Part shown: positions 1-64,000 of the stretch, piece by piece | How the letters are laid out: each line of letters opens with the position of its first letter | Position numbering within the stretch: the stretch's first letter is position 1 | Assembly (NCBI GenBank): GCA_963746775.1 | Contig: CAVVCK010000002.1 | Span: forward strand, 431,656 to 495,655 | Length of the DNA stretch: 64,000 nucleotides | From: an uncultured bacterium | GTDB taxonomy: Bacteria > Patescibacteriota > JABMPQ01 > CAVVCK01 | Direction of reading: 5' to 3' | Program-made: the position numbers and the translations under genes | The notes under the pieces: generated by a model | Told to the model about the DNA's origin: nothing | Databases searched by the model: none | Seen by the model: only the letters and a program-made list of their open reading frames with translations

Positions 1-399
1 TAATTTATCTTGGCTAAATCCAGGAGCTATCAAAAACATCAAATGATCCATAAATATAAAAATCAAACTAGAAATTACCACTGTAACTAAAAGTAAAATA
101 TTTAATAATGAATTAGCAATTTCCCAAGCTTCATTTTTTTTATCTTTAGATAAATACTTAACAAAAACTGGCACAAAGGCAGATGATAGGGCACCTAATA
201 TTAATAGATTAAAGATAAAATCAGGTATACGAAAAGCAGCATAATAAGCATCTAACATATCTCCAGCTCCAAATTTGGCAGCAAAAAGACGATCTCTTAT
301 TAAGCCTAAAAATCTACTCAATAAAGAGGAAATGCCTAAAATAAAAGCGCCACGAGAAATAGCGGATTTTGATGAAAAATTTTTAAAAAATTTAAACAT
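1..399 (-). CDS. murJ: Lipid II flippase MurJ/MviN, N-terminal part (gene runs off the left edge)
   Basis: Own translation of the minus strand from ATG at 399..397 gives MFKFFKNFSSKSAISRGAFILGISSLLSRFLGLIRDRLFAAKFGAGDMLDAYYAAFRIPDFIFNLLILGALSSAFVPVF..., the classical MurJ N-terminus. It is absent from the ORF track because it is truncated. Confidence 0.85.
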   Translation of the reverse strand, partial: MFKFFKNFSSKSAISRGAFILGISSLLSRFLGLIRDRLFAAKFGAGDMLDAYYAAFRIPDFIFNLLILGALSSAFVPVFVKYLSKDKKNEAWEIANSLLNILLLVTVVISSLIFIFMDHLMFLIAPGFSQDKL

Positions 400-417
400 A
401 AATAAAATTATACCTTA

Positions 418-2769
418 TTACTCTTTCTTACCTAACACAAACCCATAAACTTTATCACTGTTTATTTTATCTTCAACCCTAAATGTATTTTGATCTACTT
501 TTAAATTATCTGGATATTGCCAAATTGACTCATAGTCTGAAGGAAATTCTATTTGAGCCTTAAAATTAACCATATTAGGAGTTCCTGGTTGTTTTTGGAC
601 TAATAAACTATGTTTTTCAGCTAATTTACTTCCTAATGATATTTTAAAAGGCAGCTTATATTTTAACACTATTTCTTTTTCTTCTCCTACCTCTAACCCA
701 GAAAAGTTCCCAAAAACTGTCTTACCACTTTCTTCCGTTATACGAGTCTGAGATGGCTCATGAATCACTGTACTATCCTCAATCTCTTTTATTAAAGAGT
801 CGTCCTTTGCATTTCCATCTGCAGGCATTAAAACATTATAAAATTGATTATCAAAGCCAGAAGCATCTATTAAAATACTTCCTTTGGGTACATAGAGCCT
901 GAGATAAGAAACATTCTTAGTTCTAGTCCAAAAATCATTTTTATCACCATTGTGTTTTCTTTTTATTTTAACAGTATTTATGATTGACCCATCTGACTGT
1001 ATCTCGGAATTATAATCTATTCCTTGATCTATCACCTGATCTGTTTTACCTCCTCCAATATTACTTGCTACTAAAGATAAATAGTCTCCTTCTGTCTCCT
1101 TAACTTCCCCTCCCCAACCAAAATCTTTAATTAAATTTTCTAACTCTTCATCGGAAAAGTAAATTAAAATATCTTTCTTATAAAAACTATTTATAAATGC
1201 ATCCAGAACTTCTGGCCACTTATCTTTGTCGACATTAGATATTTTTTCAAAAAATTTTGGAAATAAATCAGCAATAAATTTTTTAGGTTTATTTAATTGC
1301 TTATCGTAATCTATCTCGACTTCTTTTTGAGCTTCGTTGAAAAAATTTTCGGAGGTAACTGTAACATTATAATCAGGCATTTCAATCGGTCCAGTTACTT
1401 TTAATAAATCTTCAAAAACAGAAGCTGTGAAAGTAACTACACCATCAACAGTTGGTCCACCTGCTTTCTCTTGCATTATATTAACTTTTTCAGCTGATGT
1501 TGGAAAATCTAGAAACCAATTAGCATCACGCATATATAACCTGGTTTGTATTAAGCGCATAGCTTCAGGAGCTTTTACATTATCTGTCAGCTGGCCATCA
1601 ATATTATAGGGTCCCTCTATTTTTAAATTGTTAATTTTACCCTCATCCATATCAAAAATACCATAAGTACCAATAAATCCTCCTGTAGCTCTTAACTCAC
1701 GATTGTTTTGAAAAAGTAATAAATATTTACGAGGCTGATTATGACCCAATAACTTTAATATTAAATCTACGTGAGCTGAAAAATATTCTAAGCCTTTTTC
1801 TAATTTAGGAATGCTTGATTTAAGTATTATCACTTGTGATTTATACTCTTCGGGAAAATCTTCTGCTTTTACATCTTCTAAATCAAGATTTGCTTGTTTA
1901 ATATTTTTTTGAGCTAATAAAATGTTTTCATAAGAAGAAGCCAGAGCAGTAGTAAATGATATTTTATTGTAAGAGGGTACTTTTTCGTTATTTTCTCCCT
2001 TAAATTCTGAAAATATATCTTCGGTTTTTGAAAAAGGTTCAAAAGCCTGAGTTAAACATTTAGAAGCATAGGAAACATTGGCACCAGCCTCTAATAATTT
2101 TTCTCCAGAATAAATACTTGATCCGCCAGGTACTTCTCTTAATAAACGAGCTATTATCTCACCTGTTCTGCCTAATTCTGATCCAGCCGCTTCAAAACGC
2201 TCAGCCGCTACATTAAACTTATAAGAAGCGAGATTATAGTCTTTTTCCATTATCGATCCTTCACCTGACATTAAATATTGATAAGCCACATTTGTATCAT
2301 CTAATATTTTGCCTTTTGTCTTAGATAAATTATTATCAACAAAAGCAAACCCTTTAATTGAAGATGTAAAAAATAAAGCAATTATTATAAAGGCAGTAAA
2401 TGATTTTTTTAAAAACAATAGCTTTTTAAATGAAATAAGCCCATTAGTCACTTGGTTAAAATTAAAATTTTTAACCACTGATTTTATAGTATTTAGCAAA
2501 TATTTCAATACTTTATCGTTCTTTCCCTTAAAACTTAAAATACTACTATTTTCTAAGTTTTGATTGGTCGCTCTTTCTGTCCCCTGTAACCTTAAATTAG
2601 ACTGAGTCGATTCATTAAATATTTTGTTTTGCTTATTTATATCAATGCTTCTTTTCTTATATACTTTATTTTTTTGGTCACCAAAATATTCCTGTTTTCT
2701 TTTTATCACTAAAACAGGTTTGATATCTGAGTAAAACCTTTTTTTATTTTTATTTGATTTTTCCTCCAT
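418..2769 (-). CDS. DUF4012-type membrane-anchored extracytoplasmic protein (783 aa)
   Basis: One N-proximal TM segment (FTAFIIIALFFTSSIKGFAF) precedes a large domain containing LLLFQNNRELRATGGFIGTYGIFDMDEGKI, which I recognise as the DUF4012 signature. The gene is co-directional with the glycosyltransferases. Confidence 0.75.
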   Translation of the reverse strand: MEEKSNKNKKRFYSDIKPVLVIKRKQEYFGDQKNKVYKKRSIDINKQNKIFNESTQSNLRLQGTERATNQNLENSSILSFKGKNDKVLKYLLNTIKSVVKNFNFNQVTNGLISFKKLLFLKKSFTAFIIIALFFTSSIKGFAFVDNNLSKTKGKILDDTNVAYQYLMSGEGSIMEKDYNLASYKFNVAAERFEAAGSELGRTGEIIARLLREVPGGSSIYSGEKLLEAGANVSYASKCLTQAFEPFSKTEDIFSEFKGENNEKVPSYNKISFTTALASSYENILLAQKNIKQANLDLEDVKAEDFPEEYKSQVIILKSSIPKLEKGLEYFSAHVDLILKLLGHNQPRKYLLLFQNNRELRATGGFIGTYGIFDMDEGKINNLKIEGPYNIDGQLTDNVKAPEAMRLIQTRLYMRDANWFLDFPTSAEKVNIMQEKAGGPTVDGVVTFTASVFEDLLKVTGPIEMPDYNVTVTSENFFNEAQKEVEIDYDKQLNKPKKFIADLFPKFFEKISNVDKDKWPEVLDAFINSFYKKDILIYFSDEELENLIKDFGWGGEVKETEGDYLSLVASNIGGGKTDQVIDQGIDYNSEIQSDGSIINTVKIKRKHNGDKNDFWTRTKNVSYLRLYVPKGSILIDASGFDNQFYNVLMPADGNAKDDSLIKEIEDSTVIHEPSQTRITEESGKTVFGNFSGLEVGEEKEIVLKYKLPFKISLGSKLAEKHSLLVQKQPGTPNMVNFKAQIEFPSDYESIWQYPDNLKVDQNTFRVEDKINSDKVYGFVLGKKE

Positions 2770-2800
2770 TGTTTTTGTTTTGCTTTTAAAATTATATCAC

Positions 2801-2840
2801 AAATACGTAGGGGTTCAAAATTTTGAACCCCTACGTATTT
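2801..2840. terminator. Perfect 40-nt palindrome (AAATACGTAGGGGTTCAAAA|TTTTGAACCCCTACGTATTT), probable stem-loop terminator
   Basis: Read directly. It sits between the stop of the GT4 gene (2859) and the start of the DUF4012 gene (2769). Confidence 0.55.
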
Positions 2841-2858
2841 GTAAATTATGTTTCATAT

Positions 2859-3995
2859 TTATTTTACATTTTCATAAATTTTTTGTGTCTCCTTCGCACA
2901 ATCTATCCAATTAAACTTTTTTATCTGTCTATAACCGTTATTAATCATATTATTTCTTAGTTGCTTATCTTTTAAAACTTTTTCGATATTTAAAACTATA
3001 TCTTCCCTATCTTTAGAATTAAAATATATTGCCGCCCTACCCAATATTTCAGGTAAAGAAGAAGTATTAGACGATATAACCGGTAAACCAAAACTCATTG
3101 CTTCTAGTCCTGGCAAACCAAAGCCTTCTATAAATGAAGGAAAAATATAAAGACTAGCTTTGGTATATAAATAAGCTAAATCTTTCTGGGAAGCAAAACC
3201 AAAAAATACTATTGAATTATCATGTAAAAGTCCTGTGCTATAAGCATCTTGTTTTAATCTTTTATAAAAATAATCTTCTTTCCCAATTAAAACTAGCTGG
3301 TGTGAAAAATTATTTCTTTTTTTAAATTCTTTGTAGGCCTCAATCATTCCTTCTAAGTTTTTATGAGGATAAGCATTGCCTACATACAAAATATAAGGCT
3401 TGGTTATTTTATGCTTTTCTAAAAATCCCGGCTCCGGAATGGATAACTGCCCACTCTCTACTCCGTCACAAGCCTCATAAGTAACTTCTACTTTATCTGA
3501 TCTTATTTTAAAATAACTTATCAAATCTTTTTTGGTAAATTCCGAAACCGTAATAACCTTTTTCGCTCTTCTAACAGCTGAATTAATAGCTAACTTATAG
3601 CCCAAATATTTAAATTTATACAATAATGGCCCTAAGGTAGTTGCCCTTTTAGTTGGAAATCTTAATAAAATTAAATCATGAATAGTAACTACGAAATCCC
3701 CTCGATATAATACTGGCACATTAAAATGAGGAAAATGCATCAAGTCAATCTTGTGCTCTTTTATCAATTTAGGCATTTTTAATTGTTCATCTAACGAATA
3801 CCATTTTAAATCAGCAACTATCTTTTCAAAATTTTCATTTTCAGGAATATATTCATCAAAATTTTCTTGGCGTAAAAAAATAATATACTGATTTGTTCTA
3901 TCAACTTTTTCTAAATTCTTTATTAATTTTTCTGTATAACGTCCCAGGCCTTTACCTTTAGGGCCGTAAAAGCGAGCATCTATTCCAATACGCAT
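2859..3995 (-). CDS. Glycosyltransferase, GT4 family (GT-B fold)
   Basis: 378 aa. C-terminal motif FPSFIEGFGLPGLEAMSFGLPVISS is typical of glycosyl transferase group 1. Confidence 0.85.
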   Translation of the reverse strand: MRIGIDARFYGPKGKGLGRYTEKLIKNLEKVDRTNQYIIFLRQENFDEYIPENENFEKIVADLKWYSLDEQLKMPKLIKEHKIDLMHFPHFNVPVLYRGDFVVTIHDLILLRFPTKRATTLGPLLYKFKYLGYKLAINSAVRRAKKVITVSEFTKKDLISYFKIRSDKVEVTYEACDGVESGQLSIPEPGFLEKHKITKPYILYVGNAYPHKNLEGMIEAYKEFKKRNNFSHQLVLIGKEDYFYKRLKQDAYSTGLLHDNSIVFFGFASQKDLAYLYTKASLYIFPSFIEGFGLPGLEAMSFGLPVISSNTSSLPEILGRAAIYFNSKDREDIVLNIEKVLKDKQLRNNMINNGYRQIKKFNWIDCAKETQKIYENVK

Positions 3996-4020
3996 AATAG
4001 AATAAATATAATTAGTATCA

Positions 4021-4112
4021 AAATTCCTAATTTCTAATAAAATTTTTAATATCCAATGACAAATTATTTTTGAAATTTGACATTTGGATTTTTATTAGGA
4101 ATTAGAAATTGG
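4021..4112. repeat. Family-A word hairpin (TAGAAAT/GGAAAT words), long imperfect inverted repeat
   Basis: ATTCCTAATTTCTAATAAAA...TTTTATTAGGAATTAGAAATT outer arms and ATCCAATGACAAATT...AAATTTGACATTTGGAT inner arms fill the spacer between two GT4 genes. Confidence 0.6.
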
Positions 4113-4164
4113 TAATTGGAAATTAAAACACTGTATTACATAAAACAATATTAGTATAATCCTA

Positions 4165-5304
4165 TTACTTTTTATCTTCAAGCACACTTAACACGCTCTT
4201 TGCACATTCTTCCCATCTAAACTCCTTCACTCTCCCTAATCCTTTATTAATCAACCTTTGTCGCAAATTTTTATCAACTATTCCATTATAAACACCCAAA
4301 GCCAAATCATCAATATTATAAGGATCAATCAACAAAGCTGCATCTTGACATACTTCCGGTAAAGAAGAAACAAAAGAAGTTACTACCGGCACTCCACAAG
4401 CCATCGCCTCTAGTGCCGGAAAACCAAAGCCTTCATAAAAACTAGGATAAACAAATAATTTGGTTAAATTATATAAATAAGGCTTATCTTCTTCTTCTAT
4501 AAATCCTGGAAAAATTATATCTTTTTTATATTTTGATTTTTCCCAATTTTCAAATATCTTTTTATAGCACCAAGCTTTCTCCCCCGCAATAACTAATTTA
4601 TTATTAATTTTATTCTGGTCTCTTAATTTTTCATAAGCAGATATAAGCCCTACAATATTTTTGCGCGGCTCTATTGATCCTAGTGATAAAATAAAATCTT
4701 TTGGTAAATTATATTTTTTTCTAATTTCTTCCAATTTATTGTCGTTATTACAAACCTTTAAATTCTCATTTATTCCAGAATATATTATCCTGATTTTTTC
4801 TTCCGAAATGCCATATGTTAAAACTAGGTCATCTTTAGTAGCTTCTGATACTGCAATAATGTAATCATTGTCTTTAGCTAATTTCTTGGGGTTTACCACT
4901 CTATGCCAGAGTCTTCTCTTTAATGAGTAGAAATGGGAATAATGAGAAAAGGCTAAATCATGGAAAGTAATAATGTTTTGGCAATTTTTATCTAATGAAT
5001 AAAAAGAAATATTTGGTGCAAAGAATATATCACAATCTAAGATTTTACTTATTTTGGGATAGTTAAATAAAACAAAAGACAAATTTAATAATTTATTAGG
5101 TATTTTTGTTTTTTTTATCTCTACATTAGGAAAATCAAAGGCCTTATCTATATCAAAGGAAGGACCCTTAAATGAATTAAAAAAAAGCTTATATTGATTT
5201 TCTTGATCAATTTTAAAAAGATTAGTTAGAAGATTCAGGGTATAACCCTCTACTCCTGTTCTTTTACCTTCAGATAACATGCGAATATCTATACCTATTT
5301 TCAT
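4165..5304 (-). CDS. Glycosyltransferase, GT4 family
   Basis: 379 aa. YPSFYEGFGFPALEAMACGVPVVTS motif. Confidence 0.85.
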   Translation of the reverse strand: MKIGIDIRMLSEGKRTGVEGYTLNLLTNLFKIDQENQYKLFFNSFKGPSFDIDKAFDFPNVEIKKTKIPNKLLNLSFVLFNYPKISKILDCDIFFAPNISFYSLDKNCQNIITFHDLAFSHYSHFYSLKRRLWHRVVNPKKLAKDNDYIIAVSEATKDDLVLTYGISEEKIRIIYSGINENLKVCNNDNKLEEIRKKYNLPKDFILSLGSIEPRKNIVGLISAYEKLRDQNKINNKLVIAGEKAWCYKKIFENWEKSKYKKDIIFPGFIEEEDKPYLYNLTKLFVYPSFYEGFGFPALEAMACGVPVVTSFVSSLPEVCQDAALLIDPYNIDDLALGVYNGIVDKNLRQRLINKGLGRVKEFRWEECAKSVLSVLEDKK

Positions 5305-5358
5305 TTATTTTTAGCTAATTTATCTTATTATATTAAATAAATATTTTATATTCAACAT

Positions 5359-5390
5359 AAATAGCCTAAATATGAATATTTAGGCTATTT
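5359..5390. terminator. 14-bp perfect stem-loop (AAATAGCCTAAATA tgaa TATTTAGGCTATTT)
   Basis: Read directly. It lies between the structured RNA region and the start of the GT4 gene. Its role (terminator versus spacer hairpin) is uncertain. Confidence 0.4.
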
Positions 5391-5414
5391 TAAACTATTT
5401 TTCACAAAAAAACC

Positions 5415-5443
5415 TTGACATTATTACTATTATGTGTTATCCT
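5415..5443 (+). promoter_or_regulatory. Sigma70-like promoter TTGACA-N17-TATCCT with TGn extended -10
   Basis: TTGACA at 5415-5420, TG at 5435-5436, TATCCT at 5438-5443. It points into the GC-rich structured region. Confidence 0.5.
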
Positions 5444-5449
5444 TTATTG

Positions 5450-6022
5450 TTTGTTCATTTACAAAATTTCCTTTTCTCTTTATAGCCCTAAAATTTAAGG
5501 CTTTAATGAGGAAAGGAGGTAGCATGAGTAGCTACCCGAGTGGGTTTGTCTAACAATAGGCAAAAATGCGAACCAGACCAAGATTCGACGGGGCGTCGAG
5601 GTCTGGTTGAACTTATTTTCCCCGTTAAACCTCTAACTGACAGAAGAAAGGAGGTTAACCCTGATTAAATCAGATTATGGCATGACGGCTTGCCATTTTC
5701 TGAAGAGCAAGAATAACCGTCAAACCCCCTGCATATTAAGGAGGTAAAATGCAGGTACACAAACGCTGGTTAGCAATGCTAACTAGCGCGATCTGAGAAA
5801 ACGCCACTCAGATCGTACAGAGGCGGTTCCCTGGGAGTTACCGCCGGGCGAAAAACTCCCAAACGGCCACGCTCAAGGCCACACCGAGACAGGCGATCTC
5901 GGCATTGAGCACAGGGGGCAAGCACCACATCGATCTTTTGCTTCGCCCCCACCCTTTTCAGAAAATATAATTAAATTGTATTTTGTGAAAATTAAAAAAT
6001 CACGCCTTAGGCGTGATTTTTT
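5450..6022 (+). ncRNA. Unclassified large structured RNA (about 570 nt). Strand is assigned from the promoter/terminator pair and is not certain.
   Basis: 210 of 420 nt are G+C in 5521-5940, against 18-30% in flanking lines. More than 10 directly readable helices, two pseudoknot-type pairings and three AAGGAGGU boxes. No credible ORF. See findings. Confidence 0.6.
5994..6022. terminator. Intrinsic terminator, A6-ATCACGCC-tta-GGCGTGAT-T6 (bidirectional geometry)
   Basis: GC-rich 8-bp stem flanked by an A-run and a T-run. Confidence 0.75.
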
Positions 6023-6048
6023 ATTATCTATTATTTTATTCAAAGTAC

Positions 6049-6069
6049 AGACAGGTTTCAAACCTGTCT
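6049..6069 (-). terminator. Stem-loop AGACAGG tttcaaa CCTGTCT directly after the stop of the Wzz-like gene
   Basis: Read directly. A covarying paralogue lies at 9390-9410. Confidence 0.5.
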
Positions 6070-6073
6070 TACC

Positions 6074-6688
6074 TTATTCTTCTTCCTTCAAATATTCTCT
6101 AAAAAATGCCAACCCCAAACCAATAAATATACCACCCAATAAACCAAACGCACCTACCAAATAAGGGTTATATTTTTTTAAAGTAATAATGGGTTCATCC
6201 GCTTCTACAGAAAACGAACTGTTACCTTCAGCATTTATTTCTAGAGTTTCAACTTTTTTCTTAGTCTCCTCTACTAAGGCTTTAGATAATTTACCCACCA
6301 CATCTCTATTGCTATTATTTAACCTCACGTCTATTAAATGAGAAGATAATTGCTTTGTCTTAACTTTTTTAGCTTCTTGATAAGCATCGCTCATTTTATC
6401 TTCTAAACCTGCTTCTTTGTAAACTAGGATTATAACTTCTGGAGTCTCAAGCCAACCGGTAATAGTATTGCTTAAATATTCAGCTGCCTGAATTGAATAA
6501 TAATTATCATACTGAAAATCTTCTGTTTTTTCTCTTTCAACTCTATGAATAGTCATTAAGATTGAGGCGTCAAAGCTGTCTTTTTGTAAAAACCCTAAAA
6601 TTAAAGATAAAGCTCCACATAAAACCCCTATAATTATAATAAATTTAATTTTTTCTTTTAGCACTTTAAAATAATCCTTTAAGTTCAT
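6074..6688 (-). CDS. Wzz/polysaccharide co-polymerase-like chain-length determinant (short form)
   Basis: 204 aa. N-terminal TM (FIIIIGVLCGALSLILGFL) and C-terminal TM (LVGAFGLLGGIFIGLGLAFF) flank a soluble domain, which is the PCP topology. Lies in the glycan cluster. Confidence 0.65.
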   Translation of the reverse strand: MNLKDYFKVLKEKIKFIIIIGVLCGALSLILGFLQKDSFDASILMTIHRVEREKTEDFQYDNYYSIQAAEYLSNTITGWLETPEVIILVYKEAGLEDKMSDAYQEAKKVKTKQLSSHLIDVRLNNSNRDVVGKLSKALVEETKKKVETLEINAEGNSSFSVEADEPIITLKKYNPYLVGAFGLLGGIFIGLGLAFFREYLKEEE

Positions 6689-6785
6689 AAGTTTATGTTG
6701 TTTAAATATTGTTAATTATAAATTTAGACATTGGACATTTATTCGCCATTCAGATTCCTTAATTCTTAATTTTTAACAAATTACA

Positions 6786-7904
6786 CTAACTATATGTGCT
6801 TCTAATTTTCTCTTGGTATTTACTATACTCTTCTTCCACATAATTCTTAATCTTTTCTTTAAATAATTCAATATCATATTGCTTGGCATGTTCTCTAATC
6901 GCTTCTGGATCATATTTTTCCGCATCAAATTCTCTAATCTTATCAACTAATTTCCAAGGAGTTTGTTCGTCAAAAAATTCTCCTGTTATCCCTTCTTTAA
7001 TAGTCTCCCTGGCTCCGCCTTTGCGTAAAGCTATAACCGGCCTGCCCGATGCCATAGCTTCTACGGCCGATATGCCAAAGTCTTCTTCCTGAGGATATAT
7101 CAAAGCTCGGCAAGATGATAAATATTTGCTTTTTTCCTCATCACTTAATGGTCCTAGAAATTCTATATTTTTCTTGGCTTTTTTCTTTAAATTGTCATAC
7201 TCTTCTCCCGTACCAATTATTTTTAAAGGATATTCTAAGGCGTTAAAAGCTTCGACAGCCAAATCAACACGCTTATATGGCCTAAGCCTGGATACAATTA
7301 AAAAGTAATCCCCCACACTTTTAGAAACATAAAATTTATCCGTTTCAACTGGAGGATAAATAATATCACTTTCTTTCCCATAATATTTTTTAATTCTATG
7401 AGCTACAGTTTTGGAATTAGCAATATATTTGTCTACTCTATCAGCTGCCACCCTATCCCATTGCCTTATTCTATTTAAAACTAAAGGGAGCATTCTTTTA
7501 ATAACTGCCGGCTGTTTTAGTTCTTCTGTATAGCTATGCGTATCATTCCATAAATACCTAGTTGGTGAATGGCAATAACTAATATGTAGCGTATCCGGCT
7601 GTACAATCACGCCCTTCGAATAAGCTGAGCTATCAGATAAAACCACATCATAGCCTGATAGATCTAATCTTTCGATTGCAGCTGGCATTAAACTTAAATA
7701 CCATTTATATTGGCCGGATCCTCCGGGTAATTTTTGAATAAAGGAAGTTCTAATATCCATATCTTCAAAAAGCCCCCTAGTCTCTTTCTTGTCATAAGTT
7801 AGAGTATAGACTGGGGCCTTAGGATATAGCTCGTGGAATATTTCTAAAACTTTTTCTGCTCCACCAACTTGGTTTAGAAAATCATGTACTAAGGCAACCT
7901 TCAT
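6786..7904 (-). CDS. Glycosyltransferase, GT4 family
   Basis: 372 aa. PQEEDFGISAVEAMASGRPVIA motif. Confidence 0.85.
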   Translation of the reverse strand: MKVALVHDFLNQVGGAEKVLEIFHELYPKAPVYTLTYDKKETRGLFEDMDIRTSFIQKLPGGSGQYKWYLSLMPAAIERLDLSGYDVVLSDSSAYSKGVIVQPDTLHISYCHSPTRYLWNDTHSYTEELKQPAVIKRMLPLVLNRIRQWDRVAADRVDKYIANSKTVAHRIKKYYGKESDIIYPPVETDKFYVSKSVGDYFLIVSRLRPYKRVDLAVEAFNALEYPLKIIGTGEEYDNLKKKAKKNIEFLGPLSDEEKSKYLSSCRALIYPQEEDFGISAVEAMASGRPVIALRKGGARETIKEGITGEFFDEQTPWKLVDKIREFDAEKYDPEAIREHAKQYDIELFKEKIKNYVEEEYSKYQEKIRSTYS

Positions 7905-7973
7905 AGGTTAGATATTAGTTAGTAGTTAGTGGTGATTAGTAGATTCTACTCATCACAAACTACTCACTACAAA

Positions 7974-9353
7974 CTAATACGCTGCCCTCCCTATTATCAC
8001 AATCACCAACGTTCTAAAAAATATTTGTAAATCTAATTTTAGTGACCAATTTTCAATATAATAAGTATCTAGTTTTACTTCATCATCAAATTCTAACTCT
8101 GCTCCTCCGCTTACTTGGGCCATACCAGTCATACCAGGTTTAATAGCTAAAACTTTCTTATGCCATTTCTGGTATTGAGCTACTTCTTCTGGCTCATGAG
8201 GACGTGGTCCAACTAAACTCATTTCATTTCTTAATACATTAAAGAATTGTGGTAATTCGTCAATACGAGTTTTTCTTAAAATTCTACCCACTTTGGTAAT
8301 TCTAGGATCATCTTTCATTTTGAATAAAGGCCCTTTACGTTCACTGTATTTTAATAATTTCTTTTTCATTTTGTGGGCATTTTCAACCATGGAACGAAAT
8401 TTATACATCTGAAATTCATTTTTATTACCTACTCTCTTTAGTTTAACAAAAACAGATCCCTTAGAACCAAGCTTGATTACGATTGCTACAATTAGGAAAA
8501 GTGGTGAAAATATTATTATTCCAATTAATGAACCAATAATGTCTAGAGATCTTTTTAAAATTCTTCCCCAACCATCCAATGGTGTTCTTTTAAGCTCGAC
8601 TAAAGGAAATCCAGCTAGAGGCCTGACATCTATATTAGTTGCCTGAGTACCAAAAAAATCAGGAACGTACTTAAAGTCAATCTTTGCCTCATCAGCAAAA
8701 TCTTTTATTTCTAAAGTTTTACTTTTGGATATTTTAGAATCTGTCTGGATAATTTCATCAATTCCTTTACTTTTGCTTATTTTCCCTAAAGAGCCCATAA
8801 CTGAATCATTATACTCTTTGATATGTGCTACAACTATATAGCCTGATAAAGGTTTTTCGAAATTGCGAATTAAGTGTTTGCTAGCTGATCCATTGCCAAT
8901 CAATACTACTCTGTAAACACCAATTCCATATTTATATAATCTTCTTTTTATAACACGAATTATAGACCGACCAAAGATAACAAATATAATTGACAGCAAC
9001 CAAGTCACAATAATTAAAAATCTAGATGAAAAAAGTTCAGCTCTTAAAAATATATAAAAAGAAAAAATAGCTACACAAACAGTAACTCCTATAAAAGCAC
9101 CGTACAAATCATCAATAAATCTCCTTTTGGATATTTTATAAAATCCTAATATAGCAAATACAAGAAGACAAAAAGGTGCAGCAACTAATATTAGCAGTAA
9201 ATATTTTGATAAAGATAAATCAAATAATATTGGTCTGACTTCTGTAAAATAATTGGTAAAACGTAAAAAATAAGAAGCAAGAGCTGCTAATAGTATCATT
9301 AAAAAATCTAACGGTAAAAGCACAACTGTAAAAAATAATTCCGATTTTTTCAT
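7974..9353 (-). CDS. Polyprenyl-phosphate sugar phosphotransferase (WbaP/EpsB-type bacterial sugar transferase)
   Basis: 459 aa with N-terminal TM helices. C-terminal domain reads KRSLDIIGSLIGIIIFSPLFL...YKFRSM...GPLFKMKDDPRITKVGRILRKTRIDELPQFFNVLRNEMSLVGPRP. Confidence 0.9.
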   Translation of the reverse strand: MKKSELFFTVVLLPLDFLMILLAALASYFLRFTNYFTEVRPILFDLSLSKYLLLILVAAPFCLLVFAILGFYKISKRRFIDDLYGAFIGVTVCVAIFSFYIFLRAELFSSRFLIIVTWLLSIIFVIFGRSIIRVIKRRLYKYGIGVYRVVLIGNGSASKHLIRNFEKPLSGYIVVAHIKEYNDSVMGSLGKISKSKGIDEIIQTDSKISKSKTLEIKDFADEAKIDFKYVPDFFGTQATNIDVRPLAGFPLVELKRTPLDGWGRILKRSLDIIGSLIGIIIFSPLFLIVAIVIKLGSKGSVFVKLKRVGNKNEFQMYKFRSMVENAHKMKKKLLKYSERKGPLFKMKDDPRITKVGRILRKTRIDELPQFFNVLRNEMSLVGPRPHEPEEVAQYQKWHKKVLAIKPGMTGMAQVSGGAELEFDDEVKLDTYYIENWSLKLDLQIFFRTLVIVIIGRAAY

Positions 9354-9389
9354 ATATTAAATAATTGACCGCAAACTCTTTATTAGTAC

Positions 9390-9410
9390 AGACAAGTTTA
9401 AAACTTGTTT
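9390..9410. terminator. Stem-loop ACAAGTT taaa ACTTGT downstream of rnpB
   Basis: Related in sequence to 6049-6069 (AGTACAGACARGTTTMAAACYTGTYT). Confidence 0.4.
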
Positions 9411-9427
9411 CTTCATTATTAACTTTA

Positions 9428-9886
9428 AATAGGCAGGCTATAAGCCGAATTCTGTCTCATCCGCCATAGATTAACAGCGAAGGCGGATTGCCTTCATTGA
9501 AAACTACGGCGAATACTATGATCATCTATCTAGCCTTACTATTACTAGCAAGGTCATGCTTTTTATAAATTACACCAGATGGGGTTTACCCTATTATAAT
9601 GTTACCATTATAACCTGTGAGCTCTTACCTCACTCTTTTCACCATTGCCTGCCATAGCCTATAAAGGCGACGGCTGGCTGTATATGTCTCTGTGGCACTT
9701 TCCCTCACCCTATCTAGAAGATAGAGTGCAATTGCCGTTAGCAATCACCTTGTTTCAAAGTCCCAAGGATTAATAGAAAATCCTATGAGGTTTTTCTACT
9801 CTCGAATCCATAAGCTCTGAGGTGTTCGGACTTTCCTCCCCTTATTATTATATAAATAATAAGAAGCGATCATAAACCTGCCTACT
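9428..9886 (-). ncRNA. rnpB: RNase P RNA, bacterial type A
   Basis: The minus strand reads ...TAGGCAGG...GGGGAGGAAAGUCCGAACACC (CR-I), GGUGAAAAGAGUGAGGUAAGAGCUCACAG (CR-II/III region) and GACAGAAUUCGGCUUAUAGCCUGCCUA (CR-V plus the P1 3' strand). Confidence 0.9.
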
Positions 9887-9982
9887 ATAATAATAAAATA
9901 GCAAAGAAATTTATGCTATTATTAAAGTGGATTGGCTTATAACAAGCAATTTAGATAATATGTGAAAATTTTAACTACTCAT

Positions 9983-10010
9983 ATTATACTTATTTTAAGT
10001 CTTTTGTCAA
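9983..10010 (-). promoter_or_regulatory. Consensus promoter TTGACA-N16-TATAAT upstream of rnpB
   Basis: Minus strand has TTGACA at 10010..10005 and TATAAT at 9988..9983. Confidence 0.6.
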
Positions 10011-10931
10011 CTATAACGATCCTTTTTTTCTATATAAATACACAATTGTTACAATCACAGCTAATAGAACACCGAAAATTAACCAAACAATCATAGAATT
10101 ATGAGCAAAAGGAAGACCTTCAATGTTCATGCCGTAAATTCCAGATAAAAGAGTTAGGGGTAGCAAAGATACAGAAATAATTGTTAATAATTTCATTATT
10201 TCGTTAGTCTTCAAGGAAACAATACTTTCATTAGTTTCAAATAAGCCATCTGAAATATTTTTATAATCATCCAAAATAGTCCAAACCTTCTCTAAATAGT
10301 CCCTAATATCATCAAAATATACTATATATTCTCTTCTTAAAATAAAATCTTTCTTAGAATGAGATAAACTATCAATTATAAATTTTTCCATACTCACGGT
10401 TCTCCTTATATCAAGAATTATTCTCCTAGCAAAAGCCAGCTCCTCAATAGTTTCTTTGTCTGCTTTTCTATCATAAATTTCTTCTTCTACGTTTGATACA
10501 AATTTACTTAATGATTTTAAACTTTCTGAATAATATGTTTTAAAAAGTGGGTCTAAAATTTTATAAAGTAAATAGCCTGATCCTCGGTTAGATAATTTCT
10601 TTTTATAATTATCACTTTTAGCAACTTTCAAAAATAAATTTTGGACAATATCAATTTTATTTTTTTGAATAGTTATTAAATAATTCTGTCCTACAAAAAT
10701 ATTTAATTCTAAATTTTTAAGCTTATTTTTTATAATTTGCGGAAAGTTTAAGATTGAAAAAATATAATGCTTATAAACATCAACTTTAGGAGGTTGCTTT
10801 TCTCCTAAAACATCCTGAATATCTAATTGATGAAATTGAAAATTTTCTTCTAGATAGTTAATGTCTTCATCTTGAGGATCAATAATATTTACCCAGTTAA
10901 TATTTCCAATTTTTGTAGATTTTAGAGCCAT
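10011..10931 (-). CDS. corA: CorA-family Mg2+/Co2+ transporter
   Basis: 306 aa. YGMNIEGLP (GMN motif) followed by a terminal TM helix. Confidence 0.85.
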   Translation of the reverse strand: MALKSTKIGNINWVNIIDPQDEDINYLEENFQFHQLDIQDVLGEKQPPKVDVYKHYIFSILNFPQIIKNKLKNLELNIFVGQNYLITIQKNKIDIVQNLFLKVAKSDNYKKKLSNRGSGYLLYKILDPLFKTYYSESLKSLSKFVSNVEEEIYDRKADKETIEELAFARRIILDIRRTVSMEKFIIDSLSHSKKDFILRREYIVYFDDIRDYLEKVWTILDDYKNISDGLFETNESIVSLKTNEIMKLLTIISVSLLPLTLLSGIYGMNIEGLPFAHNSMIVWLIFGVLLAVIVTIVYLYRKKGSL

Positions 10932-10935
10932 ATTT

Positions 10936-11370
10936 TTATTTCTTTAAGGCTTTATCTAAAACTAAATTTACCAGCCTGTCAGCTTCTTTATTTTTTTCTC
11001 TTCTTATATGTTTAAAAGTAACGGATTTAAAGCCCAAAGTCAAATTATGTATTTTGATAAAAAGCGGCTCTAAGTTCTTGTCTTTTACTCTATACTCTCT
11101 GTTCAGTTGTTTTACTACTAATTCACTATCTAAATAGCATAAAACCTCTATGGCTTTAAGCTTCTTTGCTCTTTCTAAACCTAAAATTAAAGCCCTGTAT
11201 TCTGCCTGATTATTTGTATTTATACCAATGTACTGTCCAATTTTAGCAATTATTTTTCTTTTAGAATTATAAACAACCGCCCCACAACCTGCTGGTCCTG
11301 GGTTACCTCTTGATCCTCCGTCTGAAAATATTATTAGTTTTTGGTTTTTCATAAATAAATACACTACCAA
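10936..11370 (-). CDS. RNase H (type 1, RNase HI family). True start is probably the MKNQK Met at 11352.
   Basis: IFSDGGSRGNPGPAGCGAVV...NNQAEYRALILGLE...DSELVVKQL. Confidence 0.8.
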   Translation of the reverse strand: MVVYLFMKNQKLIIFSDGGSRGNPGPAGCGAVVYNSKRKIIAKIGQYIGINTNNQAEYRALILGLERAKKLKAIEVLCYLDSELVVKQLNREYRVKDKNLEPLFIKIHNLTLGFKSVTFKHIRREKNKEADRLVNLVLDKALKK

Positions 11371-11531
11371 CCCTGGATATGATTGGTTTTTTAAATTTTA
11401 TTACTTTTATTTTAACTCAAAATTTATAAACACACAAACTGCTTGACTTGATAATTGAAAGTAATATTATACTAATTAATATCTAACTTTTTTCAGATAT
11501 TTTTTATTTATTTAATTTTAAAAACAAAAGG

Positions 11532-13067
11532 ATGAAAAAACTAAAACAATTAGTAAATCTAGACAATTTCTCTAAATTATGGAGAGGAAAAGTTGCTTTT
11601 CTAATAGTCTTAGCAGCTTTAGTGATTGTTCCTATGGTTTCTGCTTCAAATAATGATGAGGTAGATAAAAATAAAGAAGAAATAACTTCAGAAAAATCTA
11701 CGGAGAACAATAATCAAGAAGTAATAAATGAAGAAAAAAACAATCAAGAAGCTGGTACCAATGAAGGAGAAGAGAGTACTGCTAGTAATACTGCTTCTAC
11801 TTTTCTCTGGATTGCTGTCATCTTGATTGCTGCTAAATTAGCTAGTTTAGTGGAAAGATTTGGCCAACCCTCTGTTTTAGGTGAACTTGTTATTGGCGTA
11901 GTTTTAGGTAATTTAGTTCTTTTGGGTTTAAATATCTTCGAACCTATTAAAGAAAATGAAATTATAGCTTTCTTAGGCGAACTTGGTGTAGTAATTTTGC
12001 TGTTCCAGATAGGACTAGAATCAAATATTCAGAAAATGAAACAAGTAGGATTTCGTGCTTTCCTAGTAGCAGTCGTTGGTGTAGTATTACCCTTTGTAAT
12101 GGGTTATTTTATAGGACCAATACTTTTACCTGGTTTAACTAATAATGCTTACTTATTTTTAGGTGCTGCCCTAACCGCTACTTCAGTTGGTATTACTGCT
12201 CGTGTCTTTCAAGATTTAGGTAAATTAAAAATTCCCGAAGCACAAATTGTGCTTGGTGCGGCCGTTATTGATGATGTCTTGGGTTTAATTATACTTGCCG
12301 TAGTATCAGCCATGGCAACATTGGGTGCTGTGAGTATAGGTATGATATCCTGGATTGCAGCCAAGGCTGTTTTATTCTTAGTCGGCGCTATTGTTTTAGG
12401 TCAGCTACTTGCACCTAGAGTTGGAAAATTATTTTCCAAAATACATACCGGAGTAGGTATGAAATTCACCTTAGCCATTTCTTTCGGCTTAATCTTCGCC
12501 TACTTAGCTCAGGAAATTGGCTTAGCTCCTATAGTTGGTGCTTTTGCTGCAGGTTTAGTACTTGATCCTGTCCACTTTAAATATTTTAAAGATCCTAAAG
12601 TTGTTACTGATGTTAAAAAATGTGTTGAAAGCTGTGATGCTAGCTTAAAAGAAAAAGTATTGAAAACAATTGAACCACATGCTCATCGTCATATAGAGGA
12701 TATTATTGAACCCGTTGGTTTTTTATTAATCCCTATCTTTTTCGTCATGACTGGCATGGCTGTAAAAATTGAAACTTTATTCAATTTGCCGGTATTATTA
12801 GTAGCCTTAGGAATCACCGTTGTTGCTTTTGTAGGTAAAATTTGTGCTGGCTTAGCCGCTGGTAAGGTAAATAAAGCCTTAGTCGGCTTTGGTATGATAC
12901 CTCGAGGAGAAGTTGGACTTATTTTTGCTGCCATTGGTAAATCTATTGGCGTAGTTAATGATGAAGTATATTCAGTTATTGTTATTATGGTTATCTTTTC
13001 TACCTTATTTACTCCTCCCATTCTTACCTATCTCTTAAAGAAATATAAAGAACCAAAAGAAGCTTAA
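11532..13067 (+). CDS. Cation:proton antiporter (CPA2/Kef-NhaP type) with an acidic low-complexity N-terminal extension
   Basis: 511 aa, polytopic. QPSVLGELVIGVVLGNLVLLGL matches the Na_H_exchanger family pattern. Confidence 0.8.
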   Translation: MKKLKQLVNLDNFSKLWRGKVAFLIVLAALVIVPMVSASNNDEVDKNKEEITSEKSTENNNQEVINEEKNNQEAGTNEGEESTASNTASTFLWIAVILIAAKLASLVERFGQPSVLGELVIGVVLGNLVLLGLNIFEPIKENEIIAFLGELGVVILLFQIGLESNIQKMKQVGFRAFLVAVVGVVLPFVMGYFIGPILLPGLTNNAYLFLGAALTATSVGITARVFQDLGKLKIPEAQIVLGAAVIDDVLGLIILAVVSAMATLGAVSIGMISWIAAKAVLFLVGAIVLGQLLAPRVGKLFSKIHTGVGMKFTLAISFGLIFAYLAQEIGLAPIVGAFAAGLVLDPVHFKYFKDPKVVTDVKKCVESCDASLKEKVLKTIEPHAHRHIEDIIEPVGFLLIPIFFVMTGMAVKIETLFNLPVLLVALGITVVAFVGKICAGLAAGKVNKALVGFGMIPRGEVGLIFAAIGKSIGVVNDEVYSVIVIMVIFSTLFTPPILTYLLKKYKEPKEA

Positions 13068-13084
13068 ATAAAATTAATTATCAT

Positions 13085-13115
13085 AAAAGCCCAGCATTTT
13101 GTAGCTGGGCTTTTT
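13085..13115. terminator. Bidirectional intrinsic terminator AAAAGCCCAGC-loop-GCTGGGCTTTTT between convergent genes
   Basis: Read directly. Confidence 0.8.
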
Positions 13116-13137
13116 AAATTATTTTATTATCATTATT

Positions 13138-13827
13138 TTATATCTCTATTACTGCCACTGGGTTCCCTTCTTTCTCTTCTATTGTAACTTTCTTAATAAT
13201 AACATCATTAACAGGTTTATCATTGCTATTAGTTGGAGTCTCTGAAATTGCTTCAACTACATCCATTCCTTCAATTACTTTACCAAAAACAGCATGCTTA
13301 CCATCAAGCCAAGGTGTACCTTCCTTGGCATCTATTATAAAAAATTGGCTACCGCCAGTATTAGGTCCGGCATTGGCCATCGAAATTGATCCATATTCAT
13401 TAATCAAACTCTCATCAAATTCATCTGGAATGACCCAAGTACTCTCATCATTAGGGTCACCATAACTTTCGTGATATTTGGCGGCATGTCCACCCGTACC
13501 ATTTTTATTAGTAAAATCTCCTCCTTGAATCATAAAATCATTAATTATTCTGTGGAAAGGTGCACTATTGTATTTTCCAGCGCGAGCGAGATCTATAAAA
13601 TTTTGGGATGTTACAGGAGCCTTATCTTTATATAATTCAAGCTTTATCGTGCCAGCGATTTTATTTACCTCTTTTTCTGTTTCCATGTTATTTTCTTTTA
13701 AATTATTATTTATGTTTTTTGTACCCCCTACTACTTCCCCACTTATATTATTGTCACTACCACATCCAGCCGTAATTAAAGCAAATGAAAATAATAGAAT
13801 AATACTAAAAATTAATTTCTTTTTCAT
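13138..13827 (-). CDS. Cyclophilin-type peptidyl-prolyl isomerase, lipoprotein
   Basis: Signal peptide with lipobox ITAGC. FHRIINDFMIQGGDF, SMANAGPNTGGSQFFI. Confidence 0.9.
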   Translation of the reverse strand: MKKKLIFSIILLFSFALITAGCGSDNNISGEVVGGTKNINNNLKENNMETEKEVNKIAGTIKLELYKDKAPVTSQNFIDLARAGKYNSAPFHRIINDFMIQGGDFTNKNGTGGHAAKYHESYGDPNDESTWVIPDEFDESLINEYGSISMANAGPNTGGSQFFIIDAKEGTPWLDGKHAVFGKVIEGMDVVEAISETPTNSNDKPVNDVIIKKVTIEEKEGNPVAVIEI

Positions 13828-13860
13828 GATTTTTATTACTTAATAATTATTTTATAAAAC

Positions 13861-13940
13861 CATCCGCTTTATCCGCCAAATCCGCTAATCCGTAAACAAT
13901 AGATAACGGATTAGGCGGATTATTGCGGATAAGCGGAAAA
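13861..13940. repeat. Family-B word hairpin (ATCCGC/GCGGAT words), copy B1
   Basis: CATCCGCTTTATCCGCCAAATCCGCTAATCCGT...ACGGATTAGGCGGATTATTGCGGATAAGCGGAAAA. The left arm is nearly identical to copy B2. Confidence 0.75.
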
Positions 13941-13944
13941 TATA

Positions 13945-14484
13945 TCAACGAGTCTTGTAATTCATGTTCATTATTTCTAAAAATTTTATAAATACTTGTG
14001 CTGTTACTTTAACATCACCTAAAGCTCTATGTCTATCTTCTTCTTGTATCCCTACCCCCATTCTCCTCGCTACAACATCCAAGTTGTGGCTCCTCTCATA
14101 GGGAAATAATTTTCTAGACAAATTAAGGGTACATACGAATTTTGGAATTGGCAAATTAATTCCGCAAAGATTAATCTCCGCTTGTAAAAATTTTTTATCA
14201 AAAGAAGCATTGTGGGCAACTAAAGCACTATCTCCAACGAATCGTAAAAACTTAGGTAATACTTTATACATCGTAGGCTTATTCTCAACCATTTCATCAG
14301 TTATACCATTTACTGCTGAAGCACTAAGAGATATAGGCCTTTCCGGATTAACCAGAGCTTCAAATTTTTCATTAGTTATTTTGCCATCAACTATTTTTAT
14401 AGCTGCCATTTCAATGATACGATCTCCTTGATCGGGACTTAAACCCGTGGTCTCTGTATCAAAAATTGTATACATTCTTCTCAT
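13945..14484 (-). CDS. DnaQ-family 3'-5' exonuclease (Pol III epsilon-like)
   Basis: FDTETTGL, HNASFDKKFL and HRALGDV correspond to Exo I-III. Confidence 0.85.
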   Translation of the reverse strand: MRRMYTIFDTETTGLSPDQGDRIIEMAAIKIVDGKITNEKFEALVNPERPISLSASAVNGITDEMVENKPTMYKVLPKFLRFVGDSALVAHNASFDKKFLQAEINLCGINLPIPKFVCTLNLSRKLFPYERSHNLDVVARRMGVGIQEEDRHRALGDVKVTAQVFIKFLEIMNMNYKTR

Positions 14485-14488
14485 TTTT

Positions 14489-15100
14489 TTATTTTTCTTC
14501 TATAAAATATTTCTTTAAGTCTTTTCTACTCTTCATTTCAGGTAGACAATTATCTATGAAGTTTTTGTAAGTATAATTCTTATGTGGGAATTGGCTTAAA
14601 ACTATCTCTTTATTACATAAAGTCCCTGATCTTTGATTTACATAGTCTAGATAGTTAGACCAAGGATATTTATTGAGGTTATGGGTTATTTTGTGTAGTT
14701 TAGGATTTAGATTAATGTAGGCAGAGAGCCAGAGAAGATATTCGTTGGAGTTAATGCGGATGGATTTGAAGCGGTCCTGGAATAATATACCGGATTTATC
14801 ATGTTTTTTATTAAAATAAATGGTATAGCTCGTTCCTAACCTATACATAAATTCTGAAATAGCATTATCTGACGTTTGTTTTAATATGAAATGATAATGA
14901 CTAGGATTTAGGCAGTAGGCTATAAATTCTACTCCCAAAGACTCAGCCTTTTTCAGAAAGGCTGAGTCTTGAGATTTTAAGCTTCTTATGGTTTTAATAA
15001 AGCGAATATAATCTCTTGTTTCTAAAAAAATATTTCTTTTATCTACACCACGGTTGTAGATATGATAATACTCGTTATTAGAAAATATAGTCCTCCTCAT
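14489..15100 (-). CDS. IS200/Y1-transposase-like protein of the REP-associated tyrosine transposase (RAYT) type
   Basis: YHIYNRGVDKRNIF...AYCLNPSHYHFIL (HUH)...FQDRFKS...YINLNPKLHKI...YPWSNY. Confidence 0.75.
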   Translation of the reverse strand: MRRTIFSNNEYYHIYNRGVDKRNIFLETRDYIRFIKTIRSLKSQDSAFLKKAESLGVEFIAYCLNPSHYHFILKQTSDNAISEFMYRLGTSYTIYFNKKHDKSGILFQDRFKSIRINSNEYLLWLSAYINLNPKLHKITHNLNKYPWSNYLDYVNQRSGTLCNKEIVLSQFPHKNYTYKNFIDNCLPEMKSRKDLKKYFIEEK

Positions 15101-15109
15101 GAAGAATTA

Positions 15110-16846
15110 TTACTTAGCCTTCCTAAAATCAACTACCCTAATTTGCAAATTTTTCTTCCCATTCCATTCATTACAATCAATTTCAAAAATAATATCTATT
15201 TCATTGCCAAGCTCTTTTAATTTACCATTTTTAATATTAAAATATACACCTTCAATTTGCCCTTTATTATTTTGATCATTTAAAATTAATTTTAAATGAT
15301 CCCGCCTTTTACCAATTCTATCAAAACTCATTACCAATACTTTATGAGATATAAATAAAGGTTTTTCATTATTAGCACCATATGGCTTTAATTTTTCTAG
15401 CTCATTATAAAAATCCCAATTGATATTTTTTAAATCAATCTCTGCTTCTATATTTATTTTAGGTATTAAATCTTCTTCGCTTAGTTTTTCTTCAGCAATT
15501 TTATTAATTTTTTCAGAAAATTTATCTAAATTTTCATTTTCTAAAGTACAACCAGCCGCTCCTTTATGCCCACCAAACTCTAATAATAAATCCGAGCAAT
15601 CATTTATAGCCTCAATAATATTAAAGCTTGGAATACTACGAGCAGAGCCAGCACTCTCCTTCTCTCCTCGCGTTAAGACAAAACTTGGCCTAAAATATTC
15701 CTCGCAAATCTTAGAAGCTACTATACCCATCACTCCTAATGGCCAACCTTCTTTATTAGCTATTAAAACTTTCTTTGATAAATCTAATTCTTTCTTAATT
15801 TCCCTAAAAATTTGGTCCGTTATTCGCTGTCTTTTCCTATTAGATAATTCTAGTTGATAAGATAGAAGCTTCGCAATGCCATAAGATTCTGTGGCTAATA
15901 ATTTATAGGCAGCATTAGCATGATCTAGACGTCCTGCCGAATTAATACGTGGAGCTAAATAGAAACCTACTCCAAAACTATCAACCTTGAGTAAATCTAC
16001 TTGAGCAGACTTAGCTAGAGCTTGAAATCCCTGCCTTTTGGACTTAGATAATACTTTTAATCCTTCTTGCACTAAAATTCTATTTTCACCTGTCAGAGGC
16101 GAGCAATCAGCTATTGTCCCTACCGCTACTAAATCTAATAAACTTTTTTCAAATTCTTCTTGTAGTTCCTTATTTTCCTTAAATTCTGTATTAGTTTTTT
16201 TAATTATTTCAGACCTAAAAATTGCTTGAGCTAATTTAAAAACAATTCCTACTCCAGATAGTTCTTTATAGGGATATTCATCCTTTCCTTGTTTAGCATT
16301 AACAATTATATAATCATCAGAAAATTCTTCCGACAAATGATGATGATCAAAAACAATTACATCTACTCCCTTTTCTTTAGCATAATCAATTTCGAGCTTA
16401 TTCGCTACCCCACAATCACAAGTAACAATCAATTTTATATCTTTTTTAATTAACCAATCTATCGCTTTTTTATTTAACCCATATCCCTCACGCGCCCTAT
16501 CTGGAATATACAATTGCCCGGATAAACCCAAAACTTTCTTAAATATTTCTGTTAAAACGAGAGAAGAAGTTACTCCATCAGCGTCATAATCGCCATATAT
16601 CCCTACTCTCTCTTTATTATCCATAGCTTTTCCAATTCGCTCCAGGGCCCTATCCATATCTTTAAATAAAAATGGATCATATAAATCAGAATATTTTAAA
16701 TTATAAAACTTATCGATTTTATCTTTTGTATCAATTTTTCTATTAAATAGTAATTGTAAAATAGTAGAATTATATTGAGAAAAGTGAGAAATAAATTCCT
16801 GAGGTGCTTTTTCTAATATATTCCATTTTTTTGAAATTTCAGACAT
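15110..16846 (-). CDS. recJ: Single-stranded-DNA-specific exonuclease RecJ
   Basis: 578 aa. DHH family motifs GDYDADGVTS, DCG, FDHHH. Confidence 0.9.
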   Translation of the reverse strand: MSEISKKWNILEKAPQEFISHFSQYNSTILQLLFNRKIDTKDKIDKFYNLKYSDLYDPFLFKDMDRALERIGKAMDNKERVGIYGDYDADGVTSSLVLTEIFKKVLGLSGQLYIPDRAREGYGLNKKAIDWLIKKDIKLIVTCDCGVANKLEIDYAKEKGVDVIVFDHHHLSEEFSDDYIIVNAKQGKDEYPYKELSGVGIVFKLAQAIFRSEIIKKTNTEFKENKELQEEFEKSLLDLVAVGTIADCSPLTGENRILVQEGLKVLSKSKRQGFQALAKSAQVDLLKVDSFGVGFYLAPRINSAGRLDHANAAYKLLATESYGIAKLLSYQLELSNRKRQRITDQIFREIKKELDLSKKVLIANKEGWPLGVMGIVASKICEEYFRPSFVLTRGEKESAGSARSIPSFNIIEAINDCSDLLLEFGGHKGAAGCTLENENLDKFSEKINKIAEEKLSEEDLIPKINIEAEIDLKNINWDFYNELEKLKPYGANNEKPLFISHKVLVMSFDRIGKRRDHLKLILNDQNNKGQIEGVYFNIKNGKLKELGNEIDIIFEIDCNEWNGKKNLQIRVVDFRKAK

Positions 16847-16896
16847 TCAATATAATTAATAACATGACTCATACTATCATAAATTTCCATATATGC

Positions 16897-16922
16897 AAAA
16901 AAGAGCATCCTGCTCTTTTTTT
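16897..16922. terminator. Intrinsic terminator AAAAAAGAGCA tcc TGCTCTTTTTTT
   Basis: Read directly. Follows the ROK kinase stop. Confidence 0.75.
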
Positions 16923-16932
16923 AAATTTATAC

Positions 16933-17847
16933 CTATCTAGCTAACTCCGCCGCCCCCACAACACCTGCATCTTTACCCAGCTTTGCTTTTTTAATTTCTA
17001 TCTTTCTCTTTTTAAAAAATACATTTTTGGTCGTTTCTTTCTTGGCTAATCTAAAAAGTAATTCAGATTTTCCTAAGCCCCCGCCAATTACTATTAAATC
17101 AGGATCTAAAATATTTACTAAATTAGAAATGCCCACGCCTAGATATTCGCCTGCATTTTGATATATCTTATAAGCTACACTTTTTGTACCTTTATCCATA
17201 GCTTCTTTTTCAATCTCTAAAGCGCTCTTCTTTTGTTTAGTTTTTTTATAATATTCATTTTCAATACTAGTACCAGAAGCATAGGCCTCCAGACAGCCTT
17301 CCTGCCCACAGCTGCATTTCCTACCACCATATTTAACAATCATATGCCCAGGTTCAGAAGCAAAGCCCTGCCCTTGATACATTTGTCCATTCAAAATTAA
17401 TCCTCCGCCCACCCCTGTACCCAAAGTAATCCCCACCACGCTGGAAAAACCCTTGCCTGCTCCATAAGTAGCTTCTGCTAAAGTAAAACAATTAGCATCA
17501 TTAGCTATTTTTACTGTAATTTTTTTACTTTTTTTAAATTCAAAACCAAGCTTGCTTTCTAGTGTCTTGGCTACTGGAATATTTTTCCAGCGGGAAATAT
17601 TGGGTGAATGCACAATTATACCAGTCTTTGAATCTATCTGACCAGCAATACCAACCCCAATTTTTTCTATTTTATCTACCTTTAATTTTTTAAAACCGGC
17701 AATTATTTCATCTAACAAATGCTGAAAACTCTGCGTATTTTCAGTCTGAAATTCCACTTTGGAAACTAATTTACCGCTATTATTAACTAATCCCATAGCC
17801 GTTTTTGTGCCTCCTACATCAATGCCAATTGTATTGTTTTGTATCAT
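16933..17847 (-). CDS. ROK-family glucokinase
   Basis: GIDVGGTK N-terminus and the CSCGQEGCLEAYASG zinc motif. Confidence 0.85.
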   Translation of the reverse strand: MIQNNTIGIDVGGTKTAMGLVNNSGKLVSKVEFQTENTQSFQHLLDEIIAGFKKLKVDKIEKIGVGIAGQIDSKTGIIVHSPNISRWKNIPVAKTLESKLGFEFKKSKKITVKIANDANCFTLAEATYGAGKGFSSVVGITLGTGVGGGLILNGQMYQGQGFASEPGHMIVKYGGRKCSCGQEGCLEAYASGTSIENEYYKKTKQKKSALEIEKEAMDKGTKSVAYKIYQNAGEYLGVGISNLVNILDPDLIVIGGGLGKSELLFRLAKKETTKNVFFKKRKIEIKKAKLGKDAGVVGAAELAR

Positions 17848-18246
17848 TTATATATTGTTTATCGTTTTTTTTAATTCTACTAAAACCTCATCAACTACTT
17901 TTTCTACCTTATTTATATCTTCTCTAGTAGTTTTTGCTTTAAGCCCAAAATCTTTACTTTGAAACTCCTTAGCACATGCCTCAATGTCTGCTTGAATTTC
18001 TTCTGAAATATCTAATTCCCCCCTTTTGGCATAATCTAATATTACAGCCAAACCACCCGTTACAGCAGTAAACCATCCTTTTTGTAATTTGTATCTTGTT
18101 TGAGAAGTATCAGAATGAACAATTTTTCCCGGATCTTCATCGCTCCACATTTTCAACCTTTCTAACATTGGTATAATCTTAGTTCTTATAGCCTCTGGAA
18201 TCTTATTTGATAAATCAGGATTTTCTTCAAATCTTCTCTCGGTCAT
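17848..18246 (-). CDS. Hypothetical protein (132 aa), translationally coupled between ackA and the glucokinase
   Basis: ATGA overlap with the ackA stop, and it abuts the glucokinase start. No family recognised. Confidence 0.6.
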   Translation of the reverse strand: MTERRFEENPDLSNKIPEAIRTKIIPMLERLKMWSDEDPGKIVHSDTSQTRYKLQKGWFTAVTGGLAVILDYAKRGELDISEEIQADIEACAKEFQSKDFGLKAKTTREDINKVEKVVDEVLVELKKTINNI

Positions 18247-19310
18247 TTTATTTTATTAATTATTTGTTTAGCGATTTGTAATTCTTCATCCGTCTCCACC
18301 GCCTCAACCTTAATTCTTCCCAAAAAAGGTAACCCTTCACATATAACTCCCCTCGTTCTTTCATCTCCTGACCCAATAGAGCCCGTAAAAATCAATACAT
18401 CCGATCCGCCCAATTCTGCATAATATGCTCCAATATATTTTTTAACTCGTAGGCAAAACATATCAAAAGCAAGCTTGGCCGTTTTATCTCCTTCTTCTAC
18501 CCTATTTAAAACTTTCAACCAATCTTTCTCGCCACATATCCCATATACTCCACTTTCAAAATTTAACATTTTATCTATTTCATCAACATCCAAATTTTCT
18601 TTTCTTTGTAAATAGGTAATCACCCCCGGATCAATATCTCCTGATCTGCTCATCATCATTAATCCTTCCATAGGTGTAAACCCCATAGAAGTATCTACTG
18701 CCTTGCCACCTAACGATGCCGTTATTGAACATCCCCCACCAAGATGACATGATATAATCTTTAAATCTTCAGCTACTGTTTTGGTCTGTTGATCCTTGAT
18801 CTCTGATCCTTGATTACTCTCAATCATCTTGCTCACCACATAATTATGCGACAACCCATGAAATCCATACCTTCTCACATCAAATCTCCCCGGTATCGCA
18901 TATCTATACACTTTCTCTTCTAAATCTTTATAAAAAGCGGTATCAAAACAGGCATAATTTGAAACATTTGCTAATAAATTTATGGCTGCCTCTATTCCCA
19001 TTAAATTAGCTGGATTATGTAATGGTGCTAATTCATTATATTTTTCTAATTCTTTTAAATTTTCAGCTGTTATTTTAGTAGTTTCTACAAATTCCTCGCC
19101 TCCGTGCACAACACGATGCCCTACTATCTTAATACGCTCCAAATCACCTATCTCTTTCAGGGCAATCTCTAAAGCCTCTTTATGATCCTTAACTTCTTCT
19201 CCAATATTTTGAATATAGCCAAATTTTTCTTCTTTTAAATCTCCACTGTTAAAAAATTTATATTTCAAGGAAGTGGAGCCGGAATTTATAATTAATATTT
19301 TATCTTTCAT
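18243..19310 (-). CDS. ackA: Acetate kinase
   Basis: MKDKILIINSGSTSLKYKFF and FHGLSH motifs. 355 aa. Confidence 0.85.
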   Translation of the reverse strand: MKDKILIINSGSTSLKYKFFNSGDLKEEKFGYIQNIGEEVKDHKEALEIALKEIGDLERIKIVGHRVVHGGEEFVETTKITAENLKELEKYNELAPLHNPANLMGIEAAINLLANVSNYACFDTAFYKDLEEKVYRYAIPGRFDVRRYGFHGLSHNYVVSKMIESNQGSEIKDQQTKTVAEDLKIISCHLGGGCSITASLGGKAVDTSMGFTPMEGLMMMSRSGDIDPGVITYLQRKENLDVDEIDKMLNFESGVYGICGEKDWLKVLNRVEEGDKTAKLAFDMFCLRVKKYIGAYYAELGGSDVLIFTGSIGSGDERTRGVICEGLPFLGRIKVEAVETDEELQIAKQIINKIK

Positions 19311-19447
19311 TTATTTCTTAATTAATCGATTTTTTAATTATAACATAAATCTTGTCTTAAAAAAAGAAAATACCGATATTTTAGCTTAATATAGGCATTT
19401 ATAGTAATATAACTATTATAAAAAATTTATTCCCTAATTTAAAAATT

Positions 19448-19726
19448 CTAAAAACTTCTTTCTTCGAATACTTCTTTTTTCAATTCTTCTATCTGCCTAA
19501 ATAATTCTTTGGCTTCTTCTACTGATAATTCTCCCTTGACCTGCCTTGCAATAATCTTTTGTCTTAAAGAAATAAAATATTCTCTCCCAAAAGCTTCTTT
19601 TCCTTTATTTGGATCTTGTTTTCTAAGTTCTTCTAACACCTTAGACATTTTGTCTTGTGTTTTAGCTCTCTTTAATTTTTCTTCTGCCAAATTTATTACT
19701 TCTGCTCCTTCTGATCTCTCATTCAT
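19448..19726 (-). CDS. Hypothetical helical protein (92 aa)
   Basis: ORF only. Charged, coiled-coil-like composition. Confidence 0.45.
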   Translation of the reverse strand: MNERSEGAEVINLAEEKLKRAKTQDKMSKVLEELRKQDPNKGKEAFGREYFISLRQKIIARQVKGELSVEEAKELFRQIEELKKEVFEERSF

Positions 19727-19730
19727 ATTT

Positions 19731-20312
19731 TTATATTATTAATTTCCCATAATCCCCTAGCCCTACATCAGCTGCATTCCCCTCATCCGTATCCATTTGA
19801 AAAGATAAACTGAATTTAGGGTGAATACGCACAATAACATCTTTAAAAATTAAAGCACGAGAACCAGTTATCTCCACTGATACTCTCTGCTTAGCTTCCA
19901 ATCCAAATTGCTTTGCTTCATCTGGAGATATATGTATATGACGCATAGCACAAATCAATCCTTTATCTAATTTTATTTCTCCTTTTGGACCTTTTACTAA
20001 TATGCCAGGTGTACCAATAATATCACCAGATACTCTGACCGGTGGAATATCGCCTAGTTTTCTGCCATCAGTTATAGAAACTTCTACCTGACTAAATAGA
20101 CGGCAGGGTCCAATCACCCTGACATTTTTAATTTCTCCCTTGGGACCAACTATATCAACTACCTCTTTAGATGCATATTGTCCTGGCTGAGATAATTCTT
20201 TTAGCGGTGATATTTTATATCCTTTGCCAAAAAGCTTCTCAACATTTTCCTGAGTTAAGTGGATATGGCGAGCAGATATTTCGACGGGAACTTTGTTGTA
20301 TGTATTTTTCAT
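19731..20312 (-). CDS. pduL: Phosphate acyltransferase PduL (PTAC family)
   Basis: VPVEISARHIHLTQENVEKLFG...LSQPGQYA...VRVIGP...QVEVSITD...RHIHISPDEA...DTDEGNAA. Confidence 0.85.
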   Translation of the reverse strand: MKNTYNKVPVEISARHIHLTQENVEKLFGKGYKISPLKELSQPGQYASKEVVDIVGPKGEIKNVRVIGPCRLFSQVEVSITDGRKLGDIPPVRVSGDIIGTPGILVKGPKGEIKLDKGLICAMRHIHISPDEAKQFGLEAKQRVSVEITGSRALIFKDVIVRIHPKFSLSFQMDTDEGNAADVGLGDYGKLII

Positions 20313-20355
20313 ATTTTTTTCGTAGGAGCAAAACAGTGTTCTACTCCTACATTAG

Positions 20356-21912
20356 TTATATATATTCTAAAAGATTTGTCCCCGTCATCTCTTCCGGCTT
20401 ATCTAATCCCATCAAACTCAATACGGTAGTCGTCACATCAGTTAAAATCCCAATAGGTAATAATAAACTTAAATCTTCCAACTTGCCTTGCCCTTTTTTA
20501 TTATTTGAAATAGCTATAAAAGGCACCGGATTTACCGTATGCTCTTTATTTATTTCGCCATTTATCAAATTAATCATAATATCAGCATTACCATGATCGG
20601 CAGTAATTATGACATTGCCATCTTTTTCTAAAATTTTTGGCATAACTTTACTCAAACACTTGTCTATCGTCTCTATACCTTTTATGGCTGCCTGTAAATT
20701 TCCGGTATGACCTACCATATCTGAATTAGCATAATTAATTAGGGTAAAATCATGTTCTCCTTTTTCTATATCTTCTAAAACTTTATCCGTTACTTCTAAA
20801 GCACTCATTTCTGGCTTCTTATCATATGAATCTACTTGTGGTGAAGGAATTAACATTCTATCTTCACCCTTAAATGGATCAATACGACCACAGTTAAAAA
20901 AAACAGTTACATGGGCATATTTTTCTGTTTCAGCAATACGTAATTGTTTTAAATTATTTTTACTCACCACTTCACCTAAAACATTATTTATTTTGTTTTC
21001 TGTAAATACAATTTTTACTGGCAAGCCTTCGTCATATTTAGTCATGCAGACAAAATATAGATTAGGGATTAGTTCCCTCTTAAATCCATCAAACTCCGGA
21101 GAAGTTATGGCTCTGGTTATTTGTTTGGCTCTGTCAGACCGGAAATTAAAAAATATTACCGCATCATTAGCTGATATTTTACCGTCAACTCCTTTTATTA
21201 CTACCGGCTCTAGCTCTTCATCATAAATATTTCTTTTATAAGAATCTTCTATGGCTTCTTTAGTGTTTTTACTCTCTCTGCCTTCTCCTAAAACCATAAC
21301 GCGATAAGCTTTCTCTACTCTCTCCCACCTATTATCACGATCTAAAGCATAAAACCTACCAGAAATTGTAGCAATTTTACCAACTCTTAATTTTTTAATT
21401 TTTTGCTCTAGCTCTAAAATAAAATCTTTGGCAGAATCTTTGGGCGTATCACGGCCATCAGTAAAAGCATGAATATAAACGTTCCTAACTTTTTCCTTTT
21501 TTGCTAATTCTAAAAGTGCATATAAATGTCTGCTGTGGCTATGAACCCCGCCAGGACTTACTAATCCCATTAGGTGTAAAGAAGAGTTATTTTTTTTAAC
21601 ATGCTCAATAGCACCTATTAAAGCTTTATTGGTAAAAAAAGACTTATCTTGAATAGCTTTATCTATTTTAGGCAATTCTTGATACATTACCCTACCTGAT
21701 CCCAAGTTCATATGCCCCACTTCCGAATTGCCAAATTCAAATTTAGGCAAGCCTACTTCTTCTCCGGAAGCTTGTAATAAAGCATGTGGGTAATCGCGAA
21801 TCAGGCTATCAAAAAAAGGCTTTTTGGCTCGAGCTACCGCATTTCCTTCGTGCATGGGAGCTATGCCAAAGCCATCTAGAACTATTAAGATTGTAGGTTT
21901 AATATTTGACAA
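20356..21912 (-). CDS. gpmI: 2,3-bisphosphoglycerate-independent phosphoglycerate mutase (TTG start)
   Basis: 518 aa. ILIVLDGFG, NSEVGHMNLGSGR, ADHGNA. Confidence 0.92.
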   Translation of the reverse strand: MSNIKPTILIVLDGFGIAPMHEGNAVARAKKPFFDSLIRDYPHALLQASGEEVGLPKFEFGNSEVGHMNLGSGRVMYQELPKIDKAIQDKSFFTNKALIGAIEHVKKNNSSLHLMGLVSPGGVHSHSRHLYALLELAKKEKVRNVYIHAFTDGRDTPKDSAKDFILELEQKIKKLRVGKIATISGRFYALDRDNRWERVEKAYRVMVLGEGRESKNTKEAIEDSYKRNIYDEELEPVVIKGVDGKISANDAVIFFNFRSDRAKQITRAITSPEFDGFKRELIPNLYFVCMTKYDEGLPVKIVFTENKINNVLGEVVSKNNLKQLRIAETEKYAHVTVFFNCGRIDPFKGEDRMLIPSPQVDSYDKKPEMSALEVTDKVLEDIEKGEHDFTLINYANSDMVGHTGNLQAAIKGIETIDKCLSKVMPKILEKDGNVIITADHGNADIMINLINGEINKEHTVNPVPFIAISNNKKGQGKLEDLSLLLPIGILTDVTTTVLSLMGLDKPEEMTGTNLLEYI

Positions 21913-21953
21913 TATGTTTATTTTATGATTTTATTAAATTACAGGAGGTAAAA

Positions 21954-22079
21954 GTGGCGAAGATATATTACTCAAAACAAAAGGCCGAGAGAAGAGGGGC
22001 TGCTGCTGGATTAGCAATAGGAATTTTTTTCTTTTTATTTTTGTTAATAGCACTAACACCTAACCACTTGTTCTTTTAG
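21954..22079 (+). CDS. Candidate 41-aa single-TM peptide (below the ORF-track threshold)
   Basis: AGGAGG at 21943-21948, 5 nt before the GTG. Peptide is VAKIYYSKQKAERRGAAAGLAIGIFFFLFLLIALTPNHLFF. Followed by hairpins at 22078-22104 and 22143-22168. Confidence 0.35.
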   Translation: MAKIYYSKQKAERRGAAAGLAIGIFFFLFLLIALTPNHLFF

Positions 22080-22142
22080 AGAGTTTGTATGTCAATTACT
22101 CTCTTAAAATCAGAAAACATAATTATTTGTGTTTTGTGGTTT

Positions 22143-22168
22143 ATCCCCCACCATTTATGGTGGGGGAT
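22143..22168. terminator. Intrinsic terminator ATCCCCCACCA ttta TGGTGGGGGAT
   Basis: 11-bp GC-rich stem with T-runs on both sides. Follows the eno stop. Confidence 0.8.
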
Positions 22169-22172
22169 TTTA

Positions 22173-23432
22173 TTATTTTAGCAGATTCTCAATTTCCATT
22201 AACCTATTATACTTAGCAATTCTTTCTCCTCTTGATAATGATCCCGTTTTTATAAATCCTGCTCCGGTACCAACTGCAAGGTCAGATATAAAAGTATCAG
22301 TGGTCTCCCCTGATCTGTGAGATATAATTGCTTTAAAACCAGCATCAAAAGCTTTTTTAATACACTGCAGAGTTTCAGTTACAGATCCAATTTGATTTAA
22401 TTTTATTAAAATAGAATTGGCTAATTTTTTCTCAATTCCCATCTCCAACCTCTTCATATTGGTAACAAATAAATCATCACCAACAATTTGAATTTTGTCA
22501 CCCAATCTTTTCGTCACCTTCTGCCAACCTTCGAAATCATCTTCATCCAAAGGATCTTCTATAGATAAAAATGGATATTTTTCAACCCAATCAGCATACA
22601 TTAAAACTAATTGTTCTGCATCTAGAGTTTTATCTTGAGCTTTAAAGTAATAATTTTTAGACTCCTTCTTATAAAATTCAGAAGCGGCAGCATCTATAGC
22701 TAGCATAATATCACTACCTGCCTTGTATCCTGCTTTTTCAATTGCTTCTATTATATATCCAAGAGCTTGATCATTATTTTCTAGGCTAGGAGCATAACCA
22801 CCTTCATCACCTACAGTTGTAGTATAGCCTGCTTGTTTTAAAATTTTACCTAAACTATGAAATACCTCAGCGCCTTGTCTTAGGCGCTCAGCAAAAGACT
22901 CTGCTTGAGGCATAATCATATATTCCTGAATATCTAAACCTGAATCAGCATGTGCTCCTCCATTAACAATATTCATTTGAGGATAAGGAAGACTATATTC
23001 AGCACTACCACCTATTTTTTCAAAATTCTCTTTTACATATTCATAGGGCTCTAGTCCTTTTGATTTGGCAACTGCATTAAATATAGCTAGCGATACTCCC
23101 AGGATTGCATTGGCGCCTAGCTCGGATTTGTTTTCTGTCCCATCTAAATCTATCATTATTTTATCTACCTGTGCATGATCTGAAACATCTTGGTTTATCA
23201 ATGCTTTTAATATTTTTGTATTTACATTTTCACAAGCTTTAAGTGTTCCCTTGCCACCATATCTATTGGAATCACCATCACGAAGTTCTAGGGCTTCATG
23301 AGTACCCGTAGATGCGCCTGATGGTACTAAACCTAAACCTTCCGTTCCGTCTTCTAGTATAGCTTTTACTTCTACAGTTGGATTGCCGCGTGAATCTAAG
23401 ATTTCACGAGCTTTTAATGTTTTTAATTTCAT
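22173..23432 (-). CDS. eno: Enolase
   Basis: 419 aa. [21 protein letters not shown]. Confidence 0.95.
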
Positions 23433-23452
23433 TATGTTTTATATTAATTTAT

Positions 23453-23513
23453 GTAGTACCAACCCCTCCTGGTTGGTTTTCTAAACATACCAGCCTAAAG
23501 AGGCTGGTACTAC
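23453..23513. terminator. Composite hairpin between pgk and eno: two stem-loops enclosed by an outer helix
   Basis: ACCAACC/GGTTGGT (23458-23477), TACCAGCCT/AGGCTGGTA (23488-23509), outer GTAGTACC/GGTACTAC. Confidence 0.55.
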
Positions 23514-23517
23514 TTTT

Positions 23518-24699
23518 TTATTTATCATTCAAGGCTGCAATTCCTGGTAGTTCCTTCCCTTCCAAAAACTCCAACATCGCTCCGCCACCAGTCGATACAA
23601 AGGTTAATTTTTCCTCTAAACCTAAGCTTCTAACCAAATCAAGTGTCTCCCCCCCACCAATAATACTTTTAGCATTGCTGTTTGCTACAGCCTGGGCTAT
23701 TTCATAAGAACCTTTGGCAAATTCTGGAACTTCAAAAAGCCCCATGGGACCATTCCAAATTACCATATTTGAATAATTTATAATTTCTTTATATTGAGCA
23801 ATGGTCTTTGGTCCAATATCTAGAATCATTTCAAAGTCTTTTAAATCTGTCCCATTTGAAATCCTAGATTTAGCGTTTTCATTTGGACTGCTAGCTACAA
23901 TATAATCTTGAGGCATATATAATTTATTCTCCCCTTCTTCTAGATATGGTAATAATTTTTTTGCCTCAAATGCCATTTCTCTCTCTACTTTAGATTTGCC
24001 AACATTCTGTCCTTTTTCTATAAGAATATTATTAACCAAAGCTCCACCTAATAAAACTTTCTCTGCTAGCTCTAATAATTTTTCAATAACTTTAATTTTA
24101 GTAGAAATTTTAGCTCCACCTATTAAACAAACCAAAGGATGTTCCGGATTTCTTAAAATATTAGATAAATTATTAATTTCTTCTTCCATTAATAATCCGG
24201 CTACAGCTGGTATAAATTTTGTTACTCCTTCAGTTGAAGCATGAGCCCGATGAGCTGTCCCAAAGGCATCATTAACATAAATATCAGCTAAGCTTGCTAG
24301 TTTCTTGGCAAATTCTGGATTATTTTCTTCTTCCTCAGCATGAAATCTTAAATTTTCTAGTAAAACAATGTCTCCTTTCTGCATACCGGCTACCTCAGTT
24401 TCTACTTCTTCTCCGATACAATCACTTAACATTAGAACTGATTCATTTAGTAAGGTTGATAAATATCTGGCTACTGGTTCTAATCTTAATTCTTCTACTA
24501 TTTTTCCTTTTGGTTTTCCTAAATGAGACATTAAAATAATTCTGGCTCCTTGTTCTATTAAATATTTAATAGTAGGTAATGCTTTTACAATTCTAGTATC
24601 ATCACTTACTTTTCCCTCCGAGGTTAGAGGCACATTAAAATCCACACGCATTAATACTTTTTTGCCCCTAATGTCGATGTCTTTTATTGTTTTTTTCAT
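23518..24699 (-). CDS. pgk: Phosphoglycerate kinase
   Basis: 393 aa. RVDFNVP, GGAKISTKI, STGGGA. Confidence 0.95.
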   Translation of the reverse strand: MKKTIKDIDIRGKKVLMRVDFNVPLTSEGKVSDDTRIVKALPTIKYLIEQGARIILMSHLGKPKGKIVEELRLEPVARYLSTLLNESVLMLSDCIGEEVETEVAGMQKGDIVLLENLRFHAEEEENNPEFAKKLASLADIYVNDAFGTAHRAHASTEGVTKFIPAVAGLLMEEEINNLSNILRNPEHPLVCLIGGAKISTKIKVIEKLLELAEKVLLGGALVNNILIEKGQNVGKSKVEREMAFEAKKLLPYLEEGENKLYMPQDYIVASSPNENAKSRISNGTDLKDFEMILDIGPKTIAQYKEIINYSNMVIWNGPMGLFEVPEFAKGSYEIAQAVANSNAKSIIGGGETLDLVRSLGLEEKLTFVSTGGGAMLEFLEGKELPGIAALNDK

Positions 24700-24764
24700 T
24701 TTTTAAAGTTAGAATTTTAAATTTAGAATCTAGCTATTTTATTCTATATTCTACATTATAAATT

Positions 24765-25019
24765 CTACATTCCTTCAATCTCTTTTATTTTAACATAAGG
24801 ACCGCTAATTTGGCTAATTTCTACTTTAGAACCGCTCAAAACTGTCCCTTTACTTAATAATTTAATATTAAATTTCAAATTAGAAGGTAGAATAGTTTCT
24901 CCATGCTCAGAAATTTTTCCCAAGCCAATTTTAATATTAGTAATTTTTTTTAAGCCATTTTTTCTGGCATACTCTTTTATATCCCGAACTATTTTGTCTG
25001 CTGCATGTAGGTCGTGCAT
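24765..25019 (-). CDS. HypA-like nickel metallochaperone lacking the zinc-ribbon domain (84 aa)
   Basis: Starts MHD (compare the MHE Ni site). The alignable HypA core runs up to EISQISG...VKIKEIE. No CxxC pairs anywhere. Confidence 0.6.
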   Translation of the reverse strand: MHDLHAADKIVRDIKEYARKNGLKKITNIKIGLGKISEHGETILPSNLKFNIKLLSKGTVLSGSKVEISQISGPYVKIKEIEGM

Positions 25020-25060
25020 AAAATCAATATAACATTAAAACAATATAATTAAATAACAAT

Positions 25061-25429
25061 TTATTTTTTATTATCTATACTTTTTCCTAAAGTTTTCAGT
25101 TCTGTCCAAAGCATAACACCTATTTCATCGGCTAATTTTAAAGCAATAATGTAATCTTCTTTTTTTATATAATTCTCATTTAAAGAGAAATAGAGAAGGT
25201 ACTTAGACTCTTTTAATGATCCATAAGATATTTCAAGAAAATTCAACTGGACAGCTCTTTTCCTTCTAGCAAAACCTTCAATATAATTAAGTATCACCGA
25301 GAGTAATGATCTTCTTATCTATGAAACAACTCCATATAATTCTGCCTTTGGATATCCCCTGGTTAATTTATACATTGAATGAACATATTCATCCATTTTT
25401 AATTTTAACTCATCTTGAAACTTAGGCAT
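25061..25429 (-). pseudogene. Four-helix-bundle protein gene (23S rRNA IVS / Avd-like family) interrupted by one in-frame TAG at 25319..25321
   Basis: Own translation: MPKFQDELKLKMDEYVHSMYKLTRGYPKAELYGVVS*IRRSLLSVILNYIEGFARRKRAVQLNFLEISYGSLKESKYLL... The track shows only the 78-aa distal part (GTG start). Confidence 0.75.
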
Positions 25430-25432
25430 TTG

Positions 25433-25464
25433 TTATTTTGTTCTTGTGTTATCTTGTTATTTTG
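25433..25464. repeat. 32-nt intergenic motif TTATTTTGTTCTTGTGTTATCTTGTTATTTTG (31/32 identical to 36195-36226)
   Basis: Direct comparison of the two sites. Confidence 0.8.
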
Positions 25465-25466
25465 GC

Positions 25467-26735
25467 TTAATGTACCGAACACGTAATACAAGGATCATAA
25501 GCTCTGATCATCATTTTTATTTTCCTTGTTCTTTCTTCTTCTGTCAAATTTAGAACTCTTGATAAATATTGTTCTAAATCTCTTTCCATATTAGATATTA
25601 GTTGCGCTGTTGGTGTAATAATATTTAGTTTAGTAATCTTTCCCTTGCTACTTATTCCATAGGCATGATAAAGCGTTCCCCGAGGCGCTTCTATCGCTCC
25701 TACTCCGTAGCCTTCTTTCACTTTATAATCTGTAGCTATATTTTTCAAATCTGATTTTAAAACTTTTTCTAATAATTTTATACTTTCTTCAATACTATCA
25801 ATAATTTCAATCATTTGCGCTAAAATATTGTAAAAAGAATTACAAGAAGGCAATATAATACCCGATTTTTTTAATAATTTTTGCGCTTCTCTGTTTAATT
25901 TTTCATGATTAATATTAAGCCGGGCCAGTGCCCCTACCATAATTTCTTTATCGTTTTTCTTAACCCTCTTAACTGCTTCATAGGGCAATTGAATTTCTTC
26001 TATATTATTTTCAAATTTATCTGGTGAAATATTTAATCCTTTCGTTGATACTACGCTACCATCATATATTGAATATTCCTTTTTATTGCTCAAAGCTACA
26101 TATTCCGTCTCCCGACTAAAGCCTGGATATTTTAATTTGCTAAAAAATTCTCCTAGAATTGCAGCTTCTTTTAATATCTGACCACTTTGTTTTAGTAATT
26201 TCTCTACTTTAGATCGATTTGGTGCTACTCTAAAACCTCCTATTTTGCCAGACACAGGATGTATTGATCTTCCACCAAAAACATGAATCAGCTCATTACC
26301 ATATTCTCTAATGGACAAAGCTAGCTTAGTATATTCTGGAAATTGTTTAATTAAAGTAGAAGCTTCTGAAATATCAAAGAAATCTGATAGAGATAAAAAA
26401 TAAATATGCAGTGTATGGCTTTGAATAAATTGGCCCAGCATTAAAATTTTACGCATTATAACTGCATCTTCGGGAATTTTAACGTCTAAAGCTGATTCAA
26501 CGGCTTTTAGCGCAGTTAAGTAGTGAACAACCGGACATACTCCGCAAATACGAGCTGAAATATTAGCTGCTTCTTCAAAATTCCTGCCTACCATTATTCT
26601 CTCAAAAAGCCTAATGCCCATTATTACTTCAAAGCGAGCTTTTTGAACATTACCATTAACAATATCACCAATAAATCCAGCATGGCCTTCAATTTTGTCT
26701 ATTTGATTAATTTTAATTGTTCTTTTATTACTCAT
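25467..26735 (-). CDS. [NiFe]-hydrogenase large subunit, group 3b-like (alpha)
   Basis: 422 aa. N-terminal RICGVCPVVH and C-terminal DPCITCSVH-stop. Confidence 0.9.
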   Translation of the reverse strand: MSNKRTIKINQIDKIEGHAGFIGDIVNGNVQKARFEVIMGIRLFERIMVGRNFEEAANISARICGVCPVVHYLTALKAVESALDVKIPEDAVIMRKILMLGQFIQSHTLHIYFLSLSDFFDISEASTLIKQFPEYTKLALSIREYGNELIHVFGGRSIHPVSGKIGGFRVAPNRSKVEKLLKQSGQILKEAAILGEFFSKLKYPGFSRETEYVALSNKKEYSIYDGSVVSTKGLNISPDKFENNIEEIQLPYEAVKRVKKNDKEIMVGALARLNINHEKLNREAQKLLKKSGIILPSCNSFYNILAQMIEIIDSIEESIKLLEKVLKSDLKNIATDYKVKEGYGVGAIEAPRGTLYHAYGISSKGKITKLNIITPTAQLISNMERDLEQYLSRVLNLTEEERTRKIKMMIRAYDPCITCSVH

Positions 26736-27478
26736 TGTTTTTTTAATTTTTCAATTTTTACTCCATAAACTTCCATCATTTCATAAATCTCTTTCTCACT
26801 CACCCTATCTTTCAATGCTTTAATTATATTTTCCCAGTTAGCCTCTTTCAAAAATCCTCTACAACCATAGCACTCTAACCCACCAGATAAACAAGCAGCA
26901 CCACATCCTCCAGCTGTAGCCGGTCCCAAGCATGGCTTTCCTTCTTGTAATAAGCATTTATAACCATTTATTTGGCACTCATAACAAACTGGCCTTTGGA
27001 TATTCTTAGGATTACGGCCAGCTAGCAGCATATATACTATTCTCAAGAAATCTTTATTATCAATAGGACAGCCCAGCACTTCATAATCAACTTTAACGAC
27101 TTCTTTAACTGATTCTACTTTATAATCTTCCACTTCCTTTGGTCTTTCGTAAACAAATTTAGGCTTCACTAATTTAGGATGATAATTTTTCATTTTCTGC
27201 ACTCCCCCATGAGTAGCGCAAGTACCCAGCGCTATTAAAATCTTACTTCGTCCGCGAATACTTTTTAAAAATTTAAATTGTTCATCTAATAATGGAGTAC
27301 CTTCTACAAAGACAATATCATAGTTGCCTTCCTCGGGTAGTTCTTCAATCAAATGAAATTCTGCCAAATCAATTCTTTTAGTTAATTCTAAAAATTTCTC
27401 ACCTAAATCTAGGATAGCAAATTCACATCCCTCACAGCATGTTAAGCTTACTATCCCTACTTTTGGTTTCTTAGTCAT
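26732..27478 (-). CDS. [NiFe]-hydrogenase small subunit, group 3b-like (delta)
   Basis: 248 aa. VSLTCCEGCEF, GTCATHGG, Cys-rich C-terminus. ATGA overlap with the large subunit. Confidence 0.85.
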   Translation of the reverse strand: MTKKPKVGIVSLTCCEGCEFAILDLGEKFLELTKRIDLAEFHLIEELPEEGNYDIVFVEGTPLLDEQFKFLKSIRGRSKILIALGTCATHGGVQKMKNYHPKLVKPKFVYERPKEVEDYKVESVKEVVKVDYEVLGCPIDNKDFLRIVYMLLAGRNPKNIQRPVCYECQINGYKCLLQEGKPCLGPATAGGCGAACLSGGLECYGCRGFLKEANWENIIKALKDRVSEKEIYEMMEVYGVKIEKLKKQ

Positions 27479-27510
27479 AAAAAGATAAAAATTTTAAAAC
27501 ATTAAAACAA

Positions 27511-27870
27511 TTATTTTGAATCTTTGATATTTTTTATTTCAGTCCAAAGCAGAGCACCTATTTCATCTGCTAATTCCATTCCCTTTTTATATTGATTTTC
27601 GTTAATAAATCCTTCCATTAAAGAAAAATGTAAAAGATATTTAGTTTCTTTCAATAATCCATACGACATCATTGAAAAATTTCTCTGATTACCCTTATTA
27701 AATCTTGCAAAACCTTCTATATAATTAAGTATTACTGACAATGAAACTCGTTTAAGTTAAGAAACTATACCGAATAATTCTTCTTTTGGAAAATTGTATG
27801 ATATCTTATAGCAATAATGAGCATATTGATCCATTTTCTTTTTCAATATTTCTCTATAATTCTCTTTCAT
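27511..27870 (-). pseudogene. Second four-helix-bundle protein gene interrupted by one in-frame TAA at 27757..27759
   Basis: Own translation: MKENYREILKKKMDQYAHYCYKISYNFPKEELFGIVS*LKRVSLSVILNYIEGFARFNKGNQRNF... The track shows only the 76-aa distal part (TTG start). Confidence 0.75.
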
Positions 27871-27905
27871 TAATTTTGTTCTCGTGCTCTAGTGTTTTAA
27901 TGTTT

Positions 27906-28652
27906 TTATAATCCTATATTCGCCAACCCTACACTATACCCATTCCACTTATTCAAATTCATCACTTGCAAATCACTCAACTTATCACAAGCCCAAAACC
28001 AGTGCATGGAGACAAAGTCTCCTATTTTTATATTTTCAATAAACTTCTTATTATTAAATTTAAAATATATATCTTTATTTTCTAAATTTCCAAAGATAAA
28101 CTGATTATCTTTAAATATTAAAGGCCTATATTTTATTTCTAATTTTCCAGATTTTATTTTTAAAACACGTGTAGGCAATATTAAACATTCATTAATAGTC
28201 TCCAAAGTATGCTCTACTGGATAATAACCTGTTCGCTTGGGAATATTCAGCACATGAAAGCTATGATGAGGCTTCGCTCCCATCGGAATCTTACCAATTA
28301 CCTTCTCTGCCATTTTCATTTTAAACTTTTTCTTCAAGTTCTGCTTATCAATCAAATAACTATAGAAATTATTCATAGAAACATTATTCAGAAGATCATT
28401 CCCTATCCAATAAGCTTCACTAACTTTAGAATTAAGTGGATCTGAAATATGACTAGCATCAGCAATTAATTTTAAATAAGGATACATAGTCTGAAATTCA
28501 GCTAAAATCTCTTCTAACCCTTTATCTTGCTGATTCTGAGATACATATTCAAAAAGATTGCTATTCTTATCACCTCCGCAATACTGCAGCTTATTAGGAC
28601 TAAAGGCATAACGAGCTGCAATCAACATTCCATTATACGATAGGTTTTCCAT
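27906..28652 (-). CDS. Hypothetical 248-aa protein with a C-terminal HypC/HupF-like domain
   Basis: Residues about 155-240, ECLILPTRVLKIKSGKLEIKY...IKIGDFVSMHWFWACDKLS, parallel the local HypC MCLTYPAKILKIKGEIALIQ...LKVGDYILHNANLAIKKV. Confidence 0.6.
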   Translation of the reverse strand: MENLSYNGMLIAARYAFSPNKLQYCGGDKNSNLFEYVSQNQQDKGLEEILAEFQTMYPYLKLIADASHISDPLNSKVSEAYWIGNDLLNNVSMNNFYSYLIDKQNLKKKFKMKMAEKVIGKIPMGAKPHHSFHVLNIPKRTGYYPVEHTLETINECLILPTRVLKIKSGKLEIKYRPLIFKDNQFIFGNLENKDIYFKFNNKKFIENIKIGDFVSMHWFWACDKLSDLQVMNLNKWNGYSVGLANIGL

Positions 28653-29553
28653 GTAATTGTTTTTGATCTTCTAGTTTCTCTCTAAATTTCCAAAACAAAA
28701 CTACTCCCACTAAAATTATTAACGCTCCCAATATTTTATCTAACGACAATTTATGAGTTACAAAAGTAGCGTTTAAAAATGTTGTAATTGGTGAAGCTAA
28801 TACTAAAACCGAAGCTGTCACCGTCACTGGCAATTTCTTCAAAGCACTATACCAAGTAATTACATACCCGCCTAAAAATAGTGAGACCAATAATATCCAA
28901 GCCATTTGATTAGAGCTTAAATCTAGCAAACCTCCCATATTCCCTGTAAATAATAAAAATAAAACTAAAATAATTGATCCAAAAAACATTCTGCCCCAAG
29001 CTAGGACCATCGAATCAATATTCTTTAGAGCAATTTTGGCAATAATATTTTCCGCAGCCCATAAAAGCGTGGCTATCAATATTAAAATTTCAGCGTACCC
29101 GAATTTCAGTCCAGAAAAGCCTTCAAAAATTACATTGCCTGTTAATAAAATTCCCAAAGCTATAAATTGCAATTTACTTAGCTTCTCTTTTAAAATCGGA
29201 AAGGCTAGGATAGCCACCCAAATAAATAAAGTTTTATGTATAAATGAGGCAGATACTGGAGAGGTAAGGCTTAAGCCTTGGAAAAACAATAAAAAAGGAA
29301 CGCTGCCACCTATTAAGCCTATTAAGCTTAATTTCAGCCAGTCTTTTTTACTTAATAATTTTAATTTCTTAAAAATAAAAGGAGTTAGAACTATTAATGT
29401 CAAAAATAGAGCAACTACTACATTTTTCAAGGTCGTATATTGAAAAGCATTTTTACCTAAAGCCTGCATGCCAAATTTATTAAAAAAATTGGCTAAGCCA
29501 GAGATGACGGCCGTTGCTAGGACTAAATAGAATCCTTTTTGAATATTGATCAT
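28633..29553 (-). CDS. EamA/DMT-superfamily transporter
   Basis: 306 aa, about 10 TM helices, two-repeat architecture. Confidence 0.7.
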   Translation of the reverse strand: MINIQKGFYLVLATAVISGLANFFNKFGMQALGKNAFQYTTLKNVVVALFLTLIVLTPFIFKKLKLLSKKDWLKLSLIGLIGGSVPFLLFFQGLSLTSPVSASFIHKTLFIWVAILAFPILKEKLSKLQFIALGILLTGNVIFEGFSGLKFGYAEILILIATLLWAAENIIAKIALKNIDSMVLAWGRMFFGSIILVLFLLFTGNMGGLLDLSSNQMAWILLVSLFLGGYVITWYSALKKLPVTVTASVLVLASPITTFLNATFVTHKLSLDKILGALIILVGVVLFWKFREKLEDQKQLHGKPIV

Positions 29554-29599
29554 TTTTTTGTTAATACAAATTACAAATTAAACAATTATCTACACTATT

Positions 29600-29670
29600 C
29601 TGTTTTTGACCTGCTTATCTGTAATATTTAAAAAGCGGACTTAGCGGATTTTAGCAGATACGCGGAAAAA
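29600..29670. repeat. Family-B word hairpin, decayed copy B4
   Basis: The right arm AAGCGGACTTAGCGGATTTTAGCAGATACGCGGAAAAA is intact. The left arm is degenerate (CTGCTTATCTG in place of CCGCTTATCCG). Confidence 0.55.
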
Positions 29671-29729
29671 TATATTATTTAATATTTTTATTTTACTACT
29701 TATAGAGCCTTGGTGCAATGTTGAAAAGT

Positions 29730-29936
29730 TTATTTATTACTAAAAATATCCATAATTTCCTCAGCCTCTTTCCTGAAAACCTTTTTTATAGCCAAATTAG
29801 CATTATGTAAAATGTAATCTCCCACTTTAAGATTTTTTAACATACTAATATTAACTTCTAATTTATTCTTTTTATCTTGAATTAGAGCTATTTCTCCTTT
29901 AATTTTTAATATTTTAGCAGGATAGGTTAGACACAT
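29730..29936 (-). CDS. hypC: Hydrogenase maturation chaperone HypC
   Basis: 68 aa. MCLTYPAKI N-terminus and VGDYIL motif. Confidence 0.85.
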   Translation of the reverse strand: MCLTYPAKILKIKGEIALIQDKKNKLEVNISMLKNLKVGDYILHNANLAIKKVFRKEAEEIMDIFSNK

Positions 29937-29937
29937 T

Positions 29938-32232
29938 TTATTCTTCTTTTAGTTTATATAAGTAATATTCTCCTTCATGGGCTACTAGATCCATGTGTTT
30001 GTTTTTAAATTTTATCACCCTTTTGTAATTATCTAAAGTAAAATTAGCATATTCTTGTGAGCCATTTTCTTGTTTAGCCCACAATATTCTTTCCGAAATA
30101 TTTTCCGTATACCCTCTCCAAATAAAATATCTTATGTTAAAATTTTTTAATACTCGGATAACATGTTCCTCAGTATTATTTTTTAATAAATAACTAATAT
30201 ATAATAAATAATGATCTTGTATATAACGGTTATTAGAGTTATCTATATAATAACCCCTTGCTTGATCTAATCCCCAAATCATTTCTTTATTATCTAAATT
30301 ATTATTTAAATATTCTGACATTAAATACAATTTATCTCTCGATATACTCGGATCTGGTGAATATAGAGACATATAATTTATTCTTTTGTTAAATTGTAAA
30401 TTTCCAATTGTAATTATCCAGATCGATAAGAATGTATATAAAAATAATTTTAGGTATTTATTTCTTGTAAAAAATATTTGACTCAATAAAACAAAAAATA
30501 AAACATACAATGAAATAGCATACCAGATAACAACATGTCCTATATAAACCCAACCGAAATATAGAATAATAGTAGCAAACAATAGTAAAATAAATTCCCT
30601 TTTCAATTTCCTATAAAATATATTCTTTATATAATAAAATATTATAACTGGAGCAAAAAGAATAAATGTAAAACCTATGTTTAACGCATCAGAAATATAT
30701 TTTTTATTTCCTATATAAGTAATATCAAAAGGTATATTTAAAAAATAACTCAAATCCTTTTTTTGTTTATCATCCCATATCAAGTAAGCTTCATTTCTCA
30801 TCTCATTAACTATATATTTTTGTGAATCTCGACCTAAAGTATCATAAAAAGATTGTTTTGAAGCTAACTTCTCACTTAAAATTGGGTCAATCGGGTTACC
30901 GCTAAATTTAATATTTCTGACAAACCATGGCAACATAAAAATAAATATTATTAATCCCCAAATAAAAAAATATTTTACTTTTATTTTATTTCTAATTATT
31001 TGTACTAGAAAAAATATTACCAACGGAACAATATACCATGTTAGAAAAAAATATTTTAACCCGGCCGCGATACCACAGAAAACACTAAAAATAATTAAGT
31101 CTTTTATTTTTCTTTTTTTTAGATAGTTTATAAAAGAACAATAACTGATCAATGTATAAAAAACAAAAATCATTTCTATTTTATGGTCTTCTAAATTTTG
31201 AAAAAATATTACAGGCAATGTTAAATAGGCAATAATAGCATAAACGCCACCCTTTAATTTATTTTTTCTAAAGAAATAATAAATGCATAAAACAATTAAT
31301 AAAGTAAAAATAAAAATAAGCGCTAAAGTTATTTGGAAGTTAAAAAGTAAATATCCTAAAGTAAATAACATTTCTCCATTTTGAGGAAAACCATAATAAA
31401 TCCAATAAGGAAAATTTACTATCCCATGATTCTCAACGAAAATCTTAGGATAAGTTAAATAGGAAATGAAAGCATCAAAACCAGAAGGAAATTGCTGAAA
31501 TATACCCGAAATATCAATTCCTAAAATCACAGGAATAATTAAAAAAATACCTTTTCCAAATAAAGTTAATTTTTTGAGTTCATAAAAATTATTTTTATCT
31601 TTAAAATAAGTCCACAATTCTATAATTTCTTTATAAGTAACAAAGGTTACAATAATCATTAAAACATAAGCAATAATTCTATAATATAAACCAAACATTC
31701 CTAAAAAATACACAATAAACATTAAAGCACCAAATCCTAGAGCACAAGAAAATAAAAACTTTTCTAAAAAAAAGCTAGTTTTATATTTAAATATTTTTAA
31801 TGTTTTACAACCTAAAGAAAAAGATATTAAAAATATCCAGGAAACTAAAATAATAGTAATTATATCATTACCAATAACGCCTAAATTATAAGAAGATCTA
31901 GCATAAATCCAGATAATCCATAAAAATGTAAAAAAATATAAAGACAAAGGCAAATAATATACAGGTATTTTTAAATCATTTATCTTATTTTTAAGTCCTT
32001 TTCTGCTTATTGACATAAAGTCTTTAATTTTTTTGCTTGGCCAAAAAATAATTAAAACTATTTTAAACAAAGCTAAAATATTAGCTATAAGTAAAGCAAA
32101 AGTAACAAACAAAGCTACTGATGATATAAATGCTTCTCCATAGTTAGGAAAACTATAAAAATAATAAACTATTACAACAATTCCCCACATCAGGAATAAT
32201 CCTGCAAAAATTTTTGAATAATATTTTTTCAT
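29938..32232 (-). CDS. Large polytopic membrane protein (764 aa), possibly a GT-C-type glycosyltransferase
   Basis: More than 14 hydrophobic segments followed by a soluble C-terminal domain. The function call is by architecture only. Confidence 0.4.
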   Translation of the reverse strand: MKKYYSKIFAGLFLMWGIVVIVYYFYSFPNYGEAFISSVALFVTFALLIANILALFKIVLIIFWPSKKIKDFMSISRKGLKNKINDLKIPVYYLPLSLYFFTFLWIIWIYARSSYNLGVIGNDIITIILVSWIFLISFSLGCKTLKIFKYKTSFFLEKFLFSCALGFGALMFIVYFLGMFGLYYRIIAYVLMIIVTFVTYKEIIELWTYFKDKNNFYELKKLTLFGKGIFLIIPVILGIDISGIFQQFPSGFDAFISYLTYPKIFVENHGIVNFPYWIYYGFPQNGEMLFTLGYLLFNFQITLALIFIFTLLIVLCIYYFFRKNKLKGGVYAIIAYLTLPVIFFQNLEDHKIEMIFVFYTLISYCSFINYLKKRKIKDLIIFSVFCGIAAGLKYFFLTWYIVPLVIFFLVQIIRNKIKVKYFFIWGLIIFIFMLPWFVRNIKFSGNPIDPILSEKLASKQSFYDTLGRDSQKYIVNEMRNEAYLIWDDKQKKDLSYFLNIPFDITYIGNKKYISDALNIGFTFILFAPVIIFYYIKNIFYRKLKREFILLLFATIILYFGWVYIGHVVIWYAISLYVLFFVLLSQIFFTRNKYLKLFLYTFLSIWIITIGNLQFNKRINYMSLYSPDPSISRDKLYLMSEYLNNNLDNKEMIWGLDQARGYYIDNSNNRYIQDHYLLYISYLLKNNTEEHVIRVLKNFNIRYFIWRGYTENISERILWAKQENGSQEYANFTLDNYKRVIKFKNKHMDLVAHEGEYYLYKLKEE

Positions 32233-32299
32233 AAAACTATAAATAAATAACCCTACTCCTTAAAGCAGGGTCATTTATATTTTAATTATTTTAGTTATA

Positions 32300-33124
32300 T
32301 TAAATCACCCCCTCAATCCCTCTCAACTGCTCCCAACTAAATACCGGCCCATCCTTACAGACATAATAAGGACCAACAGCACAATGTTCACATACCCCAA
32401 TACCACATTCCATACGACGCTCCAGGGATAAATAAATATTTTCATCTTGAAAACCTTTTTCTTTTAATTTATCTATGACAAATTTACACATAATGGGCGG
32501 CCCGCAAACTAAGGCTACACCAGAAGCATCTGTTTCTTGCTGATCAAATAAAGCTGTGATTAAACCTATATTACATTTTACTCCTGAAATATTTTCTTCC
32601 CTACCTTTATCCAAAGTAATACTTATTTCTATATTCTTGCACCAATCATCAATTTCATCTTTAAATATTAATTCCTCCTTATCCCTGGCTCCATAAAATA
32701 CCTGCATATTGCTAGATTTGGCGCTACAATAGGACTTAATTAGGGATCTAAAGGGAATAATGCCAATTCCACCAGCAACAATTAAAACTTTTTTATTATT
32801 AATTTTATCTATTGGCCAACCATTGCCATAAGGTCCTCTAATGCCAACTGTATCACCTACTTTCATAGTGTGCATTCTCTTAGTCAATTCTCCCACTTTA
32901 CGGATACAAATCTCTATATATTTTTTATCATAAATAGATCCACAATAAGCAAAAGGAGCTTCATTAAAACCAGGAATGGATAACTCTAAAATTTGCCCCG
33001 GACTAAACTGAAAATTTTTTCTATATTTTCTATTTTCAAATCTTAATTTATAGAGATTGATAGTATCGTTTTCCTTCTTTATACTTATTATTTTTGCTTT
33101 TTCTGTTTGGTATTGGTTTTGCAT
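32300..33124 (-). CDS. Hydrogenase gamma subunit (FAD/NAD(P)-binding, 2Fe-2S; HydG/AsrB-like)
   Basis: 274 aa. GGIGIIPF and the C-terminal CGIGVCEHCAVG cluster. Confidence 0.8.
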   Translation of the reverse strand: MQNQYQTEKAKIISIKKENDTINLYKLRFENRKYRKNFQFSPGQILELSIPGFNEAPFAYCGSIYDKKYIEICIRKVGELTKRMHTMKVGDTVGIRGPYGNGWPIDKINNKKVLIVAGGIGIIPFRSLIKSYCSAKSSNMQVFYGARDKEELIFKDEIDDWCKNIEISITLDKGREENISGVKCNIGLITALFDQQETDASGVALVCGPPIMCKFVIDKLKEKGFQDENIYLSLERRMECGIGVCEHCAVGPYYVCKDGPVFSWEQLRGIEGVI

Positions 33125-33341
33125 TTTTTAAACTAATTATGAAATTAATGTCCTTGTAGATATTACTTCTAGCTAGATTAATAGCCTCAAATCTACTTCT
33201 TATGTATATTTTTTGATTTTTTTCTAAACGTTTTGAAATGTAATACTTTATATTGAGTTGTTATTTTTTCACTAAGTACCTTTGACTATATTAACATAAT
33301 ATGATATAGATAAACGTCAGACAAAAGAGGAGGACGACGCA

Positions 33342-33623
33342 ATGGCTGCGTTCGAAACTATAAAAGTACCTAGTATCGACCAAATTACAATGGCCTTCGC
33401 AACACGAAAGGAAGAAAAACGCTACGTTTTTTTTCAGGTCCGTAATATTAGAGATATAACAAAAAAAGTAATAGAATTAAGAGTAATAGTTGAAGCCATT
33501 AGCCGCGATAAAACACGGCTGAATCTGGTTATAAAAGGTACTGCTATTATTTATGGCAGAATTCGTAAGGTACTTTGTAGCTTTAACACGCTCTCTCGGA
33601 CAGGTAGCATTGTTACTACATAA
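33342..33623 (+). CDS. Hypothetical basic 93-aa protein on the opposite strand within the hydrogenase locus (alternatively a short sRNA)
   Basis: GAGGAGG sits 8 nt upstream of the ATG. The 5' part is locally GC-enriched. AACGctaCGTT followed by T8 at 33418-33436 could instead end a short transcript. Confidence 0.4.
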   Translation: MAAFETIKVPSIDQITMAFATRKEEKRYVFFQVRNIRDITKKVIELRVIVEAISRDKTRLNLVIKGTAIIYGRIRKVLCSFNTLSRTGSIVTT

Positions 33624-33710
33624 CCCCCTCGTTCTTTCCCTTTCATTTTATATTATTTCCTTCTATATATCCTCAATATAGGACAAAGTTGATTTTAATG
33701 ACCAAAGGAA

Positions 33711-34688
33711 TTATTTATCCTCTAAAATCTCCTTCAAAACCTCGCTTATTTCAATCCCCACCGGACAAACTCTAGAACACCTCCCACAACCCACACAACC
33801 GGAAATACCAAATTTATCAGGAGTTCTGACAAATTTGTGGGTATACCAATAATATATTCTTTCCTCGGTAGAATTTAAAAATTTATGATTACCGGCCACT
33901 TCTGAAAATTCATGATAAAAACAAGCATCCCAACATCGAACTCTCTCACCTTCGTCTTCTTCTAAACTCGGCCTATCATCTATTCTAAAACAATAGCAAG
34001 TAGGACAAGCTAGGGTACATTTACCACATTCTATACATCTCTTACCCAGCTCTTCCCATACTTTCTTATTATATCCTTTTTTCATTTTCTCTCTAATTTT
34101 CAACATTATAGGATCTTGGCCTTCCTCTTTTATTGGTCCTGCAAACTGAATATGATTATAATTCCTATAACCAAATTCTTCTAGTATTCTCTGCCCTTTT
34201 TCTGATCCGGTGAATACTTCATACAAATCTCCATGCTTTTCTAAAAATATATCAAATCGAACATGCTCCAAAATATGTTCTTCAAAATTTTCTAAGAATA
34301 TTTTAAAAGATTTACTATCTTTATTATTTGAACTACCTTGACCAATAACTATAATATTTCTCCTTCTCGTTTGATAATTTAAATCTTTTTCAAAAACATG
34401 GTCATACAAATTTAGAGCTTTTAAATCAAAAATGGTCATACCCAAAGCTATGGTTGGTTTCAGATTAAGTTTACCCTCTTCCAAATTACTACCCTTATAT
34501 TTAAATAAAGTTTCACACGGGGGTAGAAATAATTTTTTAAAATTTTTTCTGGCAACGGCGCCATTTAAAACAATATCTTGATAATCTTTGACATAGCCTA
34601 AGTCAAGGCCATCAGGTGCAAGTGGGGCGTATATTTTATGGGTTTCTAATAAATATTTTATTAGCTCTTTTAATTTTGTTTTTGTCAT
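33711..34688 (-). CDS. Hydrogenase beta subunit (4Fe-4S; HydB/AsrA-like)
   Basis: 325 aa. CIECGKCTLACPTCYC and CVGCGRCSRVCP. Confidence 0.8.
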   Translation of the reverse strand: MTKTKLKELIKYLLETHKIYAPLAPDGLDLGYVKDYQDIVLNGAVARKNFKKLFLPPCETLFKYKGSNLEEGKLNLKPTIALGMTIFDLKALNLYDHVFEKDLNYQTRRRNIIVIGQGSSNNKDSKSFKIFLENFEEHILEHVRFDIFLEKHGDLYEVFTGSEKGQRILEEFGYRNYNHIQFAGPIKEEGQDPIMLKIREKMKKGYNKKVWEELGKRCIECGKCTLACPTCYCFRIDDRPSLEEDEGERVRCWDACFYHEFSEVAGNHKFLNSTEERIYYWYTHKFVRTPDKFGISGCVGCGRCSRVCPVGIEISEVLKEILEDK

Positions 34689-34764
34689 AATATTTTATAA
34701 AGCACCAAACTACAAATAACAAATTCTAAAGTAGTTTTAATTTTTGTAATTTGTGTATTGTTTG

Positions 34765-43615: not shown

Positions 43616-44005
43616 TTAATAAATATAACAAACAACTTCTCCGCCTAAATTATTCTTTTTAGCATTTTTATTAGTCATTAAGCCCTTGGAAGTTGAGATA
43701 ATAGCTACTCCCAAACCATTTAATACATTTGGCAGATTAGCTTTATTTACATAAATTCTTTGTCCTGGTTTGCTTATTTTTCTAATCTTTTGGATTATTG
43801 ATCTTTTTTGTGAATCGTATTTCAATTCTAAAATAATTTCTTTAGGAAATTTATCTTTTACTTTAATAGACTTAATATATCCTTCTTCTTTTAAAATTTT
43901 AGCTAAAGAATTTTTTTCTTTAGACATAGGAATAGAAACCACAGCCAGTTTTGCATTCTGGGCGTTTCTAATTCTGGTTAACATGTCAGATATTGGATCG
44001 GTCAT
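43616..44005 (-). CDS. rpsH: 30S ribosomal protein S8
   Basis: MTDPISDMLTRIRNA. Confidence 0.95.
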   Translation of the reverse strand: MTDPISDMLTRIRNAQNAKLAVVSIPMSKEKNSLAKILKEEGYIKSIKVKDKFPKEIILELKYDSQKRSIIQKIRKISKPGQRIYVNKANLPNVLNGLGVAIISTSKGLMTNKNAKKNNLGGEVVCYIY

Positions 44006-44074
44006 ATTTATTCTTTAAAAACATTAAACTTTAAATATAAAACTATAAGAAAAAACAACTACTATTCTTAACTT

Positions 44075-44266
44075 TTACCAACTAGATTTTTTAACACCAG
44101 GAATTTCTCCGTTTGATGCTAGCTCACGAAAATGAATTCTGCAAACACCATATTTTCTCATATAACCATGAATTCTGCCACAACCAGGAATTTTACACCT
44201 ATTTATTTTTCTAGTGCTAAACTTTGGTTTTTTTTCTGCTTTTGCAATTAATGCTGTTCTAGCCAT
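44075..44266 (-). CDS. rpsN: 30S ribosomal protein S14 (short, type-Z-like)
   Basis: 63 aa ending GVKKSSW. Metal ligands are C-x4-C...C-x2-H. Confidence 0.9.
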
Positions 44267-44277
44267 ATTTTATTTAA

Positions 44278-44820
44278 TTATTCTTTTTTCTTAAATGGAA
44301 ATCCATATAATTCTAATAACTTCTTTACTTCTTCGTCTTTCTTAGCATTGGTTGTTATACATACTTCCAACCCATAAACCCTCTCTACATCGCTTGAACC
44401 TACTTCTGGAAAAACAGTGTGCTCCTTGAATCCTATGGAATAATTGCCAGATCCATCAAAACTTTTAGTAGATATACCTCTAAAATCTCTAACACGAGGA
44501 AATACTACATTGATTAACTTATTCAAAAATTCATACATATATTCTCCGCGCAAAGTTACTTTTAATCCTATTACTTGTCCTTCTCTTATAGAAAAACCAG
44601 ATATAGCTTTTTTTGCTGTAGTTTTAACTGGAGCTTGTCCTGTAATTTTTTTAATAGTCTCAATTACCTCATCAATATATTTAGTTTCTTTTAAAAATGG
44701 TCCAAGTCCAACATTTACAGTTACTTTCTTAATATTAGGTACTTGTAGATTATTTTTAAAACCAAACTTTTCCTTCATTTTCGGTACTATTTCTTTTTTG
44801 TATCTTTCCTTTAATGTCAT
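44278..44820 (-). CDS. rplE: 50S ribosomal protein L5
   Basis: LKERYKKEIVPKMKEKFGFKN. Confidence 0.95.
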   Translation of the reverse strand: MTLKERYKKEIVPKMKEKFGFKNNLQVPNIKKVTVNVGLGPFLKETKYIDEVIETIKKITGQAPVKTTAKKAISGFSIREGQVIGLKVTLRGEYMYEFLNKLINVVFPRVRDFRGISTKSFDGSGNYSIGFKEHTVFPEVGSSDVERVYGLEVCITTNAKKDEEVKKLLELYGFPFKKKE

Positions 44821-44829
44821 AAATATTTA

Positions 44830-45153
44830 CTAAATTACGTTTTTACATTTTTTACAAATTCTTGTCTTCTTTTTATCTTGAATCTTTGTTCCAACTCTTA
44901 CTGGTTTATTGCACTTTGAACAAAATATCATAGCGTTAGAGCTAGATATAGGCGCATTAAATTCAATTCTCTCACCTTTTTCCTTGCCTTTTCTTTGCTT
45001 TAAATGTTTGTACATCTTATTTACACCTTCAACTACAACTTTGTTATTTTCAGAAAATATCTGCAAAACTTTGCCTTTTTTACCTCTATCTTTTCCATTA
45101 ATAACTACTACTATATCGTCTTTTTTTATCTTCATAATATTTATACTTAACAT
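44830..45153 (-). CDS. rplX: 50S ribosomal protein L24 with a C-terminal CxxC...CxxC extension (likely start at 45135)
   Basis: MKIKKDDIVVVINGKDRGKKGKV, then CSKC...CKKC. Confidence 0.9.
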   Translation of the reverse strand: MLSINIMKIKKDDIVVVINGKDRGKKGKVLQIFSENNKVVVEGVNKMYKHLKQRKGKEKGERIEFNAPISSSNAMIFCSKCNKPVRVGTKIQDKKKTRICKKCKNVI

Positions 45154-45172
45154 AAATCATTAACTATGTAAT

Positions 45173-45250
45173 TATCCGCTTTATCCGCCAAATCCGCTAT
45201 ATCCGTAAACTACAAATAGCGGATAAAGCGGATTCTGCGGATAGACGGAA
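45173..45250. repeat. Family-B word hairpin, copy B2, between rplN and rplX
   Basis: ATCCGCTTTATCCGCCAAATCCGCTATATCCGTAAAC...AGCGGATAAAGCGGATTCTGCGGATAGACGGAAAA. Confidence 0.75.
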
Positions 45251-45280
45251 AAAACATACTGATAAATTTTATAATCTACT

Positions 45281-45649
45281 CTATAATACTTCTGGTGCTA
45301 ATGAAATAATTTTCATATAGCCAGCTTTTCTAACTTCACGAGCAATTGGACCAAATATACGACTTCCTTTTGGCTCTTTTCCATCCAATATAACTGCTGC
45401 ATTATCATCAAATCTAACAAAACTACCGTCTGCTCTAGTAAACTCTTTTCTTTGCCTGACAATCACAGCCTTTACTACTTCCTTTTTCTTAACTATACCA
45501 CGAGGTAGAGCTTCTTTTACTGAGGCAACTATAATTTCTCCTATTCCAGCATAAGTTTTTTTATTCCCACCAGGTAGAACTTGAATACACTTAATTACTT
45601 TTGCTCCGGTATTATCAGCTACTATTAGCTTTGTTCCTTTTTGTATCAT
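45281..45649 (-). CDS. rplN: 50S ribosomal protein L14
   Basis: [17 protein letters not shown]. Confidence 0.95.
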
Positions 45650-45658
45650 ATAAATAAA

Positions 45659-45916
45659 TTATTTAACAATTTTTACAACTCTCCATCTTTTATCTCTTGA
45701 TAGGGGCCGACATTCTCTAATTATAACTTTATCTCCTTCATGATATTCATTCTTCTCATCGTGAGCTTTGTATTTTTTAGTTATTTTATATCTTTTCTTG
45801 TATAATCTGTGTGTTTTAAAAGTATCAACTGCTACCACAACAGTTTTATCTGCTTTATCACTTACAATAACACCCGTTAAATTCCTATATATTTTATTAA
45901 CTTTTTTATTATCCAT
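45659..45916 (-). CDS. rpsQ: 30S ribosomal protein S17
   Basis: GVIVSDKADKTVVVAV...KYKAHDE. Confidence 0.93.
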   Translation of the reverse strand: MDNKKVNKIYRNLTGVIVSDKADKTVVVAVDTFKTHRLYKKRYKITKKYKAHDEKNEYHEGDKVIIRECRPLSRDKRWRVVKIVK

Positions 45917-45924
45917 AATTTTAC

Positions 45925-46140
45925 TTATTTACTTTCGTTAGATACTTTTTCTAATAATATCTTTTCTTTCATAATAGTTAAAATTTGACTTATACCTTTC
46001 TTAATTTTATCTACTTTTTTATAATCTTTAACTTGTCTTGAAGCAACTTTAAATCTGACTTCACGCAATTCATTCCTCTGTTCTGCTAAAAGCTTATGTA
46101 ATTCTTTATTAGTCTTTTTTCTTATTTCTTCTACTTTCAT
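45925..46140 (-). CDS. rpmC: 50S ribosomal protein L29
   Basis: Position between S17 and L16. ELREVRFKVASRQ. Confidence 0.9.
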   Translation of the reverse strand: MKVEEIRKKTNKELHKLLAEQRNELREVRFKVASRQVKDYKKVDKIKKGISQILTIMKEKILLEKVSNESK

Positions 46141-46149
46141 TATTTTTAT

Positions 46150-46566
46150 CTATTGTTCTTTTGATACAAACTTAGTTTTAATTGGTAATTTATTGGAAGC
46201 AAGTCTCATTGCTTCTTTAGCAATGTCAAAACTTACACCATCCATTTCAAATACAATTCTGCCCGGTTTTACTGGTACTACATAATGGTCAACTGCGCCC
46301 TTTCCCTTACCCATAGGAACTTCAGCACCTTTCATAGTAACTGGCTTATCTGGAAATATTCTAATCCAGACCTTTCCACCTCTTTGAATAAAACGTGTCA
46401 TTGCTCGCCTAGCTGCCTCAATCTGACGTGAAGTAATCCATTTTTGCTCTAAAGCTTTCAATCCATAAGTTCCAAAATCTAAATTACATCCAGCCTTAGA
46501 TTTACCTTTGGTTCTTCTGGTTCCCTTATGCCATTTTCTATGTTTTACTTTCTTAGGAATTAACAT
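46150..46566 (-). CDS. rplP: 50S ribosomal protein L16
   Basis: [15 protein letters not shown]. Confidence 0.95.
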
Positions 46567-46574
46567 ATATATAA

Positions 46575-47240
46575 TTATTTCTTATCCTTATTTTTACTTT
46601 TATTAAAAATCTCACCTTTATAAATCCAAACTTTAATACCTATAATACCATATGTCGTTAAAGCATTGTACTTAGCAAAGTCTACATTAGCGCGCAGCGT
46701 ATGTAAAGGAATTTTTCCTTCGGCTAACCATTCTCTTCTGGCAATATCAACTCCTCCAAGACGTCCAGCTACCATAATTTTAATTCCTTCTACATCCCTT
46801 GCCTGCATTGATTTTTCTATAGCTTTCTTTAAAGCTTTTCTATATGATATTCTTTTTTCTAACTGTTCAGCAATATTTTGGGCAACCAGATTAGCGTTTT
46901 CTTCTGGGTTCTTTATTTCTTTAATATTTATTTCAACTTTAGATTTTTTTGAAGATATAAGCTTCTTAGCATCTTTCTTTAATTCTTCTACCCCTACACC
47001 CGATCTGCCAATAATTATACCTGGTCTAGAAGAATAAATATTAATTTTTACAACTTGTGGACCTCGTTCTATCTGACAATCAGCAACACCAGCATTTTTT
47101 AATTTTTTATTTATAAAATCCTTTAACTTAAGGTCTTCAAGAAAATAATTTCTATATTTTTTGCCATCAGCAAACCACTTAGAATGCCAAGTCTTATTTA
47201 TACCTAAACGAAAACTAATTGGATTTATTTTGTGTCCCAT
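46575..47240 (-). CDS. rpsC: 30S ribosomal protein S3
   Basis: [24 protein letters not shown]. Confidence 0.95.
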
Positions 47241-47258
47241 AATAAATTTTTAAAATTA

Positions 47259-47798
47259 TTATACGCTCTTACGTCTAAATATTTTCTTTAATACTCCACC
47301 ATTTCTAGATGGTTTAGTATTTCTTTTATTATTTATATCAAATTTATTTTTCTTCTTATCGTTTCTATTATCTTTATTATCCTTATCATCTTTTTCATTT
47401 TTTAGATTAGTCTGAGTTATGGTTTTTTTATCTTTTACTATACTTTTAGCTTTTTTTTTGCCAGCTACCCTTTCATCTAAAACTAAGGTAACATGCGAAG
47501 TTCTTTTTATTATTGGATTAGCCCTGCCAAAAGCTCTTGGTTTCCATCTCTTCAATACAGCACCTCCATCTACAAAAACCTTACTAATATATAGATTGCT
47601 TTTTTCCATACTATAATTATGTTCTGCTGTAGCTACTGCTGAATTTAATAATTTTAAAATTGGTAAAGATGCTTTTTTTCTTAGATTTTTCAATTGCATC
47701 TCACCTTTTTCTACATCTAATCCCCTAATCAAATCAACTACCAAGCGGCATTTCTGAGGAGACATATGTAAATGTTTTGATTTACTAGTTAATTTCAT
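47259..47798 (-). CDS. rplV: 50S ribosomal protein L22 with a roughly 65-aa Lys/Asp-rich C-terminal extension
   Basis: SPQKCRLVVDLIRG. Tail reads KDDKDNKDNRNDKKKNK... Confidence 0.93.
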   Translation of the reverse strand: MKLTSKSKHLHMSPQKCRLVVDLIRGLDVEKGEMQLKNLRKKASLPILKLLNSAVATAEHNYSMEKSNLYISKVFVDGGAVLKRWKPRAFGRANPIIKRTSHVTLVLDERVAGKKKAKSIVKDKKTITQTNLKNEKDDKDNKDNRNDKKKNKFDINNKRNTKPSRNGGVLKKIFRRKSV

Positions 47799-47816
47799 AA
47801 TTATTGAATATCAATA

Positions 47817-48149
47817 TTATTCTTTTTTATCTTTTACTGGAGCAGCAGGTGCTGATTCTTTTACCTTTGCTTCTGCTTCTTCTTCTTTAGCCATTCTGCC
47901 ACCATGTACTACGAATTTCTTAGTAGGTGAAAATTCACCTAATTTATGCCCCACCATTTCTTCTGTTATAAATACAGGAATATGTTCTTTCCCATTATGA
48001 ACACCTAAAGTAAAATTGATCATTTCAGGAAAAATGGTTGATCTTCTAGACCAGGTTTTAATGATTCTTTTATCTCCTGGCTTTAGGTCTTTAATTTTTT
48101 TTAATAACTTAGGATCACAGAATGGTCCTTTTTTAAGTGATCTGGACAT
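47817..48149 (-). CDS. rpsS: 30S ribosomal protein S19
   Basis: [16 protein letters not shown]. Confidence 0.95.
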
Positions 48150-48153
48150 AATA

Positions 48154-48996
48154 TTATTTTCTTCTTTTAATAATCAATTTACTTGATCTCTTTTTCTTAT
48201 TTCTTGTCTTAACACCGATGGCTGGCTTACCCCAAGGTGTTTTAGGATGTTTCATACCTATCGGAGTTGATCCTTCACCACCACCATGCGGATGATCAAC
48301 TGGATTCATTGCTTTACCTCTGACGTGCGGTCTAATACCTTTCCATCTTTTTCTACCTGCTTTACCTATCTCTATATTAATATGTTCTACATTACTTACT
48401 TGGCCAACAGTTGCCATACAACTAGATAATATATTTCTTACCTCACCCGAAGAAAGTTTTACCTGGGCATATTTATTCTCTATAGACATTAACTGAACTT
48501 GTGAACCAGCACTTTTGGCTAACTGTGAACCTCTACCAGGGTAAAGTTCTATTTCAGAAATAAATGTACCTGTTGGAATATATTTCATAGGCATTCTATT
48601 ACCTATATTTGCATCTATTTTCTTTTTAGATGATAAAATTTTGTCTCCTACTTTAATTAATTCAGGAGCAACTATATAACTTTTTTTACCATCTTCATAT
48701 TTAATTAAAGCAATAAAAGCGGTCCTATTTGGATCATACTCTAGGGCAATTACTTCTGTAATCTCATCATATCTACTTCTTTTGAAATCAACTATTCTAT
48801 ATCTTCTACTATTACCACCACCTCTGTGTCTCGAAGTAACTCTACCAGTACTTTTACTTCTGCCAGTTTTTTTTCTGGATTTCAATAATAAAGATTTCTC
48901 CGGTTTTTTCTTTGTTAGAACACTATAATCAACCGTTTTCATATAACGTCTCGATGGGGTTGTTGGTTTGTAAGTTTTTACTGACATATCTAACAA
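48154..48996 (-). CDS. rplB: 50S ribosomal protein L2
   Basis: [22 protein letters not shown]. Confidence 0.95.
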
Positions 48997-49037
48997 TTAA
49001 TAATTGATAATAAATAATGAAAATGAAATTAGTTATT

Positions 49038-49096
49038 TAGAAAATAGAAATTTGTAATAGATATTAGAAACTAGAATTACAAATTTCTATTTTCTA
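49038..49096. repeat. Family-A hairpin A4: perfect 21-bp stem TAGAAAATAGAAATTTGTAAT / ATTACAAATTTCTATTTTCTA with a 17-nt loop, between rplW and rplB
   Basis: Arms at 49038-49058 and 49076-49096 verified base by base. Confidence 0.85.
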
Positions 49097-49181
49097 CTTT
49101 CAATTACCCTTTTCTAGTTTCTGTACATCCAGTTTCATGTAAAATATTTTAAATGTGATCACTTTCAATAACAAATATAAT

Positions 49182-49574
49182 TTATACACCATCATATATC
49201 TGAATCGTCTGTCCTTTAGGTAAAGCTACTATAGCTTTTTTGTAAGTAGATGTCCTGCCTTGTACTTTGCCATATCTTCGCTCTTTTCCACCAACCTTTA
49301 TAGTATTAATACTTATTGGTTTTATTCCATAAACATCTTTAATTGCCTGACTTATTTCTTTTTTATTAGCTTTATTTGATACTATAAAAATATATTTATT
49401 CTCTTCACTTAAATAAGTTGCTTTCTCAGAAATTTGGGGATAAAGTAAAATTTTGTGAGCATTGCTTTCAATTTTAGCTTTCGATTTTTCAACCTTTTTA
49501 GGAGTTTTCTTTTTGCTATCTTTCTTTTTACTATCAACTTTTTCTTCTTTTTTAAATTTATCTAAAATACTCAT
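49182..49574 (-). CDS. rplW: 50S ribosomal protein L23 with a Lys-rich N-terminal extension
   Basis: ILLYPQISEKATYL...IFIVSNKANKKEI. Confidence 0.92.
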   Translation of the reverse strand: MSILDKFKKEEKVDSKKKDSKKKTPKKVEKSKAKIESNAHKILLYPQISEKATYLSEENKYIFIVSNKANKKEISQAIKDVYGIKPISINTIKVGGKERRYGKVQGRTSTYKKAIVALPKGQTIQIYDGV

Positions 49575-49583
49575 TTTATAAAT

Positions 49584-50216
49584 TTATTGTTTATAATTAT
49601 TTTGCAAATTTTCTACAGCCTGAACAGTCATTAAAAGTGAATCATATTTTAAAATATCATATAAATTTAGACTTTCGGTAGTAGTTAATTTCATCTTAGG
49701 AGCATTCTTAATAGACTTTAATATTGTTTTATCTTGTATTCCTAAAACTACTAAAGCATTTTCATTTTTAACTGGTAATTTATTAATACTTTTTACAAAT
49801 TCCTTAGTGCTAATTTTCTTCATTTTTAATTCATCAACTAAAATCAATTTTTTATCATTTACTTTAGAACTCAGAGTCATGAATAAAGCTTTTTTTCTTT
49901 CTTTCTTGTTAATTTTTTTCTTGAAATTAATATTAGAACTTGGTCCAAAAGTAACACCACCACCAACCCAGATAGGAGATCTATTTGATCCATGACGTGC
50001 TCTGCCTGTACCTTTTTGTTTCCATGGTTTTCTACCACCACCTCTTACTTCACTTCTATCTTTTACGTGTGCTACTACGTTTCTTTTATTGGAAAGATGA
50101 GCAACTACAACCTTATGAATAACTTCTTTTTTTACTTCAATATCAAAAATATCCTTATCTAAATCTAGATCTTTTACTTTCTTACCTTCCATATTGTAAA
50201 CTGTAACTTTCGCCAT
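49584..50216 (-). CDS. rplD: 50S ribosomal protein L4
   Basis: RGGGRKPWKQKGTGRARHGS. Confidence 0.95.
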   Translation of the reverse strand: MAKVTVYNMEGKKVKDLDLDKDIFDIEVKKEVIHKVVVAHLSNKRNVVAHVKDRSEVRGGGRKPWKQKGTGRARHGSNRSPIWVGGGVTFGPSSNINFKKKINKKERKKALFMTLSSKVNDKKLILVDELKMKKISTKEFVKSINKLPVKNENALVVLGIQDKTILKSIKNAPKMKLTTTESLNLYDILKYDSLLMTVQAVENLQNNYKQ

Positions 50217-50217
50217 T

Positions 50218-50832
50218 TTATGATTTTATAAAAACTAAACTTTCTCTAGCACCAGGAATACCACCTTTTAAAATAATTAAATTTTTATCAACATCTAAAT
50301 CTATAACTTCAGAATTTAAGGTTACTTTATCTCCGCCCATTCTACCAGCCATCCTTAAACCTTTTATAACATGTTCAGGATAACCAGCACCGATTGAACC
50401 AGGTTTTCTTAAATCATGTTTGTGACCATGTGTTTTTGGAGATCCATGAAATTTATGTCTCTTAACAACTCCAGCGAATCCCATACCTTTTGATTTAGCA
50501 ATAATTTTCACTTTATCCCCTTTTTCGAAAACATCAACTTTTATTTCTTGTCCTTCTTTAACATCATTCAATTCATCTACTCTTAATTCTCTTAGATATC
50601 TTAATTTGTCTTTTCCTTTTAATGCTTTATTCAAATGTCCTGTTCTTGGTTTATTATTTTTTGCAGTTTCGGAAAAACCAATTTGTAAACTATTATATCC
50701 TTCTTTTTCAACTTTTTTTATTTGGGTAACATAACAAGGTCCAGCAGTAACTAAAGTAACAGGAATAGCTTTCCCTTTTTCGTTATAAATTCTGCTCATT
50801 CCAATTTTTTTTCCTATAATTACTTTATACAT
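50218..50832 (-). CDS. rplC: 50S ribosomal protein L3
   Basis: GKKIGMSRIY...FAGVVKRHKFHG. Confidence 0.95.
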   Translation of the reverse strand: MYKVIIGKKIGMSRIYNEKGKAIPVTLVTAGPCYVTQIKKVEKEGYNSLQIGFSETAKNNKPRTGHLNKALKGKDKLRYLRELRVDELNDVKEGQEIKVDVFEKGDKVKIIAKSKGMGFAGVVKRHKFHGSPKTHGHKHDLRKPGSIGAGYPEHVIKGLRMAGRMGGDKVTLNSEVIDLDVDKNLIILKGGIPGARESLVFIKS

Positions 50833-50853
50833 AATAAAATAATATTAAATTAA

Positions 50854-50914
50854 TTCCGCGCTATCCGCAAACTAAGTTATTGCGGATGATACGGATAAAG
50901 CGGATTACGCGGAT
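50854..50914. repeat. Family-B word hairpin, copy B3 (short left arm), in the rpsJ-rplC spacer
   Basis: TTCCGCGCTATCCGCAA...TTGCGGATGATACGGATAAAGCGGATTACGCGGATC. Confidence 0.65.
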
Positions 50915-50951
50915 CAATAAATTACGTAAATTAATATTTACCTATCAAAAA

Positions 50952-51001
50952 CCGGAAATTTAAGAAGCCAGAAAACATACGCCGGCTTCTAAAATTTCCG
51001 G
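50952..51001. repeat. 18-bp stem-loop CCGGAAATTTAAGAAGCC / GGCTTCTAAAATTTCCGG (one mismatch)
   Basis: Read directly. In the rpsJ-rplC spacer. Confidence 0.7.
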
Positions 51002-51072
51002 ACCTTGCTTACTTTAAATTTACTAAATAACAATAAAATAATTATTTAGTAAATTCTTTAGCTTATACTTTT

Positions 51073-51096
51073 AAGTCCCGATTTTAATCGGAACTT
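51073..51096. terminator. Small stem-loop AAGTCCCGAT ttta ATCGGAACTT just after the rpsJ stop
   Basis: Read directly. One C/A mismatch. Confidence 0.4.
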
Positions 51097-51111
51097 TAAT
51101 TATAAACTATC

Positions 51112-51441
51112 CTACATTTTAATCTCAATATCAACTCCAGCTGGTAAATTCAGATTAGTTAATGCTTCAATAGTATCTGGCTTCGGTTTTAAAATATCAA
51201 TCAATCTTTTATGAATTCTCATTTCAAATTGCTCTCTGGCATCTTTATGAACAAAGGTAGATTTATTAACTGTCTCTACTCTTTTCTCTGTAGGCAGAGG
51301 GACTGGCCCGCAAATCTCCGCCCCAGTTCTCTTGGCTGTTTCTACAATTTGAATAACTGCTTGATCAATTATCTTATGATCAAATGCTTTAATTTTTATT
51401 CTTATTCTTTGGGTTATCTCTTCTTCTTGGTTTTTAGACAT
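51112..51441 (-). CDS. rpsJ: 30S ribosomal protein S10
   Basis: [18 protein letters not shown]. Confidence 0.95.
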
Positions 51442-51468
51442 TTTAATTAAAAGGTACTATTCAATTAA

Positions 51469-52659
51469 TTATTTAATAATTTTAGTAACCACACCAGCTC
51501 CAACCGTCTTGCTACCTTCTCGGATAGCAAACTTTTGTTTTTCTTCCATAGCAATTGGTGCTCCAAGCTTTACATTTAAATTAGCTGTATCACCAGGCAT
51601 AACCATTTCTGTACCTGCGGGTAATTCTACTTCTCCTGTTACATCAGTAGTTCTGAAATAAAATTGTGGCTTATATCCTTTAGCGAAAGCTGTATGTCTT
51701 CCACCTTCTTCTTTAGTTAGAGCATAAATTTCTGCTGAAAATTCAGTATGAGGAGTAATTGTCCCCGGTTTAGCTAAAACTTGACCTCGCTCTACATCTT
51801 CTTTCTTTGTTCCACGAAGCAGAATACCTGCGTTATCACCTGCTTGGCCTTCATCTAATTGTTTATTAAACATTTCAATTCCTGTCACAACTGTCTTTGG
51901 AGTATCTTTAAGACCAACTATTTCAACTTCATCATTTAAATTAACTTTTCCTCGCTCAATTCTACCAGTCACAACTGTACCACGTCCTTCAATTGAGAAA
52001 ATGTCTTCGATTGGCATTAAGAAAGGTTGATCAACATCTCTTTTTGGTTCTGGAATATATGAATCTAACTTTTCGAATAATTCTAAAATTGGTTTAGCAT
52101 CATCACCTGTTGGATTTTCTAAAGCTTTTAGAGCCGAACCACGAATGATGGGTATTTCATCGCCAGGATATTCATATTTTTTCAATAAATCTCTTACTTC
52201 CTCTTCAACTAAATCAACTAATTCAGGATCATCAACCTGATCAACTTTATTCAAAAATACAATAATAGAAGGGACACCAATTTGATGAGCTAATAAAATA
52301 TGTTCTCTCGTTTGAGGCATGGGACCATCAGTAGCAGAGACTACTAGAATTGCACCGTCCATTTGAGCAGCACCTGTAATCATATTTTTAATATAATCAG
52401 CATGGCCTGGACAATCAACGTGGGCGTAATGTCTTTTTTCAGTCTCATATTCACAGTGAGCAGTAGCAATAGTAATTCCTCTTTCTCTCTCTTCAGGTGC
52501 GGCGTCAATTTGATCAACTCCTTTTTCCTGAGCTTTTCCTTTACCAGAAGCATTTAAAACTTTAAGCATAGCGGCTGTTAGCGTAGTTTTACCATGGTCA
52601 ACATGACCAATTGTACCAACATTAATGTGAGGTTTTCCTCTTTCAAATTTATCTGCCAT
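51469..52659 (-). CDS. tuf: Elongation factor Tu
   Basis: [22 protein letters not shown]. Confidence 0.98.
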
Positions 52660-52701
52660 TTTTTTATTTTTAGTTAATAGTTATATAAAATATTAGTTTA
52701 T

Positions 52702-52729
52702 ATTATAGCTGTAAATTTACTTATGTCAA
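52702..52729 (-). promoter_or_regulatory. Consensus promoter TTGACA-N16-TATAAT upstream of tuf
   Basis: Minus strand has TTGACA at 52729..52724 and TATAAT at 52707..52702. Confidence 0.6.
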
Positions 52730-52747
52730 ATGTTTTTTGGGCTTTTT

Positions 52748-52856
52748 CACAGTATTAATATACCAATTTATGCGAATTATACGAATAAATACTTGATTAG
52801 TATTATTAATATCAATTAGTATGCTTATCTCGAGTATTTTCGAGAGATTAGCATCG
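52748..52856. repeat. Family-C word element, copy C3
   Basis: AGTATTAATATACCAATTTATGCGAATTATACGAAT...GATTAGTATTATTAAT...GATTAGCATCG. Shares its ends and words with C1 and C2. Confidence 0.55.
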
Positions 52857-52861
52857 AAATA

Positions 52862-53191
52862 TTAGAAATCATCATCTAGATCTTCATATAGATATTGGGT
52901 TTCATTTTTTAAATCTTCATCAGTAGAATCGCCTGTTAAAAAATGATCATCTAGATTTTTTTCCTCTTCATTTTGACTAGCGTGCCAAATAGCTATATCT
53001 TTATTGATTTTCTCTACTAATTCTTCTTTAGACATTTCTCCTATAAAAACATTTTCTGAATTAGAGACTATTTTCTTATATTCCTTAATATCCATTAATA
53101 CATATGAGGGTTTACCTTCTTCTACAATAATATACTTACCACTAGAATTTTTTAATAGATCAATAATTTCGGAAAAATCTTTTGAATTCAT
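52862..53191 (-). CDS. Hypothetical acidic 109-aa protein between fusA and tuf. The N-terminal third resembles Phd/YefM-type antitoxin folds.
   Basis: SGKYIIVEEGKPSYVLMDIKEYKKI, then an acidic tail ending YEDLDDDF. Confidence 0.55.
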   Translation of the reverse strand: MNSKDFSEIIDLLKNSSGKYIIVEEGKPSYVLMDIKEYKKIVSNSENVFIGEMSKEELVEKINKDIAIWHASQNEEEKNLDDHFLTGDSTDEDLKNETQYLYEDLDDDF

Positions 53192-53272
53192 AAAATTATG
53201 TTAAATTATTTATATTATTTCTTTTATTGTAATCTATCAATAAAGACAAATCTAATATAAATATTGAAATAT

Positions 53273-53396
53273 ATAGAAACTTATTGAAATTCACAGAAAT
53301 TAATTGTTGTTTACCATGTACTCAGAAAAACAACAACGAATTTCCTATACTTCGACAAACTCAGCACAAGATTTCTATTAATTTCTAAGTTTCTAT
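53273..53396. repeat. Nested long hairpin downstream of fusA
   Basis: Outer ATAGAAACTTATTGAAATT / AATTTCTAAGTTTCTAT. Inner GAAATTAATTGTTGTTT / AAACAACAACGAATTTC. The right arm overlaps the fusA stop codon. Confidence 0.6.
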
Positions 53397-55498
53397 TTCT
53401 TTTCATCTTCTCCAATAATTTCTTTAGCGACATTGCCTGGAACTTGCTCATATTTCTCGAATTCCATTGTATAATTAGCTCGTCCTTGAGTTAGAGATCG
53501 TAGTGAAGTTGAATATCCGAACATGGAAGCTAAGGGTACAAAAGCTTTGATAACTTTCATATTTGTTCTATCAGTCATTTCTTGAATCTGCGCTCTTTTT
53601 GAATTTAGATCACCTACTACATCACCCATTGATTTTTCTGGAGTAAGTACTTCGACTCTCATTACTGGTTCGAGTAAAACTGGATTAGCTTTTTTAACAC
53701 CACTACGGAAAGCCATAGATCCAGCTATTTTAAAGGCAGCTTCTGAAGAGTCAACATCATGATAAGAACCATCATATAAAGTTACTTTTACATCTATAAC
53801 CGGATAACCAGCTAATACTCCATTATCAGATGCTTCTTTGGCTCCTTTACCAACTGGCTGTATATATTCTTGAGGAATAACTCCTCCTTTTATTTCATTA
53901 ACAAATTCAAAACCCTTACCTCTTTCCTGAGGTTCAAGTCTTAACCAAACATGACCGTATTGTCCACGTCCTCCTGATTGCTTAATATATTTTCCTTCAA
54001 CTTCTGTAGCAATTGTTATTGCTTCTTTATAAGCTACTTGCGGTTTGCCTACTGTTGCTTCTACTTTAAATTCTCTCTTCATGCGATCAACTAAAACATC
54101 TAAATGAAGCTCTCCCATACCAGCTATGATTGTCTGCCCAGTATCCTCATCAGTTTTAACTCGAAAAGTAGGATCTTCTTCAGCTAATTCTCTAAGTGCA
54201 TGAGCCATTTTTTCTTGATCTGCTTTAGTCTTTGGTTCAATAGCAACTGATATAACCGGCTCAGGAAAAGTAATTTTTTCTAATATTATAGGATTATCTT
54301 CATCACATAAAGTATCACCAGTCGTTGTACCTTTTAAACCTACAATAGCAGCAATATCACCAGTATATACTTCTTTAATTTCTTCTCTTTTATTGGCATG
54401 CATACGCACAATTCTACTAACCCTTTCTTTCTTGCCAGTTGAAGCATTAAGGATATATGATCCAGCTTTTAATACTCCCGAATAAACTCTGAAAAATATT
54501 AATTTACCAACAAAAGGATCTGTGGCTACTTTAAAAGCAAGCCCGGCAAATGGTTCGTTATCATCTGTTTTTCTAATTATCTCTTTTTCTTCGTCGTGAA
54601 CATCGCAGCCATGAGCTGGTGGAACATCTAATGGCGAAGGAAGTAAATCAACTACAACATCGAGTAATTTTTTTATAACAGCTTTTCTACCATCACCGCC
54701 AAGTACTGGATAATATTCTCCAGAAATAACACCCTTGCGCATTGCTCTTTTATATTCATCTACGGATATTTCTTGGCCATCTAGAAATTTTTCCATAACC
54801 TTATCATCAGCTTCTACAATTATTTCTAACATTTCATTTCTATATTTCTCACAAATTTCTTTCATATCTTCTGGAATTTCTTTTGCTTCAGATAATTCTA
54901 AACCATCTGTACCTTCAGTATAATAAGCCTTCATTTCTAGTAAATCAACTAAGCCTTTGATATCTTCTCCTTGACCAATCGGTAACATTATAGGAAAAGC
55001 TTTATTGCTTAATCTTTCTTTAATAGAATCTAGAGATCTATAAAAATCTCCACCAACTAAATTCAATTTATTTAAAAAACATATTCTGGGAACTTTATAT
55101 TTATCAGCTTGATGCCAAACTGTTTCCGATTGTGGTTCAACACCCATTTTACCATCAAATATTACTACTGCACCATCTAAAACTCGCAGTGATCTTTCCA
55201 CTTCCACAGTAAAATCAACATGACCTGGTGTATCAATAATATTTATACGATGTTCGTTTTTTTCTTTTAAATTAGTCGGAGACCAAAAACAAGTCGTAGC
55301 TGCCGAAGTGATAGTAATACCTCGCTCTCTTTCTTGTTCCATCCAATCCATAGTAGCTTCACCTTCATGAACTTCACCAATTTTATAAGAAATTCCAGTG
55401 AAATATAAAATACGCTCTGTGACTGTGGTTTTTCCAGCATCAATATGAGCGATTATTCCTATATTTCTTATTTTTTCGAGTGGATATTGTCTTGGCAT
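53393..55498 (-). CDS. fusA: Elongation factor G
   Basis: [17 protein letters not shown]. 701 aa. Confidence 0.98.
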
Positions 55499-55503
55499 AT
55501 TTT

Positions 55504-55585
55504 CGATACTAATATACTAATTTATACGAATTATACTAATACAAAATTATTCGTATTATTAGTATTCATTCGTATATTGGCATCG
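55504..55585. repeat. Family-C word hairpin, copy C2, between rpsG and fusA
   Basis: CGATACTAATATACTAAT...TTAGTATTCATTCGTATATTGGCATCG. Both ends are nearly identical to C1. Confidence 0.7.
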
Positions 55586-55586
55586 A

Positions 55587-56054
55587 TTATCTTGCATAGT
55601 GTGCAAAAGCCTTATTGGCTATAGCCATTCTATGAACATCCTCTTTCTTTTTAACAGCACTACCTAAACCTTTGGAGGCTTCGATAATTTCAGAAGCTAA
55701 TTTTTGAGCCATAGGCTGACCCTTTTTGCCTCTAGCAACTTCAAGCATCCAGCGCATAGCTAGGGTGTTTTTGCGACTACCTCTAACTTCAAAAGGTATT
55801 TGGTAATTAGCTCCACCAATTCTGCGACCTTTAATTTCTAGTGTTGGAGAAACATTTTTCATGGCTTGATTAAAAACTGACATAGGATCTTTTTTGGTTT
55901 TCTCTGCTACAATATCAAAAGCATCATAAATTATAGATACAGCTACTGATTTCTTGCCACCTTTCATAATATGATTAATAAATTTGCCTATTAAAGCATT
56001 TTTATGTTTTGGATCTAGATATTCTTCTCTTTTATATACTTGTTTTTTTCGCAT
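55587..56054 (-). CDS. rpsG: 30S ribosomal protein S7
   Basis: GKKSVAVSIIYDAF...RRIGGANYQIP. Confidence 0.95.
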   Translation of the reverse strand: MRKKQVYKREEYLDPKHKNALIGKFINHIMKGGKKSVAVSIIYDAFDIVAEKTKKDPMSVFNQAMKNVSPTLEIKGRRIGGANYQIPFEVRGSRKNTLAMRWMLEVARGKKGQPMAQKLASEIIEASKGLGSAVKKKEDVHRMAIANKAFAHYAR

Positions 56055-56139
56055 AATATTAGGGTTTAATTATTAAAGAATAGGGTGTAGAATTTTATTA
56101 ATTACTGACTACTAACTATTCTCTATTCCCTTAAAAAAA

Positions 56140-56610
56140 TTATTTACTTTCTTCTTTAGGAACTTCGGCAGGCGCTGCCTTCTTCTTGGCTCCCTTACTG
56201 CTTTTATCTAATTTAGCACCATATAGACTTCTTCCCTGTTTTCTGCCATCTACACCGCCTGTATCAAGCGGTCCACGAACAATATGATATTTAACACCGG
56301 GCAAATCTTTTACTCTACCACCACGGACAAGTACTACAGAGTGTTCTTGTAAATTATGACCTTCTCCTGGAATATAGGCAGTAACTTCCGTACCATTAGT
56401 AAGTCTGACACGAGCAATCTTTCTTAGAGCAGAGTTTGGCTTCTTAGGAGTCATAGTGGTTACTTTCATACAAACTCCTCTTTTGAAAGGATTGCCAGTT
56501 TTTACAAATTTCTTTTTAATTTTATTAAAATCACGCTGCAGTGCAGGTGACTTGGGTTTTCTCTTAACAGTTTTTCTTCTTCTCTTTACTAATTGATTAA
56601 TAGTTGGCAT
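56140..56610 (-). CDS. rpsL: 30S ribosomal protein S12 with a roughly 30-aa C-terminal extension
   Basis: [10 protein letters not shown]...[10 protein letters not shown]...GVKYHIVRG. Confidence 0.95.
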
Positions 56611-56680
56611 TTATAGTTATAAATAAAAAAATATCTATATAAATAGATAGAAATTATATTAATTTCCTTTATCAATACTT

Positions 56681-56708
56681 ATTATAGTAAGCAAAAAAAA
56701 GATGTCAA
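56681..56708 (-). promoter_or_regulatory. Consensus promoter TTGACA-N16-TATAAT upstream of rpsL
   Basis: Minus strand has TTGACA at 56708..56703 and TATAAT at 56686..56681. Confidence 0.65.
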
Positions 56709-56745
56709 ATGAATTTAATAAATTAGTTATTAGGAAATAGATATT

Positions 56746-56782
56746 ATAAGATTATTTATCAAATAAAACCGAATAATCTTAT
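56746..56782. repeat. 11-bp perfect stem-loop ATAAGATTATT / AATAATCTTAT
   Basis: Read directly. Confidence 0.6.
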
Positions 56783-56784
56783 TT

Positions 56785-56948
56785 AAAAAATAGAAACTGG
56801 CTATATAGAAAATAGAAATTGGTAATAGAAATTAGAAAAATTGAAAATAGTTATGATATAATTCAAATGAAACAAAAGCTATTTTCTAATTTCCAATTAC
56901 TATTACTATCTTCCAATTTCTAAATAGCTAATTTCAATTTCATTTTTT
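56785..56948. repeat. Family-A word hairpin, copy A5 (about 65-nt arms)
   Basis: AAAAAATAGAAACTGGCTATATAGAAAATAGAAATTGGTAATAGAAATTAGAAAAATTGAAAATAG...CTATTTTCTAATTTCCAATTACTATTACTATCTTCCAATTTCTAAATAGCTAATTTCAATTTCATTTTTT. Confidence 0.65.
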
Positions 56949-56999
56949 AAAATCTCTGATTTCATATGATATTCAATTATTAGATATTATTTCCCACAT

Positions 57000-57029
57000 T
57001 TGCATTTATTCTTTATTTCGTATTATAAT
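57000..57029 (+). promoter_or_regulatory. Promoter-like TTGCAT-N18-TATAAT placed 6 nt before an ATG (possible leaderless mRNA)
   Basis: TTGCAT at 57000-57005, TATAAT at 57024-57029, ATG at 57036. Confidence 0.4.
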
Positions 57030-57035
57030 TACTCT

Positions 57036-57410
57036 ATGCAAATAAACATCCTAAAAAGCAAAAATCTCCAGCAATCCACATCTGAAATTACTAGAGACAT
57101 TTTTGAAGTATTTTCTATTTTTTATTTAATTTTATTATTAGTAAATCAAATAAAAATAGGCTTTGTGAGTGATTTCTTAAATTTAAATCATATCTTAATA
57201 ATTGTTGTAGTCTCAGGACTTTTATCTCTCTGGAAAGAAAAATTAGAAGTGGGCAATAGAGATTATGTTTTTATTGTAATTTTGGCTCTGCTTGGAGCTA
57301 TGGCTATATTCTATAAAACTTCTATCTTCGGAAATTTTAAAGCTTCTATTTTCGCTTTCTTGAGTTTTGTTTTTATTATTTTAGTTTTATTTTTTTTATT
57401 AAAGAAGTAA
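57036..57410 (+). CDS. Hypothetical 124-aa membrane protein (the track ORF starts earlier at TTG 57000)
   Basis: Four hydrophobic segments. Followed by a terminator. Confidence 0.55.
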   Translation: MQINILKSKNLQQSTSEITRDIFEVFSIFYLILLLVNQIKIGFVSDFLNLNHILIIVVVSGLLSLWKEKLEVGNRDYVFIVILALLGAMAIFYKTSIFGNFKASIFAFLSFVFIILVLFFLLKK

Positions 57411-57423
57411 ATTGTTTTGCATT

Positions 57424-57454
57424 AAAAAAGACTGCACAAGAGCAATCTTTTTTT
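57424..57454. terminator. Bidirectional terminator AAAAAAGACTGC acaaga GCAATCTTTTTTT
   Basis: Between convergent genes. Confidence 0.7.
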
Positions 57455-57463
57455 ATTTATTAT

Positions 57464-58489
57464 TTAATAACCAATAGCTTGCCACTGTATTTCAGCCTCA
57501 GCAGGATAAGTAGAGCTACTCCAGTATACCCTAAAAGTATCACCATCTACTCGACTTATATATAAATTACCCAATTCACTTTCAGTTAATGTAGGATTAT
57601 TTTGACTGGTTGTTACATTATAGCTCGTATTACTTGTAAAAAAATTAGATGGTAATTCAATGGTATCAGAACAGCCCGCGATTACTGGGCAACCTGCTCC
57701 CCCTGAGGCACTAACATTAGCTACTCCGACTATTATTTTACTTGGATAAGGGTTAGGATTAGGCGTAGTTAAATTTGTATCAGAACCACTATCAGTACTA
57801 TAATAAACAGCATTTTCATTAGATACATCCACTCCATCTACATCACCACTCACGGTTAAATTACTTATACTTAAATCATCATCCACCCTCAACGTCACCT
57901 CTCCACTTGTTCCTCCGCCAGATAATCCTGTTCCAGCAGTAATTCCGGTAATATCACCTCCATTTACCCATTCTAAAGCCTCTCCATTATAGGATAGTAC
58001 TTGATTAGTTGAAGCAGCATTAGTAGTAGCTAGGTTATTAGTATGAATTACTCCTGTTCCTAACAAATTACCTACAGTTACCTCACCAGCAAAATAGGCA
58101 TCTTTCCACTGATTATCTTCCGTCCCTATATCGTTAACATTATTTAGAGCAGGCATTAGCGTATCGGCTATCTTTAAAGGCATATCATCAGCTGTTCCTT
58201 TAGAAGGCCCTCTCCAAATCATACCATCTACTCTTAAGTCATCACCCATAGTCAGAGGAACACTACCTGCTGAATTATTAATCATGGTACCATTGAAAAA
58301 AGTTACTCCGCCTTCGCCGGTAGTTTTACCAATGTAAGCAGAATCAAACCTGGCAGTACCATTAACTGTTAGATCCTCGTTGTAGGTAATAGTTTGAGCT
58401 GGTTGAAGATCGGTAGCGGGGGAAGCAGAGGCTAGATCCACCAAAGCGAAGATGCCTAAAATTGTTAGGAAAGGCAATAGTTTTTTCAT
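57464..58489 (-). CDS. Secreted fibre/adhesin-like protein (341 aa), paralogous N-module with the upstream gene
   Basis: Signal peptide MKKLLPFLTILGIFALVDLASA. Module PLTMGDDLRVDGMIWRGPSKG...NDIGTEDNQWKDAYFAGEVTVG... Confidence 0.75.
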   Translation of the reverse strand: MKKLLPFLTILGIFALVDLASASPATDLQPAQTITYNEDLTVNGTARFDSAYIGKTTGEGGVTFFNGTMINNSAGSVPLTMGDDLRVDGMIWRGPSKGTADDMPLKIADTLMPALNNVNDIGTEDNQWKDAYFAGEVTVGNLLGTGVIHTNNLATTNAASTNQVLSYNGEALEWVNGGDITGITAGTGLSGGGTSGEVTLRVDDDLSISNLTVSGDVDGVDVSNENAVYYSTDSGSDTNLTTPNPNPYPSKIIVGVANVSASGGAGCPVIAGCSDTIELPSNFFTSNTSYNVTTSQNNPTLTESELGNLYISRVDGDTFRVYWSSSTYPAEAEIQWQAIGY

Positions 58490-58525
58490 TTTCTAAAGAA
58501 TTATTAATATTTCCTATATTATCAC

Positions 58526-60526
58526 TTATTGCAAACTGAGCAAAGTCATAATTTTACATTCCTCTTGATCACAAGACTCTAACGCTTTACCAAAAATAGA
58601 ATTTCTTCTTTCTTCGTTTTCTTTTAAGATAGATTTTAGCCCATCAAAATCACTAGCCTCATCAGTATCGCGTAAAGTAAATTTCATTGCATATCCTTCT
58701 CGAGAGGAGGTTGTTAATAGATCTCCGATTTCTATATTACCATTTTCGTTGATAACTTTTGTCGGAATTCTACCCGCCAAGGTAATTGGTGCCAAATTTT
58801 CGGGCATTTCATAATCTGCATCTAGACCTCCTAAACTACTAAAATTATTTGATTCTCCATCGAAATTAAAAGAAATGTTAGGAGTAGTACTCACTACGCC
58901 AATTACTCTTTTATCATAAGATGTATTAGTATGACCAACTTTTACATTGTCTACTAAAACAACTACGTCTCCTTTTTCTAGTTTTTTATTCGTAGAAAAT
59001 CCTTCAGCAAGATCATAGGCAGCTCCATCAACCCCGGTATCATATGATATAGTACCGTCGCCAACATCTGGACAACCAGCTCCAGGATTATTGCTTGGAT
59101 CATCTACACAAAGTCCGCCAAAAACTGCAAATACACCTTCTCTATTATTTTCGCATAATGTTGAAGATGGATTACACTTATCTCCACCCCAACTATAACT
59201 TTTATCTCCACTTGTAGTAGCTCCATAGCCAGTTGATATAGCATATTCTCCAGTAGCACTGCCACGACCCAAAACAGCTGAGTAATCACCACTTGCCAAA
59301 GCATCATATCCTAAAGCCATAGAATAATCACCTATATTACTATTATCCCACTGAACACTGTCTACATATCCTGCTCTAAAAGCAGATTTTCTGGGATACC
59401 ATAATAATTTTGTAGCTTCACCAGAAGCTTCCAAGGTTGTAGCTGTACCATAATCACCTTGGGCCACTATCATGCCATCATCATAAATAGTTGTTCCGCC
59501 GTCTGTAGCATCTCCATATCCCCCACCCACAGAAGCAGTTCCAGTTACACCCAGTATTCCACCTAATGAAGTATTTCCACCAGCTAAAAAATTTCCATCT
59601 AAAAACAAGCTCCCGGTATCATAGATAGTAACTCCCGTAGATCCATACCCTCCGCCAACAGTTAAATTGCTAGATGCAATTACGTTACCTGTCAAAGCAC
59701 TTATTCCACCTACTGTCAACATCCCTCCTGTAGTAAGAGAACTTGCCGATAAAGCTCCATTAGCATTGATACCGCCCGTGGTGTCATAAATTGTTACCCC
59801 GCTATCACCAAATCCACCAGCGATATCAATATCAGTTCCATCATTATAAATTAAACTAGAAGCTTCCCAACCATTTGATCCATATCTTATCGTTTGGCCA
59901 GAAGTTCCCGCAGGTAAAATACCTCCGTCACTAGTTCCATCTCCATCTGAAGAACCTGTTATGGGTATCCAGGTAAATTGGCCATTTTGATTATAAGATA
60001 ATACCTGGCCAGCAGTTGCACTATTAGTTACATTAAGATTTTCTTCATTAATAATGTTTGCTCCTTCTAAATCTCCAACTGTTACTGCCCCGGCAAAATA
60101 ACCATTTTTCCATCTATTTGTAGTCGAACCAATATCATTAATATCAGTCATAGTTGGAATCATGGTATCAGATATTTTAAGGGGCATACCATCGGAAATA
60201 CCTTTGGATGTTCCTCTCCATATTTCACCATCAATACGGACATCATCTCCAAACGTTACTGGTATATTACTAATTCCATTATCATCTAAAGAAGAATTGA
60301 CAATTGTATGGTCGGCAAAAATAACACCGCCCAGATGCATGCCCTCGTAAAAATAACTTGCTCTGCCGGCACTTACAGCACTATCGGTTCTTAACCTTTC
60401 TCCGTAAATAACATCTTCGGCCGGTTGAATTTCCTCCGCAGTAGATGCCTTGGAAATATTTATATTGAAAAAGCAAAAAACAATCGCTAGAAATAAAATA
60501 ACTGCAAATTTAGCTATTTTAATCAT
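58526..60526 (-). CDS. Secreted fibre/adhesin-like protein (666 aa) with Gly-rich internal repeats
   Basis: Signal peptide. Shared N-module. Three copies of the GG(F/Y)G..G.TIYD repeat. YadA-head-like YSMALGYDALASGDYSAVLGRGSATGEYAISTGYGATTSG. Beta-rich C-terminal domain. Confidence 0.75.
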   Translation of the reverse strand: MIKIAKFAVILFLAIVFCFFNINISKASTAEEIQPAEDVIYGERLRTDSAVSAGRASYFYEGMHLGGVIFADHTIVNSSLDDNGISNIPVTFGDDVRIDGEIWRGTSKGISDGMPLKISDTMIPTMTDINDIGSTTNRWKNGYFAGAVTVGDLEGANIINEENLNVTNSATAGQVLSYNQNGQFTWIPITGSSDGDGTSDGGILPAGTSGQTIRYGSNGWEASSLIYNDGTDIDIAGGFGDSGVTIYDTTGGINANGALSASSLTTGGMLTVGGISALTGNVIASSNLTVGGGYGSTGVTIYDTGSLFLDGNFLAGGNTSLGGILGVTGTASVGGGYGDATDGGTTIYDDGMIVAQGDYGTATTLEASGEATKLLWYPRKSAFRAGYVDSVQWDNSNIGDYSMALGYDALASGDYSAVLGRGSATGEYAISTGYGATTSGDKSYSWGGDKCNPSSTLCENNREGVFAVFGGLCVDDPSNNPGAGCPDVGDGTISYDTGVDGAAYDLAEGFSTNKKLEKGDVVVLVDNVKVGHTNTSYDKRVIGVVSTTPNISFNFDGESNNFSSLGGLDADYEMPENLAPITLAGRIPTKVINENGNIEIGDLLTTSSREGYAMKFTLRDTDEASDFDGLKSILKENEERRNSIFGKALESCDQEECKIMTLLSLQ

Positions 60527-60584
60527 TTTTTTTATTTTTATTTTTGTTTTAAATATTTTTAAAGATATTTATACTCTTGCTTAT

Positions 60585-60613
60585 ATTATAGCAAATTATA
60601 GCCTTGCGGTCAA
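60585..60613 (-). promoter_or_regulatory. Promoter TTGACC-N17-TATAAT upstream of the fibre-protein genes
   Basis: Minus strand has TTGACC at 60613..60608 and TATAAT at 60590..60585. Confidence 0.55.
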
Positions 60614-60628
60614 TATACAAACCAAAAG

Positions 60629-61628
60629 TTATCCCCTGTTATCTTTATACCACCTAACAAATCTTTCTATCCCTTTTTCTATACTAACCTTTCGGTCTAT
60701 ATCCTAATAATCTCCTTGATTTACTTATATCGGCATAAGTTTTTCCCACATCACCTGGTTGCATAAGCATTTTTTTAATTTTAGCTGATTTCCCTACTGC
60801 CTTCTCTATTACTTCTATAAAATATTTTAACTTAACTGTTTTGGAATTACCTAAATTAAATATTTCATAAGTACTCTTATTTTCCCCTACATAATTCATG
60901 GCTAAAATAATGCCACTTACAATATCATCTACATAAGTATAATCTCTAAAAGTATTTCCATCTCCATACATCTGTATCTCTTTGCCCTCAGAAATTAATT
61001 TGGTAAATTTATAAGGAGCCATATCCGGCCGACCACAAGGTCCGTAAACTGTAAAAAATCGTAAACAAGCTGTATTAATTTTATATAAATGATGATAAGT
61101 ATAGCATATTAATTCACCTGCCTTTTTAGTAGCGGCATAAGGAGATATGGGTTTATCTACTCTATCACTCTCAGAAAATGGTACTTTGTTATTATTACCA
61201 TAAATAGATGAAGAAGAAGCAAAAATAAAATTTTTAACTTTATATTTTTTAGCTAATTCTAGAAGATTGACAGTTCCTATAATATTTATCTGGTGGTAAA
61301 GCAATGAATTTTCAATAGAAGGTCGCACTCCTGCTCTAGCGGCCAAATGAATAATTATATCTATTTTATTACTTTTGAAAATCTTATCTAAACCTGCTAA
61401 GTTGCATATGTCCTCTTTATATAATATAAAATTTTTATTATCCAAAAATTCTTCAATATTTTCTTTTTTGAATTTTGGGTTATAATAACTATTTCCGCCT
61501 CTTTCGGCAGATGCGCCGCCAGAGGCACAAAAGTCATCCACACAGATGACTTTTTTATTTTGCTTTAATAATTTTTTAATCAAGTGGCTGCCAATAAAAC
61601 CAGCGCCACCAGTAACTAGAATAAACAT
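60629..61628 (-). CDS. NAD-dependent UDP-sugar (UDP-glucuronate-type) 4-epimerase. The 3' end is frameshifted (track ORF ends at 60684).
   Basis: VTGGAGFIGSH and YAATK. After ...LGYRPK the conserved C-terminus VSIEKGIERFVRWYKDNRG-stop is encoded one base out of frame (60688..60629). Confidence 0.8.
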
Positions 61629-61676
61629 ATATAATTATTATTCTAAATTCTAAATACAAGATACTATATACAGATT

Positions 61677-62969
61677 TCAAATTCTTCCTACTCCACTATA
61701 CTTAAACCCTAATTTTCTCATTTTCTCTGGATCCAAAATATTTCTACCATCAATAATATTTGGTTTCTTCATTAATCTTTTAATTTTCTTATAATCAAGT
61801 TTCTGAAATTCTGTCCAATCAGTAGCAATTACTAAGGCTTCAGCTTTTTCGACCGCTTCATAAGGATTCTGACAAAATTTTACATTTTTATCTTTTAAAA
61901 CTACTTGAGAATTTTTAGTTGCTTGAGCATCATAAGTTGAAATAGAAGCTCCAATATCAGACAGCATTTTAATAATATCAATCGCCGCTGATTCTCTAAT
62001 ATCATCAGTGTCTTTTTTAAAAGCAAGACCTAGTACACATACCTTTCTTTCTTTTAAATTATTGAAAAGATCTTCTAATTTATCAATAATTAAAGTTCTT
62101 TGTCTATTGTTTACTTCAATTACTGATTTTATAAGTTTAAAATCATAGCCATTTGTGCCGGCAATTTGATTGAGAGCATTTACATCCTTGGGGAAACAAG
62201 AACCGCCATAACCAATACCAGCTTTCAGAAAATCCATGCCAATTCGCTTATCCATTCCCATACCGCGAGCTACATCTTCTACATCAGCTCCAACCTTTTC
62301 ACAAATATTAGCAATTTCATTAATGAATGAAATCTTTGTAGCTAAAAAAGCATTTGAGGCATATTTAGTCATTTCAGACGATTCAACTGTAGTCGTTACT
62401 TTTGGATAATCAATAGGTTCATACACTCCCAGCATTATATCTCGAGCTTTATTTGTTCTAGTGCCAAAAACTATTCTGTCAGGTTTTAGAAAATCTTTGA
62501 CAGCCGAACCTTCTCTTAGAAACTCTGGATTAGAAACAACATCAAATTTACCTTTGTAATATTTGGAAATTATCTTTTCTATTTTTTGAGCTGTTCCAAC
62601 TGGCACAGTGCTTTTATTTACAATCACTTTATAATTATTCATATTCTTGGCAATTTCTTTGGCAGCCGCTTCTACATAAGTTAAATCTGCCCTACCATCT
62701 TTCCTGGAAGGAGTACCAACGGCAATAAAAATAACTTCACTATTTGGAATAGTATTTTTATATGAAGTTGAAAAAGATAGTCTTTTATTTTTCTGCTCTT
62801 CTAAAATTAATTTTCCTAGTCCTGGCTCATAAATAGGAACCTTGCCGCTTTTATATAAATCTATTTTTTCTTGATCTATATCGAGATTAATAACCTTGTG
62901 GCCTATTTTAGCTAGACAAGCTCCAGTAACTGAGCCAACGTAGCCGGTACCTATGATTGCGATGTTCAT
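61677..62969 (-). CDS. ugd: UDP-glucose 6-dehydrogenase
   Basis: MNIAIIGTGYVG, GGSCFPKD. Confidence 0.93.
   Translation of the reverse strand: MNIAIIGTGYVGSVTGACLAKIGHKVINLDIDQEKIDLYKSGKVPIYEPGLGKLILEEQKNKRLSFSTSYKNTIPNSEVIFIAVGTPSRKDGRADLTYVEAAAKEIAKNMNNYKVIVNKSTVPVGTAQKIEKIISKYYKGKFDVVSNPEFLREGSAVKDFLKPDRIVFGTRTNKARDIMLGVYEPIDYPKVTTTVESSEMTKYASNAFLATKISFINEIANICEKVGADVEDVARGMGMDKRIGMDFLKAGIGYGGSCFPKDVNALNQIAGTNGYDFKLIKSVIEVNNRQRTLIIDKLEDLFNNLKERKVCVLGLAFKKDTDDIRESAAIDIIKMLSDIGASISTYDAQATKNSQVVLKDKNVKFCQNPYEAVEKAEALVIATDWTEFQKLDYKKIKRLMKKPNIIDGRNILDPEKMRKLGFKYSGVGRI

Positions 62970-64000: not shown

What the first reader, a model, noticed from the sequence alone, without database searches (positions are those of the whole stretch)
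5450..6022. Unclassified ~570-nt GC-rich, heavily base-paired RNA with three AAGGAGGU boxes, sitting inside a surface-glycan gene cluster
The + strand has no ORF longer than 15 codons here. The two 62-aa track ORFs look like artefacts.

Composition: 5521-5940 is 50% G+C by my count (210/420), against 18-30% in sampled flanking lines.

Helices that can be read directly:
- 5469-5478/5508-5517 (10 bp, one G.U)
- 5518-5523/5531-5536
- 5571-5579/5600-5608 (9 bp)
- 5677-5682/5691-5696
- 5728-5734/5749-5755
- 5765-5774/5778-5787
- 5789-5797/5807-5815 (9 bp, perfect)
- 5822-5827/5840-5845
- 5884-5889/5897-5902
- 5914-5924/5939-5950
- a long-range pair 5542-5548/5721-5727

Two loop segments pair with downstream sequence in H-type pseudoknot geometry: 5588-5593 with 5620-5625, and 5833-5839 with 5854-5860.

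Three copies of AAGGAGGU (5513-5520, 5648-5655, 5738-5745) lie in or against helices. They are perfect complements of the canonical 16S 3' tail. On the other strand they would mimic that tail (ACCUCCUUUC). This stands out because the protein genes in this window almost never carry an SD.

The region is bounded by TTGACA-17-(TGn)TATCCT at 5415-5443 and a strong terminator at 5994-6022. RNase P RNA is accounted for at 9428-9886. I could not fit tmRNA, SRP, 6S or a riboswitch. Size and ornateness recall the large orphan RNAs (ROOL/GOLLD/OLE class), but I cannot assign it from memory.
Basis: partly seen in the sequence, partly recalled or inferred. Interest (0 to 1): 0.85.

Follow-up and report, generated by a model that had tools for sequence, protein, structure and literature searches.

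The report
Structured RNA carrying tiny peptide genes
A GC-rich, heavily folded ~570-base transcript on a small accessory island of a Parcubacteria genome is real and matches no known RNA family, but its 'AAGGAGGU boxes' look like ribosome-binding sites for 8-12-codon genes encoding a conserved Tyr-Pro-Ser-Gly-Phe peptide, so it is probably a coding/non-coding hybrid, not a pure ornate RNA.

Summary
Window 5445-6025 (+) is the most GC-rich stretch of the window (peak 0.58 against 0.31 overall). It folds far better than shuffles (z = -12), and every listed helix is complementary. It has a promoter and a terminator, and it matches no Rfam family, tRNA or tmRNA.

Only two diverged relatives were found, both in other Parcubacteria at the same Wzz/GT4 site. 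Other relatives have an empty site or different genes there.

What the three elements share:
- the promoter
- a 5' hairpin burying an invariant TAATGAGGAAAGGAGG
- an SD-led mini-ORF with core YPS(G/W)F
- a pseudoknot with loop GGCGAAAAAC and covarying stems
- a 3' minihelix followed by ACC
- an AT-rich hairpin and a terminator

The five mini-ORFs differ almost only at synonymous sites (pN/pS about 0.1, including a Ser AGY/UCU switch). The 3' domain evolves as non-coding RNA. About 40% of the window RNA (5554-5726, 5860-5913) has no detectable homolog.

Best reading: an accessory-island dual-function RNA, that is, a gated micro-peptide message fused to a structured RNA domain. Peptide function is unknown. 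The evidence rests on three lineages.

The parts
5415..5443 (+). Sigma-70-type promoter: TTGACA, 17 nt, TG-extended TATCCT
   Evidence: Promoter scan, 10/12 matches with TG. L002 and L007 have a promoter-like TTGTAT...TAAAAT at the aligned position.
5469..5517 (+). 5' hairpin H1. Its 3' arm is the invariant GAGGAAAGGA, so it buries most of SD box 1.
   Evidence: 10-bp basal helix with one G.U, present in the MFE fold. The same hairpin is in L002 and L007, and the 16-mer TAATGAGGAAAGGAGG is identical in all three.
5513..5520 (+). AAGGAGGT box 1: the Shine-Dalgarno sequence of mini-ORF1
   Evidence: The ATG lies 4 nt after GGAGG.
5518..5536 (+). Hairpin H2 (GGTAGC/GCTACC) with the mini-ORF1 start codon in its loop
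   Evidence: In L002 and L007 the start codon region pairs with the Tyr-Pro codons instead.
5524..5553 (+). Mini-ORF1: ATG AGT AGC TAC CCG AGT GGG TTT GTC TAA = MSSYPSGFV*
   Evidence: The YPS(G/W)F core occurs in five SD-led mini-ORFs from three elements. pS 0.97, pN 0.10, with a Ser AGY/TCT switch.
5554..5726 (+). Lineage-specific GC-rich hairpin block. It holds hairpins 5571-5608 and 5677-5696, the possible pseudoknot 5588-5593/5620-5625, and AAGGAGGT box 2 (5648-5655). Box 2 pairs with 5631-5635 and has no start codon.
   Evidence: The helices are complementary and appear in the MFE fold. There is no sequence homology to L002 or L007 (z about 0), so no comparative test is possible.
5728..5755 (+). 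Hairpin CCTGCAT/ATGCAGG presenting AAGGAGGT box 3 (5738-5745) in its loop, with the ATG in the 3' arm
   Evidence: L007 has the same CTGCAT..SD..ATGCAG hairpin in front of MQKYPSGFV. Weak homology to L007, z = 3.2.
5749..5796 (+). ORF3, MQVHKRWLAMLTSAI*: probably a decayed copy of the second YPSGF mini-ORF that is intact in relatives
   Evidence: Positional and sequence correspondence with L007 mini-ORF b. The YPSGF frame is lost in the window.
5765..5815 (+). Two near-perfect hairpins: 5765-5787 and 5789-5815
   Evidence: Not tested comparatively.
5818..5860 (+). Conserved pseudoknot domain: Sa 5818-5820/5830-5832, S1 5822-5826/5841-5845, S2 5833-5839/5854-5860, loop GGGCGAAAAAC at 5846-5856
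   Evidence: GGCGAAAAAC and ACAGNGGCG occur in all three elements and, with one chance ACAGNGGCG match (L051/L052), nowhere else in the fetched loci. S1 has 2 compensatory pairs and S2 has 1. Block homology z = 3.2-3.9.
5861..5913 (+). Lineage-specific hairpin block, including 5884-5889/5897-5902
   Evidence: No homology to the relatives.
5914..5953 (+). 3' minihelix GGGGGCAAGCA...TGCTTCGCCCCC, followed by ACC
   Evidence: GGGGGCAAG...CCCCACC is present in all three elements only. The helix is kept with G.U and compensatory changes.
5955..5991 (+). AT-rich hairpin: TTTTCA.AAAATATAAT / ATTGTATTTT.TGAAAA
   Evidence: Conserved in L002. In L007 the basal helix is rebuilt with 3 compensatory pairs.
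5993..6023 (+). Intrinsic terminator: 14-bp stem plus T-run. It reads as a terminator on both strands and faces the convergent Wzz gene.
   Evidence: Terminator scan. Equivalent hairpins are present in L002 and L007.

Best explanation
**What it is.** An accessory-island gene for a dual-function RNA. A ~570-nt transcript runs from its own sigma-70-type promoter to an intrinsic terminator, on the strand opposite to the surrounding glycan genes.

**The 5' part: a gated micro-message.**
- Hairpins H1 and H2 bury a perfect Shine-Dalgarno sequence and the start codon of a 9-codon ORF, MSSYPSGFV.
- The selected part of that ORF is the pentapeptide core YPSGF.
- Relatives carry a second copy of the ORF in mid-RNA. 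In the window that copy has decayed, leaving box 3 and a 15-codon ORF.

**The 3' part: a non-coding, GC-rich structured domain.** It holds a conserved pseudoknot with loop GGCGAAAAAC, a 3' minihelix followed by ACC, an AT-rich hairpin and the terminator.

**Shown.**
- The anatomy.
- Amino-acid-level selection on the mini-ORFs.
- Non-coding evolution and covariation in the 3' domain.
- Present/absent distribution at one genomic site.

**Inferred.**
- That the RNA is made.
- That ribosomes translate the mini-ORF once the hairpins open.
- That the 3' domain stabilises the very short message and/or binds a partner.

**Unknown.** What the peptide does.
For: **Transcription unit.**
- A promoter and a terminator are found on the + strand.
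- The + strand folds better than the - strand: z = -12 against -8.4.
- The G.U pairs in H1 and in the AT-rich hairpin would be A.C mismatches on the other strand.

**Mini-ORFs.**
- There are five SD-led ATG ORFs in three elements: MSSYPSGFV, MLYPSGFD, MFGYPSGFR, MQKYPSGFV and MLRRYPSWFEDI.
- All five third codon positions of the core vary. First and second positions are fixed except for a Ser AGY/TCT switch and one Gly-to-Trp change.
- pS = 0.97 and pN = 0.10. The other two reading frames are not conserved.
- The upstream ATG inside the invariant TAATGAGG falls in a different frame relative to the mini-ORF in each element (read from the sequences). The SD-proximal ATG therefore defines the conserved frame.

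**3' domain.**
- L002 against L007 gives 35/34/37 mismatches by codon position, and indels of 5, 5, 13, 1, 2, 2, 9, 11, 1, 3 and 2 nt. That is a non-coding pattern.
- RNAalifold predicts 67 pairs: 0 broken, 4 compensatory, 9 one-sided.
- In the manual three-way table, 13 of 60 pairs are compensatory and 3 of 171 cells are non-canonical. Pseudoknot S1 and S2 carry 3 of the compensatory pairs.

**Island context.**
- The GC peak is 0.58 in a 0.31 genome.
- Host genes lack SDs, 1 of 50, whereas the mini-ORFs and the cargo genes of the relatives have strong ones.
- Empty sites exist in L003 and L012.
Against: - Only three distinct elements and five mini-ORFs are known, so the statistics are thin and the lineages are related.
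- The Tyr-Pro and Gly codons can also form a 4-bp hairpin (AYCC/GGNU) or pair with the start region. RNA-level constraint may contribute to the conservation.
- The window keeps only one intact YPSGF ORF.
- One relative copy has Trp for Gly and three extra codons.
- No function is known for any 8-12-residue free peptide of this sequence (no paper holds 'YPSGF'), and there is no export signal.
- Whether this SD-poor host uses SDs at all is untested.
- About 40% of the window RNA has no homolog, so many of its helices could be young palindromes rather than selected structure.
- No expression data were available.
Confidence: 0.5

Rival explanations
1. Cis-acting sensor ORF. The YPSGF mini-ORF is not made for its product. 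Its nascent peptide or its translation stalls or positions a ribosome, which remodels the downstream RNA. That RNA is the functional part. This would work as arrest or leader peptides do, but within a stand-alone RNA.
For: - The motif sits exactly one sense codon before the stop (TAA) in 4 of 5 ORFs, while the N-terminal length varies from 1 to 3 codons. That is the pattern expected if distance to the peptidyl-transferase centre matters.
- The SD and start codon are buried in hairpins in all three elements.
- Codons GGG-TTT-G of mini-ORF1 pair with 5721-5727, next to the box 3 hairpin.
- GGCGAA(A) has mutually exclusive partners.
Against: - There is no downstream gene to regulate. A strong terminator follows, and the next gene is convergent.
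- The distance from the mini-ORF stop to the next conserved structure is not fixed: about 32 nt in L002 against about 50 nt in L007.
- Two copies per RNA in the relatives fits dosage better than sensing.
- YPSGF is not a known arrest motif.
Confidence: 0.2
2. Pure non-coding ornate RNA. The AAGGAGGU boxes would bind the 16S 3' tail or 30S subunits, or only serve as helix strands. The mini-ORFs would be incidental.
For: - Strong fold, a covarying pseudoknot and helices, and a 3' domain that evolves as non-coding sequence.
- Each box is engaged in structure: box 1 with UCCUUUUCUC, box 2 with ACCUCU, box 3 in a hairpin loop.
- The host hardly uses SDs.
Against: - The 3-nt periodicity of variation, the Ser codon-family switch, and five of five in-frame ATG/stop arrangements at SD distance are not expected for RNA-only constraint.
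- Box 2 is not conserved as an SD in L002.
- There is no Rfam relative.
- The distribution is very narrow.
Confidence: 0.15
3. Decaying remnant of foreign DNA. A GC-rich mobile island inserted between Wzz and GT4 and is eroding. The window copy, which lacks cargo, would be junk whose palindromes fold by accident.
For: - Present/absent polymorphism at the site.
- Relatives carry GC-rich cargo genes immediately upstream, and the window lacks them.
- The second mini-ORF has decayed.
- About 40% of the RNA has no homolog and consists of near-perfect palindromes.
- A 14-nt inverted repeat flanks the unit at 5396-5409/5981-5994.
Against: - Purifying selection on mini-ORF1 with synonymous sites saturated.
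- The invariant 16-mer, and compensatory changes in the pseudoknot, minihelix and AT-rich hairpin across elements whose interiors have diverged beyond recognition.
- Promoter and terminators are retained in all three.
Confidence: 0.1
4. A tRNA-like or tmRNA-like RNA: short ORF plus pseudoknots plus a 3' minihelix ending ACC. It would be processed and possibly aminoacylated.
For: - The 3' helix GGGGGC-AAGCA/TGCTT-(C)GCCCCC followed by ACC resembles an acceptor/T-arm minihelix. The ACC is kept in all three elements.
- H-type pseudoknots lie upstream of it.
- A related island in L055 carries a tRNA and a truncated tRNA-like copy.
Against: - ARAGORN finds no tRNA or tmRNA.
- No tmRNA or tRNA Rfam hit in the element, even at E <= 10.
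- The loop is 9-14 nt with no T-loop consensus.
- The acceptor-like helix is a local hairpin, not formed by the 5' and 3' ends.
- The ORFs have SD plus AUG, unlike a tmRNA tag frame.
- The base after ACC is C, T or G, never A.
Confidence: 0.03

Closest known systems
Dual-function (coding) small RNAs: S. aureus RNAIII/hld, E. coli SgrS/SgrT, B. subtilis SR1/SR1P
   Same: A stand-alone, highly structured transcript of a few hundred nt with its own promoter and terminator. It carries a small translated ORF plus a structured non-coding part.
   Different: - The ORFs here are far smaller, 8-12 codons against 26-43.
- They can occur twice per RNA with the same pentapeptide core.
- No base-pairing target is known.
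- The RNA is pseudoknotted, GC-rich and island-borne in a CPR bacterium.
- There is no sequence or Rfam relationship.
mccA-type micro-genes (the 7-codon microcin C precursor gene) and other very short translated ORFs
   Same: A strong RBS in front of an ORF of fewer than 10 codons, on a short structured transcript ending in a hairpin. The locus is accessory and mobile.
   Different: - No C-terminal Asn.
- No adjacent MccB-like maturation or export genes in the window.
- The conserved part is an internal YPSGF core with variable flanks.
Drug-inducible leader peptides (cat/cmlA/erm leaders) and arrest peptides
   Same: ORFs of 6-19 codons with a strong SD, a conserved peptide motif close to the stop codon, and hairpins that sequester ribosome-binding sites.
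   Different: No regulated gene lies downstream in cis. The unit ends in terminators facing a convergent gene.
tmRNA
   Same: A short ORF ending in TAA, H-type pseudoknots and a GC-rich acceptor-like helix near the 3' end.
   Different: Fails ARAGORN and the Rfam models. It has no tRNA-like domain built from both ends, and its ORFs use SD plus AUG.
Large ornate orphan RNAs (ROOL, GOLLD, OLE, raiA)
   Same: Size class, GC-rich in an AT-rich genome, many helices, often on mobile or accessory DNA, function unknown.
   Different: - No covariance-model match at any threshold.
- Conservation is limited to the ends and one pseudoknot.
- The interior turns over completely between close relatives.
- It contains selected mini-ORFs.
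Eukaryotic polycistronic micropeptide RNAs (Drosophila tarsal-less/pri)
   Same: One RNA carrying several tiny ORFs (8-12 codons) that share a conserved core motif with variable flanks. This applies to the L002 and L007 elements.
   Different: Bacterial, SD-driven, at most two copies, and only one copy intact in the window. This is an analogy only.

Membership tests
Any Rfam 15 family (including ROOL, GOLLD, OLE, raiA, HEARO, 6S, SRP, riboswitches, ribozymes) | Covariance-model score at or above the family's gathering threshold | tested here: not met
   The only hit in the whole window is RNase P. In 5300-6150 at E <= 10 with lax filters, the only matches are terminator-like chance hits far below their gathering scores. 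The relatives' elements also give no hit.
tmRNA | tRNA-like domain (acceptor stem formed from the 5' and 3' ends, T-arm, ACCA) detected by ARAGORN or the Rfam tmRNA models | tested here: not met
   ARAGORN finds 0 genes in the window and in L002 and L007. No tmRNA-clan hit at E <= 10.
tmRNA | Tag reading frame entered without an SD or AUG (resume codon) | tested here: not met
   All the mini-ORFs have an SD 4-8 nt upstream of an ATG.
Dual-function (coding) sRNA | Independent transcription unit with its own promoter and terminator | tested here: inconclusive
   Consensus promoter and terminator are present and positionally conserved. No transcript data were available.
Dual-function (coding) sRNA | A small ORF that is translated or under amino-acid-level selection | tested here: met
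   pN/pS about 0.1 over five mini-ORFs, with synonymous sites saturated and a Ser codon-family switch. Translation itself is not shown.
Dual-function (coding) sRNA | A separate RNA-level activity such as base-pairing or protein binding | not testable with these tools
   Only indirect evidence: the 3' domain is non-coding and its helices covary.
CsrB/RsmZ-type protein sponge | Many (typically 7-22) GGA motifs presented in hairpin loops | tested here: not met
   There are three AAGGAGG boxes. Only box 3 lies in a loop, and boxes 1 and 2 are in stems. No Rfam hit.
Leader-peptide or arrest-peptide attenuator | A regulated gene downstream in cis | tested here: not met
   The unit ends at terminator 5993-6023, and the next gene (6074-6688) is convergent.
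REP/MITE-type repeated palindromic element | Multiple copies in the genome | tested here: not met
   There is no second copy in the 64-kb window. The rest of the genome was not available.
Protein-coding gene or pseudogene fragment | Codon periodicity of substitutions, indels in multiples of 3, domain match | tested here: not met
   Mismatches are 35/34/37 by codon position, and indels are mostly not multiples of 3. No open frame on either strand has a Pfam match above threshold.

The most novel reading that the evidence does not exclude
A bacterial micropeptide RNA. This would be an island-borne, pseudoknotted transcript whose real products are one or two copies of an 8-12-residue peptide with the core YPSGF. 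The peptides would be translated from hairpin-gated, perfect SD sites in a host that otherwise barely uses SDs. The attached structured domain would have a second, RNA-level role, for example as a stabiliser, a partner-binding module or a translation-driven switch. That would make it a prokaryotic counterpart of polycistronic micropeptide RNAs and a new family of CPR accessory genes.
Probability: 0.3. Interest if true: 0.8.

Novelty: new variant of a known kind. Interest (0 to 1): 0.55.

Why it matters
- **Micro-genes that annotation misses.** Functional ORFs below about 15 codons are almost never annotated. Very few are known in bacteria outside leader peptides and microcin C. Here comparative data give a clean codon-level signature for a 9-codon gene inside an RNA that would otherwise be filed as an ornate ncRNA. 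GC-rich-intergenic-region screens for ncRNAs may therefore be picking up hybrid coding/non-coding genes.
- **Translation in an SD-poor host.** The element sits in a CPR (Parcubacteria) genome whose own genes lack Shine-Dalgarno sequences. It offers a natural test of whether, and how, such ribosomes use strong SDs.
- **Unnoticed accessory islands.** It marks a class of small GC-rich accessory islands in AT-rich CPR genomes. These carry an RNA module with or without phosphoesterase-type cargo genes, and they appear to be undescribed.

Tried and rejected
**Known families.**
- Rfam at gathering and permissive thresholds, on the window and on the relatives: nothing in the element.
- ARAGORN: nothing.
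- blastn 'distant' against phages and plasmids: no match.

**Collection scans.**
- Mini-ORF pattern in genome contigs: one out-of-frame chance hit in Desulforamulus.
- 5' hairpin pattern in metagenome contigs: ten ordinary SD sites, no homolog. L002's own contig was not returned, so that collection is incomplete for this purpose.
- Four viral-contig scans, using the mini-ORF, the 16-mer, the minihelix and the pseudoknot patterns: chance hits only.

**Following the cargo genes.**
- DHH-like homologs (L049-L055) and an HD-like homolog (L056) lie in other contexts without the RNA module.
- The cargo proteins have no Pfam family above its curated cut-off (only weak sub-threshold hits for the HD-like one) and no significant PDB-sequence, PADLOC or PHROG match.

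**Other checks.**
- Open frames of the element on both strands: no Pfam family above threshold; one sub-threshold hit (E 0.08) on the - strand.
- Literature searches for YPSGF, CPR structured RNAs, and Patescibacteria SD or small ORFs: nothing relevant.
- The 5581-5592 GAUUCGACGGGG resemblance to the tmRNA 5' region was rejected, because it is not conserved in the relatives.
- MAFFT could not put the pseudoknot of L002 in register. The pair table was therefore made by hand-aligned script rather than with the count of structure pairs.
Full report
- *Composition.* Region 5450-6022 is the most GC-rich stretch of the whole window. It peaks at 0.58 against 0.314 overall, and no other island exceeds 0.46.
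- *Helices.* Twelve of the thirteen listed pairings are perfectly complementary at the stated coordinates, with only two G.U pairs. The thirteenth, 5914-5924/5939-5950, pairs with one bulged C.
- *Folding.* The + strand folds to -222 kcal/mol against -148 +/- 6 for dinucleotide shuffles (z = -12). The - strand gives z = -8.4.
- *AAGGAGGT boxes.* They lie at 5513, 5648 and 5738. The only other copy in 64 kb is on the other strand, 34 kb away.
- *Signals.* The promoter (TTGACA-17-TG-TATCCT, 5415-5443) and the terminator (5993-6023) are both recovered by the consensus scan.
- *Other claims.* RNase P is at 9425-9885 on the - strand. Only 1 of 50 long ORFs in the window has an SD-like motif, so the claim that host genes are SD-less holds.
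- *One slip.* With GTG or TTG starts there is a 42-codon ORF at 5540-5668. The longest ATG-led ORF is exactly 15 codons.

**2. Known families.**
- Rfam 15 gives nothing but RNase P at gathering thresholds.
- At E <= 10 with lax filters it gives only terminator-like chance hits in 5300-6150.
- ARAGORN finds no tRNA or tmRNA.
- blastn against phage and plasmid collections finds nothing.

**3. Relatives and the site.**
- *Context.* The flanking genes all lie on the - strand and form a glycan cluster: GT4, a Wzz-like protein, GT4, and a sugar transferase.
- *Source.* Homologs of the Wzz-like protein at 75-81% identity come from Parcubacteria MAGs and metagenomes.
- *Where the element is present.* Their contigs show a related element at the same place, just downstream of Wzz (in the window and L008 between Wzz and the next GT4), in L002 and in L007 (identical to L008).
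- *Where it is absent.* L003 and L012 have a short gap with their own terminator. L004, L005, L013 and L014 have other genes there. L009-L011 have AT-only repeats.
- *Conclusion.* The unit is a present/absent insert at a variable spot.
- *What aligns.* Only the ends align by BLAST. Local alignments against shuffled controls show the following:
  - Window 5554-5726 and 5860-5913 have no detectable homology to either relative (z about 0).
  - 5726-5816 has weak homology to L007 (z = 3.2).
  - 5810-5870 has homology to both relatives (z = 3.2-3.9).

**4. What is shared, part one: the mini-ORFs.**
- *The 5' hairpin.* All three elements begin with a hairpin whose 3' arm is the invariant 16-mer TAATGAGGAAAGGAGG. 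An ATG follows 4-8 nt after GGAGG.
- *The ORFs.* The ORFs that follow are MSSYPSGFV (window 5524-5553), MLYPSGFD (L002) and MLRRYPSWFEDI (L007). L002 and L007 each carry a second SD-led copy in mid-RNA: MFGYPSGFR and MQKYPSGFV.
- *Codon pattern.* In the five-codon core, every third position varies. First and second positions are fixed apart from a Ser AGY/TCT switch and one Gly-to-Trp change. pS = 0.97 and pN = 0.10.
- *Frame evidence.* The other two frames are not conserved. The ATG inside the invariant 16-mer is in a different frame relative to the mini-ORF in each element (read directly).
- *Stop position.* In 4 of 5 ORFs the motif is followed by exactly one codon and TAA.
- *Reading.* This is the signature of selection on an encoded peptide, not on RNA alone.
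- *Caveat.* UAYCC and GGN can also pair with each other or with the start region, so some RNA-level constraint is likely to be superimposed.
- *Box 3.* The window's box 3 hairpin (CCTGCAT..SD..ATGCAGG) matches the hairpin in front of L007's second copy. The window ORF now reads MQVHKRWLAMLTSAI, which looks like a decayed copy.
- *Box 2.* It has no start codon, pairs with ACCUCU, and is not an SD in L002.

**5. What is shared, part two: a structured, non-coding 3' domain.**
- *L002 against L007.* Identity is 74% over about 335 nt.
  - Mismatches fall 35/34/37 on the three codon positions, and indels are mostly not multiples of three.
  - RNAalifold finds 67 pairs: none broken, four compensatory and nine one-sided.
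- *All three elements.* The motifs ACAGNGGCG, GGCGAAAAAC and GGGGGCAAG...CCCCACC occur in all three elements. Apart from one chance ACAGNGGCG match (L051/L052), they occur nowhere else in the fetched loci.
- *Pseudoknot.* They define an H-type pseudoknot, in the window S1 5822-5826/5841-5845 and S2 5833-5839/5854-5860.
  - S1 reads GGCGG/CCGCC, GGTCG/CGGCC and GGACG/CGTCC.
  - S2 reads GGGAGTT/AACTCCC, GGGTT/AACCC and GAGTGTT/AACTCTC.
  - Together the two stems carry three compensatory pairs.
- *3' end.* Downstream come a minihelix followed by ACC, an AT-rich hairpin rebuilt by compensatory changes in L007, and a terminator.
- *Strand.* G.U pairs in H1 and in the AT-rich hairpin, the promoter and terminator, and the ORFs all point to the + strand.

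**6. The island.**
- *Cargo genes.* In L002 and L008 a GC-rich (55-64%) gene with a strong SD sits immediately upstream of the RNA module, in the same orientation.
  - One is a DHH/DHHA1 phosphodiesterase-like protein. Its AF2 model has pLDDT 88, and Foldseek matches PggH, NrnA and GdpP at E = 3e-8.
  - The other is an HD-motif protein.
- *Shared junction.* Both cargo genes are followed by the same junction, GCACATTCC...hairpin...AATTCCCAGAATATATAAG.
- *Same site.* In L008 the island lies between Wzz and GT4, exactly as in the window. The window copy is the RNA module without cargo.
- *Cargo elsewhere.* Homologs of the DHH gene occur in other genomic contexts in AT-rich genomes. They are always GC-rich and never accompanied by the RNA module.

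**7. Wider searches.**
- Pattern scans of GTDB representative genomes, the JGI metagenome collection and IMG/VR gave only chance hits.
- L002's own contig was not returned by the metagenome scan. Absence there is therefore weak evidence.

**8. Interpretation.**
- *Best-supported reading (about 0.5).* A stand-alone dual-function RNA: a hairpin-gated micro-message for a YPSGF-core peptide, fused to a conserved pseudoknotted RNA domain, carried on a small foreign-looking island.
- *Shown.* The anatomy, codon-level selection, non-coding covarying structure, and present/absent distribution.
- *Inferred.* Transcription, translation after opening of H1/H2, and a stabilising or partner-binding role for the 3' domain.
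- *Unknown.* The function of the peptide.
- *Rivals.*
  - A cis-acting sensor ORF whose translation remodels the RNA (0.2). The fixed motif-to-stop distance and the alternative pairings favour it. The lack of any downstream gene counts against it.
  - A pure ncRNA with 16S-tail-binding boxes (0.15). The codon signature counts against it.
  - A decaying island remnant (0.1). The retained selection counts against it.
  - A tRNA- or tmRNA-like RNA (0.03). It fails ARAGORN and Rfam and lacks a T-loop.

**9. Comparison and novelty.**
- *Works like.* It behaves most like the dual-function sRNAs (RNAIII/hld, SgrS/SgrT, SR1/SR1P) and like micro-genes such as mccA. With two copies per RNA in the relatives, it also resembles polycistronic micropeptide RNAs.
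- *Membership.* It belongs to none of these families, and to no Rfam family.
- *Rating.* I rate it a new variant of a known kind.
- *Interest.* 0.55. The codon-level evidence for a 9-codon gene inside an 'ornate RNA' in an SD-poor CPR genome is surprising and testable. However, the family is tiny, about 40% of the window RNA is unconserved, and no function can yet be assigned.

Noticed in passing
window, all long ORFs (for example starts at 5304, 6688, 7904, 9353 on the - strand): Only 1 of 50 ORFs of at least 150 codons has an SD-like motif within 20 nt of its start. Leaders are A/T-only. The host appears to initiate translation almost without SDs, yet the island's mini-ORFs and the relatives' cargo genes use perfect SDs.
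   Followed up: partly
L055 4351-6822: Tandem units are each made of a tRNA or tRNA-like piece, a promoter and a DHH-like gene. The first unit has tRNA-Thr(GGT) at 4351-4425. The second has an internally deleted tRNA-like copy at 5659-5710 (Rfam tRNA, 32 bits). The units are GC-rich in a 30-35% GC genome. They look like a small tRNA-associated mobile cassette.
   Followed up: partly
L002 7425-8237 (-), and homologs P0017-P0024 in L049-L055: This is a 270-aa protein family with no Pfam match. It has invariant DHH-type motifs, and its AF2 model matches the pGpG/pApA phosphodiesterases PggH, NrnA and GdpP. The gene is always 57-64% GC inside 30-40% GC CPR genomes and occurs in several different contexts.
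   Followed up: partly
L008 1779-2852 (-), same as in L007: A second cargo gene encodes an HD-motif protein with invariant H..HD..H..D. Its AF2 model is confident (pLDDT 87) but has no significant PDB fold match. A distant homolog is an ordinary operon gene in a 45% GC genome, L056.
   Followed up: partly
window 5396-5409 / 5981-5994: A 14-nt inverted repeat (TATTTTTCACAAAA / TTTTGTGAAAATTA, 13 of 14 matching) brackets the whole transcription unit. It could be terminal repeats of an inserted element or chance in AT-rich DNA. It is not obviously present in L002 or L007.
   Followed up: no
window 5846-5852 vs 5943-5949; L002 and L007 in alignment A7: The invariant pseudoknot loop GGCGAA(A) is complementary to UUCGCCC or UUUCGCC further downstream. 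In the window that partner is the 3' strand of the minihelix. This gives mutually exclusive helices and so a possible conformational switch.
   Followed up: no
L003 5586-5852; L009 2541-2921; L010 799-1179; L011 476-856: A 23S_rRNA_IVP (PF05635) gene is inserted just upstream of the Wzz-like gene in some relatives. Long AT-only tandem repeats follow Wzz in L009-L011. This glycan cluster is a hot spot for small accessory inserts.
   Followed up: no
window 5359-5390: A perfect 15-bp AT-rich hairpin (AAATAGCCTAAATAT / ATATTTAGGCTATTT) lies between the GT4 start at 5304 and the element's promoter. Its role is unknown. It may insulate the divergent transcription units.
   Followed up: no
window 5782-5970 (-): Translation of this - strand open frame gives a sub-threshold Glyco_transf_4 match (E 0.08, 13 bits). 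This is probably chance, but the neighbouring genes are GT4 genes on the same strand.
   Followed up: no

What the first reader, a model, noticed from the sequence alone, without database searches (positions are those of the whole stretch)
13861..13940. Family B: dispersed long hairpins built from tandem ATCCGCnnn words mirrored as nnnGCGGAT
Four copies are present:
- 13861-13940
- 45173-45250
- 50854-50914
- a decayed copy at 29600-29670

The left arms of B1 and B2 are nearly identical over 37 nt (ATCCGCTTTATCCGCCAAATCCGCTA[A/TA]TCCGTAAAC). Each arm is 3-4 tandem 8-9-nt words. All copies have the same orientation relative to the minus-strand genes and end with GCGGAAAA.

They are GC-rich islands in AT-rich spacers. 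They lie between co-directional genes, so they would be transcribed as about 35-bp RNA hairpins. One copy lies about 550 bp from the only Y1/RAYT-like transposase gene (14489-15100), which raises a REP/RAYT-type relationship.

In the decayed copy the CCG words read CTG on one arm only.
Basis: seen in the sequence. Interest (0 to 1): 0.6.

Follow-up and report, generated by a model that had tools for sequence, protein, structure and literature searches.

The report
Mobile word-built hairpins, not REP/RAYT
Four copies of a long DNA hairpin built from repeated ATCCGC words sit between genes of a tiny candidate-phyla-radiation (CPR) bacterium; they behave like small mobile insertions and resemble the arms that flank an unstudied nuclease gene (GxxExxY) in many phyla, rather than classical REP elements.

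Summary
Window 13861-13940 and 45173-45250 are ~35-bp imperfect hairpins (fold z about -7 to -9). 50854-50914 is an asymmetric copy and 29600-29670 a decayed one. Each arm is 2-4 tandem ~9-nt words with core ATCCGC, mirrored as GCGGAT (7 pattern hits against 0 expected).

The source is a Patescibacteria (CPR) genome.

The REP/RAYT reading is not supported:
- There is no GT[AG]G foot.
- The Y1 gene has subclass-2.1 motifs, a class with no known REPs, and scores 39 bits against an 80-bit RayT cut-off.
- It is packed in a conserved ROK-RecJ-Y1-DnaQ-like operon.

Copies B2 and B3 are insertions in the ribosomal-protein operon. Relatives from six independent gene look-ups have a 10-nt L14-L24 spacer against 127 nt here. 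Copy B1 is kept at its orthologous site in a relative and is the most conserved stretch there.

Hairpins with the same word and period occur in many phyla. In some, the two arrays enclose a GxxExxY (PF13366, PD-(D/E)XK) gene. GxxExxY genes picked by protein alone were also flanked by ~9-nt word arrays whose word tracks the protein clade.

Best reading: ORF-less, MITE-like members of this class. The mobilising enzyme is unproven.

The parts
13861..13940 (.). Copy B1. The plus-strand left arm has four words (ATCCGC at 13862, 13871 and 13880; ATCCGT at 13888). The loop is ~12 nt. The right arm has GCGGAT-type words and ends in GCGGAAAA. B1 lies 5 nt after the stop of the DnaQ-like exonuclease gene (13945-14484, minus) and 34 nt before the start of the cyclophilin gene (13138-13827, minus).
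   Evidence: Sequence. Fold z -7.2 and -8.8. The same element is at the orthologous spacer of L123, L124 and L125. That spacer is 93-97% identical against 70-85% in the flanking genes.
45173..45250 (.). Copy B2, between rplN (L14, 45281-45649, minus) and rplX (L24, 44830-45153, minus). It is 81% identical to B1.
   Evidence: It is an insertion: the L14-L24 spacer is 10 nt in L610, L611-615, L616-617, L618 and L619-620, against 127 nt here.
45154..45280 (-). Whole L14-L24 spacer. About 116 nt are inserted directly after the rplN stop codon. The ancestral GTATAAATATT is retained next to the rplX ATG.
   Evidence: Alignment by eye with three empty sites.
50854..50914 (.). Copy B3, between rpsJ (S10) and rplC (L3). 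It is flipped relative to B1 and B2, and asymmetric: two words on the plus-strand left arm, four on the right.
   Evidence: It is absent from the otherwise alignable S10-L3 spacer of L610.
29600..29670 (.). Copy B4, a decayed relic. The GCGGA-type words are kept on one arm. The other arm reads CTG for CCG (CpG to TpG transitions).
   Evidence: Its fold is not better than shuffles.
14489..15100 (-). Y1 (HuH) gene. It is a neighbour of B1 but is not shown to be linked to the family.
   Evidence: Pfam Y1_Tnp E=8e-9. Subclass-2.1 motifs. Below the RayT cut-off. Conserved ROK-RecJ-Y1-exonuclease-cyclophilin synteny.

Best explanation
Family B is a small family of non-autonomous, palindromic insertion elements (MITE/REP-like in behaviour) in a Patescibacteria genome.

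Each element is about 80 nt. Its two arms are inverted arrays of 2-4 tandem ~9-nt words with the core ATCCGC/GCGGAT.

Shown:
- The copies are related by descent.
- Two of them are insertions into very short spacers inside the ribosomal-protein operon, so they must be read through by RNA polymerase and do not abolish expression of the essential genes downstream.
- One copy is old, sits at a fixed orthologous site, and is more conserved than its flanking genes.

Inferred:
- The words are recognition sites for a sequence-specific protein that copies or moves the element.
- The best candidate kind is a GxxExxY-type PD-(D/E)XK nuclease (TIGR04256 / PF13366). In many other phyla, arrays of the same word, period and mirror arrangement enclose such a gene. 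ORF-less hairpins far outnumber the ORF-bearing forms. The word changes with the nuclease clade.
- On this reading Family B copies are the ORF-less form, mobilised in trans.
- Once inserted they are co-transcribed as ~35-bp RNA hairpins. These are plausible substrates for double-strand-specific processing or act as stability elements, and at least B1 may have been taken over for such a host function.
For: The family is real and non-random. B1 and B2 are 81% identical, including the variable spacers between words, so they arose by copying and not by convergence.

Insertion evidence:
- Relatives found in five look-ups (L610, L611-615, L616-617, L618, L619-620) have empty L14-L24 sites.
- L610 has an empty S10-L3 site.
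- L610 has no ATCCGC or GCGGAT hexamer in 20 kb.

The same architecture is abundant elsewhere:
- 28 of 120 genome loci hit by the three-word pattern are mirrored hairpins.
- More than 120 metagenome loci match the window's own topology.
- The word period is 9 nt (222 cases) or 10 nt (94 cases), with a median of 6 words per element. Host GC ranges from 0.37 to 0.69.
- The flanking genes are unrelated housekeeping genes in random orientation.

Link to GxxExxY:
- All five PF13366/TIGR04256 ORFs in the 600-odd loci held at that point (about 120 of them chosen by control words) lie between or next to the arrays.
- L151 holds a decayed ORF remnant between arrays.
- Nine GxxExxY genes were chosen by protein alone (L621-L629). 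Eight are bracketed by short word arrays, five inverted and three direct. The ninth has a full GCGGAT hairpin just downstream.
- At least three of these genes (L626, L627, L629) sit in short spacers between co-directional housekeeping genes, such as fabD-X-fabG.
- The word follows the protein clade. The GYGFLE clade has ATCCG/CGGAT words. The GAGLLES clade (L627 and L629, 55% identical) has CACAGAG words.

The window holds two further word-hairpin families inserted in the same operon.
Against: - No GxxExxY ORF was found in the window or in about 100 kb of CPR relatives. The rest of the 547-kb genome could not be read.
- The shared hexamer could be coincidence. The wide family was found by searching with that hexamer, and control words could not be run on the genome collection.
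- Among genome hits, the window's topology (ATCCGC arm first) is the minority form: 1 against 20.
- The AT[AG]GAAC foot seen in many relatives is absent here.
- No target-site duplication could be defined.
- B2 and B3 are seen in one assembly only (one search failed).
- Mismatch types in 97 elements give no strand signature: G.T 43 against A.C 38, concordance p about 0.12. So nothing yet shows whether DNA or RNA is the relevant form.
Confidence: 0.5

Rival explanations
1. REP/RAYT system. The hairpins are REP-type sequences recognised as single-stranded DNA and spread by the neighbouring Y1 protein (14489-15100).
For: - A Y1/HuH gene is the only transposase-like gene in the window, and B1 is 549 nt from it.
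- Some bona fide REPs use the same hexamer pair as a single-word stem: P. entomophila TGTAGGAGCGGATTCATCCGCGAT and a subclass-2.6 motif in B. xylanisolvens.
- Every CPR Y1 homologue examined carries its own palindrome inside the gene. This recalls REP insertions in subclass-2.4 genes.
- The palindrome in L123 contains ATCCG/CGGAT.
Against: - No GT[AG]G foot.
- Subclass-2.1 motifs; 39 bits against the 80-bit RayT cut-off.
- No REPtron arrangement: the gene is packed in a conserved operon.
- Y1 homologues occur without ATCCGC hairpins.
- There is no Y1 gene in 1.5 Mb around such hairpins elsewhere.
- The stems are 2-3 times longer than REP stems and are built of words.
Confidence: 0.12
2. Host cis-acting RNA elements. 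The hairpins are selected in place as processing sites, mRNA stabilisers, attenuators or insulators between cistrons. They are copies only in the sense of a shared functional design.
For: - The B1 spacer is the most conserved segment of a 4.8-kb alignment (93-97%), while another spacer in the same alignment is 40-55%.
- The gene-sense 3' arm is 100% identical in two species and nearly identical in B2.
- Three of the four or five changes in the other arm are C to U. These keep G.U pairs on the sense strand, so the sense RNA fold stays stronger than the antisense fold: -32.7/-30.2 against -27.9/-23.2 kcal/mol.
- All four copies lie 25-60 nt upstream of a start codon.
Against: - B2 and B3 are absent from every relative sampled, so they are not needed for the operon.
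- No consistent promoter or terminator signal.
- No Rfam family.
- B4 is decaying.
- There are only two species for B1, and C to T bias explains the asymmetry equally well.
- This reading does not exclude a mobile origin followed by exaptation.
Confidence: 0.2
3. Double-stranded DNA operator arrays. Each word is a binding site for a chromosomal DNA-binding protein (a ribbon-helix-helix type, as for omega or MetJ, or a DnaA-like protein) that polymerises on mirrored arrays.
For: - Tandem plus inverted short words with a fixed period are the format of omega, MetJ, ParG and Fur operators (own knowledge).
- The words read T[TA]ATCCGC[ACT], one or two bases from the DnaA box TTATCCACA.
- The word cores are better kept than the complementarity of the spacers between them.
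Against: - The neighbours are unrelated housekeeping genes with random orientation.
- Copies were inserted inside an operon.
- The A7-to-G difference from the DnaA box is constant, and in GC-rich relatives the word is ATCCGCG.
- No DnaA_C or HTH domain is detectable in the Y1 C-terminus.
Confidence: 0.08
4. Local, non-mobile origin. Each hairpin grew in place by replication slippage of a short word plus template switching between arms (quasi-palindrome correction).
For: - The unequal arms of B3 (2 against 4 words) look like a slippage intermediate.
- Three different word families coexist in one genome.
- Whole elements occur as tandem arrays elsewhere (L214, L238).
Against: B1 and B2 share the same order of different inter-word spacers (TTT, CAA, TA) over 37 nt at unlinked loci. 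That needs copying of a whole element. Slippage may still explain changes in word number after insertion.
Confidence: 0.05

Closest known systems
REP / REPIN elements with RAYT (TnpA-REP) Y1 transposases
   Same: Short, dispersed, extragenic palindromes. A single-copy Y1/HuH gene is in the neighbourhood. Some REPs use GCGGAT...ATCCGC as their stem.
   Different: No GT[AG]G or CGTC foot. The stems are ~35 bp and made of 3-4 tandem 9-nt words, instead of 8-15 bp. The Y1 is subclass 2.1-like and below the RayT cut-off, and it is not flanked by the repeats.
Bacterial MITEs co-transcribed as long hairpins (Correia/NEMIS, RUP, BOX, ERIC; own knowledge)
   Same: About 80-150 nt, palindromic along the whole length, inserted in intergenic spacers including operons, with presence/absence between relatives. 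They are transcribed into long hairpins; for Correia elements these are known RNase III substrates.
   Different: No parent insertion sequence with matching ends, no defined target-site duplication, and arms built from tandem words.
GxxExxY (TIGR04256 / PF13366 PDDEXK_3) gene cassettes bracketed by word arrays.
   Same: Same core word (ATCCGC/GCGGAT) in one protein clade. Same 9-10-nt period, 2-5 words per arm and mirrored arrays. Same niche in short spacers between co-directional housekeeping genes.
   Different: Family B has no ORF. Its arm order is the minority topology. The AT[AG]GAAC foot is absent. No GxxExxY gene was seen in the CPR DNA available.
Intervening sequences of 23S rRNA and their small ORFs (own knowledge)
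   Same: Hairpin-bounded inserts tolerated inside highly expressed, essential transcription units, because the long stem is processed at the RNA level.
   Different: Family B lies between protein-coding cistrons, not in rRNA. Processing is not shown.
Operators made of short tandem and inverted words (omega heptads, MetJ metboxes, Fur hexamers; own knowledge)
   Same: Arrays of a 6-8-nt core at a fixed short period, in direct and inverted orientation.
   Different: Those are promoter-bound regulons. Family B and its relatives are dispersed, and at least two Family B copies were inserted, with no common gene context.

Membership tests
REP/REPIN-RAYT | Conserved 5' GT[AG]G (or CGTC) tetranucleotide at the foot of the hairpin | tested here: not met
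   In the gene-sense orientation the feet read TTTTCCGC... and ...GCGGATGG (B1) or ...GCGGATAA (B2).
REP/REPIN-RAYT | Repeats flank the Y1 gene (REPtron, within about 1 kb on both sides) | tested here: not met
   recJ ends 9 nt upstream and the exonuclease gene starts 4 nt downstream. The only copy nearby is 549 nt away, beyond that gene. The same synteny is seen in L123-125.
REP/REPIN-RAYT | Y1 protein of a REP-associated subclass / RayT equivalog | tested here: not met
   SHYH, FQ and YINLNP motifs fit subclass 2.1. NF047646 scores 39.1 bits against a cut-off of 80.
REP/REPIN-RAYT | Tens to hundreds of copies per genome | not testable with these tools
   Only 64 kb of the 547-kb contig is readable. 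It holds four copies.
REP/REPIN-RAYT | Repeat and Y1 clade co-occur across relatives | tested here: inconclusive
   L123-125 have both. L122 and L126-131 have the Y1 gene but no ATCCGC hairpin in 4-20 kb.
MITE | Terminal inverted repeats spanning the element | tested here: met
   The whole element is an imperfect palindrome.
MITE | Presence/absence at orthologous sites | tested here: met
   B2 and B3 are absent from all sampled relatives. B1 is fixed in two species.
MITE | Target-site duplication | tested here: inconclusive
   The flanks are AT-rich. A possible TATAAA on both sides of B2 cannot be told from chance.
MITE | Autonomous partner with the same ends in the genome | not testable with these tools
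   None is present in the window.
GxxExxY word-array cassettes (provisional) | Arms are tandem 9-10-nt words with a constant 6-nt core, mirrored between arms | tested here: met
   Window periods are 9, 9 and 8-9 nt. The class has periods of 9 nt (222 cases) and 10 nt (94 cases).
GxxExxY word-array cassettes (provisional) | Sits in short spacers between co-directional housekeeping genes | tested here: met
   B1-B4 compared with fabD-X-fabG, radA-X and ade-X.
GxxExxY word-array cassettes (provisional) | A PF13366/TIGR04256 ORF lies between or next to the arrays, or elsewhere in the same genome | tested here: not met
   hmmsearch found none in the window or in the CPR loci. The rest of the genome was not tested.
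GxxExxY word-array cassettes (provisional) | AT[AG]GAAC / GTTC[CT]AT foot next to the arrays | tested here: not met
   Seen in many relatives but not in B1-B4.
Intrinsic terminator | GC-rich stem, 3-8-nt loop, U-run directly after the stem | tested here: not met
   No terminator-like site at B1 or B2. Only a weak sub-stem at B3. The loops are 12-14 nt.
Any Rfam family | Match at or near the gathering score | tested here: not met
   Only RNase P in the window. The hairpins give sub-threshold matches to generic miRNA-precursor models only.

The most novel reading that the evidence does not exclude
Family B and its cross-phylum relatives form an undescribed class of selfish elements. Their ends are arrays of ~9-nt recognition words for a small GxxExxY PD-(D/E)XK nuclease, with word and nuclease co-diversifying. 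The ORF-less hairpins (the large majority) are mobilised in trans. The elements persist inside operons because the long stem is harmlessly processed in the transcript. This would give a function to a very large orphan protein family and add a new kind of prokaryotic mobile element alongside REP/RAYT and IS-derived MITEs.
Probability: 0.3. Interest if true: 0.8.

Novelty: new variant of a known kind. Interest (0 to 1): 0.6.

Why it matters
**For this genome.** A reduced (about 0.5 Mb) CPR genome tolerates, and has recently gained, several families of long palindromic insertions inside its ribosomal-protein operon. This bears on how such operons are transcribed and processed in these organisms.

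**More broadly.** The same word-built architecture is widespread, and its full-length form carries a GxxExxY nuclease gene. At least 8000 protein clusters in the database match that family (capped), and it has essentially no literature. If words and nuclease are partners, that suggests what this family does. It would also define a repeat class that current REP, MITE and Rfam catalogues do not capture.

Tried and rejected
- **Exact 24-mer of the conserved arm in metagenomes:** 0 hits. No close relatives are available there.
- **Rfam, gathering and E-value modes:** nothing except generic hairpin models.
- **Promoter and terminator scans:** nothing consistent. A hand-read TTGGCG-N17-TATAAA in the B1 arm is not reproduced in B2-B4.
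- **DnaA-box idea:** dropped. The word differs constantly at box position 7, and the Y1 C-terminus shows no DnaA_C or HTH domain.
- **Y1 genes near hairpins elsewhere:** none by tblastn or hmmsearch, even at E=50.
- **Strand test on stem mismatches (G.T against A.C):** not significant.
- **Control words in viral contigs:** Only the mirrored fraction could be compared: 5/120 for ATCCG (four of them true hairpins), 0/119 for ATCGC, and 8/119 iteron-like for TACCG. This is weak evidence.
- **Exact-protein look-ups** for the window's L14, L24 and an edge gene failed. B2 and B3 therefore lack an independent assembly and the genome could not be walked.
- **REP tables in Quentin 2018 and Nunvar 2010:** only single-word GCGGAT stems. 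This is a resemblance, not membership.
- **Integron attC:** considered because some relatives have AAC...GTT feet. The RYYYAAC/GTTRRRY boxes do not fit, and Family B lacks the feet.
- **Recurrent neighbour genes or regulon:** none.
- **Organism name:** not obtainable.

Full report
**1. Observation**

The four loci are as described. The window is about 31% GC with almost all genes on the minus strand.

- ATCCGC occurs 24 times against 9 expected.
- Three tandem words (ATCCGCN{2,4}ATCCGCN{2,4}ATCCG) occur 7 times against 0 in shuffles, only in B1-B3.
- A two-word pattern with up to 2 mismatches finds nothing beyond the four loci.
- B1 (13861-13940) and B2 (45173-45250) fold at about -41 to -43 kcal/mol on either strand, with z from -7 to -9.
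- B3 (50854-50914) folds at z about -3. B4 (29600-29670) is not better than shuffles.
- B1 and B2 are 76/94 identical. They share the order of the different inter-word spacers (TTT, CAA, TA), so they are copies of one element.

One detail of the finding is wrong. B3 is flipped relative to the others and does not end in GCGGAAAA. It also has 2 words on one arm and 4 on the other.

**2. Context**

Homologues of the Y1 protein and of L24 are named Parcubacteria, Paceibacteria or Patescibacteria. The source contig is 547 kb, so this is a CPR genome.

- B1 lies between a DnaQ-like exonuclease gene and a cyclophilin gene.
- B2 lies between rplN and rplX.
- B3 lies between rpsJ and rplC.
- B4 lies upstream of an EamA transporter gene.

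**3. The REP/RAYT idea**

The Y1 protein carries SHYH, FQ and YINLNP motifs. These match subclass 2.1 of Quentin et al. 2018 (PMC6006769). The authors found no REPs for that subclass by automatic or manual search.

It scores 39 bits against the 80-bit cut-off of NCBI's RayT model. The gene is packed between recJ (9 nt away) and the exonuclease gene (4 nt away). The order ROK-RecJ-Y1-exonuclease-[B1]-cyclophilin is kept in a relative whose Y1 is 65% identical. B1 is therefore near the Y1 gene because of conserved synteny, not as a flanking REP.

There is no GT[AG]G foot. Other CPR Y1 loci have no ATCCGC hairpin in 15-20 kb. About 1.5 Mb around similar hairpins from other organisms contains no Y1 gene.

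Two residual points favour a link. Some true REPs use a single GCGGAT/ATCCGC stem. Each CPR Y1 gene carries its own internal palindrome.

**4. Old and new copies**

The orthologous spacer of L123-125 holds B1. It is the best-conserved stretch of a 4.8-kb alignment: 93-97% against 70-85% in genes and 40-55% in another spacer.

Conservation is asymmetric. The gene-sense 3' arm (ACGGATTAGCGGATTTGGCGGATAAAGCGGATGG) is unchanged. The 5' arm has mostly C-to-T changes, which keep G.U pairs in the sense transcript. As a result the sense fold stays stronger than the antisense fold in the relative. This fits an RNA-level constraint but also fits a plain C-to-T bias.

By contrast, the L14-L24 spacer is 10 nt (TAA-GTATAATATT-ATG) in every relative recovered in five L24 look-ups (79-85% L24 identity), against 127 nt here. 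The insertion lies directly after the rplN stop codon. The S10-L3 spacer of L610 aligns with the window through two conserved hairpins but lacks B3. L610 has no ATCCGC or GCGGAT hexamer at all in 20 kb.

So B2 and B3 are lineage-specific insertions into an essential operon. B4 is decaying by CpG-to-TpG changes.

**5. The same architecture elsewhere**

Of the 120 loci, 28 are mirrored word hairpins. They come from Acidobacteriota, Chloroflexota, Planctomycetota, Bacteroidota, Gemmatimonadota, Verrucomicrobiota and others.

- The word period is 9 nt (222 cases) or 10 nt (94 cases), with a median of 6 words per element. Host GC ranges from 0.37 to 0.69.
- In the topology-neutral scan, the GCGGAT-first order outnumbers the window's order 20 to 1.
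- Many relatives carry an AT[AG]GAAC / GTTC[CT]AT piece. It is the outer foot in one order and lies next to the loop in the other.
- Neighbours are assorted housekeeping genes with random orientation. Whole elements can be tandemly amplified (L214, L238).
- Rfam has nothing.
- Stem mismatches give no strand signature.

**6. A cargo gene**

In some loci the two arrays are 200-800 nt apart and enclose a ~125-aa ORF. In L028, L104 and L164 this ORF matches TIGR04256 'GxxExxY protein' and PF13366 PDDEXK_3 at E=1e-27 to 1e-42.

All five such ORFs in the loci held at that point lie between or next to arrays. L151 holds a truncated remnant. PF13366 is the only recurrent non-housekeeping family among 150 small ORFs next to arrays.

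As an independent test, GxxExxY genes were picked by protein alone: one viral contig and eight plasmid or chromid records.

- Five are bracketed by inverted word arrays 390-435 nt apart.
- Three are bracketed by direct word arrays.
- One has a complete GCGGAT hairpin just downstream.
- At least three (L626, L627, L629) sit in short spacers between co-directional housekeeping genes, for example fabD-X-fabG, radA-X and ade-X.

The word differs by lineage: GCGGAT, CACAGAG, ACAAATCG, AATCC or CGCGAAGG. It follows the protein clade. GYGFLE-type proteins go with ATCCG/CGGAT words. The two GAGLLES-type proteins (55% identical) go with CACAGAG words.

The family is very large (at least 8000 clusters, capped) and almost absent from the literature searched.

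**7. Interpretation**

The best-supported reading is that Family B copies are ORF-less, MITE-like members of this word-array class.

Shown: common descent of copies; insertion into operon spacers; fixation and conservation of one copy; existence of the wider class and its association with GxxExxY genes.

Inferred: that the words are protein recognition sites; that a GxxExxY-type nuclease (not the Y1 protein) mobilises them; that the transcribed hairpins are processed or stabilise mRNA.

The weak points are these:
- No GxxExxY gene was seen in the CPR DNA available.
- The shared hexamer may be coincidental.
- The window's arm order is the minority topology.
- No target-site duplication could be defined.

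The window also holds two other word-hairpin families inserted in the same operon: AGAAATT words at L23|L2, and ATAC[GT]AAT words of period 9 at L6|L18, S7|EF-G and Phd|EF-Tu. This fits several word/enzyme pairs or a general tolerance for such inserts.

**8. Verdict**

The feature is real and non-random. The REP/RAYT reading is not supported. It is a new variant of the miniature-palindrome kind, with a testable and possibly new link to an orphan nuclease family.

Noticed in passing
window 14938-14970 (inside the Y1 gene); L123 6985-7020; L122 10186-10220; L126 10184-10242: Every CPR Y1 homologue examined has a strong in-frame palindrome (12-28 bp stems) at the same place, in the variable stretch before the HuH motif. 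The sequences are unrelated to each other and each is unique within its locus. The one in L123 contains ATCCG/CGGAT. This region is the least conserved part of the gene (17-38% between window and L123).
   Followed up: partly
window 4022-4110, 24710-24767, 37501-37595, 49038-49096, 56808-56913, 63027-63160: A second hairpin family, built from AT-rich words (AGAAATT / AATTTCT). The copy at 49038-49096 has a perfect 21-bp stem and sits in an L23-L2 spacer of 185 nt, against 14 nt in relative L610.
   Followed up: partly
window 42994-43055, 55505-55580, and within the spacer 52660-52861: A third hairpin family, built from ATAC[GT]AAT words mirrored as ATT[CA]GTAT, with period 9. It lies in the L6-L18 (103 nt against 20 nt in L610), S7-EF-G and Phd-EF-Tu spacers of the ribosomal-protein region.
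   Followed up: partly
window 50952-51001 and about 51073-51096: Two hairpins in the S10-L3 spacer are conserved in L610. The longer one (CCGGAAATTTTAGAAGCC...GGCTTCTTAAATTTCCGG followed by UUUUUGAUA) shows a compensatory T-A to C-G change. It could be an attenuator or leader upstream of rplC. There is no Rfam match.
   Followed up: partly
L104 2754-3258, L028 6270-6796, L164 1377-1840, L205 1239-1794, L218 749-1434, L621-L629: GxxExxY (PF13366) genes are bracketed by tandem ~9-nt word arrays whose word differs between protein clades. L228 carries a DUF5995 gene between the same GCGGAT/ATCCGC arrays.
   Followed up: yes
L214 72-678 and 1591-1827; L238 4800-5300; L176 2221-2514: Whole GCGGAT-word elements are amplified as head-to-tail tandem arrays (units of about 83-102 nt).
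   Followed up: no
window 2799-2842 and 36974-37073: A perfect 44-nt palindrome (ACAAATACGTAGGGGTTCAAAATTTTGAACCCCTACGTATTTGT) and a 100-nt hairpin at -50 kcal/mol, both in intergenic spacers. Neither belongs to families A-C.
   Followed up: no
window 5764-5868: A very stable structured stretch (-51 kcal/mol) in the 5305-6073 spacer. It has no Rfam match at gathering score and may be an unannotated RNA.
   Followed up: no
window 9425-9885 (-): Bacterial RNase P RNA, class A (166 bits).
   Followed up: yes
window 52862-53191 (-): A small ORF with a weak Phd/YefM antitoxin-like match lies between the EF-G and EF-Tu genes. An ORF of similar size (107 aa), with the same weak Pfam match, lies at that position in L610.
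   Followed up: no

What the first reader, a model, noticed from the sequence alone, without database searches (positions are those of the whole stretch)
25061..25429. Four-helix-bundle (23S-IVS/Avd-like) gene with an in-frame TAG at the conserved Gln column; same lesion position as its paralogue 2.4 kb away
Reading the minus strand from ATG 25429 gives a normal-length (122-codon) member of the four-helix-bundle family: MPKFQDELKLKMDEYVHSMYKLTRGYPKAELYGVVS*IRRSLLSVILNYIEGFARR...

The single stop (TAG, 25319-25321) falls where family members I know have Gln (..tSQlRRAa.Si..NIaEG..). That is one C-to-T change from CAG.

The paralogue at 27511-27870 carries TAA at exactly the same alignment column (GIVS*LKRVSLSVILNYIEGFARF). 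Yet the two copies are well diverged at the nucleotide level, so the interruption has persisted through substantial divergence. Both downstream parts can restart at GTG/TTG 8 and 6 codons after the stop respectively.

Global reassignment of TAA/TAG is excluded, because those codons end most other genes in this window (a few, such as ackA, end in TGA). The remaining options are:
- an ancient inherited inactivation
- regulated read-through or suppression
- a deliberately split two-peptide form (36-37 aa plus 76-78 aa)
Basis: partly seen in the sequence, partly recalled or inferred. Interest (0 to 1): 0.8.

Follow-up and report, generated by a model that had tools for sequence, protein, structure and literature searches.

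The report
Two nonsense-hit four-helix-bundle gene cassettes
Two small, dispensable four-helix-bundle genes flanking the hydrogenase genes of a tiny (CPR/Patescibacteria) bacterium each carry a stop codon at the same invariant glutamine, most likely from two separate recent knock-out mutations rather than an ancient or programmed feature.

Summary
On the minus strand, 25429-25061 (TAG at 25321-25319) and 27870-27511 (TAA at 27759-27757) are PF05635/TIGR02436 four-helix-bundle genes. Each has one in-frame stop at the same HMM and alignment column, which is Gln in 222 of 224 homologues.

The claim that the stop persisted through divergence fails:
- The two copies belong to different sub-lineages (53.5% aa identity to each other; 86% and 68% to genes in other genomes).
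- The syntenic orthologue of copy 1 (L001) has CAA, and the nearest relatives of copy 2 have Gln.
- Syntenic relatives at about 80% nt identity lack both genes.
- A scan of GTDB species genomes found 0 TAR against at least 120 CAR at this column. JGI metagenomes gave 4 TAR contigs.

Each ORF is abutted by imperfect inverted repeats and sits in an intergenic slot that holds a DUF559 gene or nothing in relatives, so these are variable cassettes. Gln37 lies mid-helix 2, which makes a designed split implausible. TAA/TAG end 57 of 62 long ORFs, and no other gene in the window is interrupted.

Best reading: two independent, fairly recent CAR-to-TAR nonsense mutations in dispensable cassettes. The same-column coincidence (null P about 0.01-0.02) is not fully explained. 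A suppressor tRNA elsewhere in the 547-kb genome could not be checked.

The parts
25061..25429 (-). Four-helix-bundle gene, copy 1 (122 codons plus final TAA), interrupted once
   Evidence: Translation. PF05635 scores 83.6 bits and TIGR02436 82.2 bits. The syntenic orthologue P0001/L001 is 86% aa identical and intact.
25319..25321 (-). In-frame TAG at codon 37, the invariant Gln of the SQ[IL]RR motif, mid-helix 2
   Evidence: The orthologue has CAA here. Helix 2 spans residues 28-54 in the AF2 model of the orthologue.
25295..25297 (-). GTG, possible restart 8 codons after the TAG (78-aa ORF)
   Evidence: ORF list. No SD-like motif upstream, but only 1 of 62 genes in the window has one. A product from here would lack conserved residues 37-44.
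27511..27870 (-). Four-helix-bundle gene, copy 2 (119 codons plus final TAA), interrupted once
   Evidence: Translation. PF05635 scores 73.1 bits and TIGR02436 68.1 bits. The nearest intact homologues are P0138 (68%) and P0139 (66%).
27757..27759 (-). In-frame TAA at codon 38, the same alignment and HMM column as the TAG of copy 1
27739..27741 (-). TTG, possible restart 6 codons after the TAA (76-aa ORF)
25430..25475 (.). Inverted-repeat arm abutting the start of copy 1
   Evidence: the repeat finder I1: pairs with 25014-25059, 46 nt, 72% complementary. The flanks pair in the MFE fold.
25014..25059 (.). Inverted-repeat arm abutting the stop of copy 1; it runs into the hypA start
   Evidence: This flank is 40/41 identical to L001.
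27876..27909 (.). Inverted-repeat arm upstream of copy 2
   Evidence: the repeat finder I1: pairs with 27477-27510, 34 nt, 71% complementary. The flanks pair in the MFE fold.
27477..27510 (.). Inverted-repeat arm abutting the stop of copy 2
25467..27478 (-). NiFe-hydrogenase small (26732-27478) and large (25467-26735) subunit genes, bracketed by the two cassettes
   Evidence: Pfam PF01058 and PF00374.
24765..25019 (-). hypA, immediately downstream of copy 1. The slot upstream of hypA is variable among relatives.
   Evidence: Pfam PF01155. In relatives the slot holds an intact 4HB gene (L001), a DUF559 gene (L127, L128, L129, L144-L146), or neither of those genes (L126, L136, L138-L142).

Best explanation
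The two genes are separate copies of a small, dispensable cassette that turns over quickly. Each cassette is a PF05635 four-helix-bundle ORF bracketed by imperfect inverted repeats. They sit in intergenic slots on either side of the NiFe-hydrogenase subunit genes.

Each copy has suffered its own C-to-T nonsense substitution (CAR to TAR) at the invariant Gln37 in the middle of helix 2. These events are recent relative to the family's divergence and were not inherited from a common ancestor.

The stops most likely abolish or strongly reduce the full-length protein, so these are early-stage pseudogenes of a selfish-type cassette. This matches the degeneration phase seen for ORFs in CPR rRNA insertions.

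Shown:
- the stops, the column and the family membership;
- the non-orthology of the two copies;
- the intact orthologue;
- cassette presence/absence among relatives;
- the rarity of the stop elsewhere.

Inferred:
- loss of function;
- any residual full-length product would come from near-cognate tRNA-Gln misreading of UAG/UAA, which would restore the wild-type residue. That could explain why a Gln-codon nonsense allele is better tolerated than others.
For: - Copy 1 and copy 2 are 53.5% aa identical. Copy 1 is 86% identical to P0001, and copy 2 is 68% identical to P0138.
- L001 keeps the 4HB-hypA-pgk synteny and has CAA where the window has TAG.
- P0138, P0139 and 222 of 224 homologues have Q at the column.
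- The syntenic relatives L126 and L127 (77-82% nt identity) lack both genes. The hypA slot holds DUF559 or neither gene in other relatives.
- The TAR pattern occurs 0 times in GTDB species genomes against at least 120 CAR. It occurs in 4 JGI contigs, representing 3 genes, all otherwise intact.
- About 4% of CAR-selected copies (5 of about 125) carry internal stops elsewhere, two of them at W108. Nonsense-hit copies are therefore a normal minority in this family.
- Copy 2 shows mild extra divergence. It has 4 deviations at 49 columns that are at least 90% conserved, an HMM score below the 1st percentile, and 3-5% lower identity to the family than its sister sequences.
- Gln37 lies mid-helix 2.
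- No other gene in the window is interrupted, and TAA/TAG are the normal terminators.
- There is no shared nucleotide tract around the stops, so recent gene conversion between the two copies is unlikely.
- There is no motif-wide C-to-T pattern that would suggest a systematic base-calling artefact.
Against: - The same-column hit has a probability of only 0.012-0.021 under mutation-only nulls.
- Both copies in the window are hit, whereas the background rate of this lesion is of the order of 1% or less. Some genome-specific factor is therefore needed, such as relaxed selection on all copies, a selection filter on which nonsense alleles survive, or suppression.
- Both ORFs are otherwise perfectly open in a 30% GC genome.
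- Copy 1 shows no sign of relaxed constraint. Omega against L001 is 0.14 (0.20 upstream and 0.115 downstream of the stop), the relative rate equals that of its intact orthologue, and its HMM score is normal. A still-functional gene cannot be excluded for copy 1.
- TAG versus CAA needs two substitutions in one codon.
Confidence: 0.6

Rival explanations
1. Functional decoding in this genome. UAG/UAA at these Gln codons would be read as Gln often enough to make protein, either by a suppressor tRNA encoded elsewhere in the genome or by context-independent near-cognate read-through. The stops would then act as expression throttles rather than knock-outs.
For: - Both stops sit exactly on a Gln column.
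- Both ORFs are otherwise intact.
- Copy 1 evolves with omega 0.14 and at a normal rate.
- Hitting both copies at the same column is unlikely by chance.
Against: - There is no tRNA gene in the window.
- None of the roughly 60 other genes has an in-frame TAR.
- TAA/TAG terminate 57 of 62 long ORFs.
- The stop is not conserved in the orthologue and is absent from GTDB species genomes.
- The contexts after the stop differ (TAG-A, TAA-C, and TAA-T in the JGI cases).
- Established knowledge: UAA is the most efficient bacterial terminator.
- The papers searched describe no UAR-to-Gln decoding in Patescibacteria.
Confidence: 0.12
2. A site-specific cause. The C of this codon would be a mutational hot spot, or the target of a process that silences the cassette (for example a deaminase acting on a conserved sequence or structure). 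Independent copies would then be hit at the same base.
For: - Recurrence at the same column: two copies here plus three further distinct genes in JGI metagenomes, all otherwise intact.
- The substitutions are C-to-T.
- Nonsense hits elsewhere in the family also cluster at a transition site, W108 (2 of 5).
Against: - The nucleotide context is not shared (TCA|CAG|ATA versus TCT|CAA|CTT).
- GTTTCNCA is still present elsewhere in the window.
- GTDB genomes show 0 TAR at this column against at least 120 CAR, so it is not a general hot spot.
- No such silencing process is known in bacteria.
Confidence: 0.1
3. A deliberately split two-peptide protein: a 36-37 aa N-terminal piece plus a 76-78 aa C-terminal piece re-initiated at GTG/TTG.
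For: - In-frame GTG/TTG lie 8 and 6 codons after the stops.
- All four fragments are called as genes in the public record.
Against: - The break lies mid-helix 2, not in a loop.
- The restart would delete conserved residues including R39, R40 and S44.
- GTG/TTG starts are rare in this genome (4 of the 66 minus-strand ORFs of at least 70 aa).
- The split is absent in the orthologue and in species genomes.
- The start-like codons are simply the family's conserved L43/V45 codons.
Confidence: 0.04
4. An ancient inactivation inherited by both paralogues.
For: The column is the same in two diverged copies.
Against: - Each copy is far closer to intact genes in other genomes than to the other copy.
- The orthologue has CAA.
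- This would require hundreds of reversions to Gln.
- 120-codon frames would not stay open under neutrality in a 30% GC genome.
Confidence: 0.02
5. A sequencing or assembly artefact at both sites.
For: The source is a single metagenome-derived 547-kb contig. No second assembly of these genes is on record.
Against: - Two random errors at homologous codons are vanishingly unlikely.
- There is no motif-wide C-to-T conversion.
- Copy 1 differs from the orthologue at two bases of the codon.
- The same lesion occurs in independent JGI assemblies, and one gene shows it in two samples (L123 and L125).
Confidence: 0.04

Closest known systems
23S rRNA intervening-sequence protein / four-helix-bundle family (PF05635, TIGR02436; solved example PDB 2GSC, XCC0516)
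   Same: - Sequence membership is well above the curated cut-offs.
- The SQxRR...NxxEG motif is conserved and aligns to 2GSC at E 1e-11.
- The predicted fold is a four-helix bundle.
- The ORF is bracketed by inverted repeats, as in rRNA intervening sequences.
   Different: - These copies lie between protein-coding genes of a hydrogenase locus, not in rRNA.
- Both copies are interrupted by a stop at the invariant Gln.
- The family's function is still uncharacterised (PMC11270868).
Avd accessory protein of diversity-generating retroelements (NF033474, PF22296 bAvd-like)
   Same: Same superfamily fold and weak HMM similarity: 34 and 26.6 bits to NF033474, and 28-34 bits to PF22296.
   Different: - The scores are below both curated cut-offs (80 and 40 bits).
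- No reverse transcriptase, template repeat or variable repeat lies nearby.
- The only RVT_3/RNase H-like hit is an RNase H domain protein about 14 kb away.
Degenerating ORFs of selfish insertions (the homing-endonuclease cycle; ORF-containing and ORF-less insertions at the same rRNA sites in CPR, PMC11270868)
   Same: - The small ORF cassette is present or absent among related genomes at the same slot.
- Alternative occupants include DUF559.
- Some copies carry inactivating mutations.
   Different: - No mobility mechanism has been shown for this cassette.
- The slots are intergenic sites in operons rather than rRNA.
- No target-site duplication was seen.
Stop-codon reassignment or suppression to Gln (ciliate-type TAA/TAG=Gln; phage TAG=Gln recoding with suppressor tRNAs, bioRxiv 10.1101/2021.08.26.457843)
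   Same: TAG and TAA fall on a Gln position.
   Different: - TAA/TAG are this genome's main terminators.
- Only two codons in 64 kb are affected.
- The stop is not conserved in the orthologue.
- No suppressor tRNA was seen in the window.

Membership tests
PF05635 / TIGR02436 four-helix-bundle (23S rRNA IVS protein) | Profile score above the curated cut-off | tested here: met
   With the stop read as Q: PF05635 83.6 and 73.1 bits (cut-off 33.8); TIGR02436 82.2 and 68.1 bits (cut-off 24).
PF05635 / TIGR02436 four-helix-bundle (23S rRNA IVS protein) | Four-helix-bundle fold | tested here: met
   AF2 model of the 86%-identical orthologue P0001: pLDDT 94.4, helices 3-23, 28-54, 58-84 and 90-118. 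PDB 2GSC matches at E 1e-11. The window sequences themselves were not modelled.
PF05635 / TIGR02436 four-helix-bundle (23S rRNA IVS protein) | Uninterrupted reading frame encoding the whole domain | tested here: not met
   One in-frame TAG (25321-25319) and one in-frame TAA (27759-27757).
DGR accessory protein Avd | Equivalog score and an adjacent reverse transcriptase with template and variable repeats | tested here: not met
   NF033474 scores 34 and 26.6 bits against a cut-off of 80. The neighbours are hydrogenase, HypA, DUF6390 and EamA genes.
Programmed stop-codon read-through / recoding site | The stop is conserved at the site among orthologues, with purifying selection on both sides | tested here: not met
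   The orthologue has CAA. TAR occurs 0 times in GTDB genomes against at least 120 CAR. Omega on both sides is low, but it was measured against an intact orthologue.
Programmed stop-codon read-through / recoding site | A suppressor tRNA or a stimulatory context | not testable with these tools
   There is no tRNA in the window or in the related loci scanned. The contexts after the stop are not shared.
Reassigned genetic code (TAA/TAG = Gln) | TAA/TAG are not used as terminators, and in-frame TAR is widespread | tested here: not met
   Terminator counts are TAA 45, TAG 12 and TGA 5. Only the two 4HB genes are interrupted.
Naturally split (two-gene) protein | The break lies at a structural boundary, no conserved residues are lost, and the split is conserved in relatives | tested here: not met
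   The break is mid-helix 2. The restart loses residues 37-44 or 38-43. Relatives are unsplit.
rRNA intervening-sequence-type cassette | The ORF is enclosed by inverted repeats able to form a long stem | tested here: met
   Arms 25014-25059/25430-25475 and 27477-27510/27876-27909. Across 108 family loci, the flank duplex energy averages -29.3 against -17.9 kcal/mol for permuted pairs.
rRNA intervening-sequence-type cassette | Located inside an rRNA gene | tested here: not met
   Both copies lie between protein-coding genes. Rfam finds no rRNA in the window.

The most novel reading that the evidence does not exclude
In this Patescibacteria genome, UAG and UAA at a conserved Gln codon would be decoded as Gln often enough to keep both cassette genes functional. 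The decoder would be either a suppressor tRNA-Gln encoded elsewhere in the 547-kb genome or tolerated near-cognate read-through. The same-column stops would then be selected expression throttles, or the footprint of an incipient UAR-to-Gln recoding in a bacterium.
Probability: 0.1. Interest if true: 0.65.

Novelty: new member of a known kind. Interest (0 to 1): 0.3.

Why it matters
If the ordinary reading holds, this is a clean snapshot of small selfish-type cassettes in a CPR genome at the first step of decay. It is useful mainly for annotation: the four fragments are currently called as separate genes.

It would matter more only if the stops are decoded. UAR-to-Gln suppression has not been described in Patescibacteria, and a nonsense codon used as an attenuator at its own cognate-like residue would be unusual in bacteria.

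A by-product may be of wider interest for the biology of this uncharacterised family. PF05635 ORFs in CPR operons are bracketed by inverted repeats, as rRNA intervening sequences are, and they swap with DUF559 genes at the same slot.

Tried and rejected
- **Ancient shared stop:** rejected on the intact orthologue and on sub-lineage membership.
- **Gene conversion between the two copies:** rejected. They are 64.6% nt identical, and every codon flanking the stop differs.
- **Systematic motif-linked base-calling error:** rejected. GTTTCNCA still occurs, and the C/T motif ratios fit the base composition.
- **Global code change:** rejected.
- **DGR context:** rejected.
- **Viral collection scans:** the column pattern gave nothing for either TAR or CAR.
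- **Extending beyond the window to look for suppressor tRNAs and further copies:** failed. Only a 4.9-kb Logan contig and no DNA of the 547-kb record were returned.
- **Shine-Dalgarno test of the restart codons:** uninformative, because only 1 of 62 genes has such a motif.
- **Whole-cassette RNA folds:** no more stable than shuffles (z about 0). Only the flank-to-flank pairing is notable.
- **Literature searches:** found no description of UAR-to-Gln decoding in Patescibacteria or of this cassette arrangement.

Full report
**1. Observation**

Both features are present exactly as described.
- Copy 1 runs on the minus strand from ATG 25429 to the final TAA at 25063-25061. It has 122 sense codons and a single in-frame TAG at 25321-25319.
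- Copy 2 runs from ATG 27870 to the TAA at 27513-27511. It has 119 sense codons and a single in-frame TAA at 27759-27757.

With the stop read as Gln, both copies are clear members of PF05635 (83.6 and 73.1 bits; cut-off 33.8) and TIGR02436 (82.2 and 68.1 bits; cut-off 24). The HMM coordinates place both stops on the same profile column.

In a MAFFT alignment the stops fall in the SQ[IL]RR motif, which is Gln in all 23 homologues aligned. In a larger set the column is Gln in 222 of 224 sequences and Arg in 2. The two copies are 53.5% identical in protein and 64.6% in DNA.

**2. Genetic code and other genes**

Long minus-strand ORFs end in TAA 45 times, TAG 12 times and TGA 5 times. The only same-frame ORF pairs that are not simply adjacent genes are the two four-helix-bundle genes. 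About 25 genes shared with the syntenic relatives have matching lengths. The window has no tRNA gene. Rfam finds only RNase P RNA.

**3. The stops are not inherited**

Homologues number in the thousands and are almost all from Patescibacteria/CPR.
- Copy 1 is 86% identical to P0001. The contig carrying P0001 (L001) has the same order, 4HB-hypA-pgk, and is about 87-92% identical in DNA. There the codon is CAA.
- The closest relatives of copy 2, P0138 (68%) and P0139 (66%), are full length with Gln.

Each copy is therefore much closer to intact genes in other genomes than to its neighbour. A shared ancestral stop would need reversion in hundreds of lineages. There is also no common nucleotide tract around the stops, which argues against recent gene conversion between them.

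**4. How common is a stop at this column?**

I built a 53-nt degenerate pattern covering the stop and the downstream LNYxEG[YF]A motif. It hits both window copies and nothing else in the window.
- JGI metagenomes with TAR: four contigs representing three genes. All are TAA and all are otherwise open. One gene was seen in two samples.
- Viral contigs: nothing for either version.

Among about 125 CAR-selected copies, five have an internal stop elsewhere, two of them at Trp108. Nonsense-hit copies are thus a normal small minority of the family, and a stop at Gln37 is rare.

**5. What the genes are**

The two copies bracket the NiFe-hydrogenase genes. The order on the coding strand is HypC, EamA, DUF6390, [copy 2], small subunit, large subunit, [copy 1], HypA, PGK, enolase, iPGM.

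Syntenic relatives at 77-82% DNA identity (L126, L127) have neither copy. The slot upstream of hypA varies among relatives:
- a 122-aa DUF559 gene in L127, L128, L129, L144 and L145, and a 132-aa DUF559 gene in L146;
- neither a 4HB nor a DUF559 gene in L126 and in those of L136-L143 that reach upstream of hypA;
- the intact four-helix-bundle gene in L001.

Each window ORF is abutted by imperfect inverted repeats: 25014-25059 with 25430-25475 (46 nt, 72%), and 27477-27510 with 27876-27909 (34 nt, 71%). These flanks pair in the minimum-energy folds.

Inverted-repeat flanks are general in the family. Over 108 loci, the upstream/downstream duplex energy averages -29.3 kcal/mol, against -17.9 for permuted pairs.

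These are therefore variable cassettes of the kind first seen inside rRNA intervening sequences. The domain is still functionally uncharacterised (PMC11270868).

**6. Constraint**

Against L001, copy 1 has omega 0.14 overall (0.20 upstream and 0.115 downstream of the stop). For comparison, hypA has 0.076 and pgk 0.089. Its identity to the family equals that of its intact orthologue (0.680 versus 0.688). It deviates at only 2 of 49 highly conserved columns. If the frame became neutral at the stop, the lesion occupies at most roughly a tenth of its branch.

Copy 2 is mildly degraded. It has four deviations (R39K, E to M, S71L, M106L), an HMM score below the first percentile, and 3-5% lower identity to the family than its sister sequences.

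Both results fit lesions that are recent, with copy 2's the older. For copy 1 they equally fit a gene that is still used.

**7. Structure and the split idea**

The AlphaFold model of the orthologue has pLDDT 94.4 and helices at 3-23, 28-54, 58-84 and 90-118. PDB 2GSC matches at E 1e-11 with the Gln conserved.

Gln37 is in the middle of helix 2. Restarting at V45 or L43 would delete conserved R39, R40 and S44. The restart codons are simply the family's conserved Leu/Val codons. GTG/TTG starts are rare in this genome, and Shine-Dalgarno motifs are nearly absent (1 of 62 genes), so that test is uninformative. A designed two-peptide form is unlikely.

**8. The coincidence**

For two independent single nonsense hits, the chance of the same column is 0.012 (uniform model), 0.015 (transition bias) or 0.021 (GC-to-AT-biased spectrum). 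With a background rate of the order of 1% or less for this lesion, two of two copies in one window is not explained by chance alone.

Plausible genome-specific factors:
- Relaxed selection on all copies, combined with a filter on which nonsense alleles persist. A Gln-codon nonsense allele is the one that near-cognate tRNA-Gln misreading would repair to wild type. This rests on established knowledge of near-cognate decoding, not on any test here.
- A local hot spot.
- Real suppression.

I found no shared sequence context and no motif-wide C-to-T signature. A suppressor tRNA elsewhere in the 547,535-bp source contig could not be looked for. The four fragments are on record as called genes on that contig, but its DNA beyond the window was not retrievable.

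**9. Verdict**

The ancient inherited lesion is refuted and the split-protein idea is structurally implausible. Read-through or suppression is unsupported but not excluded.

The best-supported account is two independent, fairly recent CAR-to-TAR knock-outs, or strong knock-downs, of dispensable inverted-repeat-bracketed four-helix-bundle cassettes. The same-column coincidence remains unexplained.

Scores: interest 0.3. Most novel reading not excluded: functional UAR-to-Gln decoding in this CPR genome, probability about 0.1.

Noticed in passing
window 5490-5970: A GC-rich non-coding island of about 470 nt in a 30% GC genome, between the gene at 4165-5304 and the Wzz-like gene at 6074-6688. It has no ORF of 70 aa or more, no tRNA or tmRNA, and no Rfam match at gathering score or at E <= 0.01 (best 0.032). 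It folds far better than shuffles on both strands (z -6.5 and -7.5). It is a candidate large structured RNA of unknown family.
   Followed up: partly
window 25014-25475 and 27477-27909; loci L002-L121: PF05635 ORFs in CPR genomes are bracketed by inverted repeats of about 20-45 nt, often built from short purine-rich repeats upstream and their complement downstream. This resembles rRNA intervening sequences, but these copies sit between protein-coding genes. Flank duplex energy averages -29.3 against -17.9 kcal/mol for permuted pairs. No description was found in the papers searched.
   Followed up: partly
window 25020-25466; L001, L126, L127, L128, L129, L136-L146: The intergenic slot upstream of hypA is a variable site among relatives. 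It holds a four-helix-bundle gene, a 122-132 aa DUF559 (PF04480) gene, or neither of these. L127 also has a second DUF559 copy further along the locus.
   Followed up: partly
window 25061-25318 versus L001: Synonymous divergence inside copy 1 is uneven. dS is 0.24 upstream of the stop and 1.23 downstream, against 0.40 and 0.62 in hypA and pgk (Fisher P 0.007). The non-coding flanks are 94-98% identical. This suggests either a mosaic interior (gene conversion from other copies) or constrained flanks.
   Followed up: partly
L077 4292-4630; L091 6604-6945: Two unrelated species genomes carry a stop at the conserved Trp108 (EIGAML*) of their four-helix-bundle gene. This is a second recurrent nonsense position in the family.
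   Followed up: no
window 29938-32232: A 764-aa PMT_2-like glycosyltransferase gene with only about 23% GC lies between the NAD-binding oxidoreductase gene and hypC. It is absent from that position in L126 and L127.
   Followed up: no
L127 10745-11846 (also L128-L131): In these relatives, about 1.1 kb carrying four small opposite-strand ORFs (59, 62, 57 and 80 aa, no Pfam hit) is inserted between the hydrogenase small and large subunit genes. Those two genes are contiguous in the window and in L126.
   Followed up: no
whole window: Only 1 of 62 genes has a Shine-Dalgarno-like motif within 20 nt upstream of its start. Nearly all genes are on the minus strand, and GC skew is negative throughout.
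   Followed up: no
window 52862-53191: A 109-aa ORF with a weak Phd/YefM antitoxin match (24.9 bits, below the cut-off of 29.8) lies between the 701-aa ORF at 53393-55498 and the 396-aa ORF at 51469-52659. By size and position next to S10 these look like fusA and tuf, but they were not scanned.
   Followed up: no

What the first reader, a model, noticed from the sequence alone, without database searches (positions are those of the whole stretch)
25467..26735. NiFe-hydrogenase large subunit ends exactly at the processing histidine (DPCITCSVH-stop)
The ORF stops immediately after the His of the C-terminal DPCxxCxxH motif (stop codon 25467-25469). There is no C-terminal peptide for a HycI/HybD-type endopeptidase to remove, and no such protease gene is in the locus.

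Extension-less large subunits are known for some sensory and Ech-type enzymes. For a four-subunit group-3b-like enzyme this suggests a simplified maturation route. That matches the minimal accessory set seen here: hypC, a zinc-less hypA, and no hypB/D/E/F within 64 kb.
Basis: partly seen in the sequence, partly recalled or inferred. Interest (0 to 1): 0.45.

Follow-up and report, generated by a model that had tools for sequence, protein, structure and literature searches.

The report
Tail-less CPR group-3b hydrogenase subunit
The hydrogenase catalytic subunit really does end at the histidine where other enzymes are cut, but every close relative in the tiny-celled Patescibacteria (CPR) does too, so it is normal for its clade, which has also lost the cutting protease.

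Summary
ORF 25467..26735 (-) encodes a 422-aa [NiFe]-hydrogenase large subunit ending ...DPCITCSVH, followed by TAA.

It is not an error and not peculiar to this gene. All 120 nearest database homologues (46-100% identity, named ones all Patescibacteria/CPR) end at the same His. In a rough tree the window sits in a pure tail-less clade of 64 sequences. More distant group-3b enzymes carry 4-24-residue tails.

Tail and protease co-vary. None of 18 tail-less loci has a HycI/HybD-like gene within about 10 kb, against 42 of 56 tailed loci (p = 6e-9).

In the CPR clade, a HypA-like protein of 79-91 aa lies downstream of the large subunit. It lacks the zinc finger.

The window has no HypB/D/E/F. However, three other tail-less CPR loci carry hypC-D-E next to the hydrogenase (two also a hypF-like ORF). 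So "simplified maturation" is supported only for the proteolytic step and perhaps for nickel delivery.

DUF6390 (27906..28652) has a HypC-like C-terminal domain. In 9 of the 18 fetched hyd1-type CPR loci, and at one hyd2-type locus, it lies in the hydrogenase cluster, nearly always next to an EamA transporter gene.

The two maturation papers checked list extension-less groups 2b, 2d, 4c, 4e and 4g, not 3b. Interest is modest.

The parts
25467..26735 (-). [NiFe]-hydrogenase large (alpha) subunit, group 3b-like, CPR 'hyd1' type. 422 aa, ending at the L2-motif His (CAT 25472-25470) followed directly by TAA (25469-25467).
   Evidence: PF00374; best NCBIfam models ShyA 272.8 bits and HydA 242 bits; best PDB match P. 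furiosus SHI alpha, E 6e-65, aligned through to His424.
26732..27478 (-). Hydrogenase small (delta) subunit, 248 aa. Its stop overlaps the large-subunit start.
   Evidence: PF01058 Oxidored_q6. (ShyD 166.7 bits, HydD 162 bits). The length matches the hyd1-type mean of about 250 aa in Jaffe et al. 2020 (PMC7304191).
24765..25019 (-). HypA-like nickel chaperone, 84 aa. It keeps an N-terminal MHD motif but has no cysteine. The zinc-finger module of about 34 aa is cleanly absent, and a short EHGE insertion is present.
   Evidence: HypA N-terminal 70 residues only; 13 of 13 CPR loci: 79-91 aa, no CxxC; alignment A5.
27906..28652 (-). DUF6390 protein, 248 aa. It has an N-terminal helical domain with invariant C25, H129, H130 and H133, plus a C-terminal HypC-like OB-fold domain. 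Invariant C156 aligns on the essential Cys2 of HypC. Candidate CPR-specific hydrogenase accessory protein.
28633..29553 (-). EamA-family (drug/metabolite transporter) membrane protein. It is the neighbour of DUF6390 in nearly all DUF6390-bearing CPR hydrogenase clusters (not in L167).
   Evidence: PF00892. Co-occurrence.
29730..29936 (-). HypC/HupF-family chaperone, 68 aa, with the essential N-terminal Cys (MCLTYP...).
   Evidence: (PF01455, E 1.4e-16).
32300..33124 (-). Gamma (diaphorase) subunit, 274 aa, with FAD-binding, NAD-binding and DHODB-type Fe-S domains.
   Evidence: homologous to the gamma subunit in nearly all 3b loci (E 1e-44 to 1e-191).
33711..34688 (-). Beta subunit, 325 aa, with a Fer4_22 4Fe-4S dicluster domain.
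   Evidence: PF17179, E 3.8e-32..

Best explanation
This is an intact catalytic subunit of the Patescibacteria (CPR)-specific four-subunit group-3b [NiFe]-hydrogenase, the 'hyd1' type of Jaffe et al. 2020. It is made in its final length. An ancestor of this whole clade lost both the short C-terminal extension and the HycI/HybD-type endopeptidase that removes it.

Maturation therefore has no proteolytic checkpoint, as in the naturally extension-less groups 2b, 2d, 4c, 4e and 4g. The proposed sequence is as follows. The Fe(CN)2CO unit is delivered by HypC, presumably from HypD/E/F encoded elsewhere in the genome. Nickel is delivered by a zinc-finger-less HypA encoded downstream of the large subunit. 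The active site then closes without cleavage and the small subunit docks. A CPR-specific protein with a HypC-like domain (DUF6390) and its EamA partner probably assist.

The enzyme sits inside a glycolysis and acetate-fermentation gene cluster. That fits a role in disposing of, or exchanging, NAD(P)H reducing equivalents as H2.

Shown here: the sequence end, its conservation across the clade, the co-variation of tail and protease, the accessory gene content, and the HypC-like fold of DUF6390. Inferred: the order of maturation steps, the roles of HypA-like and DUF6390, and the physiological direction of the enzyme.
For: - The ORF ends at His followed by TAA, with all four ligand Cys intact.
- It is 3b-like by best matches: ShyA/HydA and P. 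furiosus and T. kodakarensis 3b structures, whose precursors are 428 aa with His424, a 4-aa tail.
- All 120 nearest homologues end at the His.
- Among 136 diverse 50%-identity representatives that retain the L2 motif, 42 are tail-less and cluster with the query. The rest carry tails of 4-24 aa or a fused protease domain.
- In the NJ tree the window lies in a pure tail-less clade of 64 tips that contains every hyd1-type CPR locus in the tree. The root state is tailed.
- Among loci with at least 700 bp of downstream sequence, 0 of 18 tail-less loci have a protease-like gene, against 42 of 56 tailed loci (Fisher p = 6.5e-9). In 33 of those 42 the protease gene lies immediately downstream.
- Within CPR, the hyd2-type locus L084 keeps a 7-aa tail and a protease-like ORF.
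- A Zn-less HypA is downstream of the large subunit in all 13 CPR loci that contain a HypA-like ORF, and in 4 further loci.
- hypC-D-E are adjacent in tail-less CPR loci L003, L004 and L022, with a hypF-like ORF in L003 and L004.
- The cluster is conserved, including in the 88%-identical relative L002.
- The CPR-specific 3b clades are described in PMC7304191.
Against: - No biochemical data exist for any member of the clade. Whether the protein carries a NiFe(CN)2CO site is assumed from conserved ligands.
- HypD/E/F, HypB and a protease could not be looked for in the rest of this genome (547-kb contig).
- The tree is a simple neighbour-joining tree without support values.
- A distant, unrecognised protease family cannot be excluded by homology searches.
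- Removing the extension genetically from the group-3d soluble hydrogenase of R. eutropha gave nickel-free enzyme (Massanz 1997, cited in PMC7294309). Extension-free maturation in group 3 is therefore not self-evident.
Confidence: 0.85

Rival explanations
1. The stop after His is a sequencing or assembly error, or a recent nonsense mutation that truncated a normal short extension.
For: Archaeal 3b enzymes have only a 4-aa tail, so a single base change could remove it. This window does contain nonsense-interrupted genes (the two IVP ORFs).
Against: All 120 nearest homologues from independent assemblies end at the same His, including proteins at 82-88% identity. The downstream in-frame sequence (AKITR, then a stop) resembles no known tail such as FLxVxF or VVRL. 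No protease gene is nearby.
Confidence: 0.01
2. Reduced or alternative maturation. Lineages with the DUF6390-type cluster, including this genome, lack HypD/E/F and HypB altogether. They would assemble or acquire the NiFe site by a non-canonical route, using HypC, DUF6390 and the Zn-less HypA, or cofactor or protein supplied by a host.
For: No HypB/D/E/F were found in the 64-kb window or within about 10 kb in eight other DUF6390-type hyd1 loci (L002, L010-L012, L083, L165-L167). The loci that do have adjacent hypD-E (L003, L004, L022) lack DUF6390. DUF6390 has invariant Cys and His residues and a HypC-like domain. CPR bacteria have reduced genomes and depend on hosts.
Against: A canonical HypC with its N-terminal Cys is retained, and HypC is known to work with HypD. 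HypD is abundant in Patescibacteria. Hyp genes are often unlinked from structural genes. Only about 20-64 kb per genome was inspected. DUF6390 also accompanies the tailed, protease-linked hyd2-type enzyme in L084, so it is not a substitute tied to tail loss.
Confidence: 0.1
3. The locus encodes a degenerate hydrogenase-like protein that no longer binds Ni-Fe, in the way Ehr or NuoD-like relatives do not. A maturation signal would then be irrelevant.
For: A few clade members have altered L2 motifs, such as DLCISCAVH, or end in K or Q instead of H. The hyp set in view is incomplete.
Against: In this ORF, and in 117 of 120 homologues, the full L1 and L2 motifs and all four Cys are conserved. Thirty-one positions are invariant across 39 diverse members, including E16, R352, D414 and P415. 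Dedicated hypC and hypA-like genes are retained in the cluster in every hyd1-type locus examined where the flanks allow.
Confidence: 0.04

Closest known systems
Group 3b [NiFe]-hydrogenase / sulfhydrogenase of Thermococcales (P. furiosus SHI HydA, SHII ShyA; T. kodakarensis HyhL; PDB 9e15, 9nez, 5yxy)
   Same: Same four-subunit architecture (alpha, delta, beta, gamma). Same L1 and L2 motifs. Full-length alignment runs to the terminal His. Cytosolic, NAD(P)-linked diaphorase module.
   Different: The archaeal precursors carry a 4-residue tail (428 aa, His424). From my own recollection of the literature, not checked here, that tail is removed by a HybD/HycI-type protease. The window protein has no tail and no protease gene nearby. 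Scores are far below the NCBIfam equivalog cut-offs (272.8 against 700). HypA lacks the zinc finger. The CPR cluster adds DUF6390 and EamA.
CPR-specific group-3b clade 'hyd1' (Jaffe et al. 2020, BMC Biol, PMC7304191)
   Same: The nearest homologues that carry a source name are all from Patescibacteria. The small subunit is about 250 aa. Beta and gamma subunits and a HypC-like family are co-located.
   Different: Nothing differs in kind; the window enzyme is a member. In a term search of that paper, 'maturation' and 'C-terminal' do not occur.
Naturally extension-less [NiFe]-hydrogenases: groups 2b and 2d (H2 sensors such as R. eutropha HoxC), 4c (CooH), 4e (Ech) and 4g
   Same: The large subunit is synthesised ending at the L2 His or Arg, with no dedicated endopeptidase. 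RH is loaded by the canonical Hyp machinery (PMC7294309 and PMC12134894).
   Different: These belong to different groups with different partners and functions. Group 3b is not listed among extension-less groups in either paper. In the group-3d SH, artificial removal of the tail blocked Ni insertion.
HypC/HupF/HybG chaperones (PF01455; PDB 2z1c, 2ot2), as comparator for DUF6390
   Different: In DUF6390 the cysteine is internal (C156), following a conserved domain of about 155 residues that has its own invariant Cys and His. In HypC the cysteine must be the N-terminal residue.

Membership tests
[NiFe]-hydrogenase large subunit, group 3b | L1 (RxCGxCxxxH) and L2 (DPCxxCxxH) motifs supplying four Cys ligands | tested here: met
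   RICGVCPVVH at residues 62-71 and DPCITCSVH at 414-422. These are invariant in alignment A1.
[NiFe]-hydrogenase large subunit, group 3b | Closest to characterised 3b enzymes rather than to 3a, 3c, 3d or groups 1, 2 and 4 | tested here: met
   NCBIfam scores: ShyA 272.8 and HydA 242 bits, against VhuA 168 and FrhA 153. PDB scores: SHI alpha 223 bits, against Mvh 180, Frh 150 and 3d 125. All scores are below the equivalog cut-offs, so this is a divergent subgroup.
[NiFe]-hydrogenase large subunit, group 3b | Heterotetramer with small subunit, FeS beta subunit and FAD/NAD gamma subunit | tested here: met
   The genes are at 26732..27478, 33711..34688 and 32300..33124. The same set occurs in relatives.
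[NiFe]-hydrogenase large subunit, group 3b | Formal HydDB classification; NAD(P)-linked H2 or sulfhydrogenase activity | not testable with these tools
   HydDB is not available here and no biochemistry is possible.
CPR-specific 3b clade hyd1 (Jaffe 2020) | Falls in the CPR-only clade; full-length small subunit (~250 aa); beta and gamma co-located | tested here: met
   Among the top 120 homologues, every source name given is Patescibacteria. The NJ clade contains every hyd1-type CPR locus in the tree. The small subunit is 248 aa.
Naturally extension-less [NiFe]-hydrogenases | Primary translation product ends at the L2 His or Arg | tested here: met
Naturally extension-less [NiFe]-hydrogenases | No cognate HycI/HybD/HoxW-type endopeptidase | tested here: inconclusive
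   None in the 64-kb window, and none in 18 of 18 tail-less loci. The rest of the genome could not be inspected.
Naturally extension-less [NiFe]-hydrogenases | Cofactor still inserted by the canonical Hyp machinery | tested here: inconclusive
   HypC and a HypA-like gene are present. HypB/D/E/F are absent from the window. hypC-D-E are adjacent in tail-less CPR loci L003, L004 and L022.
HypA nickel metallochaperone (for ORF 24765..25019) | N-terminal Met-His-Glu nickel-binding motif | tested here: met
   MHD in the window and in 13 of 13 CPR loci (Glu to Asp). M1 and H2 are invariant in alignment A5.
HypA nickel metallochaperone (for ORF 24765..25019) | Structural zinc site formed by two CxxC motifs | tested here: not met
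   The ORF has no cysteine, and the ~34-residue module is absent in the alignment. It is best called a HypA-like nickel-domain-only protein.
HypC/HupF family (for DUF6390 C-terminal domain) | OB-fold with conserved Cys and GDxVxxH motif | tested here: met
   [not shown]
HypC/HupF family (for DUF6390 C-terminal domain) | The essential Cys is the N-terminal residue of the mature protein | tested here: not met
   The aligned Cys is residue 156 of 248. DUF6390 contains a HypC-like domain but is not a HypC.

The most novel reading that the evidence does not exclude
CPR bacteria with the DUF6390-type cluster may mature their [NiFe] site by a reduced, partly non-canonical pathway. That pathway would have no endopeptidase and no HypB. 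Nickel would come from a zinc-finger-less HypA with a His/Glu-rich loop. A HypC-domain fusion protein (DUF6390), with its own conserved Cys/His site, would work with an EamA transporter, and HypD/E/F might be absent altogether. This would be the smallest known natural [NiFe] maturation set and a template for heterologous hydrogenase production.
Probability: 0.1. Interest if true: 0.75.

Novelty: new variant of a known kind. Interest (0 to 1): 0.35.

Why it matters
The two maturation papers checked list the exceptions as groups 2b, 2d, 4c, 4e and 4g.

A large, conserved clade of soluble four-subunit group-3b enzymes also lacks both tail and protease, and a few smaller 3b lineages lack the tail too. 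The checkpoint has therefore been discarded repeatedly, even within group 3. That is notable because engineered removal of the tail from the group-3d SH blocked nickel insertion.

This clade offers a natural comparison set for asking what replaces the checkpoint. It also points to two untested accessory candidates: a zinc-less HypA and the HypC-like DUF6390. For this individual gene, however, the feature is simply the clade norm.

Tried and rejected
1. Sequencing error or recent truncation: rejected, because all 120 homologues end at His.

2. Stop-codon reassignment. This was prompted by in-frame TAG and TAA codons in the two IVP genes. If TAA were sense, the large subunit would gain a 20-aa tail ending at TGA. 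Rejected because TAA, TAG and TGA all close long ORFs (38, 8 and 4), no suppressor tRNA is in the window, and long genes are intact under table 11.

3. tblastn with E. coli Hyp seeds was too insensitive to find even the window's own hypA and hypC. I therefore added phmmer on all stop-to-stop ORFs and built an endopeptidase profile from 27 locus hits.

4. Locating the window's own contig: the look-up of encoding contigs has no record for P0001, and the cluster look-up gives no accession or name.

5. Genome-wide hyp inventory by matching the longest-contig length (547,535 or 1,051,561 bp) among HypD hits failed. The list is saturated, with 8000 hits and only 120 shown, none matching.

6. Literature searches found no paper that mentions the C-terminus or protease of CPR hydrogenases, and none on a zinc-less HypA.

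7. DUF6390 as a substitute specific to tail-less enzymes: rejected. It also accompanies the tailed, protease-linked hyd2-type enzyme in L084.

8. Strict coupling of zinc-less HypA to tail loss: rejected. L056 (Atrimonadaceae) has an 80-aa Cys-free HypA together with a tailed subunit and a protease.

Full report
**Observation**

The ORF at 25467..26735 on the minus strand encodes 422 residues. It ends ...RAYDPCITCSVH, with the His codon at 25472-25470 and TAA at 25469-25467. Its ATG overlaps the stop of the upstream small-subunit gene (26732..27478). The in-frame continuation is AKITR followed by another TAA.

The window is about 31% G+C and almost all genes are on the minus strand. It uses TAA, TAG and TGA as ordinary stops: 38, 8 and 4 for long frames.

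**What the protein is**

Pfam assigns the protein to PF00374. The best NCBIfam models are the alpha subunits of the two Pyrococcus sulfhydrogenases: ShyA at 272.8 bits and HydA at 242 bits. These score ahead of VhuA and FrhA, but all fall far below the equivalog cut-offs.

The best solved structures are P. furiosus SHI alpha and T. kodakarensis HyhL (E about 1e-63 to 1e-65). The alignment covers residues 7-422 of the query and ends at His424 of the 428-residue archaeal precursors. Thermococcales group-3b enzymes therefore carry a 4-residue tail, and the query has none.

The other three subunits of a 3b enzyme are present:
- delta, 26732..27478
- gamma with FAD, NAD and Fe-S domains, 32300..33124
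- beta with a Fer4_22 domain, 33711..34688

**Is the missing tail peculiar to this gene?**

It is not. Of the 120 best hits among 5.8 billion proteins (46-100% identity), every one that carries a source name is from Patescibacteria/CPR. All 120 end exactly at the His.

An exhaustive search of 50%-identity representatives gave 136 sequences that retain the L2 motif. Forty-two are tail-less, and these are the ones closest to the query. The more distant ones have tails of 4-24 residues, most often 7-9 residues of the FLxVxF type. A few have a fused domain of 134-202 residues, some of which look like the endopeptidase.

I built a neighbour-joining tree of 231 large subunits. The window falls in a pure tail-less clade of 64 tips that includes every hyd1-type CPR locus in the tree. 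The inferred root state is tailed. The minimum number of state changes is nine, with smaller tail-less groups in Anaerolineae/Thermodesulfovibrionales/Aerophobetes and in Actinomycetota. The tree is rough and has no support values.

**Co-variation with the protease**

I fetched 80 genomic loci around relatives. I searched all their ORFs with the window's proteins, with E. coli HypA-F and HycI (taken from NC_000913), and with an endopeptidase profile built from the first hits.

Among loci with at least 700 bp downstream of the large subunit, 0 of 18 tail-less loci contain a protease-like gene. Among tailed loci, 42 of 56 do (Fisher p = 6.5e-9). In 33 of those 42 the protease gene lies directly downstream or overlaps the large-subunit gene.

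The same rule holds inside the CPR. Locus L084 has a truncated 138-residue small subunit, the 'hyd2' type of Jaffe et al. It keeps a 7-residue tail (FLKVNWQ) and has a protease-like 122-residue ORF nearby.

The window itself has no hit to the protease profile or to HypB/D/E/F. The same queries score 1e-50 to 1e-160 in other loci. Pfam scans of most remaining ORFs found nothing related.

**Accessory genes**

A HypA-like ORF of 79-91 residues lies downstream of the large subunit in all 13 CPR loci that contain one, and in four more examined later. It keeps the N-terminal MH(D) nickel motif but has essentially no cysteine. The zinc-finger module of about 34 residues, with its two CxxC motifs, is cleanly absent. 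A His/Glu/Asp-rich insertion of 4-11 residues (EHGE; AHDGHEEHTED) is present instead. Full-length HypA with two CxxC motifs is found in the non-CPR tailed loci. One exception is L056, which has a Cys-free 80-residue HypA together with a tail and a protease.

HypC (29730..29936) has its essential N-terminal Cys. HypB was not seen near any CPR locus.

Tail-less CPR loci L003, L004 and L022 carry hypC-hypD-hypE beside the hydrogenase, and L003 and L004 also a hypF-like ORF. HypD is abundant in Patescibacteria. Loss of the tail therefore does not imply loss of the Fe(CN)2CO pathway. The absence of hypD/E/F from this 64-kb window cannot be extrapolated to the genome. I could not inspect the rest of the 547-kb contig.

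**A missed component: DUF6390**

The gene between hypC/EamA and the small subunit (27906..28652) belongs to DUF6390. This is a small family, with 384 hits that are almost all from Patescibacteria. Its alignment shows invariant C25, H129, H130, H133, C156, H217, W218 and C222.

DUF6390, nearly always next to an EamA transporter gene, sits inside the hydrogenase cluster in the window and in L002, L010, L011, L012, L083, L165, L166 and L167. That is 9 of the 18 hyd1-type CPR loci fetched; the others (L003-L009, L013, L022) lack it. It also sits next to the hyd2-type enzyme in L084. It is thus a strong candidate for a CPR-specific hydrogenase accessory protein, but it is not specific to tail-less enzymes.

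**Context**

In the 88%-identical relative L002 the gene order is: TIM, beta, (one gene), gamma, hypC, EamA, DUF6390, small, large, hypA-like, PGK, enolase, iPGM, PduL-type phosphotransacylase, acetate kinase, ROK glucokinase. The window has the same order.

The window also carries three insertions: a 764-residue PMT_2 glycosyltransferase between gamma and hypC, and two four-helix-bundle (PF05635) ORFs flanking the small-large pair. Embedding in glycolysis and acetate fermentation fits a fermentative redox-balancing role. That role is an inference.

**Comparison with the literature**

Jaffe et al. 2020 (PMC7304191) described CPR-specific monophyletic 3b clades, hyd1 and hyd2. The window enzyme matches hyd1. 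In a term search of that paper, 'maturation' and 'C-terminal' do not occur.

Hartmann et al. 2020 (PMC7294309) and a 2025 review (PMC12134894) list the naturally extension-less hydrogenases as groups 2b, 2d, 4c and 4e, and the former adds 4g. Neither lists 3b. The former also recalls that deleting the tail of the group-3d SH gave nickel-free enzyme. My searches found no paper that mentions the C-terminus or protease of CPR hydrogenases.

**Verdict**

The feature is ordinary for its clade, so the individual finding is of low surprise. At clade level, three things together form a coherent and apparently unremarked variant of a known phenomenon: loss of tail and protease in a whole four-subunit 3b lineage, a zinc-less HypA, and a HypC-domain protein.

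The "simplified maturation" reading is supported for the proteolytic step only. Whether nickel delivery and Fe(CN)2CO synthesis are also reduced in this genome remains open and needs a whole-genome inventory.

Noticed in passing
window 25061-25429 (-) and 27511-27870 (-): Two paralogous four-helix-bundle genes (PF05635, 23S-rRNA-IVP/Avd-like) flank the small-large hydrogenase pair. They are 53% identical in protein. Each has a single in-frame stop at the same alignment position: TAG near 25321-25319 in ...YGVVS*IRRS..., and TAA near 27762-27760 in ...FGIVS*LKRV.... This is the family's conserved Gln of the SQlRRA motif. In 79 of 80 metagenomic relatives the codon is CAA or CAG. Neither copy has any other stop or frameshift. 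Both copies are absent from the 88%-identical relative L002. No suppressor tRNA is in the window. Unexplained: parallel C-to-T nonsense mutations, a split gene, or read-through.
   Followed up: partly
[not shown]
   Followed up: yes
window 24765-25019 (-): HypA-like protein with the zinc-finger module deleted and a His/Glu-rich insertion (EHGE; up to AHDGHEEHTED in relatives). Conserved downstream of the large subunit in 17 of 17 hyd1-type CPR loci where that region was available. A similar Cys-free 80-aa HypA occurs in a non-CPR Atrimonadaceae locus (L056 11783-12049) that still has a tail and a protease.
   Followed up: partly
window 29938-32232 (-): A 764-aa multi-pass membrane protein with a PMT_2 glycosyltransferase domain is inserted between the gamma subunit and hypC. 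It is absent at this position in the close relative L002 and in the other CPR clusters.
   Followed up: no
window 16933-24699 and 34765-35550 (-): The hydrogenase cluster is embedded in a glycolysis and acetate-fermentation block: TIM, PGK, enolase, iPGM, PduL-type phosphate acyltransferase, acetate kinase and ROK glucokinase. The linkage to PGK, enolase and iPGM is conserved in L002, L083, L165, L166 and L167.
   Followed up: partly
L084 8732-10791: A CPR hyd2-type enzyme (small subunit only 138 aa, large subunit 435 aa) keeps a 7-aa tail (FLKVNWQ). A 122-aa ORF with no Pfam hit on record matches my endopeptidase profile (E 3e-6). Tail and protease therefore co-vary within the CPR as well.
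   Followed up: partly
proteins P0131, P0218, P0242, P0253, P0266: Group-3b large subunits whose tail continues into a 134-202-residue C-terminal domain. Some of these domains look like a fused HybD/HycI endopeptidase, which would put substrate and protease in one polypeptide.
   Followed up: no
proteins P0038, P0073, P0119, P0123, P0125, P0228: Tail-less clade members with an altered L2 motif: DLC instead of DPC, and in two cases a terminal K or Q instead of His (DLCIACAVK, GLCMSCAVQ). P0133, P0142 and P0153 carry an N-terminal extension of about 170 residues.
   Followed up: no
L165 15337-16701; L167 2124-3500: Diversity-generating-retroelement-like pairs (bAvd PF22296 plus reverse transcriptase RVT_1) lie within a few kb of the hydrogenase cluster in two CPR relatives. 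In L165 the pair sits between hypA and PGK, close to where the window has an Avd-like four-helix-bundle ORF.
   Followed up: no
L083 5756-6842; L165 7764-8838: A CbiM-type Ni/Co uptake gene lies inside the hydrogenase cluster, between gamma and hypC, in some CPR relatives. The window has instead a CorA-type transporter at 10011-10931 (-), about 15 kb away.
   Followed up: no
window 14489-15100 (-), 10936-11370 (-), 52862-53191 (-): Small mobile or defence-type genes: an IS200-like Y1 transposase, an RNase H / RVT_3 domain protein, and a weak Phd/YefM antitoxin-like match (24.9 bits, below the Pfam cut-off of 29.8) lying between ribosomal-protein operons.
   Followed up: no
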